Shown here: piece after piece, positions 1-61,305 of the stretch | Numbering within the stretch: the first letter of the stretch is position 1 | Layout of the letters: each line of letters opens with the position of its first letter | The notes under the pieces: generated by a model | The model's input: the letters and a program-made list of their open reading frames with translations, nothing else | Told to the model about the DNA's origin: nothing | The model's database searches: none | Translations under genes and position numbers: made by a program | IMG/VR virus record: IMGVR_UViG_3300037296_000138 | Coordinates: 1-61,305 of that record | Length of the DNA stretch: 61,305 nucleotides | Direction: 5' to 3' (one strand) | DNA from: a virus | Taxonomy: Duplodnaviria > Caudoviricetes

Positions 1-1
1 C

Positions 2-70
2 TCTAATGACGACTTCATAAAGGAATTTGAGAAGCAGATCGACATAGCTAAGATGCTAGGTCTCATATAG
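2..70 (+). CDS. 3' end of a truncated hypothetical ORF (SNDDFIKEFEKQIDIAKMLGLI*)
   Basis: Open frame from the window edge to TAG at 68-70. Confidence 0.4.
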   Translation, partial: SNDDFIKEFEKQIDIAKMLGLI

Positions 71-105
71 ATATCCCAAATCTACAGTAGGGATAGTCTA
101 CAAAT

Positions 106-120
106 TATATATATATATAT
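106..120. repeat. (TA)7T tract in an AT-rich non-coding region
   Basis: tatatatatatatat read directly. Confidence 0.9.
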
Positions 121-242
121 TAGATATTGCAAATGAATCGTGAAGCAAAAAATGATAGTTATGTTTCAAGGCAGTGTATATATGATCCGTCCCCAATTAC
201 TAAGCATACCCCCCCGGGGTTATCTTGAGCTCCTTACACTAC

Positions 243-260
243 GCCGCCTTGCGGCTTTGG
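243..260 (+). promoter_or_regulatory. vRNAP hairpin early promoter 1
   Basis: GCCGC-CTT-GCGGC-TTTGG. The template strand forms a 5-bp stem with an AAG triloop closed by C:G, matching N4 promoter architecture. Confidence 0.8.
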
Positions 261-296
261 AGCGATCTTGCTCAGTATCATCAAGGATCTACTACT

Positions 297-641
297 ATGG
301 CATCTGCAATCAAGTCCGGCCACGCTGCAATCGTTGGCCTCTTCGACATGGCTACCCAGACCCTCGACTCTGGCTCCATGGGCATGGACATCCTCCATAC
401 CAAAGTGCGTGTAGCGCACGCTGCTGCTACCGATAACATCGAGGAGAAGCTCTCCATCGCTATGAACCAGTCCCGTCGCAACCTCGCAGAGGGGCACGCT
501 GAGTTCATCATCGACCAAGACGACCGTCTTGCGAGAAACCCTAAATTGCTCAGCAAATTCAATGAAGTTCTGCAACAATTAGAAAACGGCGGAGTCCCCA
601 CTACAAAACCAAAAACTGCTTCCAAGGCAAAAGCTGCCTAA
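297..641 (+). CDS. First early protein (positional equivalent of N4 gp1)
   Basis: AAGGA RBS at 283-287, ATG 297; lies directly after hairpin promoter 1. Confidence 0.7.
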   Translation: MASAIKSGHAAIVGLFDMATQTLDSGSMGMDILHTKVRVAHAAATDNIEEKLSIAMNQSRRNLAEGHAEFIIDQDDRLARNPKLLSKFNEVLQQLENGGVPTTKPKTASKAKAA

Positions 642-655
642 GCCTCACCTAAAGC

Positions 656-690
656 CTATCCCTTGCATACGTGCGAGGGGTAGCGCTATT
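656..690 (+). terminator. Stem-loop after the first early gene
   Basis: ctatcccttgca-tacg-tgcgaggggtag; weak U tract. Confidence 0.5.
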
Positions 691-886
691 AAGTTACACT
701 ATTACACTGTGTGTTGGATGCTACCTAGCTACTAGGGTGTGATACTATAGCTCTGGTTACCAGGCTACATTATCCACACTCTTGCTGGATGCTACCGTGG
801 CACTGTGTGCAATGCTGTGGGTCTACTACTCTACTGCTTGCGTGTATTCTTCCAGCTCTGTTGGGTTACTCTTGCTTGGCCTTGCT

Positions 887-906
887 AGGCGCCTTGCGCC
901 TTTAGG
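887..906 (+). promoter_or_regulatory. vRNAP hairpin early promoter 2
   Basis: AGGCGC-CTT-GCGCCT-TTAGG; same loop and downstream T-run as the sites at 243 and 3147. Confidence 0.85.
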
Positions 907-978
907 ATCAGCGCTTGTCGAGATGTCTCGATGAGTGAGAACTTGGTCCAAAATCAGATGTTAAAGGAAAATTACATC

Positions 979-1395
979 ATGGCACGTAACCTGTTTAAGA
1001 AGAACGAATCCGCAGCTGCTGGTAACAACACAAACGAAGAGACCAAGGTTAAGTCCTTGGTATGGGTGAATATTGGCGCGACCCTCAAGGTCAAGCAAGA
1101 AGATGGCACCATGGCCGATGAGTTCATCTCGATGCCTGTGGGCATTGCACTGGACACCCAGACGCCGATGGAGATCCGCGGCAAGAACAAAGCTTGGCAC
1201 CACAAGGTGCAGGCCAAGAACATGATCCTGCAGATGTTGCAGGCTGTTGGCGAAGAGCTTGAGCCCGGCGAAGGCGAGATCATCTCGGATCTGCAGATCC
1301 AAGTGTTCCGCAAGAACGATGCACCTGATGAGGCAGACGCTGGCGACAACGATCTGTTGGACCAGTTGTCCTCACTTGGTCGCGTTGTCGGCTAA
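979..1395 (+). CDS. N4 gp2-like ssDNA-binding activator of RNAP II
   Basis: Motifs WVNIG, FISMPVGIALDTQ, LEPGE and LQIQV match N4 gp2; AAGGA RBS before ATG 979. Confidence 0.85.
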   Translation: MARNLFKKNESAAAGNNTNEETKVKSLVWVNIGATLKVKQEDGTMADEFISMPVGIALDTQTPMEIRGKNKAWHHKVQAKNMILQMLQAVGEELEPGEGEIISDLQIQVFRKNDAPDEADAGDNDLLDQLSSLGRVVG

Positions 1396-1411
1396 GCCGT
1401 TCTACAAATTT

Positions 1412-1453
1412 CAGGCCTATTGCTCCCAATCGGGGGCAGTAGGTCTGTTATTT
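1412..1453 (+). terminator. Intrinsic terminator
   Basis: caggcctattgctccc-aatc-gggggcagtaggtctg followed by ttattt. Confidence 0.7.
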
Positions 1454-1528
1454 AATACCTAAAGACTAGATTCGGTGAAAGCATCATGTTTTGACCAAAG
1501 GTAGTCTAAAGCATAACTAGAGGTAAAT

Positions 1529-1702
1529 ATGGCATCTGTAGTAATCCAGAAGCACCATTATCAAGACCGTGGAACCAAGCGAATCAACGCTGAGGTTCTC
1601 ATCTTGGACTTCGACGACGAGGGCATCACATGCTCATACGTCCTTGAGGTCCATACCCAGATCACAACGATCAAACCCATGAAAACTCTGAAGGAGTATT
1701 AA
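1529..1702 (+). CDS. Small early hypothetical protein (57 aa, not in the ORF track)
   Basis: GAGG RBS; MASVVIQKHHY...KTLKEY*. Confidence 0.65.
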   Translation: MASVVIQKHHYQDRGTKRINAEVLILDFDDEGITCSYVLEVHTQITTIKPMKTLKEY

Positions 1703-1705
1703 ACC

Positions 1706-1870
1706 ATGATCACCAAGCTCCTGTTGCTGCAGATCATTGCAACCGTTTTTGGTTGCCTCATGCTGATCATTGCGATCGGCTACATGAACACATTCCACGC
1801 GGGCATTGCCGCGGGGAGCATCTTTGTTGCTATGGGCATCTCCATAGCTAGAACCATTCGAGGAGAATGA
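1706..1870 (+). CDS. Small two-TM membrane protein (54 aa)
   Basis: AAGGAG RBS; MITKLLLLQIIATVFGCLMLIIAIG... Confidence 0.65.
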   Translation: MITKLLLLQIIATVFGCLMLIIAIGYMNTFHAGIAAGSIFVAMGISIARTIRGE

Positions 1871-1873
1871 GCG

Positions 1874-2008
1874 ATGAAAACTGTCCAAGCACCAACCCTT
1901 GAAGGGTTCTTCGAGTCTAGCCAGTTCGAAATCTATGGCATTGCCATGGCTGCGATCTTGGTGCTCGTAATTGTTAACTATGCGATCGACGCATTCATGA
2001 AGCACTGA
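1874..2008 (+). CDS. Small single-TM protein (44 aa)
   Basis: AGGAG RBS; hydrophobic IYGIAMAAILVLVIVNY. Confidence 0.6.
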   Translation: MKTVQAPTLEGFFESSQFEIYGIAMAAILVLVIVNYAIDAFMKH

Positions 2009-2019
2009 GGAGATCTACC

Positions 2020-2208
2020 ATGTCCAAAGACAATGGATCCGAATTTGACGAGCCATCACCACTTGGCTCGTCGACACCTACTGATCGTGATCTCATGATC
2101 CGCTACCATATGGCTCTTCAGGCCATCATGGACCATTCAGCTGTCGGCGTCGCAGATGCTCAAGCCATGCGCAGCATCTCGAAACGCGCACTCGTCTACC
2201 TCACTTAA
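2020..2208 (+). CDS. Hypothetical early protein
   Basis: GAGGAG RBS; tandem packing. Confidence 0.7.
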   Translation: MSKDNGSEFDEPSPLGSSTPTDRDLMIRYHMALQAIMDHSAVGVADAQAMRSISKRALVYLT

Positions 2209-2230
2209 CCCAACCCTAGGAGTCCAGACT

Positions 2231-2629
2231 ATGCCATTGTTCAATTCATCCACCGAGACCACCTATGACGCACTCGTTCGCAACCGTGTGATCGTCAACC
2301 GTCACACCCAGATCAGCATCTCTGATCTCGAGACCTTCAGCCCAGAGCAGCTCAATGCTCTGGAGGCGCAGATCAACACCGTGCGTGTGATGCGTGAGAG
2401 AGCCGCCAGAGAGGACCGTCAGGCCTATCTCGACTCACTGGTGGCCCGTGACAAGCTCATGAGCGTGTCGTGGGAGCAGCTGGCCCTGCTGTATCAGTTA
2501 GAGGGCATGATCCCGGGCACTGAACGGTGCAAGGATGCACGTCACAAGCCGCATCCGCGTGCTGTGGACCGCGAGCGCATCCTCAACGCACACCGTGAGG
2601 TGCTGACGTCCTACGATGTGCGCCGGTGA
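2231..2629 (+). CDS. Hypothetical early protein
   Basis: AGGAG RBS before ATG 2231. Confidence 0.7.
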   Translation: MPLFNSSTETTYDALVRNRVIVNRHTQISISDLETFSPEQLNALEAQINTVRVMRERAAREDRQAYLDSLVARDKLMSVSWEQLALLYQLEGMIPGTERCKDARHKPHPRAVDRERILNAHREVLTSYDVRR

Positions 2630-3047
2630 ACGTATGAGCCGGAGCCAAATGCACCAAGAGGTGAGCCCACCCAAAAACGCAATCACGACCTCCGAGGAGT
2701 TGCTAGTCTTAGCGCTCCTCGGAGCCACCACGTATACGATAGTCCAGGCAGGGCGCATGAGAGCTGTGAAGCTCACAGGTGTCCAAACATGGGAAACACT
2801 CAACAATGTGATACTGCCCAATCCAGCTCATGAAGAGCCAACTATGTGTTGGGTCGGAATTGATGAGCAAGGTAGACAAACCCATGGCTGCCTCAGTGAC
2901 ATCAACATCGACAGGCCGGCTCATGCCGGCAGAAGCAATCTACATTACATGTTTGCTGATATTGATGATGCATTCGCCTTTCAGGCAATAGCTGAGAAGA
3001 TATGGGACAAACACATGAGTAACCAGAACTTCAGCAGCTTTGTTTAA
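2616..3047 (+). CDS. Hypothetical early protein (start uncertain)
   Basis: ORF fills the gap up to a stem-loop. Confidence 0.6.
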   Translation: MCAGERMSRSQMHQEVSPPKNAITTSEELLVLALLGATTYTIVQAGRMRAVKLTGVQTWETLNNVILPNPAHEEPTMCWVGIDEQGRQTHGCLSDINIDRPAHAGRSNLHYMFADIDDAFAFQAIAEKIWDKHMSNQNFSSFV

Positions 3048-3052
3048 TCTAT

Positions 3053-3080
3053 AGCTCCTAGGGGATATGACCCTAGGGGC
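3053..3080 (+). terminator. Stem-loop ending the second early unit
   Basis: gctcctaggg-gatatga-ccctaggggc. Confidence 0.5.
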
Positions 3081-3146
3081 ATAAGAGCCGACCGAGCGAT
3101 AGTAATTGAGTTCTTCTTTCGGTGTATCCAATCACTTTGTTATTGG

Positions 3147-3175
3147 GGCGCCTTGCGCCTTTGCGGGCTTCGCCC
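3147..3175 (+). promoter_or_regulatory. vRNAP hairpin early promoter 3, followed by a GGGC-TTC-GCCC mini-hairpin
   Basis: GGCGC-CTT-GCGCC-TTTG; core identical to promoter 2. Confidence 0.85.
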
Positions 3176-3197
3176 TGTGTAAATGGAGAAAACTACA

Positions 3198-3416
3198 ATG
3201 AGCAAACCCAAAAAACTTATCGTCACCCAAACCGGACATACTGACAAAGTCATGAAAGAGATGTCCAAATTCCATGGAACCACCGATCAAGAAATCGGAA
3301 CTGTCATCAGTGATCGTAACGCACGAGAATCTGATCTGAAAGCAGCCGGCTACAGCCGAGCTGCGAGAAGATCATTCTTCCACATGCTCAAGCAACAGAA
3401 GAAAGTGAAATTCTGA
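3198..3416 (+). CDS. Small basic hypothetical protein
   Basis: GGAG RBS; first gene after promoter 3. Confidence 0.7.
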   Translation: MSKPKKLIVTQTGHTDKVMKEMSKFHGTTDQEIGTVISDRNARESDLKAAGYSRAARRSFFHMLKQQKKVKF

Positions 3417-3505
3417 TGAGCCAATTCCAATATGTAATGATGGTAATAATGTCTATCTTAGTAGGCATTCTTGCTATCCTAGACCTAGCAGGATTCATCC
3501 CATGA
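3416..3505 (+). CDS. 29-aa hydrophobic peptide
   Basis: TGATG coupling at both ends; MSQFQYVMMVIMSILVGILAILDLAGFIP*. Confidence 0.5.
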   Translation: MSQFQYVMMVIMSILVGILAILDLAGFIP

Positions 3506-3708
3506 TGCAGAAGATAATACGCTTCCTGAAGATCCAGATCTACGAGCTCTGGGAATGGTGCTTCACCGTGGCATTCGCCTATGCACTGCACAGCTTATGT
3601 GTGTGGATGAATGCACCACTGTGGATCGAGATCACCTTGATCTCAACTCTCGTAGCTGACCGCTACATCACCCTCGATAAAAGGAATAGCAAATCCCATG
3701 AGCAATAA
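3502..3708 (+). CDS. Small membrane protein
   Basis: Coupled ORF with hydrophobic segments. Confidence 0.6.
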   Translation: MMQKIIRFLKIQIYELWEWCFTVAFAYALHSLCVWMNAPLWIEITLISTLVADRYITLDKRNSKSHEQ

Positions 3709-3994
3709 ACAAAAAGCAAATACTCCAGAACAGAAAGTCTGGACGCTGACGATCACTGAGTATGAGGGGCAATGCACCGGATTCTCAAGCTATGTCACTC
3801 TGCTGGCAATCTTCACTAAAGAACCTAGCCCAGCTCAATTGGCTCCGTATCTGGGTAATCACCTGTCCAGCACGATGGGCGAAGCCATCAGCCAGGTAAT
3901 ATCCCTGATTGATACAGGCCGCTATGCGCCCAGTGATCGTTATGATTTCGATCTCAACCACGTAATCTGCAACACACCTATTGAGGAAAAATAG
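3698..3994 (+). CDS. Hypothetical protein
   Basis: AAGGA RBS; tandem packing. Confidence 0.7.
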   Translation: MSNKQKANTPEQKVWTLTITEYEGQCTGFSSYVTLLAIFTKEPSPAQLAPYLGNHLSSTMGEAISQVISLIDTGRYAPSDRYDFDLNHVICNTPIEEK

Positions 3995-3999
3995 AACCA

Positions 4000-4200
4000 A
4001 TGGCTAAATCAGCTTACCGCGGACAAGACGTCACTCGTGAATTGATCCGGGAAGAATTCCACAAAGGGAAATCCACAATCCTCAGTGGCCAGGATGCATA
4101 TACCTGGAACGATGCATGCAACAAGCTTGCCAAGCAGATGAAAGCTGAAGGCTTGAGCAACACTGCTGAGAAAGTCCTCGGCTACAAAGTCGAGGTATAA
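4000..4200 (+). CDS. Hypothetical protein
   Basis: GAGGA RBS. Confidence 0.7.
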   Translation: MAKSAYRGQDVTRELIREEFHKGKSTILSGQDAYTWNDACNKLAKQMKAEGLSNTAEKVLGYKVEV

Positions 4201-4204
4201 TCTC

Positions 4205-4540
4205 ATGTCAGTGAACCAATCTGTTCTATGTTATTTTGGATGGTTAGTCCCAACGACACCAGCAATGCACAAATGGGCAGAAGAGCTGGACTATAAAATG
4301 CCACACGGCGTCAAGCTAATTGGCATGGATTCCCAAGACATCGTCTTTGGGGCTCCAATCTATGATTCAGGCAATAACCGGTGGGGTCCACTGGAAGCTG
4401 ACAACGTGGCATTGAGCCAAGTGGAAATGTATAACCTCTTCGCCAAATGGTTCAACCAAGGCGGAGATATACTCCTACTCCGATTTGCGGAAGCACATTG
4501 GGGTCAGGAGAAATTCCACATCTTCATTGATACTTACTAA
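4205..4540 (+). CDS. Hypothetical protein
   Basis: GAGGT RBS. Confidence 0.7.
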   Translation: MSVNQSVLCYFGWLVPTTPAMHKWAEELDYKMPHGVKLIGMDSQDIVFGAPIYDSGNNRWGPLEADNVALSQVEMYNLFAKWFNQGGDILLLRFAEAHWGQEKFHIFIDTY

Positions 4541-4552
4541 AAGGAAAATACG

Positions 4553-5404
4553 ATGAAAGCCGACGAAGCAGCTCAACTACAATTCGAAGAACTATACGAC
4601 AAGAACCAAACGATGAAGCGGCTACGATGCGAGTTTGATAATCAAGAGGTCTATGACCAATGCGAGAAGGCAGATATCCCATATGCCTTCGGCGTTGATC
4701 TCCTCTGCCAGATGGTTCTCCACAAGCGTGCTGCACCAGACGTCCTGGTGGGCATCCTGTGGCGCCACTTCGATATGATCGAGGATCCGGACAACCCGGG
4801 CATGGCGCTCTACGAGAACCCTTACCAGGCCTGCGCAGACGCACTGCTGCGCGCTGTCGACCATGACTTCGCTGATCTCACCAGCACCGAGACAACCCTC
4901 GTGCTGTGCAACGACGTTGATCAGGAGGTCTACGACGATCTCAACCGATTTCAGTATCCGCTACCGATGCTGGTCACGCCGGCCGAGGTCACCAACAACA
5001 AGCAGTCAGGCTACCTGAAGGTGCAGGGCTCCCTGATCCTGAAGAACAACCACCATGAAGATGACATCTGCTTGGATCACATCAACCGTGTGAACTGCGT
5101 CAAGCTGACCATCAACACGGACACCGCACAGATGGTTCAGAACCGCTGGAAGAACCTCGACAAGCGTAAGCCTGGCGAGGAGCATGCCGATCTCATGAAG
5201 CGCCGCAAGGCCTTCGAGAAATATGATACGACATCCCGTGATGTCATTGATCACCTCATGGTGTTCGATGACGAGTTCTACCTTACTCACCGGTATGACA
5301 AGCGCGGCCGCACCTACTGCCAAGGCTACCATGTGAACTATCAGGGCACAGCGTGGAACAAGGCAGTGGTTGAATTCGCTCACCAAGAGGTGTGTGAATC
5401 GTGA
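4553..5404 (+). CDS. N4-type RNA polymerase II subunit 1 (gp15-like)
   Basis: FYLTHRYDKRGRTYCQGYHVNYQG (T7-family DxRGRxY motif); FQYPLPML. Confidence 0.93.
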   Translation: MKADEAAQLQFEELYDKNQTMKRLRCEFDNQEVYDQCEKADIPYAFGVDLLCQMVLHKRAAPDVLVGILWRHFDMIEDPDNPGMALYENPYQACADALLRAVDHDFADLTSTETTLVLCNDVDQEVYDDLNRFQYPLPMLVTPAEVTNNKQSGYLKVQGSLILKNNHHEDDICLDHINRVNCVKLTINTDTAQMVQNRWKNLDKRKPGEEHADLMKRRKAFEKYDTTSRDVIDHLMVFDDEFYLTHRYDKRGRTYCQGYHVNYQGTAWNKAVVEFAHQEVCES

Positions 5405-5622
5405 AGGACTTCAAAGATCACAGTAAAGTCCAATTCCTAGAAGATCGGTATGGATACCTCCAAACCTTTCATCGAAAGAAACAACGTGCTCTCTTCAAAT
5501 ATGGTAATCACGAATTCGTAAGATTCCTTGGAGACAAGGAGTTTTACGACGTGATGCCAGAAGGCACATATGTTAAATCCGTATGGAGGCTAATACCCAA
5601 TGAAACTGGTGGACATAGCTGA
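5401..5622 (+). CDS. Hypothetical protein
   Basis: GTGA overlap with RNAP subunit 1. Confidence 0.6.
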   Translation: MKDFKDHSKVQFLEDRYGYLQTFHRKKQRALFKYGNHEFVRFLGDKEFYDVMPEGTYVKSVWRLIPNETGGHS

Positions 5623-5935
5623 TGGTAGATCCATCCGCATAATCTACAGTCGCCCTTGGACCAATTGGGCAAAAAACAAGCTGAGACATCTGAATCAAAA
5701 CAAGGTGCCTATCTCATTCCTTCACGAATGGAATTCAAAGATGGCAGCTTGTGTCTTATTGGATTCATTGGATGAAGACTTTCAACCAATACTATCCTTG
5801 AACTCATTCTATGAGCCTAAACCTATGGAAGAAAGGTATCTTGATTACATCAAGGAATTCCAACCCAAGCTTCAACGCTTCATCGACAGCAGAAAGTCTA
5901 GGAAATTCAGACTCATAAAGGGACGTGACTTCTAA
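5600..5935 (+). CDS. Hypothetical protein
   Basis: GGAGG RBS. Confidence 0.65.
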   Translation: MKLVDIADGRSIRIIYSRPWTNWAKNKLRHLNQNKVPISFLHEWNSKMAACVLLDSLDEDFQPILSLNSFYEPKPMEERYLDYIKEFQPKLQRFIDSRKSRKFRLIKGRDF

Positions 5936-6402
5936 TGGCAATATCACATAGATACGGACCTGAGCTCACTCAAGAGCAAAAACGTCATCGCACTGCCATG
6001 AAGGAAATCTCCTACATGCAACGCTATTCAGGCAAATCAGCCTCAATAGCTATCGTTGACGAGTTCAATAAATATAATAAGGAGGGGAGACAGATGCTAA
6101 TCAACGATCCAATCACCAACAAAGTCCACTTTATATTCGGCTTCAATTGCTATCGCAGCTTCCTGCTAGATCGCATTAACAAAAAGGATAGCACTCTTCA
6201 CCGGAACCATCTGATCCAGGCTCTCGAGCTACTAGGGTCTGTATTGATTCTAAACGATGCCCATCCTGATTTGGATCCCCTATCCAGGCAGGAGAAGGAA
6301 AGACAAATCCTTCAAACTTCCTATGATAACCTAGCTAGTTATCTAGAGCAGAATACCTCAGAGCGATACCACGTTCGACACAACCGAAGCGAAGACGATT
6401 AA
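5935..6402 (+). CDS. Hypothetical protein (possible internal start at 6094)
   Basis: TAATG coupling; strong internal RBS. Confidence 0.6.
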   Translation: MAISHRYGPELTQEQKRHRTAMKEISYMQRYSGKSASIAIVDEFNKYNKEGRQMLINDPITNKVHFIFGFNCYRSFLLDRINKKDSTLHRNHLIQALELLGSVLILNDAHPDLDPLSRQEKERQILQTSYDNLASYLEQNTSERYHVRHNRSEDD

Positions 6403-6426
6403 TACACTTTCAAAAGGAACTTCCCC

Positions 6427-7650
6427 ATGGCAATGCAGAAATTCTCCCCGATCGACTACCTCAAGATTGACGTCGCCAACAACTTTGATGGTGACCTAGA
6501 CAAGCGTGACTGGGACCAGCGCATCGACTGGTTCAACCAAAACGAAGGCATGCTCACAAGCATCCTGACCGGCAACGACAAAGTCCTCAAGACGGCCGAG
6601 GAGCCAGCCCTGGTCTACGCAGGGATGAAAGCCTTCAAGGCTGCCGAAGCGGGTGAAGCCAGTGGCTACCCAGTGTCCCTGGACGCATGCAGCTCAGGCC
6701 TGCAGCTGTTCAGCGTGCTGGTAGGCTGTGAGGAGTCCGCTAAGCTCTGTGGCATCGTGGACATCGGCCACCGTGCTGACGCCTACAGCCTGATCTATCA
6801 GGCCATGGTCAAGGAGCTCAACGAGTCCTCCAAGATCTCCCGCGGTGACTGTAAGGACGCAATCATGACTGCGTTCTTTGGCTCCACTGCAAAGCCCAAG
6901 CAGATCTTCGGTGAGGGCAAGCTGCTAGACACCTTCCACAGCACCATGGAGCTCAAGGCTCCGGGCGCATGGGAGGCCAACAAGCAGATCAAGGAGCTCT
7001 GGAAGCCCTTCGCACTCAGCCACGACTGGGTGCTGCCCGACAACTATCATGTCCACATCGACGTGATGGATATGGAGGAGCAAGCGATCCAGTTCCTTAA
7101 CCGTCCCTACGTTGTCCAGCACAAGGTCAACCGTGGAACCAAAGAGGGACGCAGCCTCCAGGCCAACTCTATTCACTCTGTCGATGGCATGGTGGTTCGT
7201 GAGATGCTGCGCCGCTGTGGCTTCAGCCGTGAAGCGATCGTTCGCATCATCAATGGGCTAAACTCCAACTCGAAATCTACCCGCCGTGCATGTGACAAGC
7301 TCGTCATGAAGCTGTGGGCTCACTATGAGAAGACTGGATTTCTATCCACACGCATCCTGGACAACCTGGACCATGACAACATGGGTCACGTTGATCCTGT
7401 GCGTATCGTCCAGATGATCAAGACACTGCCAAACAAGCCCTTCCAGGTGCTCTCGGTCCACGACTGCTTTCGCTGCTTGCCCAACTATGCAAACGACATG
7501 CGGATGCAATACAATCAGATCTTGTCAGAGATCGCAGCATCCGAGATGATGACTTCCATTGCGACGCAGATCGCTGGTCAACAGGTCACCATCAACAAGA
7601 TGAAAGACCTGAGCTCTCAGGTTCTGGAAGCTAACTACGCTCTCAGCTGA
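6427..7650 (+). CDS. N4-type RNA polymerase II subunit 2 (gp16-like)
   Basis: Motif A LDACSSGLQ, motif B RGDCKDAIMTAFFG, NSIHSVDG, motif C VHDCF. Confidence 0.95.
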   Translation: MAMQKFSPIDYLKIDVANNFDGDLDKRDWDQRIDWFNQNEGMLTSILTGNDKVLKTAEEPALVYAGMKAFKAAEAGEASGYPVSLDACSSGLQLFSVLVGCEESAKLCGIVDIGHRADAYSLIYQAMVKELNESSKISRGDCKDAIMTAFFGSTAKPKQIFGEGKLLDTFHSTMELKAPGAWEANKQIKELWKPFALSHDWVLPDNYHVHIDVMDMEEQAIQFLNRPYVVQHKVNRGTKEGRSLQANSIHSVDGMVVREMLRRCGFSREAIVRIINGLNSNSKSTRRACDKLVMKLWAHYEKTGFLSTRILDNLDHDNMGHVDPVRIVQMIKTLPNKPFQVLSVHDCFRCLPNYANDMRMQYNQILSEIAASEMMTSIATQIAGQQVTINKMKDLSSQVLEANYALS

Positions 7651-7657
7651 TAACATC

Positions 7658-7687
7658 AAAACCGGCTCACTAGCGTGGGCCGGTTTT
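7658..7687 (+). terminator. Intrinsic terminator ending the early region
   Basis: aaaaccggctcac-tagc-gtgggccggtttt. Confidence 0.8.
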
Positions 7688-7740
7688 CAATCCTCGATTC
7701 GTTTTTCGGGTTAAGTAAACCTTCATAGAAAGAGAGAACC

Positions 7741-8457
7741 ATGCCAAAAAACACCCCAGCGATCATTCCGATGACGCAAACAGAGATGCAGGCTTACGTG
7801 CTGAACGGCACCATCCCTGCTCACTTTCCTGACGGCCTGCGCGAAGCCATGGGCAACGAAGCGATGCGCAAGTCGATCACCGATGGTATCGACATGGACC
7901 AGATGGACGGCGGCGCATTTGTTGAACGTGGTCCTGACCGGGACGAAGAATCCTTCAAGAAATTCATGGACGAAGTCTTTGGCGAAGACGAAGACGATGT
8001 CCGGACAAACATTGACGGCAAGGACGACTGCCCATGTCCAATGTGCTCGGCGCGCCGGGCAATCTTTGGATCCAATGATGTGACACCGAAGGTCAAACCT
8101 GACACCGGCGAGTCCACCACCAACACCAGCAACGATGTTGCTCCGCCTGAAGACGAACTGCCTGAATGGGCTGCCGGCCGGTATACGGGAACCATCATCG
8201 AGATGACCCAGCTGCAGACCCGTGACGGTCGCCGCGTTGGCAATGCCACTGTGTTTGACATCTCAGCCAATGCCTTTGGCGCCACAATCCATGTGGTGAC
8301 CGATGCTGGCAACATCATGTCGCTGTCCTTGAACGAGGTCTTGGAGTTCTTCCATGAGCCTGAGTATATCCTGCTGGATCTACCAAATAACGAGCAGGGA
8401 CATGTCAGCGAGATGATCAATGACTGGTATGCCGAGAAATACCAGCTCAACGCCTAA
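7741..8457 (+). CDS. Acidic hypothetical protein with CxCxxC and TRDGRRVGNA segments
   Basis: 238-aa ORF with phage-like codon usage. Confidence 0.75.
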   Translation: MPKNTPAIIPMTQTEMQAYVLNGTIPAHFPDGLREAMGNEAMRKSITDGIDMDQMDGGAFVERGPDRDEESFKKFMDEVFGEDEDDVRTNIDGKDDCPCPMCSARRAIFGSNDVTPKVKPDTGESTTNTSNDVAPPEDELPEWAAGRYTGTIIEMTQLQTRDGRRVGNATVFDISANAFGATIHVVTDAGNIMSLSLNEVLEFFHEPEYILLDLPNNEQGHVSEMINDWYAEKYQLNA

Positions 8458-8484
8458 TCCTCGACGACACCGGTCAACCCTATA

Positions 8485-8515
8485 GCCCTCTCACCTCATG
8501 GTGGGAGGGTTATTC
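8485..8515 (+). terminator. Stem-loop
   Basis: gccctctcacc-tcat-ggtgggagggt followed by tatt. Confidence 0.55.
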
Positions 8516-8533
8516 AATTCCTTGGAGGCAACC

Positions 8534-8791
8534 ATGTTTGCTAAACTATTCACTACGACCCTTGGCCAATGCCTAGTCGAGACTGTCGACGGCGATGACG
8601 AGGACGGTAATTACCGCTTCGGTCTGCGCATTCGCTTGGACACTGTCCCACCATTCGAAGGCGTCACTGCCTGTATGGATTCTATCTTCAACTACGGCGA
8701 TATGGAATCTGGCGAGCAAGCCCGGGACAAGCGGTTCGAAGCATTCGACCAAGCTGAAGCCGATACGTTGGCTCTCAAAGGCGTCAGCTGA
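8534..8791 (+). CDS. Hypothetical protein
   Basis: GGAGG RBS before ATG 8534. Confidence 0.7.
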   Translation: MFAKLFTTTLGQCLVETVDGDDEDGNYRFGLRIRLDTVPPFEGVTACMDSIFNYGDMESGEQARDKRFEAFDQAEADTLALKGVS

Positions 8792-8976
8792 TGGAGCGCT
8801 TCTATTACGTCGATGACGTGAAGATGGAAGTCTATGTTCATCCCCAGCCTATGAACATCATTCCCAAGGATGTTCGTTTGCTTGGTTCAACCGACAATGA
8901 ACGCATCAAGATGGCAGCCGCTGCATTCCTTAAGCAGCAACCTGGCTATTCCATCTTCGATTACACGGGAGAGTAA
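8791..8976 (+). CDS. Hypothetical protein
   Basis: TGATG coupling. Confidence 0.65.
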   Translation: MERFYYVDDVKMEVYVHPQPMNIIPKDVRLLGSTDNERIKMAAAAFLKQQPGYSIFDYTGE

Positions 8977-8980
8977 TTCC

Positions 8981-9559
8981 ATGCTCAAATTTAAAGTAGG
9001 CGACCAGGTTCGCCTTAACCGTGGCAAAACCAAGATGACTGTTCTGGGCTATACGCCCGCAGGATTGGCTATTGCCAGCTACCTCTCCGAGCTGAACTCA
9101 GACGATTTCAAATATCCGATGGCAGCTTATTCCACCCAACACCGTCCCGAATACGAATTCGTTGCCTGGGACGGTCATCCTCTAGCCCGAACACTGGATC
9201 AAATCATGACACCTAAAGAACTCTACAACATTGTTTACCCTGGCTATAACTCCACGGTGCAATACAACAAGATCGGCGAGACCGCCAAAGGTCTCCTCGT
9301 TCTTGAAAACGACCTTGGCAACGTCATGACGTTCGAAACACGCTATTGCGTCAAGGTCGAGATCAAGACCTTTGCTGCCAAAGTCGTAGGCGCCCACCAC
9401 ACTTGCCATTACGCCTTGGCTCATGGTGAGACCGTCGAGCAGAACGACCTGCTGATGTCCAAGTCAGGCAACCTGTATACCGTCACCGCGGTGGACACGC
9501 GTGCTCGCTCTGTGAAGAAGACCTTTGAAGGTCATCGCATGGTTCGCCAAGACCTCTGA
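8981..9559 (+). CDS. Hypothetical protein (N-terminal FKVGDQVRL, SH3/YodC-like start)
   Basis: GGAG RBS before ATG 8981. Confidence 0.7.
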   Translation: MLKFKVGDQVRLNRGKTKMTVLGYTPAGLAIASYLSELNSDDFKYPMAAYSTQHRPEYEFVAWDGHPLARTLDQIMTPKELYNIVYPGYNSTVQYNKIGETAKGLLVLENDLGNVMTFETRYCVKVEIKTFAAKVVGAHHTCHYALAHGETVEQNDLLMSKSGNLYTVTAVDTRARSVKKTFEGHRMVRQDL

Positions 9560-9741
9560 TGCGGCTATACCGCGTCGTGGTCGACAACTATCTGGAACCA
9601 ATGGATCCCGCTCCCCATACCGAGAACGTGCATACGCATCGGATCGAGGGCGGTATCCTGGTTCTGATCGGTGTTGGTTTCACCCAATACGTCAAGCTCG
9701 GAGAGACTGATTTCGCCACTGTATCCGCTCAGGATCTGTGA
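9559..9741 (+). CDS. Hypothetical protein
   Basis: TGATG coupling. Confidence 0.6.
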   Translation: MRLYRVVVDNYLEPMDPAPHTENVHTHRIEGGILVLIGVGFTQYVKLGETDFATVSAQDL

Positions 9742-9941
9742 CTGATATCGGCTTCTGGGTGATGATAGCTGTCCTAGAATCCCACCCCAGTGAAGAGGCA
9801 TGCCGCGTGCGGCTGCCCATCGCTATCGAATACGCAGCAGAGCATGGCGACGAAGACGTCATCTTCTCCTGCGTCCCTGCCTCATTGGCACCCACAGAGG
9901 TGCTGCGACCCACACTTAGACCAAAATGGAATGCATTATGA
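9738..9941 (+). CDS. Hypothetical protein
   Basis: GTGA coupling. Confidence 0.55.
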   Translation: MTDIGFWVMIAVLESHPSEEACRVRLPIAIEYAAEHGDEDVIFSCVPASLAPTEVLRPTLRPKWNAL

Positions 9942-10561
9942 CTGACGTTCGCAATATGATCTGGATCCCCTTGTTCGGCGAAGCCCCCAAAGGCAAGGTT
10001 GACCTCTGGGTCAAAGACGACTCCCTGCCCAATGGTGGTGATCGTTTCCCTAACATGGAATTCCGCGAGGGCGATGCCAAACAGCCAAGCGACTGGTCCG
10101 GCGACATGCTCGACCTGTCCGACATGTCCTACGGCCTGGACGACGTGACACACTACATGTTCATCGCCGGCCCTGAGCCACTGCCTGAACCAACAGAAGA
10201 GCCTGAAGAGGTTGAGGATGAGTATAGTCCAGCCGGCCTGTCCGAAGCGCTGACCGAGGTGCGCGCCGAACTGCTGCTCAAGGTCCAGCAAGACCGCCTG
10301 CTCAAAGATGATGCTACCACGGTCTTCACCATCGGCTTTTCCGGCTATGGCGACAGCGGTGACGTTGACGAACTGTCCGGCGACGATCAGATTGACGCCT
10401 TCCTGCAGGCTGTCATGAAGGAGCATGTCCACTTCGATTGGTATAACAACGATGGCGGCGGCGGTGACATCACCTGGGACATCACCAAAGATGAAATCCT
10501 CATCAATGGCTACCAGAACGAAACCATCTCCAATTCCATCATGGCCGAGTTCGAAGTCTGA
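9938..10561 (+). CDS. Acidic protein with a C-terminal DUF6878-like domain
   Basis: FSGYGDSG and WYNNDGGGG motifs. Confidence 0.65.
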   Translation: MTDVRNMIWIPLFGEAPKGKVDLWVKDDSLPNGGDRFPNMEFREGDAKQPSDWSGDMLDLSDMSYGLDDVTHYMFIAGPEPLPEPTEEPEEVEDEYSPAGLSEALTEVRAELLLKVQQDRLLKDDATTVFTIGFSGYGDSGDVDELSGDDQIDAFLQAVMKEHVHFDWYNNDGGGGDITWDITKDEILINGYQNETISNSIMAEFEV

Positions 10562-10914
10562 TGTCCCATCCTCTGCAACACGCCATGTCCTCTGCAGCCT
10601 CCTTCGGGGGTGTTGCAGAGGATTACATCGATATCCATAATTGGTTCGATTGCACAAAAGCCCATGAGCCCACATTCCGTCACCGGGCTCTGCGGCACCA
10701 CACCCTTGGCATCTTCGAATGCGAGAAGGAATTCGGAATCTATATCACCAACTCGGATGGTAAAAAAGTTCCTGTTCGCGTCATCGGTGAGCAGCATGTC
10801 AAAGAAGACTTTTCTGGATTCATTCCTACTGTCCAGGATTGGCTCGAAGGCATCCCAGCTAAAGATTGGATGCGTCCTCGAGAGAAGAACATCACCACAA
10901 CCCAAATCCTTTAG
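10561..10914 (+). CDS. DUF6915-like His-rich protein
   Basis: HPLQHAMSS..FGG, IHNWFD.TK, HRALRHH, GEQHVKED. Confidence 0.7.
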   Translation: MSHPLQHAMSSAASFGGVAEDYIDIHNWFDCTKAHEPTFRHRALRHHTLGIFECEKEFGIYITNSDGKKVPVRVIGEQHVKEDFSGFIPTVQDWLEGIPAKDWMRPREKNITTTQIL

Positions 10915-10922
10915 GAGCTGTC

Positions 10923-11558
10923 ATGACTACCCTAGACCATGCTACATTTATACGTGATACTCGGAACCATAAGATGACGGTCCAATTGGATCAAGGTATC
11001 CACCGCCATTTGCGCTTTGCTAAGCCTGGCACCAACAACATGTATTTCAACTTGAACACATGGCCTGGGTTTATTTCAATCACCGGTGATATGGGAGACT
11101 ATGTCTTCCAGCGGACCAACGACATGTTTGAATTCATGCGTGATTCCAACATGCAAGGCAAGATCAACCAGCAATACTGGGCTGAGAAAGTCGTCGCCGA
11201 ATCCACCCAGTCCCCACGGATGCAATTCTCCAATCGTAAATTCAGAGAAGCTACGATCCATGCATCCGAGGATTGGGAGACCACCCTCAAGGAAGCTCCT
11301 GCTCTGCAAGCTGAATTGGAAAACGATGTCTATACCATTGGATTCTCCAATGAACACGAAGCTTACGAGTTCATCCAGGATTACATAACCAATGATGGAC
11401 GGCATTTCGAAGACTTCGACTACTCCCTCAAGGAATACGGATATCATTACACATGGTGCCTCCGTGCAATTGTATGGGGCATCAAACAATACGATCTTCT
11501 AAAGGAAGATCGGACCCAAGCTGATTACGATCGGCGTGTCCTAGCAGGAGAACTCTGA
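10923..11558 (+). CDS. Conserved phage hypothetical protein
   Basis: AGGAG RBS; HRHLRF..PG...YF...TWPG.I.ITGDMG.YVF motif. Confidence 0.75.
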   Translation: MTTLDHATFIRDTRNHKMTVQLDQGIHRHLRFAKPGTNNMYFNLNTWPGFISITGDMGDYVFQRTNDMFEFMRDSNMQGKINQQYWAEKVVAESTQSPRMQFSNRKFREATIHASEDWETTLKEAPALQAELENDVYTIGFSNEHEAYEFIQDYITNDGRHFEDFDYSLKEYGYHYTWCLRAIVWGIKQYDLLKEDRTQADYDRRVLAGEL

Positions 11559-11785
11559 TGGCCGATTCATCTATGCAAGCCACGCTCAATAACTTTGAGC
11601 GTGAGTTTCTAAATGCTGAAACTACCTATGATCGTTGGCGCGTATTCCAGCGTGTTTCGGCCTGGGCTTCCACTGCATCCGAGCTGGCTGAAGAACGCCA
11701 AAAGGATTGCATTGCCTATCGCAAAGCCATCAAAGAGACCACCGCAGAGCTCGATCATCTGCGCAAAGAACTGGATGGGGATTGA
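11558..11785 (+). CDS. Hypothetical coiled-coil protein
   Basis: TGATG coupling; AGGAG RBS. Confidence 0.7.
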   Translation: MADSSMQATLNNFEREFLNAETTYDRWRVFQRVSAWASTASELAEERQKDCIAYRKAIKETTAELDHLRKELDGD

Positions 11786-11788
11786 GCC

Positions 11789-12010
11789 ATGAACATCGGT
11801 ATCGAACGCAACACCGTCATGCCCATCGCCATCCAGGCATACTTTGCTCAGACGCAGCCGAGCCCGACTGAAGCACCCCATGCTCAGGAGATCCCACGGC
11901 AGACATTCCTGACTGCTGCAATGGCAAATCCACAGGTTGTGATCCACTTCGATGACATCCATGAGAGCCTATACCTGCGGTATGATCTGCCCAGGATACC
12001 TGTTCTTTAG
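11789..12010 (+). CDS. Hypothetical protein
   Basis: Tandem ORF. Confidence 0.55.
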   Translation: MNIGIERNTVMPIAIQAYFAQTQPSPTEAPHAQEIPRQTFLTAAMANPQVVIHFDDIHESLYLRYDLPRIPVL

Positions 12011-12088
12011 GACACAATCCGCTTGCTCTAGTTTGACTTTTCGTAAGATCAGTGAAACCATATTGCTTAGTTCAGACGTTAGTGTAGC

Positions 12089-12115
12089 AAGGTCGGCAGA
12101 TTGATTGCCGACCTT
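12089..12115 (+). promoter_or_regulatory. Perfect 10-bp intergenic stem-loop
   Basis: aaggtcggca-gattgat-tgccgacctt. Confidence 0.55.
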
Positions 12116-12143
12116 TACCGCAACCCTTTAGAGGAATTTTATT

Positions 12144-12344
12144 ATGGCCCATGCCGAAGCAGACTTTGTCCACGCACCCCTTTCCAAATCCGGCACGGCT
12201 CCCTCTAAGCCAAACGTGCATGTTCTCCGGGCTGATCCCAAGAATCGCCCCGTTTCTGACGAACTGTATATCCCCAATTTCCAGTCGATCTGTGCCGCCA
12301 CGTTGGGCATGATCATCTTTCTGGCCTTGACCGGCTTCTGGTAA
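12144..12344 (+). CDS. Small C-terminally anchored membrane protein
   Basis: GAGGA RBS; hydrophobic C-terminus. Confidence 0.6.
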   Translation: MAHAEADFVHAPLSKSGTAPSKPNVHVLRADPKNRPVSDELYIPNFQSICAATLGMIIFLALTGFW

Positions 12345-12383
12345 GTTGTCAGCTTGGTTCTCGCTTTCATAGAGGAGAGAACC

Positions 12384-13052
12384 ATGAAAAGTGAAGAAGC
12401 CCTTGAACAGGAACTGCAAGACAAAGGTCTTACATTTCCACGAGTTACCCCAGGCATGTTGGACGACCAAATTGCCCGGGTGCTCTACCACGTCCCTGAA
12501 GACACAACGCTAACCATCTGCACGCTCGTCCTGCAGAACGGTTACACGGTCACCGCGGAATCCGCATGTGCTGACCCTCGCAACTTCGATCCCCAGATCG
12601 GCCGCGACATCTCCTACGAGAATGCGCGCAAGAAGATCTGGCAGCTGGAGGGCTATGCCCTCAAGTCGATGCTCACCAACTACACCGAAGACCTGTCCGC
12701 TCCCGAGCATGACATGACCCGCATCGCCAAGGTCTGTCACGAGGTCAACCGTGTCTGGTGCATGATGAACGGCGATTTCAGCCAGCCCAGCTGGACGAAC
12801 GCCCCACAGTGGCAGATCGACTCTGCTCTCTTGGGTGTCCAATTCCATATGGATCACCCCGATGCCGGCGACGCCGCATCACATAATTCTTGGCTCACCC
12901 AAAAGATCAACGATGGTTGGTCCTATGGTGAAACCAAGGATCCGGAACTTAAGCAGCATCCCTGCATGGTTCCATTCGAAGAGCTTCCCGAATTCCAACA
13001 GAAGAAGGATGCTCTATTCCGATCGGTGATTCACGCTTTGCTCCCCGGCTAA
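12384..13052 (+). CDS. Phage Gp49/Sf6-gp66 family (Acb4-like) domain fused to a RyR domain
   Basis: N-terminal LTIC..VLQNGYTVTAESACADPRNFD..IG...ENARKKIWQLEGY; C-terminal HNSW...K..DGWSYG..KD...KQHPCMVPFEELP..QQKKD. Confidence 0.85.
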   Translation: MKSEEALEQELQDKGLTFPRVTPGMLDDQIARVLYHVPEDTTLTICTLVLQNGYTVTAESACADPRNFDPQIGRDISYENARKKIWQLEGYALKSMLTNYTEDLSAPEHDMTRIAKVCHEVNRVWCMMNGDFSQPSWTNAPQWQIDSALLGVQFHMDHPDAGDAASHNSWLTQKINDGWSYGETKDPELKQHPCMVPFEELPEFQQKKDALFRSVIHALLPG

Positions 13053-13078
13053 GCAGCTATCCCTAGTAGCACCGATCT

Positions 13079-13120
13079 AAAGGCAGTGACCCCTAATAGG
13101 GTTGCTGCCTTTTTCTTTTT
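13079..13120 (+). terminator. Intrinsic terminator
   Basis: aaaggcagtgaccc-ctaata-gggttgctgccttt followed by a long T run. Confidence 0.85.
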
Positions 13121-13132
13121 GAGGACATCAAT

Positions 13133-13444
13133 ATGCCAATACCTGATTACCAAGGCTTCGCTGCAGAAATCATGAAAGAGTGGTATGAGCACTGGGACGT
13201 AGAGTCCTCAGTTCTGATAGGCACCGCTGTCAAATATGGTCTCATTGTTCCTATTCCTGGTGGCTTCAATTCTGAAGTCCACACCCCAGATGATTCATAT
13301 CCTGAGCCGGGAGACACCTGGTACAAATCCAATTTCACCCCACCAATTCCCGAGGAGGAACTCCATGCCACAGAAGATTACTGTCGAACTTGTCCCCGAA
13401 ACCTCGTTCGGCAAAAATTTGAGAAGCCGGTTTACTCAGGCTGA
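13133..13444 (+). CDS. Hypothetical protein
   Basis: GAGGA RBS; overlaps the next gene by 80 nt. Confidence 0.6.
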   Translation: MPIPDYQGFAAEIMKEWYEHWDVESSVLIGTAVKYGLIVPIPGGFNSEVHTPDDSYPEPGDTWYKSNFTPPIPEEELHATEDYCRTCPRNLVRQKFEKPVYSG

Positions 13445-13811
13445 TTGGGGTATCATCCGGCGCTACTGCTATCAGGAGAACGGCTACGTCTGCCAGCTCT
13501 GCGGCGGAGTAGGCCCACAGCACCCCGTAGAGGCCCATGAGACCTGGTCCTACGACATGGGCACACAAACCCTCGAGGACATCATGTGCCTGTGCCCTGA
13601 CTGCCACCTGGCCCACCATCCAGGCTTCGCTGCCACCATCGGCAAAGAGCAAGTCGCCCTGAGCCAACTGATGAAGGTCAACGAGTGGAGCAAAGCCCAG
13701 GCTATGCAGCACCACGATGATGCCTTTAAGATCTGGCAGGAGCGATCCAAGCGCAAATGGATCCTCGACATCTCACCCGCAACCAAGCTGCTTGCAGCTC
13801 TCAAGGAGTAG
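13365..13811 (+). CDS. HNH-type Zn-binding endonuclease-like protein
   Basis: ELVP, CQLCGG, EAHETW, LCPDCHLAHH; GAGGAGG RBS. Confidence 0.8.
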   Translation: MPQKITVELVPETSFGKNLRSRFTQADWGIIRRYCYQENGYVCQLCGGVGPQHPVEAHETWSYDMGTQTLEDIMCLCPDCHLAHHPGFAATIGKEQVALSQLMKVNEWSKAQAMQHHDDAFKIWQERSKRKWILDISPATKLLAALKE

Positions 13812-13816
13812 ATCTG

Positions 13817-13903
13817 ATGAAGTTCACATGGCCTATGGCTATCCTTATCATCACCATTCTGCTGGTCACATTTGCTGGCCAGTGGATCGTCGAACTGATC
13901 TAG
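13817..13903 (+). CDS. 28-aa hydrophobic peptide
   Basis: AAGGAG RBS; MKFTWPMAILIITILLVTFAGQWIVELI*. Confidence 0.5.
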   Translation: MKFTWPMAILIITILLVTFAGQWIVELI

Positions 13904-13984
13904 ACAGGTCACGTTCATCTGCTAGAACCGTGGATTCTACATCATATGGTTCTAGCAACCACCCAACCCCCCAAGGAAAGTGTT

Positions 13985-16321
13985 ATGTCAACTTTTACCG
14001 TCCCGATTGCTAAGCAAATCTGGGACCAGAAATATCGCTTCAAAGAAGCTGATGGGACACCCATCGACGATACCGTGGAAGACAGCTGGGACCGTATCTC
14101 TGGAGCCCTAGCCGTCGCAGAAGATTCTGGATCCAACGACAAGACCAACGTCGGCGCTGTTCTCGAACACGCCAACACGTTCTACAATGTCCTGTCAGAT
14201 TTCAAATTCCTACCTGCTGGCCGTATCACCGCCGGCGCCGGCACTGGCCGCCAAGTCACCCTGTTCAACTGCTTCGTGATGGGAACCATCCCAGACAGCA
14301 TGAGCGGTATCTTTGATATGCTCAAGGAAGCTGCGCTGACCATGCAACAAGGCGGTGGCATCGGCTACGACTTTAGTACCATCCGGCCGAAGAACGCTCT
14401 GGTCGAAGGCGTAGCTGCAGACGCATCCGGCCCGCTTACATTCATGGATTGCTGGGACGCGATGTGCCGCACTGTCATGTCTGCCGGCTCCCGCCGCGGT
14501 GCCATGATGGCTACAATGTCGGATAGTCATCCGGACGTTGAAGACTTCATCGTTGCCAAGCAAGAAGCCTCCAAGCTGCGCATGTTCAACATGTCGGTTC
14601 TAATCTCAGATGCATTCATGCATGCTGTGAAAACGAACCAATCGTGGGATCTGCACTTCACCGACAAGCACGGCGTCCGCACTGTCTACAAGACCGTCAG
14701 TGCCTTGAAGATGTGGAACGACATCATGGCGTCGACATACGATTTCGCCGAGCCAGGCGTCATCTTCATTGACCGCATCAACCGCAAGAACAACTTGAAC
14801 TATTGCGAGCTGATCGCTGCCACCAACCCTTGCGGTGAACAGCCTCTGCCACCCTACGGTGCCTGCCTTCTTGGCTCCATGAACATGGCCAAGTATGTGA
14901 AGCATCCCTTCACCGGCGCTTCTGTCATTGACTACCTCAATCTCGAGCGTGACGTGGCCACAGCCATCCGGATGATGGACAACGTCGTTGACGTCAGTCT
15001 CTTCCCTCTGGATGCACAGCGCGCCGAAGCCAAAGCCAAGCGTCGTCTGGGACTGGGTGTCACCGGTATCGGCGACATGCTGATTATGCTAGGTAAGGTT
15101 TACGGCTCAGAGGATGCAGCACAAATCGTTGATTCAGTGATGTATACCATTGCCCGGGCTGCCTACTGGGCATCAGTCGAGCTGGCCAAAGAGAAGGGTG
15201 CATTTCCACTCTTCGAAGCAGACGCCTATCTCCATGAGCACTCTGCTGTCATGGACATCTGCCGTGAGGATTCAGATCTCGAGGATGCTATCCGTACATA
15301 TGGTATCCGCAACGCTCTGCTGACCTCCATCGCACCCACCGGCACCATCTCGATGTATGCCGGCAACGTGTCCTCCGGGATCGAGCCTGTGTTCGCTTAC
15401 GAATACACCCGCAAGATCCTGAACAAGGATGGTAGCCACCGCTTCGAGGCTGTCACCGACTATGCCCTCAATGCTTATCGTCAGTTCTGTGATGACAACG
15501 GCATGGACGTTCCTGACGTGAACAACCTGCCGCCCGAGTTCGTATCGGCTCAGACCCTGCCGCCGGAAGCCCATATCCGTATGCAGGCTGCAGCTCAGAA
15601 ATGGGTCGACAGCTCGATCTCCAAGACCATCAACCTGCCCAAAGACATCAGCTTTGAAGACTTCAAGGCTGTCTACATGTCGGCATGGGACCAGGGCTGC
15701 AAAGGCTGCACCACCTACCGGCCAAACGATGTGACCGGTTCGGTGTTGATGATCAACGAGGAACCAAAGCCAGAACCCTTGGTCGCCCCTGAAGGCTTCT
15801 CTGGGGGTATTGCACCTCGTGTCGAAGATTTGCAGGGTCACACCTACAAAATCAAAATGGCGCACGACGATCCAGCCACCTATGTCACGCTGAACTATCT
15901 GGAAACAGACGGCGTGAAGAAGCCATTCGAGATCTTCATCAATTCGAAGAGCGTCGATCACTTCGTATGGGCGGTTGCTCTGACACGCACCATTTCGGCG
16001 GTCTTCCGTTCCTCACCAGATTCCACATTCTTGGTTGAAGAGTTGAAGTCTGTCTTTGATCCAAAAGGCGGCGCATGGATGGGCGGGAAGTATGTCCCCT
16101 CGATCATCGCAGCTATTGGCGGCGCCATTGAGCGCTTCATGCTGGAAATCGGTTATATTGATTCCCCAGCTGATGTCGTTCCCGCGGCAGCCGGCGAGAA
16201 TGACCCAACCATCGAGCGTGTTGGTGCTCCTGAGCTTTGCCAGAAGTGCCACAGTTCTAATCTCAAATTCGAGAATGGGTGTCCGACCTGTCTCGATTGC
16301 GGCCACAGCAAGTGTGGTTAA
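13985..16321 (+). CDS. nrdJ: Class II (adenosylcobalamin-dependent) ribonucleotide reductase
   Basis: PAGRI, NCFV, TNPCGEQPL, IAPTGTIS, GCKGCTTYR; C-terminal TSCPD-like domain and Cys ribbon; no beta subunit present. Confidence 0.95.
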   Translation: MSTFTVPIAKQIWDQKYRFKEADGTPIDDTVEDSWDRISGALAVAEDSGSNDKTNVGAVLEHANTFYNVLSDFKFLPAGRITAGAGTGRQVTLFNCFVMGTIPDSMSGIFDMLKEAALTMQQGGGIGYDFSTIRPKNALVEGVAADASGPLTFMDCWDAMCRTVMSAGSRRGAMMATMSDSHPDVEDFIVAKQEASKLRMFNMSVLISDAFMHAVKTNQSWDLHFTDKHGVRTVYKTVSALKMWNDIMASTYDFAEPGVIFIDRINRKNNLNYCELIAATNPCGEQPLPPYGACLLGSMNMAKYVKHPFTGASVIDYLNLERDVATAIRMMDNVVDVSLFPLDAQRAEAKAKRRLGLGVTGIGDMLIMLGKVYGSEDAAQIVDSVMYTIARAAYWASVELAKEKGAFPLFEADAYLHEHSAVMDICREDSDLEDAIRTYGIRNALLTSIAPTGTISMYAGNVSSGIEPVFAYEYTRKILNKDGSHRFEAVTDYALNAYRQFCDDNGMDVPDVNNLPPEFVSAQTLPPEAHIRMQAAAQKWVDSSISKTINLPKDISFEDFKAVYMSAWDQGCKGCTTYRPNDVTGSVLMINEEPKPEPLVAPEGFSGGIAPRVEDLQGHTYKIKMAHDDPATYVTLNYLETDGVKKPFEIFINSKSVDHFVWAVALTRTISAVFRSSPDSTFLVEELKSVFDPKGGAWMGGKYVPSIIAAIGGAIERFMLEIGYIDSPADVVPAAAGENDPTIERVGAPELCQKCHSSNLKFENGCPTCLDCGHSKCG

Positions 16322-16343
16322 TCACCTAGGAAAGGACATATCT

Positions 16344-16673
16344 ATGCCTGAACCAAAAGAAACCAAAGCCGAAGCATTTGCCCGGCTTGCTGAGAAACGA
16401 GTCCCGAATGCAGCTAATGCAATTCGCCTCGTCGGTCAGCTTGGTTCCTCTAACTACGAGGCATCTGCTCAAGGGATTACTGAAATTCAGCAATTCCTGC
16501 AGACCTCGCTGGACGAAGCAATGACTGCCCTCGGCGTCAAAGCTCGCTCCGGACCAACCGCTCCCGATTACAGCGGTCCAGAGTGGAAACTGGCAGACGA
16601 AGCCATGACTGCTCTGATCGAAAACGACACCGACGTGGCGCTGGCAAAGCTCAAAGCAGCTTTCGGCCACTGA
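16344..16673 (+). CDS. Small helical hypothetical protein (F.RLAEKRV...IRL.G)
   Basis: AAGGA RBS before ATG 16344. Confidence 0.75.
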   Translation: MPEPKETKAEAFARLAEKRVPNAANAIRLVGQLGSSNYEASAQGITEIQQFLQTSLDEAMTALGVKARSGPTAPDYSGPEWKLADEAMTALIENDTDVALAKLKAAFGH

Positions 16674-16690
16674 CCACTGGTGCATTACAG

Positions 16691-16725
16691 AAGGGGAGGC
16701 GGGGATAATCCTCGTCTCCTTTTTT
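16691..16725 (+). terminator. Intrinsic terminator
   Basis: ggggaggcgggga-taa-tcctcgtctcc followed by a T run. Confidence 0.8.
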
Positions 16726-16765
16726 GCTGTCTAATTCTTCAATTCAATTCTCTAAGGAACACCCA

Positions 16766-17785
16766 ATGGAAATCACTGTCTCCCCAACCCAGCTCGCCGA
16801 AGAAATCATGGTCACCATCTCTGCAGGCCTCGTGCCCTATGTGACCTCTTCGCCAGGCATGGGTAAATCCTCGATCGTTGCCCAAGTCGCCAAGATGGGC
16901 AAACTGAAGATGATCGATCTTCGCCTCAGCCAATGTATGCCAGAAGACCTTCAGGGCTTCCCGATGCGCAATGGCGACAAGGCCACATTCACCCCGTTCG
17001 ACATGTTCCCGCTGGAAGGCGAAGAGATCCCCGAAGGCTATGACGGCTGGTTGCTGCTGCTGGACGAACTGTCCTCTGCCGGCAAGCAGACCCAGGCTGC
17101 AGCCTACAAGCTGATCCTCGACAAGATGGTCGGCTCCTACAACCTGCACCCTGCCTGCGCGATGGTAGCCGCCGGTAACAAGGCGTCTGACAAAGCCGTC
17201 GTCGTCAAGATGTCCACTGCGCTGCAGTCCCGTCTGGTTCACTATGAGCTGGAAGTCTCGCACCGTGACTGGATGGACTGGGCGATTGATGCTGGCATCG
17301 ACTATCGCATCACCGGCTTCATCGAATTCAAGCCGAACGCTCTGATGGACTTCAACCCTGACCACACGGACAAAACCTTCTCGTGCCCACGGACACTGGA
17401 AATGTTGAGCTCCCTGGTCATCGGCCGTGATGTCTCTAACGCCATTCTGCCCCGCGTTGCTGGAACCATCGGCAAGGGCCAAGGCGTCGAGTTCATTGCA
17501 TTTGCTGAAGAATTCGACCGGCTGCCAAGCTTCTCCAAGATCTGCACCGATCCGGATGCTGTCGAGGTTCCAAAAGAGCCATCGACCAAGTTCGCTACGA
17601 TCTCGATGCTGATGGAAAAGCACGCCGACGGTGATATGGATAACATCCTGAAATACCTGAAGCGCTTTGCGCCTGACTTCCAGATCATCTTCGCGCGCGG
17701 CGTGAATGCCAAATCCCCACGGATGCGGTCTGATCACAAAGGGTTCTCGCAATTCCTGCTGAGCATCCTCAACTCCCTGAAATAA
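16766..17785 (+). CDS. MoxR-like AAA+ ATPase (N4 gp24-like)
   Basis: SPGMGKS, LLLLDE, AAGN, ALQSR. Confidence 0.9.
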   Translation: MEITVSPTQLAEEIMVTISAGLVPYVTSSPGMGKSSIVAQVAKMGKLKMIDLRLSQCMPEDLQGFPMRNGDKATFTPFDMFPLEGEEIPEGYDGWLLLLDELSSAGKQTQAAAYKLILDKMVGSYNLHPACAMVAAGNKASDKAVVVKMSTALQSRLVHYELEVSHRDWMDWAIDAGIDYRITGFIEFKPNALMDFNPDHTDKTFSCPRTLEMLSSLVIGRDVSNAILPRVAGTIGKGQGVEFIAFAEEFDRLPSFSKICTDPDAVEVPKEPSTKFATISMLMEKHADGDMDNILKYLKRFAPDFQIIFARGVNAKSPRMRSDHKGFSQFLLSILNSLK

Positions 17786-17797
17786 GGAACTGCCCCG

Positions 17798-18988
17798 ATG
17801 ACCGATTACGTTTTAGCCGACAAACTGCTGGACAAATCCAAGGGGCAGCTCTTCTTCCAGAAGGGCTCCGCCTTCCTTGGTGCCCTGCTGTGCCGCATGA
17901 GCTTCAAATGGGATCCAGAAATCCAGACTGCCCAGACCAACGGGGAAACCCTGATCTGGAATCCTGATTTCTTTATGTCGCTCGACGAACAGACCCGGGT
18001 GACAGTCTTGGCTCACGAGCTGTGGCATGTCGCCTTCCTGCACCCTGTCCGGGGCATGCACCTGGATGGGGAAACCTACAACATCGCTGCAGACCATGTG
18101 ATCAACCTGCTTCTCAAGGAGCACGGCTATTACATGGGAGGATTTCCATACGTCATGGATTCCAAATACAGCGGATGGTCGACCGAGAATATCTATGATG
18201 ACCTCGAGAAGCAGCAGAAGGCTGCTGGGAGCCCGCCTAAGCCCTGTAACGGGGGTGAGGGCGGTCTCGACGGAGACATCATCTACATTGGATCCAAAGG
18301 CTCTGGTGACGAGGACAAGGGCTCTGCCATGACCTCTCAGCAGGTCTCCAACATGATCTCCAAAGTCGTCGGTGCAACCACCGCGGCAAAAATGTCGAAG
18401 GAAGCAGGCCTGATGCCTGGGGAGATCACGCTGGTTCTGGAAAACTTCCTGAACCCGCAGCTCCCCTGGGAAGACATCCTGTTCAATTTCTTCAACGACA
18501 TGGTTGAAATGGAGCGGTCCTATGCACGGCCAAACCGTCGCTATACTGATCCAATCCTTCCGGGCGAATCAGCCCTGACCGGTCTGGAACACCTGATCTA
18601 CTATCTGGATATTTCTGGCTCTGTAACTGATCGGGACATCCTCCGGTTCAACTCCGAGGTGGCATTCATCCACAGCGAGCTCCGTCCACAGCGTCTTACC
18701 TTGGTGACATTCGACACCCAGATCCAAGACGTCTACGAGTTCGAACAGGATGACACCTTTGAGAAGATCGTGGTAACCGGCCGAGGCGGCACAGACCTGC
18801 ATGAAGTTTACAAGCATGCTGCGCTGCACAAGCCCAACGCCATGATCATCTTCACGGACCTCTACGTGTCCATCCCACCGCAACCCCCTGCTTGCCCTCT
18901 TGTGTGGATCTGTCTCGACAATGCCCGGGCAGAAGTCCCATATGGCAAGCTCATCCACATGACTGAGGACAAGAAACGATATGAGTGA
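17798..18988 (+). CDS. Metallopeptidase-vWA protein (DUF2201, N4 gp25-like)
   Basis: LAHELWH, NIAADHVIN, DISGS (MIDAS), GRGGTD, IIFTD. Confidence 0.9.
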   Translation: MTDYVLADKLLDKSKGQLFFQKGSAFLGALLCRMSFKWDPEIQTAQTNGETLIWNPDFFMSLDEQTRVTVLAHELWHVAFLHPVRGMHLDGETYNIAADHVINLLLKEHGYYMGGFPYVMDSKYSGWSTENIYDDLEKQQKAAGSPPKPCNGGEGGLDGDIIYIGSKGSGDEDKGSAMTSQQVSNMISKVVGATTAAKMSKEAGLMPGEITLVLENFLNPQLPWEDILFNFFNDMVEMERSYARPNRRYTDPILPGESALTGLEHLIYYLDISGSVTDRDILRFNSEVAFIHSELRPQRLTLVTFDTQIQDVYEFEQDDTFEKIVVTGRGGTDLHEVYKHAALHKPNAMIIFTDLYVSIPPQPPACPLVWICLDNARAEVPYGKLIHMTEDKKRYE

Positions 18989-19328
18989 AAATGTATTTAC
19001 CTTTGGCTGGATCGGGCAACTGCTCGTTCCAGTCCCCGAGGATGACCATGATTCGGTCTCCGAAAACCTGGATCAGCACAGCCTAGGTATCAACTATGAA
19101 GGCACGCTGATCTATCAGACCACCAAGGAAGGTGACCTGACTGAAGACTTTGGTATGAACGTCATGCCAACTATCTTCATGCACCATTTCACGGCCGCCT
19201 GCCGTGAAGCTAACCAGCATGTCATCAACAATACCTGCCGGCAGTTCGCCGACTTCTGGTATAATGGTTCCGACGCGAGCCATAACGACATCACGCTGGA
19301 GCAGTATCTGAAGCTGATCCATCCATGA
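18981..19328 (+). CDS. Hypothetical protein
   Basis: Overlapping tandem ORF. Confidence 0.7.
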   Translation: MSENVFTFGWIGQLLVPVPEDDHDSVSENLDQHSLGINYEGTLIYQTTKEGDLTEDFGMNVMPTIFMHHFTAACREANQHVINNTCRQFADFWYNGSDASHNDITLEQYLKLIHP

Positions 19329-19774
19329 TCATCAACGGAAAGTCTTTGCTAGAGATTGAACCAGTAGCACCAATGCTGACCGAAAAGCGCAAGTTCCACG
19401 GCCTATCCTATGGCATGTCGGAAGCTGGCTATGACATTCGGATCAAGCAGGAGGTCTGGCTCTATCCTGGCAAACGCTTCTCGCTGGCAAGCTCCATCGA
19501 GAAGTTCCGCATGCCGATCGACTTAGTTGGGATTGTCCATGACAAGTCCACCTGGGCGCGGCGTAAGCTCAGCGTGTTCAACACAGTGATCGAGCCAGGC
19601 TGGGTAGGTTTCCTCACCCTAGAGCTGGTCTATCACGGCTGGCGGCCTCTGCATATTCCGGCTGGCATCGGTATTGCTCAGGTGATCTTTCACCAGACTT
19701 CAGACGACATGCAGTATACTGGCAAATACCAGAATGCTGAAGACCGTCCGCAGTCCCCAATCCTGGAAGGATAA
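19325..19774 (+). CDS. dcd: dCTP deaminase (trimeric dUTPase fold; N4 gp26-like)
   Basis: SYG.SEAGYDIR, DKSTWAR, IEPGW.G.LTLEL, Y.GKYQ. Confidence 0.88.
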   Translation: MIINGKSLLEIEPVAPMLTEKRKFHGLSYGMSEAGYDIRIKQEVWLYPGKRFSLASSIEKFRMPIDLVGIVHDKSTWARRKLSVFNTVIEPGWVGFLTLELVYHGWRPLHIPAGIGIAQVIFHQTSDDMQYTGKYQNAEDRPQSPILEG

Positions 19775-19777
19775 ACC

Positions 19778-20725
19778 ATGTCATCTAAAGACGATATGTT
19801 CGCCAAGATTATTCTCGGCTCGATCGGTGCCACAAACATTCCGATCTATTCAATGCACTGGCACTACCCCCGGCCCATCCATGGCGAAGTCATGACCCAC
19901 AAGGATTTCAGCCGGAACGCTCGCAGCTCCCGTGCTGTGCCTGTGCGGACCATGCTGAACGAGGTGCGAACCAATCCATACGTGCCTTGGCACTGGGGAG
20001 CCAACCAGAAGGGTATGCAGGCCGGCGCCGACAACAGCACTCTGGTGTCTATTCCAACTGAGACAGGTGGTATTCACGACGTAACCCGTGAAGACGCTTG
20101 GCGTAGCGCATCGCGCGCTGCGGCTGCCCATGCAGAAGCGTTCATGGACGCCGAATACCACAAGCAGAACCCAAACCGCTTGCTGGAACCCTTCGCTTGG
20201 ATCGACACCCTGATCACAACCACCAAGCTGGCCAACTTCATGAACCTTCGGGATCATGCGGCTGCCGAGCCTCACTTCCGTGATCTGGCTCAGATGGTAA
20301 AAGAAGCCGTCGATAACCACGGCGACTGCGACTATCTCGAAGACAACGAGTGGCATCAGCCATACATCAACAAAGATGATCATCTGGAGGCGTTGCGTCG
20401 TTTCCCCAATGACTTTGATGCTGGTTCTGCTTGGCTCAACAAGATCTCCTCGGCGCGCTGCGCACGTATCTCCTACAAGCCGTTCGGCGATGGTGATGCG
20501 TCCTACGGGGCAGAGCTTGAGCGCTATGACATGCTGGCCAACGGCGATGCTGTCCATGCCAGCCCGTTCGAGCATCAGGCCAAGCCAGACACACGGGTTA
20601 TCTGCCCTATGACTGGGCAAGCTGAGCGATGGGAAAACCCTGGCCTACACCGCAACCTGACGGGCTGGATACAGAACCGTGCTCTGATCCAAGGCGAATA
20701 TGTGAAGGATGTCTGGCATGGGTAA
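19778..20725 (+). CDS. thyX: FAD-dependent thymidylate synthase
   Basis: THKDFSRNARSSRA, NRLLEPF, ARCARISY, HASPFEHQA. Confidence 0.9.
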   Translation: MSSKDDMFAKIILGSIGATNIPIYSMHWHYPRPIHGEVMTHKDFSRNARSSRAVPVRTMLNEVRTNPYVPWHWGANQKGMQAGADNSTLVSIPTETGGIHDVTREDAWRSASRAAAAHAEAFMDAEYHKQNPNRLLEPFAWIDTLITTTKLANFMNLRDHAAAEPHFRDLAQMVKEAVDNHGDCDYLEDNEWHQPYINKDDHLEALRRFPNDFDAGSAWLNKISSARCARISYKPFGDGDASYGAELERYDMLANGDAVHASPFEHQAKPDTRVICPMTGQAERWENPGLHRNLTGWIQNRALIQGEYVKDVWHG

Positions 20726-21272
20726 GGTCACGGTCATCATCGTCAACGGTCAACCCGGCGCCGGCAAGGACACGTTCATTGATTTTGCAAATCAGCAAAT
20801 CACCCAAGTGGATAAAAATATCTTTGTCAAATCCTACAGCTCGATCGACATTGTCCGAGACAATATTGAGTATTTTGGCGTGGATATTACTCTTAAGACC
20901 CAAAAAGATCGGGATCTTATGTCCAACATAGGTGACCTTCTTGAAGAGCACTCTGGTATTCGCTCCAATCTATGTCATCAAAAGATTGCATCTTGTGTCC
21001 AAATACCACGACCTTCCGTTTTGTTTCTTCACATTCGTGAACCAAAGCTTATCCAAAAGGTAATAGATGCATATAAGGATGTTGTGTACGTGGATTTTAT
21101 CCGCGTTCAGATCAAATCTGATCGCGCACTAAATATTACATCCAACCATTCGGACGCTAACACCGATGATATGGAATATGATTTCGTTGTGAATAACAGC
21201 GGAACCAAGGGTCAGCTATACGATCAGGCCACGGACCTGCTCAGATACGCTCGCCTGTTTTCAGGGATGTAA
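20718..21272 (+). CDS. P-loop nucleotide (dNMP) kinase-like protein
   Basis: NGQPGAGKDT, FLHIRE, NHSD, D.VVNN. Confidence 0.7.
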   Translation: MGKVTVIIVNGQPGAGKDTFIDFANQQITQVDKNIFVKSYSSIDIVRDNIEYFGVDITLKTQKDRDLMSNIGDLLEEHSGIRSNLCHQKIASCVQIPRPSVLFLHIREPKLIQKVIDAYKDVVYVDFIRVQIKSDRALNITSNHSDANTDDMEYDFVVNNSGTKGQLYDQATDLLRYARLFSGM

Positions 21273-21277
21273 TACTT

Positions 21278-21307
21278 CACCACCCGGAGATTTTCTTCGG
21301 GTGGTGA
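21278..21307 (+). terminator. Intergenic stem-loop
   Basis: caccacccggag-atttt-cttcgggtggtg. Confidence 0.5.
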
Positions 21308-21343
21308 GATCCTCCATCAACAAAGAACTTCAATTTAAGGAAT

Positions 21344-22153
21344 ATGGCTATGCGCCTCACACTTTCATCTTTTGCAGCAATCGCCCTCATGGCGTTTGCC
21401 GGTTCCGCATACGCGGATGACCTGACTATCGCCACTGGCAAGGAGGGTGGCGGCTATGACGCAGCAGCTCGCACCGCGGCAACCAAACTGGCCCAGCGCG
21501 GCCATGTAGTAGAAGTCGTCAATCTGAACGGCTCCGACGAAATCACCCTGGCGGTCTGCTCCGGCAATGCCACAGCTGGTTACACCCAGATCGACGCAAT
21601 GGATGCGCGCGCCAAAGAAGGCTGCAACCTGCGTCCACTGTCGAACTATGGTAACGGCGAATATGCTGTGATCCTGTTTCCACCTGACAGCGATCTTGAT
21701 GCGCTGGATGACCTGACCTCGGCGAACGCTGTGTTGGTCGACACGATTGGCTCCGGCACATCCCTATTCTGGGACACCATTGTGCGTATCGAGCAAACTG
21801 ACGGTTCCGGCGATGACTGGTCTGAAGCCCGTGCGGTCAACGATCCGCTGGCAATGGCCGAACCTCTGGCCAACTTTGGTGACATCGACGCAGTCATCAT
21901 GGTTCGCACTGAAGACAGCTCCGACATCAGCAATCTGGTCAGCCGTGGCTGGAAGATGGGCGAACTGTGGGATCGCCAGATCGACGATTACGAATTCAAC
22001 GGCAAGCCGCTGTATGAAGTCGAAAAGAAAACCTTCACCATCAACAGCCGCAAAACCAAAGCCTACACCTACAAGGTGCTCAGCTTTGCCGTGACCACGG
22101 AAGCTACTTCCCGTGACCGCGAATTGTTCGCTGTTCTCGCAGGGTCTATGTAA
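21344..22153 (+). CDS. Secreted TAXI-type TRAP solute-binding-like protein
   Basis: Sec signal ending AYA; LTIATG.EGGGY, GS.E, GSGT motifs of the type 2 periplasmic binding fold. Confidence 0.72.
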   Translation: MAMRLTLSSFAAIALMAFAGSAYADDLTIATGKEGGGYDAAARTAATKLAQRGHVVEVVNLNGSDEITLAVCSGNATAGYTQIDAMDARAKEGCNLRPLSNYGNGEYAVILFPPDSDLDALDDLTSANAVLVDTIGSGTSLFWDTIVRIEQTDGSGDDWSEARAVNDPLAMAEPLANFGDIDAVIMVRTEDSSDISNLVSRGWKMGELWDRQIDDYEFNGKPLYEVEKKTFTINSRKTKAYTYKVLSFAVTTEATSRDRELFAVLAGSM

Positions 22154-22177
22154 TCCAACATAGGCTCGCTTGCCGGT

Positions 22178-22201
22178 GTTCCTTCGCAGGTGCGAAGGAA
22201 C
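22178..22201 (+). terminator. Perfect inverted repeat after the TAXI gene
   Basis: gttccttcgca-gg-tgcgaaggaac. Confidence 0.55.
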
Positions 22202-22320
22202 CGTTCGGCGCTTCGCCCCTTTATTCCATTTGCAATGTCATTGATTTAATGTATTCAAGCTGAGCTAATTGGAATGTCCACGGCATAACGCCAGACTCAA
22301 TTGTAAAAGAAAGAAGAACC

Positions 22321-22680
22321 ATGGAACAATCACCCAACGATAAGCTGCAAGCTATGATCCGAGAACGCAACAATCTGGATGCAACGATTGCAGAGGCGCA
22401 AGCCACAGCCAAAACCGATGCGATCCAGTCGATCAAAGATCTGGTCACCATCAATGACCTGACCCAAGACGAAGTCGTCAAAGCTGCATTCCCAGGCAAC
22501 CGCGGCCGCAAGCCCAAAGGCACAGCTGCCAATGGCGTCACAACCCGCGTTGCTGCTGAACCGAAATACCAAAACCCCAGCGACACGACCCAGACCTGGA
22601 CCGGCAAAGGCCGTCAGCCAAATTGGTTCAAAGAACTCGTCGCCGGCGGCACTGATCCGGAAACTCTCCTGATCGCCTAA
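22321..22680 (+). CDS. hns: H-NS family nucleoid-associated protein
   Basis: N-terminal coiled coil, basic linker, C-terminal PKYQNP...TWTGKGRQPNW signature. Confidence 0.92.
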   Translation: MEQSPNDKLQAMIRERNNLDATIAEAQATAKTDAIQSIKDLVTINDLTQDEVVKAAFPGNRGRKPKGTAANGVTTRVAAEPKYQNPSDTTQTWTGKGRQPNWFKELVAGGTDPETLLIA

Positions 22681-22761
22681 CCCATTTGGGGGCTATCAGC
22701 TCACTCGTGAGGAAGCTAATACCTTCTAAGAATCGGGACCAGTCGGCTCGATCCTCCAAAT

Positions 22762-22792
22762 AAGCCCCTCAGCATCTGCTGGGGGGTTTTTT
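22762..22792 (+). terminator. Intrinsic terminator
   Basis: aagcccctcagca-tc-tgctgggggg followed by tttttt. Confidence 0.85.
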
Positions 22793-22852
22793 CATCTGAG
22801 GTCATCCCTTACAGCAATGGGATCTATCCACAAATGAGAGAGCAGAACCATC

Positions 22853-23041
22853 ATGGATGACATCGACACAGCACAAGAGCTGCAGGAGCTCGTGTTGCGA
22901 AGAACCCTAGAGACCCAACGCCAGAGAACAGAAATTCCTTTTTCTGGTGTTTGCCTGTCTTGCGAAGAACCAATAACCAAAGGCCGCTATTGTGATTCTA
23001 CCTGTCGGGAGGATCATGAAAGTCGCCGCAAACGTAAATAG
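22853..23041 (+). CDS. DksA/TraR-like C4 zinc-finger protein
   Basis: N-terminal DDIDTA; CLSCEEPI...RYCDSTC. Confidence 0.65.
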   Translation: MDDIDTAQELQELVLRRTLETQRQRTEIPFSGVCLSCEEPITKGRYCDSTCREDHESRRKRK

Positions 23042-23054
23042 AATCGGTGATAGT

Positions 23055-24344
23055 ATGCCCCTAAACCTAGGCCAAGAAGCAGGCGAACAAGCCATCTTCC
23101 AATTCCTCCTCTCCCCCGACCCAGAATTCCGTCTATCAGGCGGCCCGGGCACCGGTAAGACATTCATGATGAAGCACGTCATGGACAATGTCATGAAGGA
23201 ATACGAATTGAGCATGCAGCTCCTAGGGATCAAACCTAAGCTGAACTCAGTGCAACTGACTGCCACCACCAACAAGGCGGCCGAAGTCCTGGAACAGGCA
23301 ACGGGGTATCCTGCATCTACAATCCACAGCTTCCTGGGATTGAAGATCAAAGTGAATTTCAGCACCGGCAAGACCTTTGTCGAGAAGCGCACAGATTTCA
23401 AAACCCATTCCGGCGTGCTCCTCTTCGTAGAGGAAGCCTCGATGGTAGACACCCAGCTGAAGGAATTCATCAACGAAGCGATGGATGACACCTGCAAGAT
23501 CATCTACGTCGGTGACCGGTATCAGATGGCTCCCATCACCGAGGACGTCAGCCCTGTCTATTCCGACATCACCAGCAACTATTTCGAGCTCACTCAGCCC
23601 GTCCGTAACGCTGGTCAGCCGGCCTTGGTCGCTCTCTGTGACCAGATGCGCCAGACAGTGATCTCAGGCGTCTTCCAGCCCATTGCAGAGGTGCCAGGGG
23701 TTATCGACTTCATCGACGATGATGGGCTCCAGCACGTCCTCGACACAGCCTACCTGGACGAGAACGTCGACAGCCGGATCCTCTGCTATACGAACCATCG
23801 GGTCGGGCTCTACAACGAGTATGTCCGTGACCTGCGGGGCTACCCTGAGACCTTCACCGTCGGTGAGCTGCTGATCAACAGCACGAACATTGCGGTAGGG
23901 AAATCAGGCCTCAAAGTCGAGGAGCAATACCGTGTCACCAAGGTAAATACCTCGCCTCAGATGGTCGAAATCACTGACGAGGAAAGCCTCAAGTGCTACA
24001 GTATCACCATCGTCAAAGAGGGCTCACAGCTGTTTTTCGAACAGACATTTCTGATCCCCGTCAAGTCCGACGAGAAGAAGAAAATGATGAACCGTCTGAA
24101 GGCAGACCGTAACTGGCAGGCCTTCTACTATCTACAGAACCAATTCCCGGACCTACGTCAAAAGGATGCTTCGACGGTCTGGAAAGCCCAGGGCTCCACA
24201 TTCGATAATGTCATCGTCGATCTGCCCAACATCAGCACCTGTAAGGACTTCATGCAAGTCGCTCGGATGCTGTTCGTCAGCGTATCTCGCCCCCGCAATC
24301 GCATCTACCTATACGGGGACATTGATCCGCTTTTCTTAATCTAG
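23055..24344 (+). CDS. SF1 Dda/RecD-like DNA helicase (N4 gp37-like)
   Basis: GGPGTGKT, ATTNKAA, TIHS, VEEASM, VGDRYQ, KAQGST, VSVSR. Confidence 0.92.
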   Translation: MPLNLGQEAGEQAIFQFLLSPDPEFRLSGGPGTGKTFMMKHVMDNVMKEYELSMQLLGIKPKLNSVQLTATTNKAAEVLEQATGYPASTIHSFLGLKIKVNFSTGKTFVEKRTDFKTHSGVLLFVEEASMVDTQLKEFINEAMDDTCKIIYVGDRYQMAPITEDVSPVYSDITSNYFELTQPVRNAGQPALVALCDQMRQTVISGVFQPIAEVPGVIDFIDDDGLQHVLDTAYLDENVDSRILCYTNHRVGLYNEYVRDLRGYPETFTVGELLINSTNIAVGKSGLKVEEQYRVTKVNTSPQMVEITDEESLKCYSITIVKEGSQLFFEQTFLIPVKSDEKKKMMNRLKADRNWQAFYYLQNQFPDLRQKDASTVWKAQGSTFDNVIVDLPNISTCKDFMQVARMLFVSVSRPRNRIYLYGDIDPLFLI

Positions 24345-24353
24345 GAGGCCATC

Positions 24354-24851
24354 ATGTCTAACCCATACCTAGCTCTCCTGGACCCATTGATTCACTCCTT
24401 GATGGGTCCAGAACACAAGCGTTTTCAGGGCATCGCAAACGATCTCGTGAAGAAGAACCATCGCCTCGGCAACGGGGAGTTTGGATTTTACTTCATGGGG
24501 AAACGCTACACGACTCACCATGCAGACTTCCTCGTCGGCATGACCTTGCCCAACATCCACCCCGAGCTTATAGAGGACGTTCGGTTCCTCATTGCAGACA
24601 TCGAAAAAGCCGAGCGGGATACGAAAAAGCTTTCCCAATCGCTGTCCGTTGTCCTACCAAAATGCAGCACGAACCAAGAAGTCCGGGATACTCTTCCGGA
24701 GGTATTTATTCGTGACGTTCCGGTATTGCGATCACTCGAGCGCAAACATCCGGAAGGTTTCATTTTGGAGAAGTTCCCTATGCTGAAACGGCAATACGAC
24801 AAAGCAGTCGAGATCGCTGAATACTATATGGCCAGCAAGTTGGTCTACTAG
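24354..24851 (+). CDS. Hypothetical protein (N4 gp38 position)
   Basis: AGGAGG RBS; synteny. Confidence 0.8.
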   Translation: MSNPYLALLDPLIHSLMGPEHKRFQGIANDLVKKNHRLGNGEFGFYFMGKRYTTHHADFLVGMTLPNIHPELIEDVRFLIADIEKAERDTKKLSQSLSVVLPKCSTNQEVRDTLPEVFIRDVPVLRSLERKHPEGFILEKFPMLKRQYDKAVEIAEYYMASKLVY

Positions 24852-24852
24852 G

Positions 24853-27489
24853 ATGCATTACATCACGTTTACGGAGCCAGAACAGCTGACCTACGACATT
24901 GCTATTTTGGCTCCAACTCTAAACTATGATTCGATGCTCGAGAATTACGTGAAGCCATTCCTCCCTCACATGATGGAAAAGGTAGTAGCGTTTGATCTAC
25001 ATAAAGCAGGAAAGCGGACTCCAGTAGCGACCCAGAAAGAATACCTGGAAGATCTGTTGCCCGCTCTCATTCACCTCAAAGTCAAATACCTGATTGTAGC
25101 TGACGCTGAGTATTTCAAAACCCTGACCAAAAGCGGATCGGTGGACAAAGCCCTAGGCTATGTTCTGCCAAGCATCGTGGGCGACTTCCAAGTCATCTAC
25201 GTGCCCAATTACGGTCAGATCTTCTATGACCCAGATAAGACCAAGGCCAAGATCACCCAGTGCATGACAGCTTTGGTCGATCACGTGAATGCCAGCTACG
25301 TCGATCCCGGCACCGGGATTGTCCGTCATGCCGAATACCCGATGAATACAGAAGATATTGCAGCAGTGCTGCAACGTCTATTGGACATGAAAGTTCCATT
25401 GACTGCAGACATCGAAGGATTCGGATTGAAGCACTATGAGTGTGGGATCGCTACAATCTCATTCGCATGGAATAAGCATGAGGGAGTAGCATTCCCTGTC
25501 GACATTCGGGAAGCCTACGGGCCTCTTGAACCAAATGTCGAGCACGAAAGATTCTTTAACGTAGAAGTGCGAGCACTTCTGTTAGATTTCTTTCGCAAAT
25601 ACAAGGAAAATATGACGTGGCATAACATTACATTTGATGTTTATGTTTTGGTGTATCAGCTGTTTATGGAAGACCTTCTCGATACTGAGGGTCTCCTGGA
25701 TGGTCTGGACGTCATGCTATCCAATTGGGATGACACCAAGCTCATCACCTATTTGGCCACGAATTCATGTGCTGGAAACAAGCTCGGACTGAAACCTCAA
25801 TCCCAAGAATTCACCGGCAACTATGCCGAGGAAGACATTAAGGATATCCGGAAGATCAAGATTCAGGATCTGCTGGAATACAACCTCATCGACGCCCTTG
25901 CTACTTGGTTCGTAAAAGAGAAGCACTGGGACACGATGATCGAGGACCAGCAGGAGGAGATCTACCAAGGCCTCTTCAAAGACGCTGTGGTGGACATCGT
26001 CCAGATGCAGCTGACCGGTATCCCCTTCGACAGGGGTGAGGTCATCAAGGTGCAGAACGAGCTCCAGGGCGAGCAGGATGCCGCTGTGGCAGCCATGCTG
26101 AACACCCAGACCCTTGGCTCCTTCGTTCATGAGATGCGTGTCAATCACGTCATCAAAAAGAACAAGGAGTATAAGAAAAAGGTCATCACCCTGGCTGACG
26201 TAGATCCAACCAAGATCTGCTTCAATCCGGCCAGTGCTCCCCAGCTTCAGGAGCTCCTCTACGGCAAGCAATACATGGCACTTCCAGTCTTGGATCTCAC
26301 CAAGAGCAAGCTCCCTGCCACCGGCGCGGAGACCCTGGAGAAGTTGATCAACCACACCAACAACCCTGACGAGGTTGCGTTCTTGAAGGCGCTCATCGAA
26401 TACAAATCGGTGGCCATCATCTTGAACACCTTCATCCCGGCCTTCCTCCGGATGCCTATGGCGCCGGATGGTCACTACTACCTCTATGGTTTCTTCAACC
26501 TGGGGGGCACGGTGTCCGGCCGGCTCAGCAGCAACGATCCAAACCTACAGAACATTCCTGCTTCAGGAGCCACTAAGGCTAAGAAGCGGATCGCTAAGAT
26601 GATCAAACGGTGTGTCAAAGCACCCAAGGGCTTTTTGTTTTGCGGGCTCGATTTTGCATCCCTAGAGGATCGGATCTCTGCTGTTACAACCCGTGATCCT
26701 ATGAAGCTCAAGGTCTATACCGACGGCTTTGATGGTCACTGCCTTCGGGCACATGCCTACTTTGGGGACAAGATGCCTGACATCATTGGCACCTGTGTCC
26801 AGAGCGTCAATTCTATCGACAAGCTCTACAGCTCCTTGCGCCAAATGAGTAAGGCACCAACCTTCGCGCTGACCTATCAGGGAACCTATATCACCCTGAT
26901 GGCAAACTGCGGATTTTCGGAGGAGTTGGCCAAAGAGATCGAAGCCCGCTACCACGAGCTCTACGTCGTATCTGACGAGTGGGTGGCAGGTAAAATCAAC
27001 CAAGCAGGGAAAGACGGATATGTCACCGGAGCCTTTGGCTTGCGGGTCCGCACACCTTTGCTTAAGCAGGTGATCTTGGGCAACCGAGTCACCCCCTTCG
27101 AGGCGGCTGCTGAAGGACGCACCGCGGGCAATGCACTGGGTCAATCCTGGTGCTTGCTCAACTCCCGAGCTGCATCCGAATTCATGAAGAAGGTTCGGAA
27201 AAGCATCTACCGGCTGCAAATCAGGCCATGCGCTCATATCCATGACGCCCAGTATTTCCTGATCCCGGATGACATGGAGGTCATCACCTGGATGAACGAA
27301 CATCTAGTGAAGGCTGTCCAATGGCAAGAACACCCTGACATCGCCAACGATGATGTCAAACTGGGTGGGGAGCTCTCGATCTTCTACCCTGACTGGTCCA
27401 CCGAAATGACGATACCGAATGGTGCCGATCAGACAGAAATTGAAACCCTAGCGACTGAGCATTTCGAGAAATACTGCATCGCTGCATAG
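24853..27489 (+). CDS. Family A DNA polymerase (N4 gp39-like)
   Basis: DIE exonuclease motif, GTVSGRLSS..PNLQN, DFASLE, RQMSKAPTFALTYQG, IHDA. Confidence 0.96.
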   Translation: MHYITFTEPEQLTYDIAILAPTLNYDSMLENYVKPFLPHMMEKVVAFDLHKAGKRTPVATQKEYLEDLLPALIHLKVKYLIVADAEYFKTLTKSGSVDKALGYVLPSIVGDFQVIYVPNYGQIFYDPDKTKAKITQCMTALVDHVNASYVDPGTGIVRHAEYPMNTEDIAAVLQRLLDMKVPLTADIEGFGLKHYECGIATISFAWNKHEGVAFPVDIREAYGPLEPNVEHERFFNVEVRALLLDFFRKYKENMTWHNITFDVYVLVYQLFMEDLLDTEGLLDGLDVMLSNWDDTKLITYLATNSCAGNKLGLKPQSQEFTGNYAEEDIKDIRKIKIQDLLEYNLIDALATWFVKEKHWDTMIEDQQEEIYQGLFKDAVVDIVQMQLTGIPFDRGEVIKVQNELQGEQDAAVAAMLNTQTLGSFVHEMRVNHVIKKNKEYKKKVITLADVDPTKICFNPASAPQLQELLYGKQYMALPVLDLTKSKLPATGAETLEKLINHTNNPDEVAFLKALIEYKSVAIILNTFIPAFLRMPMAPDGHYYLYGFFNLGGTVSGRLSSNDPNLQNIPASGATKAKKRIAKMIKRCVKAPKGFLFCGLDFASLEDRISAVTTRDPMKLKVYTDGFDGHCLRAHAYFGDKMPDIIGTCVQSVNSIDKLYSSLRQMSKAPTFALTYQGTYITLMANCGFSEELAKEIEARYHELYVVSDEWVAGKINQAGKDGYVTGAFGLRVRTPLLKQVILGNRVTPFEAAAEGRTAGNALGQSWCLLNSRAASEFMKKVRKSIYRLQIRPCAHIHDAQYFLIPDDMEVITWMNEHLVKAVQWQEHPDIANDDVKLGGELSIFYPDWSTEMTIPNGADQTEIETLATEHFEKYCIAA

Positions 27490-27502
27490 AGAAAGGCCAA
27501 CC

Positions 27503-27796
27503 ATGGCAGTTCAGAAACAACACCACTTCCTGTTCTCTTCGACGCTGGTTTACACCCGCAAGGAAGACGACAGCGAAGTCCGCCGGCAGAAGTCCAAACC
27601 CTTCAATGCCATTGTCACCACCGGCACCAAGCTCGTGACCTATGAGCTGATGGACCGCGCACGCAAAGCGATCCTACAGCGCGCCTGGGACGAGATGGGT
27701 GTGCCCATCGACGACGTGCTCGATTACCACGTTCACAACTTCTCCTACATGGGGCTGATGTCCTCGGAAGAGTTCAACGGCCGCAAAGCCAGCTAA
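27503..27796 (+). CDS. Hypothetical protein
   Basis: RBS; S(Y)MG.MS.EEF C-terminus; synteny. Confidence 0.75.
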   Translation: MAVQKQHHFLFSSTLVYTRKEDDSEVRRQKSKPFNAIVTTGTKLVTYELMDRARKAILQRAWDEMGVPIDDVLDYHVHNFSYMGLMSSEEFNGRKAS

Positions 27797-27806
27797 GGGG
27801 AAAACC

Positions 27807-28793
27807 ATGAAACAGGGCATCACCAACAACTCAGGCTTCAGCCTATCCATGGCTGTATGGCTCGCTCACGATGACTATGATGGTCCATCGGAAGCAGCGC
27901 CACAGGGAGAGGTGATCTCGGTCACCACCTTGCTGGTCCCAACTCGTATCTTCGTGCTCCAGCAGCGGCTCCCAGAGGGCACAGGGCTGCCTGACGTCAC
28001 AGACCGTATCGCGGCTCGTTTCGGACAGGCTATCCACGCTGACATCGAGAAGACCTGGCGCCAGCACTATGCCACGGCAATGCGCAAGCTGGGTATGAGC
28101 CAGAAGATGATCGACAAGATCCGGATCAACCCGGAGAAGGTCGAGCCTGGTGAAATTCCTGTTTACCTGGAGCAACGCTACTATCGCGTTTTCGACGGGG
28201 TCGTAATCTCGGGCAAGTTCGATGAGATCATCAACGGACAACTGAACGATACCAAGACCTCGTCGACCTATTCCTACATGAATGGAACCAACGAAGAGAG
28301 CCACACGAAGCAGCTCAGCGCCTATCGTTGGATCTCCCCTGAAAAGGTCACTTCTGAAATTGGCAACATCAACCATATCTTCACAGATTGGCAGCGGATG
28401 ATGACCAAGCAGAACCCGAACTACCCCAAGCATCGGGTGACCGAGGTGTCCTACCAGCTGCAAAGCTTGAAGGAGACTGAATCCTGGATCAAAGCCAAAC
28501 TGGATGAGATCCGCGCCAACGTCGACCTCCCCGAGGAGCAAGTCATCCGCTGCACGCCTGACGAGCTGTGGATGTCTCCCCCGCAATACAAATACTATGC
28601 TGATCCGGCCAAGGCTGACTTGGGCGGACGGTCCACCAAAAACTGCGATTCTATGCAGGAAGCAATGACCCACATGGCGACCAAGGGTAAAGGCAAGGGC
28701 AAGATCATTGTTGTCCCGTCTGAACCCAAGCGCTGTGGCTACTGCCCTGTCTACGAGATCTGCACACAGAAAGACGAGTATTTCCATGATTGA
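27807..28793 (+). CDS. PD-(D/E)xK Cas4-like exonuclease (N4 gp42-like)
   Basis: LEQR, ISGKFD, DTKT, QLSAY, C-terminal CGYC....IC. Confidence 0.85.
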   Translation: MKQGITNNSGFSLSMAVWLAHDDYDGPSEAAPQGEVISVTTLLVPTRIFVLQQRLPEGTGLPDVTDRIAARFGQAIHADIEKTWRQHYATAMRKLGMSQKMIDKIRINPEKVEPGEIPVYLEQRYYRVFDGVVISGKFDEIINGQLNDTKTSSTYSYMNGTNEESHTKQLSAYRWISPEKVTSEIGNINHIFTDWQRMMTKQNPNYPKHRVTEVSYQLQSLKETESWIKAKLDEIRANVDLPEEQVIRCTPDELWMSPPQYKYYADPAKADLGGRSTKNCDSMQEAMTHMATKGKGKGKIIVVPSEPKRCGYCPVYEICTQKDEYFHD

Positions 28794-30924
28794 TCTGACA
28801 ACTGTATCCCACCATCCGGCGATTGAAGAACTCGTAGACGTGCTCTGCAACAAGACCCAGAACACCGATCGGGGTTTCTTCCGTGTCGAAGTGGCATACT
28901 TCCTTGCGAAGATGGCAGGCACCATGCGTGCCTCCATCCTGACCGAAGACCGGGGCGAGATCCCGGTCAACGTCTATGCGCTTGCGCTGGGCACCTCCGG
29001 CTATGGTAAGGGCCACAGCGTCCATATCATCGAGAACCAATTCATGAGCGGCTTCAAACGCCGGTTCATGGAGGACACCTTCAACGTGATCTCTGATGGT
29101 CACCTCTGGAAGATGGCACTCGAGCGGGCGGCGATCTCCGGTAAGGAGGAGCAGGCTGAGAAGGATTCCCTAGATAAGGAATTCATCCAGGCTGGTAACT
29201 TCACTTTCACGTTCGACTCCGGCACTGCTCCCGCGGTGAAGCAACTGCGCCACAAGCTGCTCATGGCAGACGTCGGTGCAATCAACCTGCAGATCGACGA
29301 GATTGGTTCCAATCTGGTCGGCAACACCGAAGTCCTGAACGTGTTCCTTGAGCTCTACGATCAGGGGATGGTCAACAACAAGCTGACCAAGAACACCACC
29401 GAGAACGTGCGCGGCCGGGAGATCGACGGTAAGACACCGACGAACGCTCTGCTGTTCGGCACCCCGTCCAAGCTCTTGGATGGTGGTATCGTCGAGGATA
29501 ACTTCTACTCGTTCCTCGATACGGGCTACGCCCGCCGGTGCCTGTTTGGTTGGGGCCAGGAGCAGCGCAACACAGACGATGCAACACCTGCTGAAATCTA
29601 CGCGCGCTTGGTTTCTGGAACCAACAAGACGACTACGACAAAATGGTCCACTCACTTTTCGTTGTTGGCCGATCCGGCCAAGTTCGGATGGGAAATGACC
29701 GTTGACGACGTGGTTGGCATCGAGCTGCTGACCTACAAAATTGAATGTGAACGGCACGCTGCCACCTACCCAGAGCACGAAGAGATCCGGAAGGCAGAAA
29801 TGTCCCACCGGTATTTCAAAGCTCTGAAGCTTGCCGGCGCACTGGCATTCGTAGACGAGTCGTCGGAGATCGAAATGGATCACCTGCACGCGGCTATGAA
29901 ATTGGTGGAAGAGTCAGGCGAAAGCTTTCAGCGCCTGATGACCCGCGAGAAAACCTACGTCAAATTGGCTAAATATATCGCGGCCACCAAAGAAGATCTG
30001 ACCCATGCTGACCTGTTCGAGGCATTGCCTTTCTACAAAGCGAGCCAGACAGCACGGACAGAGATCATGACCTTGGCTACGGCCTGGGGCTACAAACAGA
30101 ACATCATCATCCAGAAGACATTCGTCGATGGTATTGAGTTCTTCCGTGGCTCCACTCTTGAGGAGACCAATCTCGACGAGATCCTCATCACCTACTCGGA
30201 CCATTTCGCATATAACTATGTGACCGAGCGGGCTCCATTCGCATCCCTGCACGAGCTGACCCAAGCGCCAGGCATGAATTGGACCAACCACGGTTTCCAG
30301 GATGGTCACCGGTTGGAGGAGAAGGTCATCCCTGGATTCAACATGATCGCTATCGACGTCGACGGCGGCGTAGATATGGAACAGGTCCACGAGCTCATGA
30401 AGGATTATACTTTCATGACCTATACGACCAAGAGCCATACCGATGGCGATCACCGTTTCCGTCTGATGATCCCGATCAGCTATGTGCTGGAACTGGATTA
30501 TGACGACTACAAGGAGTTCATGAATTCGTTCATGGAATGGCTCCCCTTCACCAGCGACGAAGGTGCCAATCAGCGCTCTAAGAAATGGGAAACCTATGCC
30601 GGCGGCACCTACCACTCGAACGAGGGCTTGCTCCTCGATCCTCTTCGGTTTGTCCCAAAGACAACGAAGAACGAGCAGCACCGTGAATCCATGGGGCAGC
30701 TGGAAAGCTTGGACAATCTGGAACGCTGGTTTGCAGGGCGCATCGCCTCGGGCAACCGGAACAACCAGATGATCAAGTTCGCCTATGCTCTGGTGGACAG
30801 CGGGATGACGCTCCATGAAGTCGAGCAGAACGTGATCGCCTTCAACCAAAAGCTCTCGAACGGTCTGACCGAACAGGAGCTCCGTAGCACCATTTTCCAG
30901 AGTGTTGCGAAGCGTTATGACTAG
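28786..30924 (+). CDS. DNA primase/ATPase (N4 gp43, dns-like)
   Basis: SGYGKG, IDEIG, IDVD, TKSH, PriCT-like GNRNN. Confidence 0.9.
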   Translation: MIDLTTVSHHPAIEELVDVLCNKTQNTDRGFFRVEVAYFLAKMAGTMRASILTEDRGEIPVNVYALALGTSGYGKGHSVHIIENQFMSGFKRRFMEDTFNVISDGHLWKMALERAAISGKEEQAEKDSLDKEFIQAGNFTFTFDSGTAPAVKQLRHKLLMADVGAINLQIDEIGSNLVGNTEVLNVFLELYDQGMVNNKLTKNTTENVRGREIDGKTPTNALLFGTPSKLLDGGIVEDNFYSFLDTGYARRCLFGWGQEQRNTDDATPAEIYARLVSGTNKTTTTKWSTHFSLLADPAKFGWEMTVDDVVGIELLTYKIECERHAATYPEHEEIRKAEMSHRYFKALKLAGALAFVDESSEIEMDHLHAAMKLVEESGESFQRLMTREKTYVKLAKYIAATKEDLTHADLFEALPFYKASQTARTEIMTLATAWGYKQNIIIQKTFVDGIEFFRGSTLEETNLDEILITYSDHFAYNYVTERAPFASLHELTQAPGMNWTNHGFQDGHRLEEKVIPGFNMIAIDVDGGVDMEQVHELMKDYTFMTYTTKSHTDGDHRFRLMIPISYVLELDYDDYKEFMNSFMEWLPFTSDEGANQRSKKWETYAGGTYHSNEGLLLDPLRFVPKTTKNEQHRESMGQLESLDNLERWFAGRIASGNRNNQMIKFAYALVDSGMTLHEVEQNVIAFNQKLSNGLTEQELRSTIFQSVAKRYD

Positions 30925-31027
30925 CATTCGCTAGGCATAAATGCTAAATCTCTAGTCCAACCTGGGGCCAAGTGGATGCTGTTTTTCGGGCAACATTTGG
31001 CCTCATAATCACCCTGAAAGGAAACCT

Positions 31028-31756
31028 ATGTCAGATGACATTAACGACCAGTTGGTCTTGATCTCAGGTGAATCGGCAACCGGCAAATCAGCAAGTCTTC
31101 AGCACATCCCGAACGGAGAACGGGTCATGTATCTGAACTGCGAATCGGGCAAACGCTTGCCCTTTGCCAACAAGTTCGATTCCTACAAGATCACAGATCC
31201 TCTGCAGGTCTATGAGGCGTTCGCTCACGCCAACCAGAACCCCGACTACGACGTCATCGTGGTCGATACGCTAACCTTCCTCATGGATATGTATGAGTCG
31301 ACCTACGTGATCGATTCTGAAAATACCATGAAGGCCTGGGGCGACTATGCTCAGTTCTTCAAGAACCTGATGCAGGTCTACGTTGCACCCAGCGACAAGT
31401 CGGTGATCTTCTTGGCTCACACCCGGGAAGACCATGACGAGAAGGCTATGCGGATGAAAACCGCGGTGCCCATCAAAGGGGCTCTGAAGAACAACGGCAT
31501 TGAGTCATATTTCTCTACCGTGGTCGCCACCAAAAAAGTGGAGATCAAGCACCTCGAAGATCAAGACCCTGCCTTGTGCCGGATCTCCGATCATGACCGG
31601 TTGCTAGGCTACAAGCACGTCTTCCAGACACAGCTGACAGCCGATACAATCGGTGAGCGTATTCGTTCCCCTATGGGTTTGTTCAACACGAACCAAGCCT
31701 TTATGGACAACGATGCCAACCTCCTGCTGGATCACCTGAAGGGCTACTACGCCTGA
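31028..31756 (+). CDS. Sak4-like P-loop ATPase (N4 gp44-like)
   Basis: GESATGKS, LNCE, IVVDT, IRSPMGLF. Confidence 0.88.
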   Translation: MSDDINDQLVLISGESATGKSASLQHIPNGERVMYLNCESGKRLPFANKFDSYKITDPLQVYEAFAHANQNPDYDVIVVDTLTFLMDMYESTYVIDSENTMKAWGDYAQFFKNLMQVYVAPSDKSVIFLAHTREDHDEKAMRMKTAVPIKGALKNNGIESYFSTVVATKKVEIKHLEDQDPALCRISDHDRLLGYKHVFQTQLTADTIGERIRSPMGLFNTNQAFMDNDANLLLDHLKGYYA

Positions 31757-31793
31757 TCCGGCAACCACTTCCCCAACACAGAAAGAGCTTACC

Positions 31794-32534
31794 ATGAGCA
31801 ACAATGCTTTTGCTTCACACTCCACCGAAGGCTTCGAAAAAGAGAAGGACGTCCTGGGCGGCGGAGGCACAGTGCCCTCCAACATCTACAAGGCGACCGT
31901 CGAGATGGCCTATGTGGTTAACGCTTCGGCGTCCAAGTCCCAGGGTGTTGCTTTCATCCTGAAGCTGGACAGCGGCATGACAGTCCGCGAGACCGTCTAT
32001 GTCCTGAACCGCCAGGGTGAGAACACCTATCCTGACAAGAAGGATGCAACCAAGAAGCACCTGCTTCCCGGCTGGCAGACCATCGACTCCCTCTGCATGA
32101 TGGCCACCGGCCTCGGCCTGACCGATCAGGACATGGAAGAGAAATCCGTTCTGATCTACGACTTCGATGCAGGCAAAGAAGTCCCCAAGAAGGTTCAGGT
32201 CATCACGTCCCTGCTGGGCAAGGAAGTCGGCGCTGCGATCCTCGAGCAGACCGTCGACAAGACCAAGCAGAACGAGTCCACCAAGGCTTACGAGCCAACA
32301 GGTGAAACCCGTGACGAGAACACGGTCGACAAGTTCTTCCATGCCGACACGATGCGCACGACCTCCGAATGCATCGAAGGCATCGACGAAGCCATCTTCG
32401 CTCCAAAGTGGTTGGAGAAGAACGAAGGCAAGAAGAAGAACAAGTCCAAGGGCAAGGCTGGCAAAGCCGGTGCTCCAGGTGGTGCCGGCGGCGGTGCGCC
32501 TAAGCCAAAAGAGTCCTTGTTCGGTAAGAAGTAA
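31794..32534 (+). CDS. N4-type SSB / late transcription activator (gp45-like)
   Basis: D.LGGG, LPG, REEN-like DKFF segment, C-terminal SLFGKK. Confidence 0.9.
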   Translation: MSNNAFASHSTEGFEKEKDVLGGGGTVPSNIYKATVEMAYVVNASASKSQGVAFILKLDSGMTVRETVYVLNRQGENTYPDKKDATKKHLLPGWQTIDSLCMMATGLGLTDQDMEEKSVLIYDFDAGKEVPKKVQVITSLLGKEVGAAILEQTVDKTKQNESTKAYEPTGETRDENTVDKFFHADTMRTTSECIEGIDEAIFAPKWLEKNEGKKKNKSKGKAGKAGAPGGAGGGAPKPKESLFGKK

Positions 32535-32543
32535 AAACCTAAG

Positions 32544-32573
32544 AAGGCTCCTGTGATAAGCGGGAGCCTTTTT
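32544..32573 (+). terminator. Intrinsic terminator
   Basis: aaggctcctg...cgggagcctt followed by ttt. Confidence 0.8.
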
Positions 32574-32574
32574 C

Positions 32575-33666
32575 ATGTTGCTATCTCTACCCACTCGAGT
32601 CCAGATCACTAAGAAAAAATTCTTTGCCCTGAACTTGAACCACTATCGCAACACCCACTTCACGCAGCTGAACAATGCAAAGATAGCATTCAAATCTGCG
32701 GTCCAGAAACGTGTATGTGCCCTACCAGAATTGCACGGTCAGATTCACTTCACCTATATCCTTTATCCTAAGACCCGTCAGAAATGCGATGTCGCCAATG
32801 TCTGTTCGATCGTAGATAAATTCTTTTCAGATGCTCTGGTTGAGTTTGGTATTATACCAGACGACAATTACGATCACTTGCCTCAAGTGATTTACCAGTT
32901 TGGATCCATAGATAAGGCTAATCCCCGTGTTGATGTTTTGATAGAAACATATCCAGATTACCTCGCTCGAATCACTCAACCCCAAATCAAGGAGCAAGAT
33001 CCTATGCAGATCACTCTCAACGAAACCGAGATCAAACGTGCCATCTCCGAGTTCATCACGAACCGGATGGAAGTTGATCTGAACACCAATGTCGACATCG
33101 ACCTGAAGGCCACCCGTGGCTCCGAAGGTTTCACGGCGTCGTTTGATGTTCTCCCGCGGGTCAAGCACACCGAAGCCCGTCTGTCCGGCGAGGCCCAGGT
33201 GGCTGCCCCTTTGGACAAACCGTCGGAGACCTCCAACGTGGGCTCTACCGCGGATACGCCAGAGCCCGTGAAAGCAGCCCCCAAGGCTGTGGCGAAGTCT
33301 TCTTTGCCAGCTACGAAGCCTGTCGCAGAGCCCTCGACCACTGAAGAGGCTCCTGCAGCCGACAAAGAGGTCGCTGGCACCACGACGAAAGCTTTTGCTG
33401 GTCAGTCGTCCGGTGAGAAGCCAAAGAGCCTGTTCGCCGCCAAGGCTGCAGCTCAGGAGGCTGAACAGCCGACCGAAGAGTCCGAAGCCAACATCTCCTC
33501 CGGGGATGAACGCACGGACCCTACCGAAGCTGCCGACACTCCGATCCCTTCGGAGCCTTCGACTGAAGAAGTCGATGAGACCGAGCAGCAGCAAGAAGAA
33601 GAAGAAGATGCGCCAGCACCCGAGCCGGCCAAGAAGCCACTGTTTAGCTTCGCCAAGAAGGCCTAA
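32575..33666 (+). CDS. RusA-like Holliday junction resolvase fused to a low-complexity domain
   Basis: LNLN.YRN, DVAN...DKFFSDAL.....DDN, NPRVD; acidic Pro/Ala-rich C-terminal half. Confidence 0.8.
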   Translation: MLLSLPTRVQITKKKFFALNLNHYRNTHFTQLNNAKIAFKSAVQKRVCALPELHGQIHFTYILYPKTRQKCDVANVCSIVDKFFSDALVEFGIIPDDNYDHLPQVIYQFGSIDKANPRVDVLIETYPDYLARITQPQIKEQDPMQITLNETEIKRAISEFITNRMEVDLNTNVDIDLKATRGSEGFTASFDVLPRVKHTEARLSGEAQVAAPLDKPSETSNVGSTADTPEPVKAAPKAVAKSSLPATKPVAEPSTTEEAPAADKEVAGTTTKAFAGQSSGEKPKSLFAAKAAAQEAEQPTEESEANISSGDERTDPTEAADTPIPSEPSTEEVDETEQQQEEEEDAPAPEPAKKPLFSFAKKA

Positions 33667-33851
33667 TGCGCCAGTTCGCAAAAAACGTTAAGATCTTTCT
33701 CGTGATCTTAGCGTTGGCTGCGGCAGGTGCAGTGATCTACGCCGCTGTCGCAGCCGCCATATTCCTCATAGTCCCCATCGCTATCATTGCGGGACTATGG
33801 TTCGTGGCAAAGGTCTTCGCCTACGAGGATCCAGACGACAAGCCTCCCTGA
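33666..33851 (+). CDS. Small two-TM membrane protein
   Basis: TAATG coupling; hydrophobic. Confidence 0.7.
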   Translation: MRQFAKNVKIFLVILALAAAGAVIYAAVAAAIFLIVPIAIIAGLWFVAKVFAYEDPDDKPP

Positions 33852-33870
33852 GCATTTCTAAGCTCTAATT

Positions 33871-33905
33871 AAAGCTCCCCCTGATTTATTAGGGGGAGCT
33901 TTTTT
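33871..33905 (+). terminator. Intrinsic terminator
   Basis: aaagctccccct-gatttatt-agggggagcttt followed by ttt. Confidence 0.85.
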
Positions 33906-33920
33906 ATATGTGAGAACATC

Positions 33921-34475
33921 ATGAAAAATAAACGTGGCACTTCAATAATGCGACCTGAGTCGATGGTTAAATTGACCCAACAGAATTCAGAGCGGATGCA
34001 TCAAACCAAAATGCAGAAGGTCAGATTGGGAACACCAATCCTAAATCATAGCTTCTCTGTTGTCTGGGGATACTTCGCCAAGGATATGGAGATCAATGAA
34101 ATGAAACCATATCCATTCACAACAGCATCCCGATTGCTGGGCGTTGATTCTATCGACGAACGAACAGATGCAGACGAAAATCAATATATGGGAACCAGAT
34201 CAGATAGGGAAACTGCTATCATATTCACTGATGGTATCTGGCATGTTAGTTACGACACCATCCAGAAAGACCTCAGCGAGTGTGCAGATTTTATCATGTC
34301 ACCTGTGTCCGGCCCTGAATCGGTTTTCAACATGCTGACTGTGCTCTTGCAGGACAAACGGTTCACCACATATGCGCAGAATAGCGGGTTTGATTACCGC
34401 GGTGATACCACACCGTTGGGTCTACTCAAGACCTACTACGACACCTATGCCCATACCGATCGTCGGAGAACGTAA
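33921..34475 (+). CDS. Hypothetical protein
   Basis: 184-aa ORF between two terminators; start uncertain. Confidence 0.65.
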   Translation: MKNKRGTSIMRPESMVKLTQQNSERMHQTKMQKVRLGTPILNHSFSVVWGYFAKDMEINEMKPYPFTTASRLLGVDSIDERTDADENQYMGTRSDRETAIIFTDGIWHVSYDTIQKDLSECADFIMSPVSGPESVFNMLTVLLQDKRFTTYAQNSGFDYRGDTTPLGLLKTYYDTYAHTDRRRT

Positions 34476-34509
34476 AAGCCCTACCGGGAGTCCAATCCGG
34501 TAGGGCTTT
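34475..34509. terminator. Bidirectional terminator at the middle/late convergence
   Basis: aaagccctaccgg-gagtccaat-ccggtagggcttt. Confidence 0.8.
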
Positions 34510-34575
34510 CCTGTCATGCCATCGTCATCGCCCTAATCGAGAATCACCCCAACAATCAGAACACCTCATATATAA

Positions 34576-37500
34576 TCAATTGAAGAGATTATACCAGGGG
34601 TTAAGTGACGGTGCCCGCTCGAGCATGCTCAGGCCAATGGATCCATCCAAACGACCACCGGCCCAGACCGATGCGAAGTTGTCTGTGATCGGCGAACCAA
34701 TCCCAATATCCGGAGTGACCATCGGGAACAGGAACGTGCTCATCAGGGCGCGCGCTGGGTTATCAATGATCATCCGGCGAGCCACCTTCATCGAGCGGAT
34801 CTTAAATGCCCAGAACCAAGTGGCTCCCATCTTCTCAGCATAGGTCCGGGTCCGGCCTGGCAGCAGGTTAAAGTTCACGAATTCACTGAACACCTCGATC
34901 AGTGCTTCGTCTGCAGTCTTGCCCTTCTTCTGGATCAGGTGATCGTAGTAGATCGCCTTGGCAACGAAGTCGCCATACTGCACCGCTTTAGAGAGACCCT
35001 GGAACAGTGCCGTGTCCTTGGTCAGCAGCAGGTTCTTACCCACCACCTGCACACCGTCAGGCATCTTAGCCACTGCAGCTTCGAGCCAATCCACATACTT
35101 GCCCTGGGTCAGAGCCTCATCCACGTCTGTGACGCCCTCAGAGATGGTAGAGAAGGCACCGGCTTCGATCAGCGGGTGAATGCTCATCCGAGAATTGGCG
35201 TCCTGTAGGGCCGTCTTACGAGCCTCCAGGCGCTTGAGCACATGCGGCAGATTTGTCGACGCAGCAATCTCAGCATCCAGCTCGATGATCTTCTGCACGT
35301 TCTTTAGATATGCGTCGATCTCAACCAGCTTGGTCCGTGTGCCTTTGGCAATAAATACTGGATCCACACCAGAAGCTACCAGCTGCAGGATGTTCGATGC
35401 GGCGTTCATGGCCGGCACGAATACCGAGCGGATCACGATGGTCTGCTTGGCAACCGTCACAGCTGTCTGAACCGTCTTCTCCGCGGTGACCAGATACTTG
35501 AAGGCGTTGGCGCCAAACATGACTGTCGTCGTATCCCGGATAGCAGATGCAACCCGCTCATCCATCCGAGTGTCCCCGGTGAATGCATCAGCCACAGACG
35601 GATCACGGTATCCCACAATGTTGTCGATCATGTCCTTACGGACCATGAACTTACCATCAGGATAGTTTTCCTTGATGTAGTTCTGCATCTCGATCGGAAC
35701 AGCAGCCCAAGAATCACGGTATACAGCGTCCTTCATCTTTGGATTGTTGAGCCAGATATACTCACCCATCCGCTTGTCTTTCTGATCCTTGAGCATGATC
35801 TCAAGGGACCGATCGACCAGCATCTCGTTATACTCTTGTGCCAGCTTCTCCTCGTTTTGACGGCCGGCCCAAGCCCCAATCATTTCGCCCAGATTGGTGT
35901 TCTTGTTCATTGAGACCAGGACGTCGTTATCGACCCCAAACTCATATGCTACAACCACACCACCCTGGCCGAATACTGGCAGCATGGCACCTTCTACGAT
36001 GCCCTGCTTATTTGTCATCTTGATGCGATCATTGAGATGACCGGCTTCCTTGCCGAGGACTGAACCAGCAGTCAGGCTGCCCAACGTGCGGCCAGTCAAA
36101 GGATCAACCCCATTCACCGAAGTCTGCACGGTCTGCATAATCCCCTGGGAATATGTATTCCGGCCGGCCACCGACGAGAAGTAGTAGGACCGCTTGTCCG
36201 CAGCATACGAAGACCCGATCGAGTTATGCGCGCGCAGCTTCGTGTAGCCACGCTGCATCATTGTGCTGTGCTCGGAATCCTTGGCCAGAACCAAGCTGAG
36301 ACCACCCTGGCTCTCCGATGGGATGTGCCCTTTCCAGCCATTCAGCTCGGCTTCCACCGTGTTGATTTTGGCATGCTCTGCAGTGCGCAGGGTATCCAGA
36401 TAGTGAACCATGAACTCGAGGGCTTCGCTCTCGTTCTCGATCAGGTCTGACATCATCTTGCGTTCATTGGTGCTCAACCGATCTAGTGCATAGAGGCTCA
36501 CCAGCTTGTCGATCAGATCCACGATTGTATCGTCGGACAGATCAATAGCCTTCTTCTCGAGCTTCTCGTTCAGCAGCATAGAGATTGCATTGGCATTGCG
36601 CAGCTGGTTCACAGACGAGCCCTTGCCCATCATGTGATCAGCCAGCTCACCACCCTTGCGCTGATACTCCTTGAAGATGGCTGCCGGCACCAATGCCTTC
36701 AGCTTACCTTCCATGCTGGAGATCTCTGTCGCCAGCACTGCAGGGGTCTTGATCATCTTCATGAGCGAGGACACCTGGTAGCCGCGCAGAGCAGCCAGAT
36801 CCGACTGACCCATGGCCTTGAACATCGCTGTCCACTGGCCTTCGGAGACCTTACCCTTGAACTTAGATTTGAAGATCTTAGGCAGCGTTTCCCGGAATGC
36901 CTGACGCACCGCGGAGACCTGAGCCTTCACCTTGTCGACCAGCAGATAGACCGAAGCGTTCTCGTCAGTGATGCCGATGATCTCACCGATCATGTCCCGC
37001 ATAGGCTTCCACATGTTTGAGTCATTGGTCAGGGAGATCACCTCTTTGCCAAGCAGCGCACCGCGCTCCTTGTTCAGCAAAGCGGCTACCAAGCCGGCGC
37101 TCTGATACAAGCTTTTGGTTGCAACATTCTTCGCCGATTGAGCCTTCCGATCAGAGAAGGAACCAACCCACTCGGTAGCCGTTTGCAGGGCCAAGGAAGC
37201 TTTGCCGTCACCGCGGGAGAGCATCTCCTGGCTCTTTGCCAGCACATAGTTCTCCGCCTGGTCCTCAAGTGAGCTCAGCTTCACAGCCAGCTTATCAAGG
37301 GCGGCCGATACATTCTTGTTCTTGGTTCCCTCATCAATGCTCATGCCCAGCGCAGTCATGCCGGAATTTGCAACCGATGTGAGGAAACCATCCACACTTG
37401 TTGTGTCGACGTCCAGTGCTTTCGGCATGTCGATCTTCTCGAGCACCGCGCGCAGCTTCTCGTTGGTCTGGCTCAGAGCCACAAACGATGTCAGCAGGTT

Positions 37501-40500
37501 GGACACACCCTCCTTGTTGGAGCTGTTCTTGTCGAGCAGCGTCAAGGCGTTGAACAGGGTCTGAGCACGGACGTGTTCGTCATCCACCTCAGATGCCTCG
37601 TTCTCCATGAAGACGGTGTAATCCTGGTTCTCCAGGAATTCGTCATAGATCTTCTGGACCCGCAGCATCGACGTGCTGTCGATCTCCAGGTTAGCCTGTA
37701 GGTTGGCCTGGATCATCATGAACGCCTGCTTCTCCTGCATCGTCATAGCGAAACCAGCGGCTGCCAGCCGGTCCACAGTCTCCACAGACTGCTTTAGGTA
37801 GACCTTGGCTTCATCCTTGATGATCGCATCCTTGGATTTCAACCGGCCGGCCAGCTTGGTCCGGTAGTTGAAGATCATCTTGGATAGGCGCTCGTTGTTC
37901 GCTGGATTGAACCCACCTAGGGTCTGGTTCAGCGTCATCGAAGCATCCACCTGCAGGTTACCTTTGCCAATCTTGGTGGAAGCCAGGACGTTGGTGTTGA
38001 ACAGGATGTTCGACCACATGTCCCGCTTTTCGAAGCCCATCAGGCGACGCATCAGCTCTAGGGTTTTACCTACCAGTTGAGCCATAGGATTACGCACCAC
38101 AGTCTTCTCTGTGATGTTGATCAGGTTCTGGTTGGTCAGGGTCCAGGCCATGAATTCGTTCAGCGCCACAGTGGCCTGCTCGTATTCAGTCAGGCTCTCA
38201 TTATCCAAAGCCTCAGCGATTTGGTTCTGCACGTTCCGGATGATGATGCCTTCACGAGGGGAAGCGATCTCTGGATCGAACCGCATGAATTCATCCATCA
38301 GCACTTCGAGCCGGCGCACAGCATCACGATCCTGCTTCGACAGGGTCTCAGGGTTCATATAGTAATTGTAGACTTTGTGCATCGTGGTGGCGTGAACCAA
38401 CTCGTGCAGCACAGTCTCTGCAGAGATATTGGATACCCACATGGTATTCGTGCCCATGTCCATCTGGCCCAGCTCCAGATCTGGATTGCCGGATACCTCA
38501 CGGAGGTCTGCCTTGGAACCAAACACGATCGACATATCCCAGTCGACAGATTTCCGAATTGCTTTCAGCACTTTCTTCTGCTGATCATTCAGGCTCGAGC
38601 CCTCACTCTCAAGCATCTTGAGCAGGGTGGCGCCATCCATTTGGACGATGCTAGTATCCTCAACCTTATTGCCGAATTCCTCGATCAGTTTGGTGAATTT
38701 GGTGCTAGGATTCTGAACCAGAGTTGCCTCTTTGGTCAGCTTACGCAGCTCCTTCTGGTACATGACGTTCATCTCATAGACGAGCTCTTCACCATCAGGC
38801 TTACGGATCCACCGACCCTCATGAGTGTGGGGTGTCTCTGTCGATGCCATGTGATCCACGGAGAAACCCAGCTGCTTCATGACATTCTTGCGAGCCTGGA
38901 TCGACGTAGCATTGTATTTCAGCTCTTCGCCTAGCTCTACGATGAGCTTTTCAAATGCATTCTGACCCAGCTCAACCAGCTCAGCCTCGATAACATCATA
39001 CTTGGCTTGAGCTGTCTGCACAGCATCACTGCCCTTGGTGCCTGTGGTTCCAACCAGAGTAGCCCGGGCAGCCTTTAGACGAACCAAGGTGTCACGCAGC
39101 ATTTCGGTGCCGTCATATTCCTTGAATGTACCGATCAGCGTTTCGATTGCTTGAGCACTCTGGATGTTCTTATGGCCGCCGATACGCAGGAAGGCTTGAA
39201 AGCTATCCGATGCATCCTGAGCAGGGTTGGTCAGCCAGCCCTTCGTCACAGCTTCGTTGATCAGGTATCCGTATTCCTTCATCATGTTGGCGGCCAACTC
39301 GACACCGTCAAACACCGGCAGGGACTTCGCAGGGAAGTTGTCACCAGCGTAAATGTTGTTGATCATCAGGCCGTCACCACGGTTCTGAACCAGGTTAGGC
39401 GAAGCAGCCACACCCGGGTCAGATGGCGCCGCCAGGGACACCTCTTGACGGTACTCACCATTCAGACCCCGGGAGATCGAATACTGGCTGTTCTTCATTT
39501 CAGACAGACCCAGGTGGATCGACTGATCATCGTTCTCAATGATCGGAGCAAACTCCTGCAGGCTCAGCAAGATGCGATCATAGTCAGCCTTGGAGAGGAT
39601 CTCGCTAGGCAGCAGCTTACCAGATTTCCGCTGAGCAGCAGTCTCTTCGTCGATGGCCCGAGCGAACTTCTCGATCAGGACAGCGCCTTGGATCTGCGTA
39701 GCCTGCTGGATCATCTTCGTTGTGCCGATGGTTGCACCCATCATATCATCAATGGCTTCGACCATAGAATTCGTGAATAGGTTCTTCACCAGGCCGCTGA
39801 ACTGGTCTGTTTGATCCTTGTTGAATTGGAAATTCACCACATCGCCCATGTCGGAAATGCTCAAACCCTTCTGGTTCGAGAAGGACTTCCAGGATCCCTC
39901 GACCTTGTAGACCACATTGCTGGTCAGGGTCTGCAAATCCTCCATGATCTCAGGGTAGTTCTCGAATATCGGCAGATCCTTCAGCGTGGCTTTAGGGTTG
40001 GTCACCCGCAGCTCACCAAGGTCAGACATCTGAGCGTAGATCTCACCCATCAAAGCGTCAGCCACGTTGTTGTTGATGCCCTGCGCACCCGAACCATAGA
40101 CCTTGATGGTCAGAGGGTTCTTCAGGATGCCACGGCCAATGATCATCTCATCACCATCGAAGGTGACTTCACCGAATTTCTCCAGGAAGCGGATCATAGC
40201 CTCGTTCACAGGGGCGATCTTTGGATTCTGAGCCAACACATCACGCTGGTTGGTTAGGAGCTCACCGAGCTTTACCGCGGCATGCTGATACAGGTCCGAC
40301 TTGTCGACCGTCTGCACATGTTCGTTGAGGGTCCGGTTCTTCTTGTTGAAGAAGAGGCCGCCCTTGGCCAGCAGCTCCAGTTGATCAGTCGTGAACATTC
40401 CCGCCATAAAGTGAACCATAGCGTTGATGGGGCCGTCGGTCTTACCGTCAGCCTCGATCGAGAGGTTGTGGGCAAACTTGCTCAGAGCCTCACCACCAGT

Positions 40501-43500
40501 GATCTTTGCAGCCTCATATTGAGCCACTGCAATCAGGGAATGTATCGTCTTGTCGCTGGTGTTATTGCCAACCACAGCCTCGATACGAGCGTAGATCGCA
40601 TCAGACATTTCGCCGCCTTCAGCCTGCCACTCTTGGATCGCTGCAATGCCGTCACCGAATTCTTCGTAGATCTTCTCACGAACGGTGGCGATTGCATCGT
40701 CACGATAGACCTTCTCGGTCTTCACCAGACCAGAAGACTGAGCCACAGTCATCCAGAAGTCGCCGGCAGCCTCACCATTTTCATCGGTCATATCCAGGAT
40801 AGCATCCGTGGATACAAAGATCTCCCGAGCATGCTTGCTGTTCTGGGGGCCGAAGCCTTCCATCATCAAGCGACCTACCTTTGAGAAATAGTAGTCGTAG
40901 AATATTTTCACTTCACTGGGATCTTTGCCAGCCATCTCAGCGTGATCCATCAGCGCCTTGTGCTGCAGCATCACGTTGTTGAAGCCCATCTCGTTGGACA
41001 TATTCTTGCCAGTCACCGAGCGCAGATGGTTCTTGTTCATCCGCTTCAGCTTGTCTTCAGTCAGGTCGATCGAACCAAGCAGACGGTTATACCTGCCTTT
41101 GCCCATGGCATCCATCAGAGCAAACATCGGCTGGTTCACACGATACTCAATTGACCGGACGTTGTTCTTCACCTTCTTCTCGAAGGCGCTCAACATGCTG
41201 AATTTGTTCCGCTTCTGGCTCTTGGTATCCTTGTTAGGAATCCGATCGAAGAAGAACCGTGGGTCAGCACCAGGCGTCGCAATCCGGCGGATGATGTCCA
41301 CCCCATTGCCCAGCATCTCAGCGTTCTTCACGTTCTCATCAGTCTGTGGGTTGATCATCGTCAGCTCACCAAAGGTCTTCTTACCGTCGATACGGGAAGG
41401 CATTGGGTAGCGCTCCTCGGTCAGCAGGTTGCCACGCTTCTGCATGACGAAGATCATCTCAGCAGCCACCGAGTGCGCGATGCCCATGGTGTCGCTCATC
41501 GTCACAGAGTCGTCAGCTGTCACACCCCAGAATTCCATGATAATCCGGCCGAGTTCTTCCTTCGCATTGACCACGGACACACCGGAGTTGATCGCGTTGA
41601 TCAGGCTCTCAGTGACCTGGTTCTCTTGGATCCCAAAGGACTTGGCGATGCGCTCTGCGTTCTGGAAGCTCTTGCTGGTGGCGTTGGTTGCCCAATGCAC
41701 AGCAGCCAGTGCAGCCTGTTCAATTAGACGCTGGTCATACATTCCAGTTTCTACGTTGAAGATCTGAGCAGTGCGAAGACGAGTGAGATTACTCTCATCA
41801 CCTTCCTGCTTTAGAATATCACGGACAGTATCTTTGCTTTCGCTATTCCATTTAGCATTCAGCCGCATGTTCATATCTTTGATGATCTGAGGCACATGCT
41901 TATTAATGATGTTTTCAGCGACCTTCTTTGTTTGGTCGTTAATAGTTTCATCTGCAGCCAATAGACCCAAGAAACCAGCAACAGGCTTTACGAAATCTGT
42001 AATAGTAGATTTGGATTTATCCGTCATCTTGAATGCACGGATAAATTTGCTGATCCCATTGGTCTTCACCAGAGGGATCGTTGTCATGTCGATCTCGATG
42101 GAGTCCTGATCAAGCAGCACAGGCTCATAGCCGATTGCCTTGAACGCAGCCTTGTTGGCATCCCGCTCCATTGCAATGGCAGCAGGGTCCATCAGGTTTT
42201 TCGGATAGACTTCACCATTGTTGATCTGACGCACATGCTGGAATTCATGCTCAATGATGAATTCAATATATGTATTCAGACCTGAGTCTTTCATGAACTT
42301 CTTGAAATGCTCAACGTCCATTTGCTCAAATACGACAGCCTTTTGATCGGAAGTGGTTTCACCATTCCCGTCCAAATAAGTCATACCTGCATTGTAATCA
42401 GCTTCAATCTTATCCAGATCTACGCTGATTGTCTGACGGGAAGGGGAATAGGCAGCCATGCTACCTTTCCGAGTTTCCACAACCAGCTTGGTCTTCTTAC
42501 CTTTCAGGCGCTCCTGGAATTTGGCAATCACAGGATTGACCACAGGCTCAGCGGGAGTGGCTTCAGCCTCATCCTTTGCAGCAGTGCGCTTGGCTTTCAG
42601 GTCAGCCTGGAACTGAGCAGCTTCCGCGGCAGCAGCAGCACGACCCTTCTTACCCTTGGCCCGGGGCTTAGCCTTCAGAGCGGCAGCCTCAGCCTCAGCT
42701 TTGGCCTTTGCCTCAGCTTCTGCTTCTGCATCTGCCTTGGCTTTGTCAGCAGCAGCTTTCTCCTCTGCGGCCTTATCATCGGCAGCTTTCTTATCAGCCA
42801 CAGCCTTGTCTGAAGCAGCCTTCTTGGCTTCAGATTCGGCCTTGGTCTTGGCAGCAAATGCAGCAGCGTCAGCAGCCGCCTGTTCAGCATTCTTGTTGGC
42901 GGTGTCGGCCGACGGAGTGGACGAGCCAGGCTTGCCCTGCGTAGCCACCCGATTGATGGAGCTGCTATCCAGCCGGACACCCACGTTGATGACATCGCTC
43001 AGGGGAACCAAATCACCGAGCGGCTTGCCATTCAGATCACCGAACATAGCATTCAGATTGTTATACATGGAGACCAGAGCCATGGCTTCCACGTAGATAC
43101 CCTTGGCCAGTTCGATCGAGCCCGGGCTGTTCTTGTGGACCTGGATCACACCAGCAGATTTGTGATCTTTAGGCAGCATGATACCATCAGGAGACAGGTT
43201 CGAGAACCGGACCTTGTCACCGCTGCGGACAGATTCGTTGATCGCTGCAACCTTGTTCATGTGCGATTGGGCAAACATACCCAGGTGCTCCAGAGAGTCC
43301 TTGGCTGTCACCATTTCGCCGAACCGGTTCTTGATCGGCTTACCTTTGGCAATCAAGGATTGGATAATGTCAGAGTGGAAATCACTGATCGACCGGCCAT
43401 TCACCTTTTTGCCCTTGGAGCTCTTCCGCTCAGAACCTTCAACCATGATCTCGTCACGGACTTCCAGCCAGGTCTTGCTGACCACTGGATCCTTGTTGCT

Positions 43501-45804
43501 GGCTTTGCCGGCAGGAGAATTGTTGATCTTGTCTGCAGCTTCCTGAGAGATCTTCACCTTCAGGTCAGCGACTTTGTTGATCTCACGAGCCAAGTCACCG
43601 GCCAGCTTCAGGTTACGAGCAGCATCATCTGTGAGGGTGATCTTCCCCTGCACACGCTGGTCCATGATGATGTCGATCAAGTATGGGTTCACACCACCCG
43701 GGTTGGCCACAGACATCGACTGGGCTTCACGCACGACGTCAGGAGTAACCTCTGGCAGGTCATCTGGGTCTTGGTTCATCTGAGCTTCTTGCGCAGCCAC
43801 CAGAGCCGAAATGAATTTCGGGTTCTGAGAGATCGCCATGAGCTCTTCTTTGACGTTCAGCATCTTCATCTTGATAGGAGAGTCATCAGGCATAGATGCG
43901 ATTTCTGCCGGCAGATCCGCCACAGCAAATGCAGACAGCTTCATCACTTCGTCAAACAGATAGAGCGCAGCGCTTTGGTTCTCGGCAGGGGACAGCTTAC
44001 CAGCGTCGATAGCATTGACGATGTTACCCATCCGGTTGATCCGGTCAGTTGGCTGAGTTGGGTTACCATCACCCTCATCTTCGATGATCGAGATCTTTGA
44101 CACCGCGGCAGGAATTGCAGCGACTTCATCTTCAGCCATAGTAGTGATCGCCATCAGCTCATTGGAGATCACCTCCTTGCGCGCCTTCAGCTCAGGACTG
44201 TCTGGCTTGATCCCGTTGTCGAGGTCTTCCGACACCTTCGCGCGCAGAGCATCAAACGTATCATTGACGTTAGTCCGCACCGAACGAATACGCTCGGTGG
44301 TAGCCTTATCGCCGACAGTGCTCTGATCATCCCAGCCTTTACGGATGTTCTCCATGCGCTTGTCTACAGCCTGGCCCGCACGCTGTGCTGCAGCCTTGCT
44401 CACGTCGGTCACGATCTCAGCAGCCAGTCCTGAGCCCTGAGTTACGCCTGCCATCCCCAGGCCGCCCACAGCGCCCTCTACGAAGGCTTCACCGACACCA
44501 TCCATTGCAGACCGGCCATCATTGGCATTCTCGATCACAGCACGGTTAGTCGACAGCTCGCCTGTGGCTCCCTGATAGGCTTCCTCGAGGGTCTCACCAG
44601 CGATAGCCTTCAGGGCTCCAGTCTTGGAACCAACAGCGAATGGCGCCGCTTCAAACTTAGACATGGCAGCACCACCCAGCAGGGCGGGGCCGAATTGTTT
44701 AACGGCACCGGACATACCAGTCTCGCCGGCCAACTCGTTACGGGCACCTTCTGGGGTCTCACCGTTCTCGATCAGCTGACGATACCGTGGCGAATTCACG
44801 GCCAGGTCTTCATGGCTCATAGCCAGGATCTCTTGAGCCGCCTGGGTGTAAACCCCGGAGGATTCAGTTCCGGCAATTGCAGCGGCTACCGCGGGGCGCA
44901 CATACTGCTGCTGGGTTGCCACTTTAGCAGCCAGGCTTTGCTCTGCAGTGACCAGTCGGCTACCCATCTTGATAGCAGTCTTCTTGGCTAGATTTGCAGC
45001 GATAGCAGATGGAGCCAATGAACCAAGGCCACCGGCAGCGGTCTGCATGGCATTGCTAGGGTTGTCGATTGTAGAACCAAGCATATCCATCACGCCACGG
45101 CCGAAACCTTCGAACGAGGCTTCCATCTCCGATTTGCCGGATGTCAGGGACTTGTCAGACTCAGTGGTTGCACGGTTCTCGTTGGCATCCAGCGCATCCA
45201 TCAGTTGCTGGCTTTCAGTATTCTGACGGGTGCCTTCGGACTGGCTATCTAGGAACGCACCGCTCACAGCAGCAGTAGCCTTGGCAATCTGGGTGCCGGC
45301 CTTGTCTGACAGGATGCCTACACCAGCTGCAGCGATACCGCCGGCAGAGTTGATTGCCCCACCAACAATAGATGCCGAGGTATCCATTGCCAGATCTTCA
45401 AAGCTGACTTCGGTATTCAGGGTGTCATCAAAATCGCGCTCAGCCTCAAACATACGCCAGTTCTGATCAGCAATCTCTTTGCCATATTTACCGACCAGCT
45501 CAGCATAATTCATTTCGCTCTGGTCACGCACAAACTGAGCACCACCCAGATCATTACCATTCCGCTTTGCAGCAACCACTGTCCGCATGAAATCTGGTTC
45601 AGCAAACATCTTGCGAGCCATCTCAACATCTTGTGCTTGGTTCTGCTGGGGGGTGGGAGCGGGCACATTCACCTTGGCAGCGGCGGCCCGGGCGATAGGG
45701 GAACCATCAGAGAAATCTGACAGATTGACTCCAACCAGCGGCTGCGGTGCAGGTGCAATACCCAGAGCTTTACCAATTTGGTCGAAATCAGATGCGTCAG
45801 ACAT
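34576..45804 (-). CDS. Virion-encapsidated RNA polymerase (N4 gp50-like)
   Basis: About 3,740 aa; SKVGRL, EADGKTDGP (motif A), RGILKNPLTIKVYG (motif B), VFDG (motif C), VQYGDFVAK; no Cys seen on reading. Confidence 0.97.
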   Translation of the reverse strand: MSDASDFDQIGKALGIAPAPQPLVGVNLSDFSDGSPIARAAAAKVNVPAPTPQQNQAQDVEMARKMFAEPDFMRTVVAAKRNGNDLGGAQFVRDQSEMNYAELVGKYGKEIADQNWRMFEAERDFDDTLNTEVSFEDLAMDTSASIVGGAINSAGGIAAAGVGILSDKAGTQIAKATAAVSGAFLDSQSEGTRQNTESQQLMDALDANENRATTESDKSLTSGKSEMEASFEGFGRGVMDMLGSTIDNPSNAMQTAAGGLGSLAPSAIAANLAKKTAIKMGSRLVTAEQSLAAKVATQQQYVRPAVAAAIAGTESSGVYTQAAQEILAMSHEDLAVNSPRYRQLIENGETPEGARNELAGETGMSGAVKQFGPALLGGAAMSKFEAAPFAVGSKTGALKAIAGETLEEAYQGATGELSTNRAVIENANDGRSAMDGVGEAFVEGAVGGLGMAGVTQGSGLAAEIVTDVSKAAAQRAGQAVDKRMENIRKGWDDQSTVGDKATTERIRSVRTNVNDTFDALRAKVSEDLDNGIKPDSPELKARKEVISNELMAITTMAEDEVAAIPAAVSKISIIEDEGDGNPTQPTDRINRMGNIVNAIDAGKLSPAENQSAALYLFDEVMKLSAFAVADLPAEIASMPDDSPIKMKMLNVKEELMAISQNPKFISALVAAQEAQMNQDPDDLPEVTPDVVREAQSMSVANPGGVNPYLIDIIMDQRVQGKITLTDDAARNLKLAGDLAREINKVADLKVKISQEAADKINNSPAGKASNKDPVVSKTWLEVRDEIMVEGSERKSSKGKKVNGRSISDFHSDIIQSLIAKGKPIKNRFGEMVTAKDSLEHLGMFAQSHMNKVAAINESVRSGDKVRFSNLSPDGIMLPKDHKSAGVIQVHKNSPGSIELAKGIYVEAMALVSMYNNLNAMFGDLNGKPLGDLVPLSDVINVGVRLDSSSINRVATQGKPGSSTPSADTANKNAEQAAADAAAFAAKTKAESEAKKAASDKAVADKKAADDKAAEEKAAADKAKADAEAEAEAKAKAEAEAAALKAKPRAKGKKGRAAAAAEAAQFQADLKAKRTAAKDEAEATPAEPVVNPVIAKFQERLKGKKTKLVVETRKGSMAAYSPSRQTISVDLDKIEADYNAGMTYLDGNGETTSDQKAVVFEQMDVEHFKKFMKDSGLNTYIEFIIEHEFQHVRQINNGEVYPKNLMDPAAIAMERDANKAAFKAIGYEPVLLDQDSIEIDMTTIPLVKTNGISKFIRAFKMTDKSKSTITDFVKPVAGFLGLLAADETINDQTKKVAENIINKHVPQIIKDMNMRLNAKWNSESKDTVRDILKQEGDESNLTRLRTAQIFNVETGMYDQRLIEQAALAAVHWATNATSKSFQNAERIAKSFGIQENQVTESLINAINSGVSVVNAKEELGRIIMEFWGVTADDSVTMSDTMGIAHSVAAEMIFVMQKRGNLLTEERYPMPSRIDGKKTFGELTMINPQTDENVKNAEMLGNGVDIIRRIATPGADPRFFFDRIPNKDTKSQKRNKFSMLSAFEKKVKNNVRSIEYRVNQPMFALMDAMGKGRYNRLLGSIDLTEDKLKRMNKNHLRSVTGKNMSNEMGFNNVMLQHKALMDHAEMAGKDPSEVKIFYDYYFSKVGRLMMEGFGPQNSKHAREIFVSTDAILDMTDENGEAAGDFWMTVAQSSGLVKTEKVYRDDAIATVREKIYEEFGDGIAAIQEWQAEGGEMSDAIYARIEAVVGNNTSDKTIHSLIAVAQYEAAKITGGEALSKFAHNLSIEADGKTDGPINAMVHFMAGMFTTDQLELLAKGGLFFNKKNRTLNEHVQTVDKSDLYQHAAVKLGELLTNQRDVLAQNPKIAPVNEAMIRFLEKFGEVTFDGDEMIIGRGILKNPLTIKVYGSGAQGINNNVADALMGEIYAQMSDLGELRVTNPKATLKDLPIFENYPEIMEDLQTLTSNVVYKVEGSWKSFSNQKGLSISDMGDVVNFQFNKDQTDQFSGLVKNLFTNSMVEAIDDMMGATIGTTKMIQQATQIQGAVLIEKFARAIDEETAAQRKSGKLLPSEILSKADYDRILLSLQEFAPIIENDDQSIHLGLSEMKNSQYSISRGLNGEYRQEVSLAAPSDPGVAASPNLVQNRGDGLMINNIYAGDNFPAKSLPVFDGVELAANMMKEYGYLINEAVTKGWLTNPAQDASDSFQAFLRIGGHKNIQSAQAIETLIGTFKEYDGTEMLRDTLVRLKAARATLVGTTGTKGSDAVQTAQAKYDVIEAELVELGQNAFEKLIVELGEELKYNATSIQARKNVMKQLGFSVDHMASTETPHTHEGRWIRKPDGEELVYEMNVMYQKELRKLTKEATLVQNPSTKFTKLIEEFGNKVEDTSIVQMDGATLLKMLESEGSSLNDQQKKVLKAIRKSVDWDMSIVFGSKADLREVSGNPDLELGQMDMGTNTMWVSNISAETVLHELVHATTMHKVYNYYMNPETLSKQDRDAVRRLEVLMDEFMRFDPEIASPREGIIIRNVQNQIAEALDNESLTEYEQATVALNEFMAWTLTNQNLINITEKTVVRNPMAQLVGKTLELMRRLMGFEKRDMWSNILFNTNVLASTKIGKGNLQVDASMTLNQTLGGFNPANNERLSKMIFNYRTKLAGRLKSKDAIIKDEAKVYLKQSVETVDRLAAAGFAMTMQEKQAFMMIQANLQANLEIDSTSMLRVQKIYDEFLENQDYTVFMENEASEVDDEHVRAQTLFNALTLLDKNSSNKEGVSNLLTSFVALSQTNEKLRAVLEKIDMPKALDVDTTSVDGFLTSVANSGMTALGMSIDEGTKNKNVSAALDKLAVKLSSLEDQAENYVLAKSQEMLSRGDGKASLALQTATEWVGSFSDRKAQSAKNVATKSLYQSAGLVAALLNKERGALLGKEVISLTNDSNMWKPMRDMIGEIIGITDENASVYLLVDKVKAQVSAVRQAFRETLPKIFKSKFKGKVSEGQWTAMFKAMGQSDLAALRGYQVSSLMKMIKTPAVLATEISSMEGKLKALVPAAIFKEYQRKGGELADHMMGKGSSVNQLRNANAISMLLNEKLEKKAIDLSDDTIVDLIDKLVSLYALDRLSTNERKMMSDLIENESEALEFMVHYLDTLRTAEHAKINTVEAELNGWKGHIPSESQGGLSLVLAKDSEHSTMMQRGYTKLRAHNSIGSSYAADKRSYYFSSVAGRNTYSQGIMQTVQTSVNGVDPLTGRTLGSLTAGSVLGKEAGHLNDRIKMTNKQGIVEGAMLPVFGQGGVVVAYEFGVDNDVLVSMNKNTNLGEMIGAWAGRQNEEKLAQEYNEMLVDRSLEIMLKDQKDKRMGEYIWLNNPKMKDAVYRDSWAAVPIEMQNYIKENYPDGKFMVRKDMIDNIVGYRDPSVADAFTGDTRMDERVASAIRDTTTVMFGANAFKYLVTAEKTVQTAVTVAKQTIVIRSVFVPAMNAASNILQLVASGVDPVFIAKGTRTKLVEIDAYLKNVQKIIELDAEIAASTNLPHVLKRLEARKTALQDANSRMSIHPLIEAGAFSTISEGVTDVDEALTQGKYVDWLEAAVAKMPDGVQVVGKNLLLTKDTALFQGLSKAVQYGDFVAKAIYYDHLIQKKGKTADEALIEVFSEFVNFNLLPGRTRTYAEKMGATWFWAFKIRSMKVARRMIIDNPARALMSTFLFPMVTPDIGIGSPITDNFASVWAGGRLDGSIGLSMLERAPSLNPWYNLFN

Positions 45805-45825
45805 AGGGGGATTCTCCAAAAGATC

Positions 45826-45847
45826 AGGGGGACACTAAGCCCCCCTG
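45826..45847 (-). terminator. Stem-loop between the gp51-like gene and vRNAP
   Basis: Minus strand CAGGGGG..CCCCCTG followed by ATCTTTT. Confidence 0.5.
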
Positions 45848-45893
45848 TGTTTCACCACCTCTATATCAAAGGCACCTATTGATGCCAGAGAGA

Positions 45894-48341
45894 TTATTGG
45901 CCCAAGTCTGGCAGCGCATTAACCATTTGATAGCGCATACCCAGTTCAATACGGGTATCTGCCATGATCCGATCAGCCACTTCTTTCTTCAGTGCTGCAC
46001 CTTCAGCTGGTGTTTTAACCTGCAACGCTTTGGTCAGTAGAGTTTCATCCTGTTGGATGTAATTCTGAGCTGCTTCCAGTGCTGCCTGACGAGGTGCGGC
46101 TACCGCGGCAGATTGAGCTTGTGCTGCTGCGTCAAAAGCTGTTGCACCCGGGGCAACTGCATTGCTGCCCCCACCCGGACGAGCTGTTGTCCCAGCACTC
46201 CGAGACATAGGCCCAGCCCACAGGTCGAGGTTCATCATACCCTCTGCACCAGGGTTACTTGCAGAACGGTTAGAACCATCCACCGCGGCATCTCCCGACG
46301 GTGCAGCTTGGGGAGAAAGAGGAGCCATACCAGGGACATTACGATCCGTGACGGTCTCCATCATCTTGTTCCAGGTCTGCTCGGCATGGCCGATGTCTTT
46401 CGACTGACCATTCATCTGATAGTCTTTGTTGCCAAAGCCATCGACGTTGATCCGCTGCATGCTGGTGTCAAAGTCAGACCGCAGAGCATCCATTGTCGAA
46501 GTGATCCGACCTGCTTCACCCTGAATCCGGGATGCATTCTGAACTGCTTCTGGAGCATACAAACGCGAACCACGCTTGATAGCTTCTTCAACATCCATCT
46601 CAATTTTGCTGGCGCCGAAGATGTTCTCTGCTGGTATCCAGGTGTCAGCGCCCTTCATCGTATCAGCGATCAGCTGCTTCGCATCTGCTTCAGTGATCTG
46701 CACACCGTCAGCACGCAGACGTTCTGTGACCGAGCTCACAGCATCAACGATGTCACCGGGGTCGTTATACAGCTTATCGCCGTAGACTTCTTTCATCTGC
46801 AGACCCAGATCTACTGGGTTCTCAGTGTCACCGTAGTTCTGCTGAGCCTGGCTCTGAGCCCGGAGCGTTTCGTTGGAGCCAACCGAGCTGTTCATCTGGG
46901 CAGTAAAGTCGTCAATGACTTGCTGACCTTCAGCCATACCTGGAACAGAATATGGATTGCTGTTCACACCTGGGACGTTGCCGGCCAGTGTATTTGGTTT
47001 CTCTAGGATCCCATATGCCAGATCTTTAGCCTGAGCATTCAGCCCAGAATTGGCAATTACCGCACGGCGCTCTTCATCATTGATCGCATTGCCGAAGCCC
47101 TGATCAATGAGGTTCTGTGCAGCTTTACCATCGTCGATACCCTGCAGCTCGGTTTCCCAACCAATTTGAGCGCGCTGCTGAGCGATCTCTTGGGTCCGGT
47201 TTGCATCACGCGTGTCGATGCCAGTGTCCCATGCATTGAAGACATCGTCGTTCATGGCTTTGACTTGGGCAGGCGTGATCATAGCACCTTTGGGGATGTT
47301 GATCTTACCAGCAAATTCACCAGTGCCCTGACGTGTTCCAGTCTGTCCCGGGGCAACACCACCGCTCGTCCCACCAAAGCGAGACAGCATCGAGTTGGCT
47401 GTAGCAAAGCGTTCAGCTGCTTCGCCCTCGTTTGGCTTGTTATACCCGGCAAATTTCCATGCTTCGTTCATCATCTGCTGAGCTTCTTCGACGCTCTTAG
47501 CACCCTCTAAACGACGGATCAGGTCTGGATCTTCTTGCATGAAATACGAGGCTTGTGCCTGTGGAGACATGTCCCCACCGGTATACGCCACCATATCGGT
47601 ATAGCGTTTGTCACGCAGCGACATGTAGCCGCCAGAGGTTCCCTCTACGCCGCTCTCGCTTGGATCAGACCATGTGCGATTGCCATTCTTTGGGTCGAAC
47701 CCACTCTCACGCTGGACCGTGGCAGCCACGGCCGCCAGACCAAACGGGTTAGTCAGACCACCTTTTTGGACAGTCCCCATGAAGCCGTTGAACGTATCCC
47801 CATGCTGAACCTGGCCCCCTGCTTGACCCATAGGGTTACCGCCAAAGCCGTAATTTCCACCTCGAGCATTGATGTCAGCATCGTTGAACTGACCGGCCAA
47901 CGGATACATATCGTCTTCAGACTGGATATTCCGATCATGGGTCTGCTGTGTCCGACCATCCTGCGTGCGCAGCATGTCAGCCTGGGTGTTACGGTAACCG
48001 ATCTGTGATCCCGTGTTGTTGTTGTTCATCCGAGCCGTGTCCATGTCCATGCCACGGCCACGAGTGCCCATGATGGTTGCCATAGCTTCAGGCGTGATGT
48101 TATTCGGATCGATCTTCATTGCAGCCAGAGCTGCAGCTGCTTCCTCATCCGATCCTACATTTGCCAATGGCAACAGCGCCCCATTGCTGAGGCGTTGCTT
48201 CTGGCGTTCTCCGGCACGGCCTAGGCCGCCGGACAGTGTGCCCATGGCCTGTTGCCAAGCATCACCGGCTCCAGCCATCAAGCGAGCAGACGCAGAGAAA
48301 TCTGGGGCTGCTACTTGGTTCCAATTCAGTCGATCGACCAT
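45894..48341 (-). CDS. Internal virion/ejection protein with a tail-lysozyme-like domain (N4 gp51-like)
   Basis: W.QVAAPDFS N-terminus; AAVAATVQRESGFDP...QAQASYF lysozyme-like motif. Confidence 0.8.
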   Translation of the reverse strand: MVDRLNWNQVAAPDFSASARLMAGAGDAWQQAMGTLSGGLGRAGERQKQRLSNGALLPLANVGSDEEAAAALAAMKIDPNNITPEAMATIMGTRGRGMDMDTARMNNNNTGSQIGYRNTQADMLRTQDGRTQQTHDRNIQSEDDMYPLAGQFNDADINARGGNYGFGGNPMGQAGGQVQHGDTFNGFMGTVQKGGLTNPFGLAAVAATVQRESGFDPKNGNRTWSDPSESGVEGTSGGYMSLRDKRYTDMVAYTGGDMSPQAQASYFMQEDPDLIRRLEGAKSVEEAQQMMNEAWKFAGYNKPNEGEAAERFATANSMLSRFGGTSGGVAPGQTGTRQGTGEFAGKINIPKGAMITPAQVKAMNDDVFNAWDTGIDTRDANRTQEIAQQRAQIGWETELQGIDDGKAAQNLIDQGFGNAINDEERRAVIANSGLNAQAKDLAYGILEKPNTLAGNVPGVNSNPYSVPGMAEGQQVIDDFTAQMNSSVGSNETLRAQSQAQQNYGDTENPVDLGLQMKEVYGDKLYNDPGDIVDAVSSVTERLRADGVQITEADAKQLIADTMKGADTWIPAENIFGASKIEMDVEEAIKRGSRLYAPEAVQNASRIQGEAGRITSTMDALRSDFDTSMQRINVDGFGNKDYQMNGQSKDIGHAEQTWNKMMETVTDRNVPGMAPLSPQAAPSGDAAVDGSNRSASNPGAEGMMNLDLWAGPMSRSAGTTARPGGGSNAVAPGATAFDAAAQAQSAAVAAPRQAALEAAQNYIQQDETLLTKALQVKTPAEGAALKKEVADRIMADTRIELGMRYQMVNALPDLGQ

Positions 48342-48365
48342 TTTGCTATTCTCCTAGGCTGCCAA

Positions 48366-48941
48366 TTACAGCTTGTTCTCGTTGTAGTAGGCGTCGACTT
48401 CATCCATGCTGCGGCCCTCGGCCATGAATTCAGCTTGGGTCCGGCCCTGCAGAGTCGTGTTATAGCTCTGCTTCTCGTTCGCCAAGTTCTCCTGATAGGA
48501 GGCCTTGTTGAATGCCAGAGTTTCTTTGGCCAGCTTCGTCTGCTGCCAGGAGCTCCACAGAGAACCAATGGTAGCCAGGCCATCTGTGATTGTCCCGAGC
48601 CCATCAAAATTGAATGTGCCGTCGGAGTTCTTGAACATGTTGCCGTTTGACACAGCATCTGCTGGAGCCACAGGCGTGGTGGCAATAGGTGCCTGTGGTG
48701 CCTGAACACCCACACCAGCGATGTCAGTGCCAGAAGGCATCGTCAGAGCCTGGGGGGTCATTGCAGCCACAGGGTTGGGCATCGCCAGGTTTGCCCCAGC
48801 AGTCTGCCCCATGGAGAAGCCGCTCACACTCTGTGGCTGAGCAGTTCCCGCCATAGGCACAGCGCCCATATTGGCGGTTTGCATATTGCCGGTCCAGTTC
48901 TGCATCGCCATAGGGTCGACGTTACCATATCCGAGGTTCAT
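48366..48941 (-). CDS. Small virion/ejection protein (N4 gp52-like)
   Basis: KLAK..LAF.K.....N..N..QSYNT.L..R; synteny. Confidence 0.82.
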   Translation of the reverse strand: MNLGYGNVDPMAMQNWTGNMQTANMGAVPMAGTAQPQSVSGFSMGQTAGANLAMPNPVAAMTPQALTMPSGTDIAGVGVQAPQAPIATTPVAPADAVSNGNMFKNSDGTFNFDGLGTITDGLATIGSLWSSWQQTKLAKETLAFNKASYQENLANEKQSYNTTLQGRTQAEFMAEGRSMDEVDAYYNENKL

Positions 48942-48953
48942 AATCGTATCCTT

Positions 48954-51707
48954 CTATTCGCCGCCCTTCGGAAGCGTGAGGTTCATTTCGGTGTAATCAT
49001 AGATCATCGAGAAGCTTAAATCTATCATGTCTGAACCAACCATAGTGGTTCGATTGATGAAGTCCGTAGGGCTCTCATAATCATAGCGATCAGTGGCTTT
49101 GGTGAATAACATGGGATCCAAGACGATACCCGAGTTTAGAAATTCAGAAGTTAGCTTGTCGATCTCTTCCGATTGTTTCTCATATTCTTCCTTAGCTTCC
49201 GCCATGGCATCATATGTTTCGAGGATCTCTCCTCTTGCCCATGCTCCATAAGCGTTTGCTCCGACATTTGCCAGCTGCATGATGTTTTCCATTCGCATCA
49301 TAGAGCCCCAATTCATACCCAACTGACCGTTGGTTGCCATATTGGTTAGGCCGTTCATTGCAGCGAATGAGACAAAGGCAGCAATCACTCCACCCCATTT
49401 GGCGCCAAATAGCTTTGTGCTGATCGAGCTAATAATACTGGTCAGAACCATAGCAGCGATGGCATTCACCGCGGCACCTACAAGTAAGGCCGTGGTTCCA
49501 GATAAGCCTAGCGCACCACCCACGATGGTGTTGGCCCCTAGGATACCTCCAGTCACTGCGCCGGCAGGAGCAAAGTAAACCGTGATCACCGCCACAGCGA
49601 TCACCAGGATGATCTTGAAGATACCCTTCTGCCACCACTTTTGCTTCACCACCTGATAGCAGTTGAAGACGATCAGGACGTTTGTCGTCGTCAGCTGTGT
49701 CGAGGAGATGATGCTCATCTCACGCAGCGTGGGGTAGTGCAGTGGGATCACCAGACCAGATTCATCGCTGTCAGCCATAGCCTCCTTGGAGTCGATCGTT
49801 ACAAACTTGCCACCATAGACATAGTTCTGATGGATCAACCCACGGATAGTCAGCCGACGGTATGTGGTGTCGCTATCCTGGTAATACATATACATTACGT
49901 GAATAGCATTATCTTCAAACTTCTTTAGCATCCCGTCTAAGCCGCTGGTGCTTCCGATTTCATCCCGCCATTCATCGCTAGGACCATGGGAGATCCAGTA
50001 ATCACCCTGTTTGGCTCCGGACTTGCCTTTGCCGGTGAACAGCTCTTCGTTAATTGTGACCCAATTGATACGGACGTCATATGACTCTGTTCGACTATCC
50101 TTGGATTGAATTTGGATCGTGCTCACGACAGGCTCTGTCAGATTGATTTTAGACGGAGATGGTTCACCATAGCGTGTGCTATTCTCGTCAGCTTGTTGAG
50201 CCAACCAATCCTCGTAATCTGCCAACCGGTCAGCATGATTGTCTTTGTCAATAATGAACTGCTCATAGTCCTGTGTGCTGGTTGACTGAAAGGGGATCAG
50301 GTTCTTAAAGAACCGATACATGTATTCTTTACCTGCGTCGTCTTTGGCATTCAGAGACACCCCATATATCATATAAGCATAGTCGATATCGTCGATCGAT
50401 TCATTATCGTCGAGGTCATTCAGGATTTCGGTCATCGTATCACCAGTTGCTTTACGATAAGCAGCATTCACCTTCTCATAGAATTCCTCGTCATATTCTT
50501 CCATGGGATTAATAAGGTTCTCCCAAAAACTACCACCTGTTCCATTTGCAGCATCTCGAATGGAGCGGTTTTTAATCCGCAGTGGGATCATCGGGAAGAA
50601 TTCTTGAAGAGGATCTGAGGCGTCTACCTGCAGATCATTGATCGCTGTCCGGCTGCCACCCAGCTTGTAGACCATGATCTTATACTCGCCGACCCGCTGA
50701 TCAGGATAGACATAGTAGTAATCCTCCCGGACCTTATCCCGGTAGCCTAGTTCCTCAGTGGTGACCGTCGTCATTGTGGTCTTGATGGTTCCATCACCCA
50801 GGGTCTCATCGACACTTGTCACGACCTCTGTAGGCTTGGCCCAGGCCACGTTACGGATGCGGTAGGACTCGACGATGCTTCGAGGACGATCGCTGTTCTG
50901 TGTGCCCTCATACGTCGAGCCAGAGTAGATCTCCCGGGTGTTATCAAAGGTAACCTGGCTGGTGGTCACAGAGCTCGTGGTCTCATCAGGACGGCCATCA
51001 GAATACGTGATCAGCTCATCAGTGGTCTCGTTCAGATCCATGATGCCAGAGCTCGTAGAGACGCTCTCGGACAGGACGTATCCGGCCGGCACCGGCGGGA
51101 CACCCACACCGTCGTAGAACCAATCGCTCTCCACACCCTCAACCACAGCGGATTGCTCCTCGGGCTTAGAGAAATAGTAATAGGCGATCGCATAGTCTTT
51201 GTTCTTATTGTAGCCAGTTGCCGGAATCACTTCGGTGGTTGTGTCTTCATACTGGATCGTGATTTCAGAATTGGTCTCGGAGTAATCCGCAGTCCATTCT
51301 GTATTGATCAGATCAGGGTAATTTGCATAGATGTGTTTCTCAGCAAAATAGAAATAGTTCGCAGCCTCAATGAATGCTTTTTGAACCACAGTCGTTAGAC
51401 CGGTTGGTGCAGGAAATTCATCTTGAATTACAGAGCTGGGAATAGGGTAGCTGGAGCTGATCGAAGCTACCGGCATACCAATGTCATAATTATCTTTTGC
51501 CCAACGAAAGAACCGGCGCTGTTTCATGCCGGGGCCATTCAGGTGAGCATTGACGATTGTCTCGCCGAGTCCCTTATTTGGATCTCCACCTAGGATCGCA
51601 CCGATCGTAGTGGTCTTCAAATAGTTCGGCCGATTGTCTTCATCACCAGCTAGATTGTAGATTACCGAGGAAACGTAGGTGGTCTTTTTGCTGCTGAACA
51701 ATCCCAT
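48954..51707 (-). CDS. N4 gp53-like protein
   Basis: MGLFS.K..YVSS..YNLAG, DIDYAY, VKQKWWQ.GIF; C-terminal hydrophobic region. Confidence 0.88.
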   Translation of the reverse strand: MGLFSSKKTTYVSSVIYNLAGDEDNRPNYLKTTTIGAILGGDPNKGLGETIVNAHLNGPGMKQRRFFRWAKDNYDIGMPVASISSSYPIPSSVIQDEFPAPTGLTTVVQKAFIEAANYFYFAEKHIYANYPDLINTEWTADYSETNSEITIQYEDTTTEVIPATGYNKNKDYAIAYYYFSKPEEQSAVVEGVESDWFYDGVGVPPVPAGYVLSESVSTSSGIMDLNETTDELITYSDGRPDETTSSVTTSQVTFDNTREIYSGSTYEGTQNSDRPRSIVESYRIRNVAWAKPTEVVTSVDETLGDGTIKTTMTTVTTEELGYRDKVREDYYYVYPDQRVGEYKIMVYKLGGSRTAINDLQVDASDPLQEFFPMIPLRIKNRSIRDAANGTGGSFWENLINPMEEYDEEFYEKVNAAYRKATGDTMTEILNDLDDNESIDDIDYAYMIYGVSLNAKDDAGKEYMYRFFKNLIPFQSTSTQDYEQFIIDKDNHADRLADYEDWLAQQADENSTRYGEPSPSKINLTEPVVSTIQIQSKDSRTESYDVRINWVTINEELFTGKGKSGAKQGDYWISHGPSDEWRDEIGSTSGLDGMLKKFEDNAIHVMYMYYQDSDTTYRRLTIRGLIHQNYVYGGKFVTIDSKEAMADSDESGLVIPLHYPTLREMSIISSTQLTTTNVLIVFNCYQVVKQKWWQKGIFKIILVIAVAVITVYFAPAGAVTGGILGANTIVGGALGLSGTTALLVGAAVNAIAAMVLTSIISSISTKLFGAKWGGVIAAFVSFAAMNGLTNMATNGQLGMNWGSMMRMENIMQLANVGANAYGAWARGEILETYDAMAEAKEEYEKQSEEIDKLTSEFLNSGIVLDPMLFTKATDRYDYESPTDFINRTTMVGSDMIDLSFSMIYDYTEMNLTLPKGGE

Positions 51708-51732
51708 AGGACACTCTCAAATGTAGGGTGGT

Positions 51733-51754
51733 GGGGAGGAGTTTCCCCCTCCCC
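51733..51754 (-). terminator. GAAA-tetraloop stem-loop
   Basis: Minus strand GGGGAGGGG-GAAA-CTCCTCCCC; no U tract. Confidence 0.5.
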
Positions 51755-51760
51755 TATTGA

Positions 51761-52849
51761 TTATGTCCCGAGGTTGCTTCCCTCGCGGATGGATTGCAGG
51801 ACCGCATTGATCTCTGGGTTTTGGATCTCATTTGGTGGATCCAAGGTTTCCAGAATGGTCTTCTGCGTCAGCCAAGCATCCATGAACATCTTGGCAACCT
51901 TATACTGGTTGTCTTTGACATAGGACTCGATCTGCTGGTCATACAGATCTTTCTGCTTACCCGAGGAGCCTTTGACAATCGCACCATCAGAGCGAGTATC
52001 TAGGGTCTGCGAGCGTTGCACTTCGCCTTGCTCTTCGATCAGGATCTTCTGCGCCGGCAGGATAGAGGCCAGCGTATAGGTCTTGGTCGCCACGTCTTTC
52101 AGCAGGCCGTCCCGTTGGGCAGGCAGCAGATTGTCCAGATTATATTCGGAAGTCTCATACTGGCTCTTCAGGATGAAGTCCGTCTGATAAATCGTCTGGC
52201 GCTTCTGCTCAGGCAGGATGTTGGCAGTCTGGTAGACAACCTGTTCTTCCTGCTTGCCAATCATCGAGGTCTGGGCAGTGGCTTGATCCAACTGCTTCAG
52301 GATCAGTTCATACTGACCGTCGGCGTTGGCCAGCTGCATCTTCGTCAGAGCGAAGTCTGCTTCCGATTTCTGAGCCCCAAAATAGGCCATCTGAAGCTCT
52401 GCTTTGGTGACAGCCAGCTGAACCCGTGCAGTGACCGCTTCGATCTCTGCGCGCCGTGCCTGGAGCTGTGTCATGATCGCAGACCAGTATGCCTGATCCC
52501 GGCCCAGCAGATACTGGGTGGAAGTGCTCAGGGCAGCCGTCGTCAGCGAGATATAGGTTTTGGAATACTCGGCACCAGTTATCCGGCCCCGGTCATACTC
52601 TTCTTTGAGGTGCGCCTTCATGGATTCCATGACAACGTCGAACGTACCTGGACCGCCTACGACACCGGTGGTCAGATCATCATTCGTCAGCTTGTTGACG
52701 CTGGAGTAGAGCTCACCTGTTGCATCCGGCAGCTCGTAATCAGTGCCGCTCAGGTCAATCGCTGGAAGGTTGAAATCCTCGCCCAGAATCTCATAGAGAT
52801 TCTGAGCAAGTTCCACACCACCAGAGTCGGAGATTGGTGCAGTGGGCAT
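51761..52849 (-). CDS. N4 gp54-like structural protein
   Basis: LTT..V.G.G.FD..M, EY..GRITGAEY, GKQKDLY.QQI. Confidence 0.88.
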   Translation of the reverse strand: MPTAPISDSGGVELAQNLYEILGEDFNLPAIDLSGTDYELPDATGELYSSVNKLTNDDLTTGVVGGPGTFDVVMESMKAHLKEEYDRGRITGAEYSKTYISLTTAALSTSTQYLLGRDQAYWSAIMTQLQARRAEIEAVTARVQLAVTKAELQMAYFGAQKSEADFALTKMQLANADGQYELILKQLDQATAQTSMIGKQEEQVVYQTANILPEQKRQTIYQTDFILKSQYETSEYNLDNLLPAQRDGLLKDVATKTYTLASILPAQKILIEEQGEVQRSQTLDTRSDGAIVKGSSGKQKDLYDQQIESYVKDNQYKVAKMFMDAWLTQKTILETLDPPNEIQNPEINAVLQSIREGSNLGT

Positions 52850-52852
52850 CTA

Positions 52853-53446
52853 TTAGACCCCCACGCGCTCGGCAGCGCCTTGGACTTCAGCCAGCTCTTT
52901 GAGCTCCACCGCGGTGAGAGGCGGCAGGACGTTCAGCGTGTATTCGGGAACGATCCGCGTCTTCACGTCGATCTGGCCATTCTTCTTGACAGTCCGGATG
53001 TCCTGATACCGGCGCTCTTTCAGCTCATCGAACAGCACTTGCGGGATGTGATAACCATTTTCGGTTGCTTCGCCGAAGGGAATAAACTTCCGGACGGTGC
53101 CCAGCATGCCGGAAGCCACAGTGACGATTTCGCCCTGCAGGTCGCGCTTCGAAGGATTCTGGTTGTAGATCTGGCAGCGAACCAAAGCCATAGCTTTCTT
53201 CTGGATCCGTTTGCGCTTCTGCTGGACGGTCTCTACCGCGGGGATCTTATCCTCGTCGCCGGCAGCAGTGGTGTCATCGGAATCAGGTTTGCCCTCGAGT
53301 TTGTCATCAATCTTTTTGCGCAATGCATCGACGCCAATACGGCTCGAATACTGCAGACCCATGATGTCAGCACGCTTTTTCAGCGATGCCAATTCAGCTT
53401 CGGGGTTGTTTTGGGGTTCGTCGGTTTGGTTCTCGTCGGAGGCCAT
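52853..53446 (-). CDS. N4 gp55-like protein
   Basis: EL..LK.RAD.MG, NP.K..LQGEI, LPPLT..EL..LA. Confidence 0.88.
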   Translation of the reverse strand: MASDENQTDEPQNNPEAELASLKKRADIMGLQYSSRIGVDALRKKIDDKLEGKPDSDDTTAAGDEDKIPAVETVQQKRKRIQKKAMALVRCQIYNQNPSKRDLQGEIVTVASGMLGTVRKFIPFGEATENGYHIPQVLFDELKERRYQDIRTVKKNGQIDVKTRIVPEYTLNVLPPLTAVELKELAEVQGAAERVGV

Positions 53447-53473
53447 TTGGATATTCCTAGGTTACATTTCATA

Positions 53474-53505
53474 AGTAAAGGGGGGAGGATTTCTCCACCC
53501 CCCTC
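53474..53505 (-). terminator. Terminator after the major capsid gene
   Basis: Minus strand GGGGGGTGGA-GAAA-TCCTCCCCCC followed by TTTACTT. Confidence 0.75.
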
Positions 53506-53522
53506 TAGTTCATATCTGAAGC

Positions 53523-54701
53523 TTACTGAGTGGCAAGCGTCTTGATCAGTGCCAGACGTTCCGGGCGCAGGATCATGGTGCCGTAATACCATTTGATCGA
53601 GCTGAAACCGGTTTCGCCATATGGGTCAGCGCGGTCAGCAGTTTCCTTGCCAGGCATCTTCGTGGTGATCTTGAATTTCACCGTTTTGCCGTCGGTCTGG
53701 AAGCCGATCGTGGTGAAGGATTCAGCACCAACAACCAACATCGGGTAGACGTTGTATTTGTCGTTGGTCTCACGATAGCCGTCGTTGGTGACAACGTCAG
53801 CGCCGACAGCGGACCAATGCAGCATCTCGGGAACAACCACGATGCGGAACTGATCGATCGTCCCGATCTCGCCGTTCATGATCGTGCCGGCATCGGCATA
53901 CTGGTGAGCGTGGATGAATGCTTTGTTGCCAAAGGAGTCAACCATCTTGTTCAGCATGATCTGCAGCTCGGTGCCGACATACATGACGCGGCCGGAGTTG
54001 ATCGTCTTGGTATCAATCATCCGGGAGCCGGTGATATACTTCGACTGCTTCGGCGTGCGGTTCTCGTCGAGAACAACAGACAGGCGCATCAGGTCATCGT
54101 GGGTCACAACAGAAGGTGTCGCGCCATCTTCGCCGGTCATCGTCACGTTGGAGACAGACTCGCCCGTGTAGAGCACTGTGCCGGCACCATAGAGCAGGTC
54201 AGCCTGCAGAACGGCTTCGGTCAGCTGAGTCGCACCGGTGACCATCTCGCGGGACAGGTGGGAATACAGATCTTCGTCGCTGTCGAAATCGAACGATTCC
54301 TGAGTGAACTCGGTGAAGAAACCAAACTTTGTGATGGAGCCAGAACGCTCGATACGCGTAAAGCCAACACGGTTCACACGGCCGCCGGTCTCGGTCAGAG
54401 TTGGCATCTTGCCAGTGATCAGGCCAACGTCCTTGCTGGAACCATACAGGTTACCATCGGCAATGGTCGCGCCGGAAGCGTCGATACCCTGGTCGTTGAT
54501 GTTCCGGTCATCCAGCAGCGGAATGTAGTGGTAGACCTTGATCTCTTTGCCGAAGTGCTTTGGCATGGTCATGACGTCGGCCATCGGCATGAAATACATT
54601 TCACGCTTGGCTTCGATCAGGGCTTTCTTGTGCCAGAAGAAGGTCTCGAACTGAGCGCCAACCGTCGAATTCGTGGTGGGTGGATCGTTATACTGGTGCA
54701 T
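53523..54701 (-). CDS. Major capsid protein (N4 gp56-like)
   Basis: [50 protein letters not shown]. Confidence 0.96.
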
Positions 54702-54710
54702 CGTTTTTCC

Positions 54711-55988
54711 TTACAGACGCTTAGCCATACTGGCGTTTTTCTCGAAGTCCTCGTCCGACATGGACAGGGGATTGAATTCCTGAGCGGCGCGCTTGGGAGC
54801 GGTGCGCACAGGGCTTGCAGCTTTTGCTTTATCCGCATTGGGATCAGCGGCTGGCTTGCGGGGGGCTGAACGAGTCTCGAGCACTTGGCGTTGCTGCGGA
54901 GGAGGAGCCGCTTGGGCTTCCTGTGCAGGTGCCGCTTGCTGTTGCAAACGTCCGTCTTTGCTCATCTGCTGTCCAACAGCGTAGTAAGCATTCAGGTAGG
55001 GCACATTCGCGTAGTTACCCAACATCTTCTGGCGTTCTACTTCACCGGAGATCTGGTCGAATAGACCGGATTCTTTGTGAGTGGTAATGACGCGGAGAAC
55101 TTTCGGGTCTGTGTAAATGGCTTGCTTGGACTCCTTATCCCAGTTCTTGTGGATGATAGCAATAGTATCTTTACCGGCATCCGTTTCATTAAGTTCCCGA
55201 ATGGTATCGTTGAATACCATCTGCTCCTGGGACACGGAGTATTCGCCAGGTTTGTAGCCAGGCTCAACAGTCGTATCAATGTCGAGGGGATCAATACCGG
55301 AATCAGCAATCAGCTTCCGGATAGCTTCTGGATTCTTTTTGCTGAGGTCGATCAGATAGGTCAGCTTGTCTTCATTCAGCAGACCCTGGTTCTCCAGCAT
55401 CTGCATCATACGAAGATTTGGAGCCAAGGCCTGCAGCTTCTTGGTGTAATTAGCACCCATCTGCATCAGCTGAATTGCCTCTTCAGGCGAATTCACATTG
55501 ACGTCACGGCCATTCGCTTTGAACGGCTTCATGATCTCTTTGTATTTGGCTTCATAATCTACCGCGGGAGTCTTCTCTTCCTCCTTGGCTTCGGCCGCCG
55601 GCTTATCCCCAGGTTTGCCTTCAGCAGGCTTTTCCTTTGGATCAGCTTTTACTTCCGGCTTTTTGGGAGCAGGCGCATCGTCATCATCGCCGAGGGGATT
55701 CCGCTCTTCGGGATCATCAGATCCTTCCACAGCTGGTTTGCCTTCATCCCCTTCGTCTTCGTCGGGGTCTTCGTTGCCTTCGGCTTCCGCAGCTTCGGCA
55801 GCGGCATCCAGAGCAGCTTGTTCATCAGCAGCAGCTTGAGCTTCGTCAGCAGCTTTTTGTTCTGCATTGGCCTGTTGCTCCTGCTCTTGTGCCGATGGAT
55901 CTTCTTGCGAAACGACCTCCTGTTCAGGAGGCCGTTCCATTTTTGCGATGTCATCATCAGACATGTTTTCGTAATCTAGGTCAGCCAT
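54711..55988 (-). CDS. N4 gp57-like protein (probable scaffold)
   Basis: PFKANG, LMQMGANYTKK, NPLSMSDEDF; acidic N-terminus. Confidence 0.88.
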   Translation of the reverse strand: MADLDYENMSDDDIAKMERPPEQEVVSQEDPSAQEQEQQANAEQKAADEAQAAADEQAALDAAAEAAEAEGNEDPDEDEGDEGKPAVEGSDDPEERNPLGDDDDAPAPKKPEVKADPKEKPAEGKPGDKPAAEAKEEEKTPAVDYEAKYKEIMKPFKANGRDVNVNSPEEAIQLMQMGANYTKKLQALAPNLRMMQMLENQGLLNEDKLTYLIDLSKKNPEAIRKLIADSGIDPLDIDTTVEPGYKPGEYSVSQEQMVFNDTIRELNETDAGKDTIAIIHKNWDKESKQAIYTDPKVLRVITTHKESGLFDQISGEVERQKMLGNYANVPYLNAYYAVGQQMSKDGRLQQQAAPAQEAQAAPPPQQRQVLETRSAPRKPAADPNADKAKAASPVRTAPKRAAQEFNPLSMSDEDFEKNASMAKRL

Positions 55989-56371
55989 TAGCTGTCATCC
56001 CCCTCGAAGTCATCGCCGCCGGTGGTCACTGAACCATCCTCTTCGTCGCGGAGTTCTTGCAGGGTGTAGCCAGACGATTCGATCTCGGCAGCAGCTGTGC
56101 GGCCCAGCAGGAAGATGTTCTGGAAGAACCGCTTCAAGGCGCCGGTGCCCTTCAGGTCATTCATGATCATCTCTTGGCTGTCAGCATGATGGGGATCACC
56201 CACCAGCAGGCCGAGGCGTGCGGTTTCAGTTTCGAAATAGCCTTCCATAATCAGCTTCCGGAAGTCCGGATTGCGGGAAAGGCGATCGGCCATTTCAGCC
56301 TTCTCGACCAGGTGCCGAGCGTGCTCGATGGTCAATTCGATTTCTTCGATATCTTGTGCGATTTGAGACAT
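55988..56371 (-). CDS. N4 gp58-like protein
   Basis: RL..NPDFRKLI.EGY; synteny. Confidence 0.82.
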   Translation of the reverse strand: MSQIAQDIEEIELTIEHARHLVEKAEMADRLSRNPDFRKLIMEGYFETETARLGLLVGDPHHADSQEMIMNDLKGTGALKRFFQNIFLLGRTAAAEIESSGYTLQELRDEEDGSVTTGGDDFEGDDS

Positions 56372-56387
56372 GGTTTTACCAGTTTCC

Positions 56388-58625
56388 TCAGAGGTTCATT
56401 GCAGGGTTCAGAGCTGGATCTTGGCGTGGGTCGAATTGCTGAGATCCAATGTTCTGGGCGGCGGGTTGTGGTTGTGGGCGCTGGCGCGGTGCATCCAGCA
56501 TCTTGCTGAGTTCGTTATATCCAACAGCAGCTTCGACATTAGGACGCCCTTCACCAACCTTGTTCGGCTTCAGAATTCCCTTGGTCACTTCAAGGGACTG
56601 GTTACCTTTTGCCTGAGCAGCTTGCTTTTGCAAGTCCCGTTCGTGATTAACACCAGTCGATTCATTCTGAGCTTGCACAGATTTCATATCTGCATCGGCC
56701 TGAGCTTCCATCGTTTTGGCAGCATTCAATTCAACTTCAGACTGTAGCTTGGCCAATTCGGCTTGCTTGATCTGCAGTTCCAACTGCTTCATCTGCTCAA
56801 CCATTGGATCAGGCTGTGGCTCGAAACGAATGATCTGTTCAGCCAATGTAGGCATGCGCTTCAAACGAGCAATCTCGGATAGAATCATGCGGCTCATGGA
56901 TGGATCCATATTTGGACCCATGGTCTGAAGCATGAATCCTAGATCCTTGGCTTTCTGCTCATCGACTTCGGCAGTCGCAATATCGACCTGCAGGTCAAAG
57001 TTACCTTTCAGATCTTCACGACGGACCTTCACGAATTTCTTGTTCGTGACCCGGATAGTTTCCTCTTCGGAGAAGAACAGGGCATTCATGGCCATGATCT
57101 TATTACCGATGTCCGTCATGCCTTTGGCCAGACGGCGCAGGATGTTCATCTCACGCTTGGAGGAGGCATCCAGCACACCGCGAATACCGGCCGCCACATC
57201 ACCATAGGCTTCCCCAGACACACCGCCGGCAAAGCTTTTCACACCTGTGAGAGCCTCTGCTTCTTGGTTCTGGAGCTGCAGCATGGTCAGTGCCGAGTTC
57301 GGGATCTCAGGATACTGGTGCATGAACGTCATGACCCGTGGGTCTTGACCAGGGTTATATTCGTAGTCCTGGCCGTTCTCAAACTTGCGTCGGTTGGTGA
57401 CGTCCATGAAGCCCTTGGCAAAGCCGGTCTGAGAGTTCGCAGAGCGAGCCATCAGGTCGATCATACCGCGGGTGACAGCACCCAGGATCTTCTGGTTATC
57501 TTCCAGAATCTCTGCGTCCGGCTCACCGAAGACTTCCCGCTTCTTGGGCAGGTAGTTGACCACGACGAACGGAGGCTTCTCATCCGGGTAGGGGGACTCC
57601 TCCATCCGAACCAACACGTTACCGATCCAGGTAGCGGAGATTGGCTTCAGGATGTCGTCCCCGTCGATGTCATGCCAGCCCCAGTATTCGTAGGCCACGA
57701 CCTTCTTCTTCAGCTCGTCACGTCGCTCGAAGTCACTGGGTGTCTCGGTGGCATGGTCAGGTTGAGCCAACACAGACTGGGAGGACCAGAGCACTTGGTC
57801 GAGGTTCGTATACCGTCCGTCCTTGATCAGCTCCGCTTTGGAGGTCTCATAGGAAACGATAATGAAGCCAGCCTTCTCGTAGTCGCCCTCGCACGAAGGG
57901 TCGATGAAGACGTTGTCCGGATGCATGATCTGGATCGTTGGCTTGTTCTCAGTGATCCGCTCTTCTTCGACTTCTTCCTCGCCGCTCTGCTGGGCGATGA
58001 CAGGTACGCCCTTCTCGATCGAGTATTCCACCGCGGCACGGATGTCAGGCAGCAGGTCCAGATAGGCGTTGGGGTTGGTCTCTTTCAACTCCATCGCATC
58101 CTGGATCATCTTCATCTCTTCATCGGATTCGATCTCGAGATAATCGTAGATAGGCTGGATGATCTTATCCATGACCGTCGTGCGTTTCCAGCCAAGACGC
58201 ACAATGCATGTGCCCTCGTCGACTGTGGTGCGGACAAATTCGTCGATGAATTTGACCTTGTTAATCTTGGTGTTGAACTGCCAATTCAGGACCAGCTCGT
58301 TCTGCTTTGAAGCTTCGTCGTCTTCAAATGTAGTTGGCGAGACTTCGAATAGCTTTTCGGAACCAAGGAAGGGCTCAGACAAAGCCGAATACCGCCACTC
58401 AGCCTGGCGCCGAATGAGCTTGGGCTGGACAGAGGACCGGCCCTTGGTTTTCTTCGGCTTGGAGGCACCATCTACATTCCGAAGATTGTTCCAGCGAGTA
58501 ATCTGAGCGATCTGCGCATCGTGGGATGGCTTCGTAGCATCAAGATCGGCTTTGAGATCCAACAGAGTTGGTTCCTTTTTCCACTCTGTCAGCGGCTTGT
58601 CTTGAAGCGTCTTGATCTCATTCAT
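56388..58625 (-). CDS. Portal protein (N4 gp59-like)
   Basis: W.KEP....LK.D, QPKLIRRQAEWRYSALSEPFL, AEALTGVKSF. Confidence 0.95.
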   Translation of the reverse strand: MNEIKTLQDKPLTEWKKEPTLLDLKADLDATKPSHDAQIAQITRWNNLRNVDGASKPKKTKGRSSVQPKLIRRQAEWRYSALSEPFLGSEKLFEVSPTTFEDDEASKQNELVLNWQFNTKINKVKFIDEFVRTTVDEGTCIVRLGWKRTTVMDKIIQPIYDYLEIESDEEMKMIQDAMELKETNPNAYLDLLPDIRAAVEYSIEKGVPVIAQQSGEEEVEEERITENKPTIQIMHPDNVFIDPSCEGDYEKAGFIIVSYETSKAELIKDGRYTNLDQVLWSSQSVLAQPDHATETPSDFERRDELKKKVVAYEYWGWHDIDGDDILKPISATWIGNVLVRMEESPYPDEKPPFVVVNYLPKKREVFGEPDAEILEDNQKILGAVTRGMIDLMARSANSQTGFAKGFMDVTNRRKFENGQDYEYNPGQDPRVMTFMHQYPEIPNSALTMLQLQNQEAEALTGVKSFAGGVSGEAYGDVAAGIRGVLDASSKREMNILRRLAKGMTDIGNKIMAMNALFFSEEETIRVTNKKFVKVRREDLKGNFDLQVDIATAEVDEQKAKDLGFMLQTMGPNMDPSMSRMILSEIARLKRMPTLAEQIIRFEPQPDPMVEQMKQLELQIKQAELAKLQSEVELNAAKTMEAQADADMKSVQAQNESTGVNHERDLQKQAAQAKGNQSLEVTKGILKPNKVGEGRPNVEAAVGYNELSKMLDAPRQRPQPQPAAQNIGSQQFDPRQDPALNPAMNL

Positions 58626-58887
58626 CAGATTTACTTTCATCAGGGGCTTCGCACCGGCCGGCAGCAATGCAGATCGTCGCCAGCTTATTGTGGGCAGCCA
58701 GAAGGCTGGAGGTATTTGCTAGATAGCCATTACCTAAATCACCAACTGTATTCAATGCTCCTGAATAGACAGGCTCAGGTTCGAACACGCTATTTGGAAG
58801 GCCCTCCAACACTAGATTGGGTGTCGCGCATCCGCTCAACAGTGTTCCGAAAAACATCAGAGAGAGGAGTATCATATTCTTCAGCAT
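58618..58887 (-). CDS. o-spanin (Rz1-like lipoprotein)
   Basis: LLSGC lipobox; overlaps the 3' end of the i-spanin. Confidence 0.8.
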   Translation of the reverse strand: MLKNMILLSLMFFGTLLSGCATPNLVLEGLPNSVFEPEPVYSGALNTVGDLGNGYLANTSSLLAAHNKLATICIAAGRCEAPDESKSDE

Positions 58888-59107
58888 TGGTCAGTGCCTC
58901 CTGCAGCTGGCCTAACTGGAGGACCAGGATTTCATTTTGCTCTTGTAGATCTTCAGCCAGTTTGGCGGCGGCCTGATAAGCCTCGATCCGATTCTCTAAG
59001 CTGGTCACAGCAATAGAAAGCCCGAGGGCTTTCTGCTTGTAGAACATGGCTGCCCCTCCCAGGGCAACCACGCCTGTGAATGCTAATGCATACAGGTATT
59101 TCATCAT
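58790..59107 (-). CDS. i-spanin (Rz-like)
   Basis: N-terminal TM plus coiled coil; follows the endolysin. Confidence 0.8.
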   Translation of the reverse strand: MMKYLYALAFTGVVALGGAAMFYKQKALGLSIAVTSLENRIEAYQAAAKLAEDLQEQNEILVLQLGQLQEALTNAEEYDTPLSDVFRNTVERMRDTQSSVGGPSK

Positions 59108-59757
59108 TACATGAACTGCTTCTTCATCCGCTCACGGAGGATGTCCCCCACGATGATGGGGCTGGATACCTTGTCCATATCAGGCAGGACAGCGAAATCC
59201 CATTTACTATTCTGGGTGATGCCCAGAGTCGGCTGGATCTCAGCATGGCTCAGTGTCGAATAGCGGGACACCGGAATGTCAAAATCACGGCAGTGCTGTG
59301 CAGTCCGGGCCAGCATAGAGTCGATCATCTCCCAGTTCAGTGGGGAATCCCCCCAGCTAAATGGATAATCTTTAGCGCCACGCATAGCAGCCACAGCCTC
59401 ACCAATAGCCCCTGTATTGGCGTTGAGCGTGTGAGAAACACCGACAGAGCCAGCACGATAATCAGCTTGGTGTTCAGGACGAGCGCCACCATCGTATGAG
59501 ATACCTTGGAAGTCACTTACACCATTGTAGTAGGAAGCGATCTCAGTCGAGACCACGTAGCCCGAAGCAGTCCAGTGCCAGTGGACACGGTGCAGCCCAG
59601 AGGCGTGGAACAGCTGGCTCTCATACTTGACGCACTTGGCCGCCTTAGCAGCCAGCACAGCAGCGTCAGTGTTGCGGCCACGGATACCGTCGATGCCCTT
59701 GGGATCGAACCCCAGGGCAGCGCAGCGGGCTTGTAGGTCACGGACGGTATATCCCAT
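59107..59757 (-). CDS. Endolysin: N-terminal PG-binding domain plus N-acetylmuramoyl-L-alanine amidase
   Basis: LQ....LGF....DGI.G..T.AA; HWHWTA, SHT..N..AIG, SHAE. Confidence 0.87.
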   Translation of the reverse strand: MGYTVRDLQARCAALGFDPKGIDGIRGRNTDAAVLAAKAAKCVKYESQLFHASGLHRVHWHWTASGYVVSTEIASYYNGVSDFQGISYDGGARPEHQADYRAGSVGVSHTLNANTGAIGEAVAAMRGAKDYPFSWGDSPLNWEMIDSMLARTAQHCRDFDIPVSRYSTLSHAEIQPTLGITQNSKWDFAVLPDMDKVSSPIIVGDILRERMKKQFM

Positions 59758-60257
59758 CAGAGAAGATCCTTTTCATCAATTACTTGGAAAATGTTGCTCT
59801 GCACACACCGGCGGGCAACAGGGATATCCCAGATACCCAGCACGACTGTGTGGCAGGTGTCGATGTAGTATGAGCCCGTGTCAAAGCCTCGCGCACGAGC
59901 CTCAGCCATCTGTTTTTGTCCACCCATCCACCAGGTCAGCAGGAGAGGCTCAGGGAGCTTCTTCCCAGGGCCATAGATGAACGTGCCCTCAGAGTCAGCT
60001 GAATAGATCAGCTCACCGTTGGTGCGCCGTATATCGACTGTGAAGTAGCCCCGGAACTCCCGGAGCACTTCACGATGCACGACCATGGTAATTGGTTCAC
60101 CCACCAAATTCAGCGGAGAGACCTCGACCGTTTCAAGATGGATCCAAATACGATCCATCAAGAGGGATGGCACGAAGTAGAAAAAACAGATGAGTATAAC
60201 CATCCACGTCATCGGTGTGTTGCGGTTCGAGAGCGTTTGACGTGTCACGGTGTTCAT
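59757..60257 (-). CDS. Membrane-anchored protein in the lysis cassette
   Basis: ATGA overlap with the holin stop; one TM followed by a beta-rich domain with two Cys. Confidence 0.7.
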   Translation of the reverse strand: MNTVTRQTLSNRNTPMTWMVILICFFYFVPSLLMDRIWIHLETVEVSPLNLVGEPITMVVHREVLREFRGYFTVDIRRTNGELIYSADSEGTFIYGPGKKLPEPLLLTWWMGGQKQMAEARARGFDTGSYYIDTCHTVVLGIWDIPVARRCVQSNIFQVIDEKDLL

Positions 60258-60538
60258 TGTCCGAGCCTTTTTTGTACGAGGCCTTTCACGAAGGGCACAT
60301 CGGAAATCATTGCGGATACAGTTTCCAACGCCAGGAACCCTAGTGCTGTGACTAGGATCCCTGTGATGGTCAGACTCCAACCGATATAGGCGGTCAGATC
60401 TGGTGCGATGCTGAAGCCAAAGCCAGCGGACGCAAGCGTAATCAGGAACCGAGATTTGAAAGGCTTCTCTTCATTGCTCTGAAAAACGTAAACGGCTGCA
60501 GCCATGATGGCGACATAAAATTCGATAGGTTTGTTCAT
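60254..60538 (-). CDS. Putative holin
   Basis: 94 aa, three hydrophobic segments, basic C-terminus, upstream of the endolysin. Confidence 0.7.
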   Translation of the reverse strand: MNKPIEFYVAIMAAAVYVFQSNEEKPFKSRFLITLASAGFGFSIAPDLTAYIGWSLTITGILVTALGFLALETVSAMISDVPFVKGLVQKRLGQ

Positions 60539-60558
60539 GGTCTGCCTCAGCTACCTGA

Positions 60559-61305
60559 TTACAATACTGCCACTGAGCGAACGCCTCCGTTTACATCCTC
60601 TAGGTCATCCACTTGCCAATCTGCATCGGTAAACGGGTTGGAATCCCAGATCGTGATAACTCGGCTTTCATCCCGCGTGGTTTGGTCAAACTGGTCTTTG
60701 TTGACGCCATTCTTTCGCAGGTAGCCCTGGACCCGTAGGCCAGAGTTGTTATCCACATATCGCATAGACTGAACCAAAGCGCGAATGCCAATTGGTGAAT
60801 TAGCGCCCACATAGTCAGAAAAGTCACCAGCAATGCGTGCGTTCAACTGATCCGTGGAGATACCAGAGCCGGTATCTTCATCTGCAAGGGACTGCCATGT
60901 GCCATTCCATGTGTTCTCGGTAGCATCATCCACAGGCGACATCGTAGCCAGACGAGCACCCAACAGTGGTTCACCGTCAGACATCATCATCTCGGATATA
61001 GCAAATTCACAACTACCATCACGATGGAATGGGTGTGTGAAGCTAACTTTACCGATGTTCTTCTTACGAGTGTCTGGATAACTAAAGACATACTGTAGGA
61101 TGCCGTTAACGTAGAATTTCAGATAGTGGTTTACACCATCTTGTTTCACATTAATCGTATAAGTAACCATTTCACCTTCTGGGAAGAATCCCATGATGTT
61201 ACCACCGGTCAAGTAGCTCTGATCACTAATCTGCATCAATACGTTTGAGAAGTTTGTAGTGACGAGGAACGAAGCTAGACGAGCACCATTAACATCGTCA
61301 ATTCG
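60559..61305 (-). CDS. Tail-region structural protein, 5' truncated by the window edge
   Basis: Frame is open to 61305; beta-rich, with a C-terminal NPFT...W motif. Confidence 0.6.
   Translation of the reverse strand, partial: RIDDVNGARLASFLVTTNFSNVLMQISDQSYLTGGNIMGFFPEGEMVTYTINVKQDGVNHYLKFYVNGILQYVFSYPDTRKKNIGKVSFTHPFHRDGSCEFAISEMMMSDGEPLLGARLATMSPVDDATENTWNGTWQSLADEDTGSGISTDQLNARIAGDFSDYVGANSPIGIRALVQSMRYVDNNSGLRVQGYLRKNGVNKDQFDQTTRDESRVITIWDSNPFTDADWQVDDLEDVNGGVRSVAVL

What the first reader, a model, noticed from the sequence alone, without database searches (positions are those of the whole stretch)
12384..13052. Acb4-like sponge domain fused to a RyR domain: candidate dual immune-signal sponge
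Seen: residues ~1-100 carry the full Phage_gp49_66 (PF13876) signature and residues ~110-222 the RyR (PF02026) signature, in one frame. Known, from memory and needing verification: the anti-CBASS cGAMP sponge Acb4 belongs to this family, phage sponges are often fused to one another, and RyR repeat domains can bind adenine nucleotides. Inference: the phage RyR domain is an undescribed sponge or sensor for another immune messenger, making this a two-signal counter-defence protein.
Basis: partly seen in the sequence, partly recalled or inferred. Interest (0 to 1): 0.85.

Follow-up and report, generated by a model that had tools for sequence, protein, structure and literature searches.

The report
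Fused Acb4–RyR phage signal sponge
An N4-like phage encodes one small protein that joins two modules already known to soak up bacterial alarm nucleotides, so it most likely blocks both CBASS and Thoeris immunity, and it is a new example of a known trick, not a new mechanism.

Summary
Window 12384-13052 (+) is a 222-aa ORF with PF13876 at residues 21-96 (E 4.8e-27) and PF02026 RyR at 166-209 (E 4.2e-12). It has a strong ribosome-binding site and a terminator hairpin. The AF2 model (pLDDT 93) matches solved SPO1 Acb4 and RyR Repeat12 structures.

Two 2026 preprints show that phage RyR domains bind or cleave Thoeris cyclic ADP-ribose signals (RyDEP, PMC13232231; RyR Tad, 10.64898/2026.06.04.730250).

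The C-domain here is 49% identical to RyR Tad and keeps all six of its ligand residues. The N-domain is 35% identical to the tested Acb4 domain of phage Ab09 gp59. It is predicted to form an Acb4-like tetramer (0.91 against control 0.00).

The same fusion occurs in 11 of 63 homologue clusters and 79 of 965 matching phage records. Fused sponges such as Acb4-Tad2 and Acb4-Sequestin are published.

Verdict: a probable dual anti-CBASS and anti-Thoeris sponge, and a new member of a known kind. I found no printed description of this particular pairing. Moderate-low interest.

The parts
12384..13052 (+). CDS of the 222-aa Acb4-RyR fusion protein (stop codon included)
12372..12379 (+). Shine-Dalgarno-like GAGGAGAG, ending 4 nt before the ATG
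   Evidence: read from the sequence
12444..12671 (+). PF13876 (Acb4 family) domain, residues 21-96. The whole N-domain with its flanking helices is about residues 1-99
12681..12701 (+). Short linker (about residues 100-106). It is the only stretch of the model with lower confidence (10-residue blocks with pLDDT 78 and 64)
12702..13040 (+). RyR Repeat12-like four-helix domain, about residues 107-219. The Pfam core is nt 12879-13010. Ligand residues are H167, W170, K185, H192, K208 and D209
13079..13112 (+). Terminator-like hairpin (14 pairs) followed by a T run, 27 nt after the stop codon
   Evidence: Such sites are not enriched over shuffles in this region (2 found, 1.9 expected)

Best explanation
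The gene encodes a two-module signal sponge of an N4-like phage. Shown by sequence and model: an Acb4-family domain (about residues 1-99), a short linker, and a RyR Repeat12-like domain (about residues 107-219). Inferred from the characterised relatives: the N-domain assembles into an Acb4-type homotetramer. The pockets between its protomers sequester CBASS cyclic dinucleotides, namely 3'3'-cGAMP and probably c-di-AMP isomers, as in Acb4 homologues of phages of Gram-negative hosts. The C-domain pairs into dimers and holds Thoeris 1''-3'/1''-2' gcADPR in the pocket lined by H167, W170, K185, H192, K208 and D209. This keeps ThsA-type effectors inactive. One early or middle gene would thereby blunt both CBASS and type I/VI Thoeris. 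Sequestration is more likely than cleavage for the RyR module.
For: Both Pfam families score far above their cut-offs. The AF2 model has mean pLDDT 93. Foldseek against the PDB returns SPO1 Acb4 9e4w (TM by target 0.65-0.76, rmsd 2.3-3.9 A over 72-75 columns, E about 1e-3) and bacterial and human RyR Repeat12 structures (6uhi, E 2e-4). The C-domain is 49% identical (50/103, E 3e-33) to Pectobacterium phage CB1 gp68, which is RyR Tad. RyR Tad binds 1''-3' gcADPR with a KD of 43 nM and rescues phage from type I Thoeris (passages). All six residues whose mutation weakened RyR Tad binding (H129, W132, K147, H154, K170, D171) align to H167, W170, K185, H192, K208 and D209. These six are at least 90% conserved across the 63-row alignment. 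The RyDEP residues H75, W78, H100 and D117 fit the same residues at a constant offset of +92. That offset agrees with the 35tm_A match of query 128-213 to chain 36-122 (paper section). The N-domain is 35% identical (27/78, E 1e-17) to the Acb4 domain of Ab09 gp59, a protein shown to bind 3'3'-cGAMP and 2'3'-cAA. All eight Acb4 homologues tested in the Acb4 paper bound 3'3'-cGAMP (section 8). Four copies of residues 1-105 score 0.91 against a best of three controls of 0.00. That mark was reached by 20 of 30 proteins solved as pairs of one chain and by 1 of 23 solved as single chains. The runs agree in at least 96% of contacts and the partner pLDDT is at least 90. The contacts (beta-sheet 34-63; helix end 87-98 against loop 50-54) match the two interfaces described for SPO1 Acb4 (section 7). 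The RyR module is also found fused to a Tad2-like domain (2 clusters) and to the Acb2/Tad1 hairpin (2 clusters). Acb4-Tad2 and Acb4-Sequestin fusions are shown experimentally to block two systems.
Against: No binding or rescue was measured for this protein. By sequence alone the N-domain hits solved Acb4 only at E 0.23. Of the nine SPO1 Acb4 ligand contacts that fall inside that alignment, F62 and I66 are kept (F68, I72), F48 stays aromatic (Y54), and N63, whose contact is through the backbone, becomes D69. K36, E49, V56, Y57 and T70 are changed (T42, T55, C62, A63, I76). The guanine-reading pair K36/E49 is therefore lost, so ligand preference is uncertain. The tetramer pass may be from memory of 9e4w. 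It also used four copies and my own 19-row alignment, unlike the calibration. In RyR Tad the unrelated N-domain had no activity, so an N-terminal module can be purely structural. Two of the eight RyDEP homologues tested did not bind cADPR signals. The gene lies outside the published N4-like anti-signalling hotspot. The host and its defence systems are unknown.
Confidence: 0.7

Rival explanations
1. Only the RyR module is an active sponge. The Acb4-like N-domain has become an oligomerisation scaffold that multimerises the RyR module and no longer binds cyclic dinucleotides.
For: The guanine-specific contacts K36 and E49 of SPO1 Acb4 are T42 and T55 here. In RyR Tad a different N-domain takes part in dimerisation and has no anti-defence activity of its own. 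Ab09 Acb4-Sequestin binds 3'3'-cGAMP only weakly.
Against: All eight Acb4 homologues tested bound 3'3'-cGAMP despite their divergence. The adenine-pocket motif NF-x-x-x-IGRD is kept, as is the stacking aromatic Y54. T55 is also T in the active Ab09 domain. The PF13876 score is high (94.7 bits).
Confidence: 0.12
2. The RyR module is a RyDEP-type inverting glycosidase that cleaves 2'/3' cADPR to ADPR. The protein would then be a sponge-enzyme hybrid.
For: The RyDEP catalytic dyad H75/D117 has counterparts H167/D209, and W78 and H100 are kept as well.
Against: The same residues are present in the non-catalytic sponge-type homologues. None of the eight homologues tested cleaved the signals. The closest characterised relative, CB1 gp68, releases intact gcADPR. 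No match to PF04095 or PF13793 was found in the record. I chose those two families from memory as proxies for the NARP1 enzymes that flank RyDEP. The record is only 83% complete.
Confidence: 0.1
3. The RyR module binds a non-immune adenine nucleotide such as ATP, ADP or ADPR, and acts as a metabolic sensor or regulator rather than as a counter-defence.
For: Human RyR3 Repeat12 binds ATP analogues and ADP (PDB titles).
Against: Six of eight phage homologues bound cADPR signals and two rescued phage in vivo. This module is fused to four different sponge families or domains. There is no effector or enzymatic partner domain in the ORF.
Confidence: 0.05
4. The fusion is an artefact: a frameshift or a chimeric metagenomic assembly has joined two adjacent genes.
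For: Split, adjacent forms do exist: Klebsiella phage pKP-BM327-1.1 has overlapping 103-aa and 158-aa genes, and locus L027 has neighbouring ORFs.
Against: The same fused architecture is in 10 other clusters, including a 79%-identical 224-aa protein on a 75,969-base contig. It is also in cultured phages. The linker is confidently modelled as a continuation of a helix.
Confidence: 0.01

Closest known systems
Acb4 of Bacillus phage SPO1 (PDB 9e4w), founder of PF13876
   Same: Same Pfam family and the same alpha-beta-beta-beta-alpha core by Foldseek. The predicted tetramer uses the interfaces described for Acb4. The NF-x-x-x-IGRD loop and the stacking aromatic are conserved.
   Different: Sequence similarity is very distant (E 0.23). 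The guanine-reading residues K36 and E49 are replaced. SPO1 Acb4 is a stand-alone 96-aa protein, whereas here a 120-aa second domain follows.
RyR Tad (Pectobacterium phage vB_PatP_CB1 gp68), 10.64898/2026.06.04.730250
   Same: The RyR-like C-domain is 49% identical with all six binding residues kept. Both are two-domain proteins of N4-like (Schitoviridae) phages.
   Different: The gp68 N-domain has no PF13876 match and does not align with the N-domain here. gp68 sits next to the primase inside the hotspot, while this gene lies about 16 kb upstream of the primase.
RyDEP (mycobacteriophage DyoEdafos gp78), PMC13232231; probably PDB 35tm
   Same: Same PF02026 clade of phage proteins. The H/W/H/D residues are at the same spacing. 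35tm_A matches at E 9.1e-9 with the single sequence and 1.5e-15 with the profile.
   Different: RyDEP is a stand-alone glycosidase inside a NARP1 operon. This protein is fused to Acb4, is closer to the sponge-type homologue, and its record has no match to my two proxy NARP1 families.
Characterised fused sponges: Ab09 gp59 Acb4-Sequestin and Pasteurella phage Pm86 Acb4-Tad2
   Same: An N-terminal Acb4 domain is followed by an anti-Thoeris sponge in one ORF. The Acb4 domain is 35% identical to that of Ab09 gp59.
   Different: The partner domain here is RyR Repeat12-like (PF02026), not Sequestin (PF21825) or Tad2 (PF11195).
Uncharacterised proteins with the same architecture: Vibrio phage vB_ValP_FGH UKH48585 (222 aa) and Salmonella phage Det7 gp42 and its Kuttervirus homologues (290 aa)
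   Same: PF13876 followed by PF02026 in one ORF. Identity is 45.5% over 98% of the query for the Vibrio protein, and 49% (C-domain) and 38% (N-domain) for Det7.
   Different: They are annotated as hypothetical or 'RyR domain-containing' proteins. The Kuttervirus form has an insert of roughly 80-90 aa between the domains. The phage families differ.

Membership tests
Acb4 / PF13876 cyclic-dinucleotide sponges | Match to the family profile above the curated cut-off | tested here: met
   94.7 bits against 27, E 4.8e-27, profile 1-81 of 82
Acb4 / PF13876 cyclic-dinucleotide sponges | dsRBD-like fold of solved Acb4: three antiparallel strands flanked by helices | tested here: met
   The model has H23-29, E30-36, E44-50, E55-60 and H70-99. 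Foldseek hits on 9e4w chains have TM by target 0.65-0.76.
Acb4 / PF13876 cyclic-dinucleotide sponges | Homotetramer with pockets between protomers | tested here: met
   Prediction only. The score is 0.91 against a best control of 0.00. The mark was reached by 20 of 30 solved one-chain pairs and 1 of 23 single chains. Runs agree in at least 96% of contacts and pLDDT is at least 90. A like complex (9e4w) is solved, so the pass may be from memory.
Acb4 / PF13876 cyclic-dinucleotide sponges | Ligand-contact residues of SPO1 Acb4 | tested here: inconclusive
   Of nine mapped contacts, F62 and I66 are kept, F48 stays aromatic, and N63 (a backbone contact) becomes D. K36, E49, V56, Y57 and T70 are changed. 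These residues also vary in the active Ab09 domain.
Acb4 / PF13876 cyclic-dinucleotide sponges | Binds 3'3'-cGAMP or other CBASS signals and rescues phage | not testable with these tools
   Needs biochemistry and plaque assays
Phage RyR-domain proteins (RyDEP / RyR Tad, PF02026) | Match to PF02026 above the curated cut-off | tested here: met
   46.6 bits against 27.4; 62 PDB sequences matched at E <= 1, the 60 listed being RyR or RyR-domain proteins
Phage RyR-domain proteins (RyDEP / RyR Tad, PF02026) | Four-helix Repeat12-like fold | tested here: met
   Helices 107-128, 142-157, 163-176 and 203-219. Foldseek hits are 6uhi, 6uag, 3nrt and the human RyR3 R12 structures.
Phage RyR-domain proteins (RyDEP / RyR Tad, PF02026) | Ligand residues H, W, K, H, K, D of RyR Tad, and H75, W78, H100, D117 of RyDEP | tested here: met
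   H167, W170, K185, H192, K208 and D209 are invariant in the four-way alignment and indexed. They are at least 90% conserved in 63 rows.
Phage RyR-domain proteins (RyDEP / RyR Tad, PF02026) | Back-to-back dimer through helices alpha1 and alpha4 | not tested
Phage RyR-domain proteins (RyDEP / RyR Tad, PF02026) | Binds or cleaves 2'/3' cADPR | not testable with these tools
   Needs EMSA, SPR, TLC or HPLC
Fused phage sponges (Acb4-Tad2, Acb4-Sequestin) | Two signal-binding modules from different families in one ORF | tested here: met
N4-like anti-signalling hotspot (primase to virion RNA polymerase) | The gene lies between the primase-polymerase and the virion RNAP | tested here: not met
   The primase-like ORF is at 28708-30924 and the 3747-aa vRNAP at 34576-45819 (-). 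The gene is at 12384-13052, between genes of unknown function and an HNH/RNR block.

The most novel reading that the evidence does not exclude
In this lineage the RyR module may be catalytic. It keeps the RyDEP H/D dyad, which would make the protein a sponge-enzyme hybrid: a tetrameric dinucleotide sponge carrying gcADPR glycosidase modules. Alternatively, it may bind a Thoeris-family signal other than gcADPR, such as His-ADPR or N7-cADPR. More broadly, the Repeat12 module appears to be a general plug-in partner. Here it is seen fused to Acb4, Tad2-like and Acb2/Tad1-hairpin domains, with at least two independent fusion or fission events.
Probability: 0.12. Interest if true: 0.55.

Novelty: new member of a known kind. 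Interest (0 to 1): 0.3.

Why it matters
If confirmed, one 222-aa protein would disarm two of the most widespread signalling defences, CBASS and Thoeris. It would add the RyR Repeat12 module to the set of sponge modules that phages combine. The practical value is modest. It gives a compact candidate for dual-specificity binding studies and an annotation for about 80 deposited phage genes now called hypothetical, among them Kuttervirus phages such as Det7. It also shows that such genes in N4-like phages are not confined to the published hotspot. The underlying mechanisms are already published.

Tried and rejected
- A PDB sequence search with the C-terminal domain alone was not run. I therefore never saw a residue-by-residue alignment to 35tm_A. 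Its identity with RyDEP, and the +92 mapping, rest on the coordinates, the residue spacing and the name of the entry.
- The profile search with A2 raised 35tm_A to E 1.5e-15, but its alignment was not among the five printed.
- The scan of IMG/VR for relatives is pattern-limited and returned no other fused copy. My ORF check of its 28 loci gave 24 RyR-only ORFs, 1 split neighbouring pair (L027), 2 Acb4-only ORFs and 1 odd ORF (L035). It therefore says little about how common the fusion is.
- The RyR-domain tree (63 rows, 117 columns) is poorly resolved: 18 of 60 inner branches are open and the bootstrap had not settled. I take from it only that well-supported branches force at least 2 changes of the Acb4-RyR label (6 by parsimony). 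The four Acb4-only hits were left out because they lack the domain.
- I considered and rejected the idea that the gene belongs to the published N4 hotspot (membership test not met).
- I looked for further sponge or NAD-salvage genes in the record. There were none for PF11195, PF21825, PF04095 or PF13793. The PF21825 search also rang in no control genome, so it is uninformative.
- Promoter and terminator scans are at chance level for the region.
- Supplementary tables of the four papers are closed. Acb4 Table S3, RyDEP Supplementary Table 1 (homologues H1-H8) and the Pfam fusion lists behind 10.1101/2025.07.12.664507 may already list Acb4-RyR fusions.

Full report
**What is there**

The window is a single IMG/VR virus record of 61,305 bases that CheckV rates 83% complete. 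It has the hallmarks of an N4-like (Schitoviridae-type) phage:
- a 3,747-aa ORF on the minus strand (34576-45819), the size of a virion RNA polymerase;
- a small RNA-polymerase subunit (6427-7650, PF00940);
- a family A DNA polymerase (24853-27489);
- a PriCT-containing primase-like ORF (28708-30924);
- an SF1 helicase.

The only nucleotide-level similarity to deposited phages around the target is in the ribonucleotide reductase gene. There the best records are Rhodobacter and roseobacter phages, 58 records in all, each covering at most 14% of the 3-kb query. This hints at an alphaproteobacterial host, but only weakly.

**The observation**

ORF 12384-13052 (+) gives 222 residues.
- PF13876 matches residues 21-96 at E 4.8e-27, 94.7 bits against a cut-off of 27.
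- PF02026 (RyR) matches residues 166-209 at E 4.2e-12, 46.6 bits against 27.4.
- A six-frame search of the whole record finds each family once, in the same open frame and without stops.
- PHROGs places the two halves in different families, all of unknown function.
- GAGGAGAG lies at 12372-12379, just before the ATG.
- A 14-pair hairpin with a T run follows the stop at 13079-13112. Such sites are not enriched over shuffles in this region.

**Structure**

AlphaFold2 with a 63-row alignment gives mean pLDDT 93.0 and pTM 0.66.
- The N-domain runs helix, three strands, long helix (H23-29, E30-36, E44-50, E55-60, H70-99).
- A short linker of lower confidence follows.
- The C-domain has four helices (107-128, 142-157, 163-176, 203-219).

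Foldseek against the PDB returns both expected folds:
- the Bacteroides/human RyR Repeat12 chimera 6uhi (E 2e-4) and other RyR R12 entries;
- several chains of 9e4w, SPO1 Acb4 with 3'3'-cGAMP (E 9.5e-4 and weaker; TM by target 0.65-0.76; rmsd 2.3-3.9 A over 72-75 columns).

Only 2 matches have E <= 0.001. This is expected for a two-domain query against single-domain targets.

**What is already known**

- The Acb4 paper (10.1101/2024.12.30.630793; passages, sections 7 and 8) states that SPO1 Acb4 belongs to PF13876 and is a tetramer binding four 3'3'-cGAMP. All eight homologues tested bound 3'3'-cGAMP, and only those from phages of Gram-negative hosts also bound 3'3'-cAA. Some homologues carry 'additional extensions'.
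- PMC13232231 (outline, sections 2, 4, 5 and 22, and passages) describes RyDEP. This mycobacteriophage RyR-domain glycosidase cleaves 2'/3' cADPR using H75 and D117, with W78 and H100 in the pocket. Six of eight homologues bound the signals and none of the eight cleaved them. Two of them, from a Ruegeria phage and a Pectobacterium phage, are nanomolar sponges that rescue phage from Thoeris.
- 10.64898/2026.06.04.730250 (outline, passages and section 8) describes RyR Tad, which is gp68 of the N4-like Pectobacterium phage CB1. Its C-terminal RyR-like domain sponges 1''-3' gcADPR (KD 43 nM), and its unrelated N-domain has no activity. Binding depends on H129/W132, K147/H154 and K170/D171. The same paper describes Ab09 gp59, an Acb4-Sequestin fusion that is a tetramer and counters type I Thoeris and, partly, type II-A CBASS.
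- 10.1101/2025.07.12.664507 (passages only) shows that an Acb4-Tad2 fusion blocks both Thoeris and CBASS. It also used fusion to Acb4 or Tad2 as a way to discover Sequestin.

The RyR module, however, is no longer undescribed.

**How this protein compares: the C-domain**

I fetched CB1 gp68 from its GenBank record.
- Its RyR domain is 49% identical to residues 114-216 here (50/103, E 3e-33).
- Its N-domain has no PF13876 match and does not align with the N-domain here.
- All six RyR Tad binding residues align to H167, W170, K185, H192, K208 and D209.
- These positions are at least 90% conserved across the 63-row alignment.
- The RyDEP residues fit the same positions at a constant offset of +92. 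That offset agrees with the phmmer match of query 128-213 to residues 36-122 of PDB 35tm_A, a 139-aa 'RyR domain-containing protein' that I take to be RyDEP.

The H/D dyad is also present in the non-catalytic homologues. Sequence therefore cannot separate sponge from enzyme. I favour a sponge for two reasons: the nearest characterised relative is one, and none of the eight tested homologues cleaved.

**How this protein compares: the N-domain**

The N-domain is 35% identical (27/78, E 1e-17) to the Acb4 domain of Ab09 gp59.

Against solved SPO1 Acb4 the sequence match is weak (E 0.23) but gapless over 46 columns. Nine published contact residues match the letters of the chain at an offset of one, so I could map them.

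| SPO1 Acb4 contact | Residue here | Outcome |
|---|---|---|
| F62 | F68 | kept |
| I66 | I72 | kept |
| F48 | Y54 | aromatic kept |
| N63 (backbone contact) | D69 | changed side chain |
| K36 | T42 | changed |
| E49 | T55 | changed |
| V56 | C62 | changed |
| Y57 | A63 | changed |
| T70 | I76 | changed |

The active Ab09 domain shares W/T/C at the positions of Y54/T55/C62. This domain therefore resembles the Gram-negative-phage type of Acb4. The exact ligand range is open.

Four copies of residues 1-105 were predicted to assemble with a score of 0.91 against a best of three controls of 0.00.
- The mark was reached by 20 of 30 proteins solved as pairs of one chain and by 1 of 23 solved as single chains.
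- The runs agree in at least 96% of contacts, and the partner pLDDT is at least 90.
- The contacts reproduce the two interfaces described for SPO1 Acb4: the beta-sandwich (residues 34-63) and the 'joint' between the end of the long helix (87-98) and the beta2-beta3 loop (50-54).
- Because 9e4w is solved, this pass shows likeness and may be from memory. The job also differed from the calibration, with four copies and my own alignment.

**Distribution**

Among 63 clusters with E <= 1e-5 out of 177 candidates:

| Architecture | Clusters |
|---|---|
| PF13876 + PF02026 (query included) | 11 |
| RyR + Acb2/Tad1 hairpin | 2 |
| RyR + Tad2-like | 2 |
| PF13876 only | 4 |
| RyR without another named sponge domain | 44 |

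The domain names of the two minor fusion types were checked.

In the phage collection, 965 records match and 79 hold at least 80% of the query in one place.
- Most of these are Kuttervirus (Ackermannviridae) phages such as Det7, whose gp42 is a 290-aa fused form.
- Vibrio phage vB_ValP_FGH has a 222-aa fused form.
- The N4-like Klebsiella phage pKP-BM327-1.1 carries the two modules as overlapping neighbouring genes.

A tree of the RyR domain (63 rows) is weakly resolved, but its well-supported branches force at least two changes of the Acb4-RyR label. The modules have therefore been joined or split more than once.

**Context**

The neighbours are small genes of unknown function (DUF6915, phrog_4657, phrog_36463), an HNH endonuclease, a ribonucleotide reductase, and an ATPase with a VWA/metallopeptidase pair. 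The gene lies about 16 kb upstream of the primase, outside the published primase-to-vRNAP hotspot. In this window that hotspot (about 30.9-34.6 kb) holds an AAA_24 protein and three ORFs with no Pfam match. No Tad2, Sequestin or second Acb4/RyR copy was found in the record.

**Has the pairing been described?**

No paper in the searched library holds both PF02026 and PF13876. The only relevant paper with both 'Acb4' and 'RyR' is the RyR Tad preprint, and its passages describe Acb4-Sequestin, not Acb4-RyR. A search for 'ryanodine' with 'Thoeris' added nothing further. The supplementary tables, which may list such fusions, were closed.

**Verdict**

This is a real gene and a real fusion. It is very probably a dual counter-defence sponge: cyclic dinucleotides through an Acb4-type tetramer, and gcADPR through a RyR Tad/RyDEP-type module. 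It is a new member of the known class of fused phage sponges. Its partner combination appears unreported in print but is common in deposited genomes. All functional statements are inferred from homologues, and no measurement exists for this protein.

Noticed in passing
proteins P0018, P0027, P0055, P0057: The phage RyR Repeat12 module is also fused to an Acb2/Tad1 hairpin domain at its C-terminus (186 and 200 aa) and to a Tad2-like domain (241 and 239 aa). These are further sponge-sponge combinations that I did not see described in the passages I read.
   Followed up: partly
window 12144-12344 (+): A 66-aa ORF lies directly upstream of the fusion gene. Its C-terminus is hydrophobic (read by eye), so it could be a small membrane protein. 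No family search was run on it.
   Followed up: no
window 12089-12115 (+): A perfect 10-bp inverted repeat with a 7-nt loop, read by eye, sits between the upstream gene block and the small ORF. It may be a transcript boundary or an N4-type promoter hairpin.
   Followed up: no
window 30924-34576: The region that corresponds to the published N4-like anti-signalling hotspot (primase to vRNAP) holds an AAA_24 protein (31028-31756) and three ORFs of 246, 363 and 184 aa with no Pfam match. These are candidates for unknown counter-defence genes.
   Followed up: partly
L035:5794-6318: A 174-aa ORF in a 62-kb viral contig matches the first half of the RyR domain (40% over 62 aa). Directly after it comes a 27-aa stretch that is 78% identical to the end of the Acb4 domain. 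The order is reversed and the modules are truncated, which suggests a recombination remnant.
   Followed up: no
L002:4974-5758 (Klebsiella phage pKP-BM327-1.1): The Acb4-family gene (103 aa) and the RyR gene (158 aa) are separate but overlap by 4 nt. This is a split counterpart of the fusion in another Schitoviridae phage, located next to a tRNA cluster.
   Followed up: partly
window 10561-10914 and 9926-10561 (+): Two upstream genes match DUF6915 (E 2.6e-43) and, weakly, DUF6878. Both functions are unknown.
   Followed up: no
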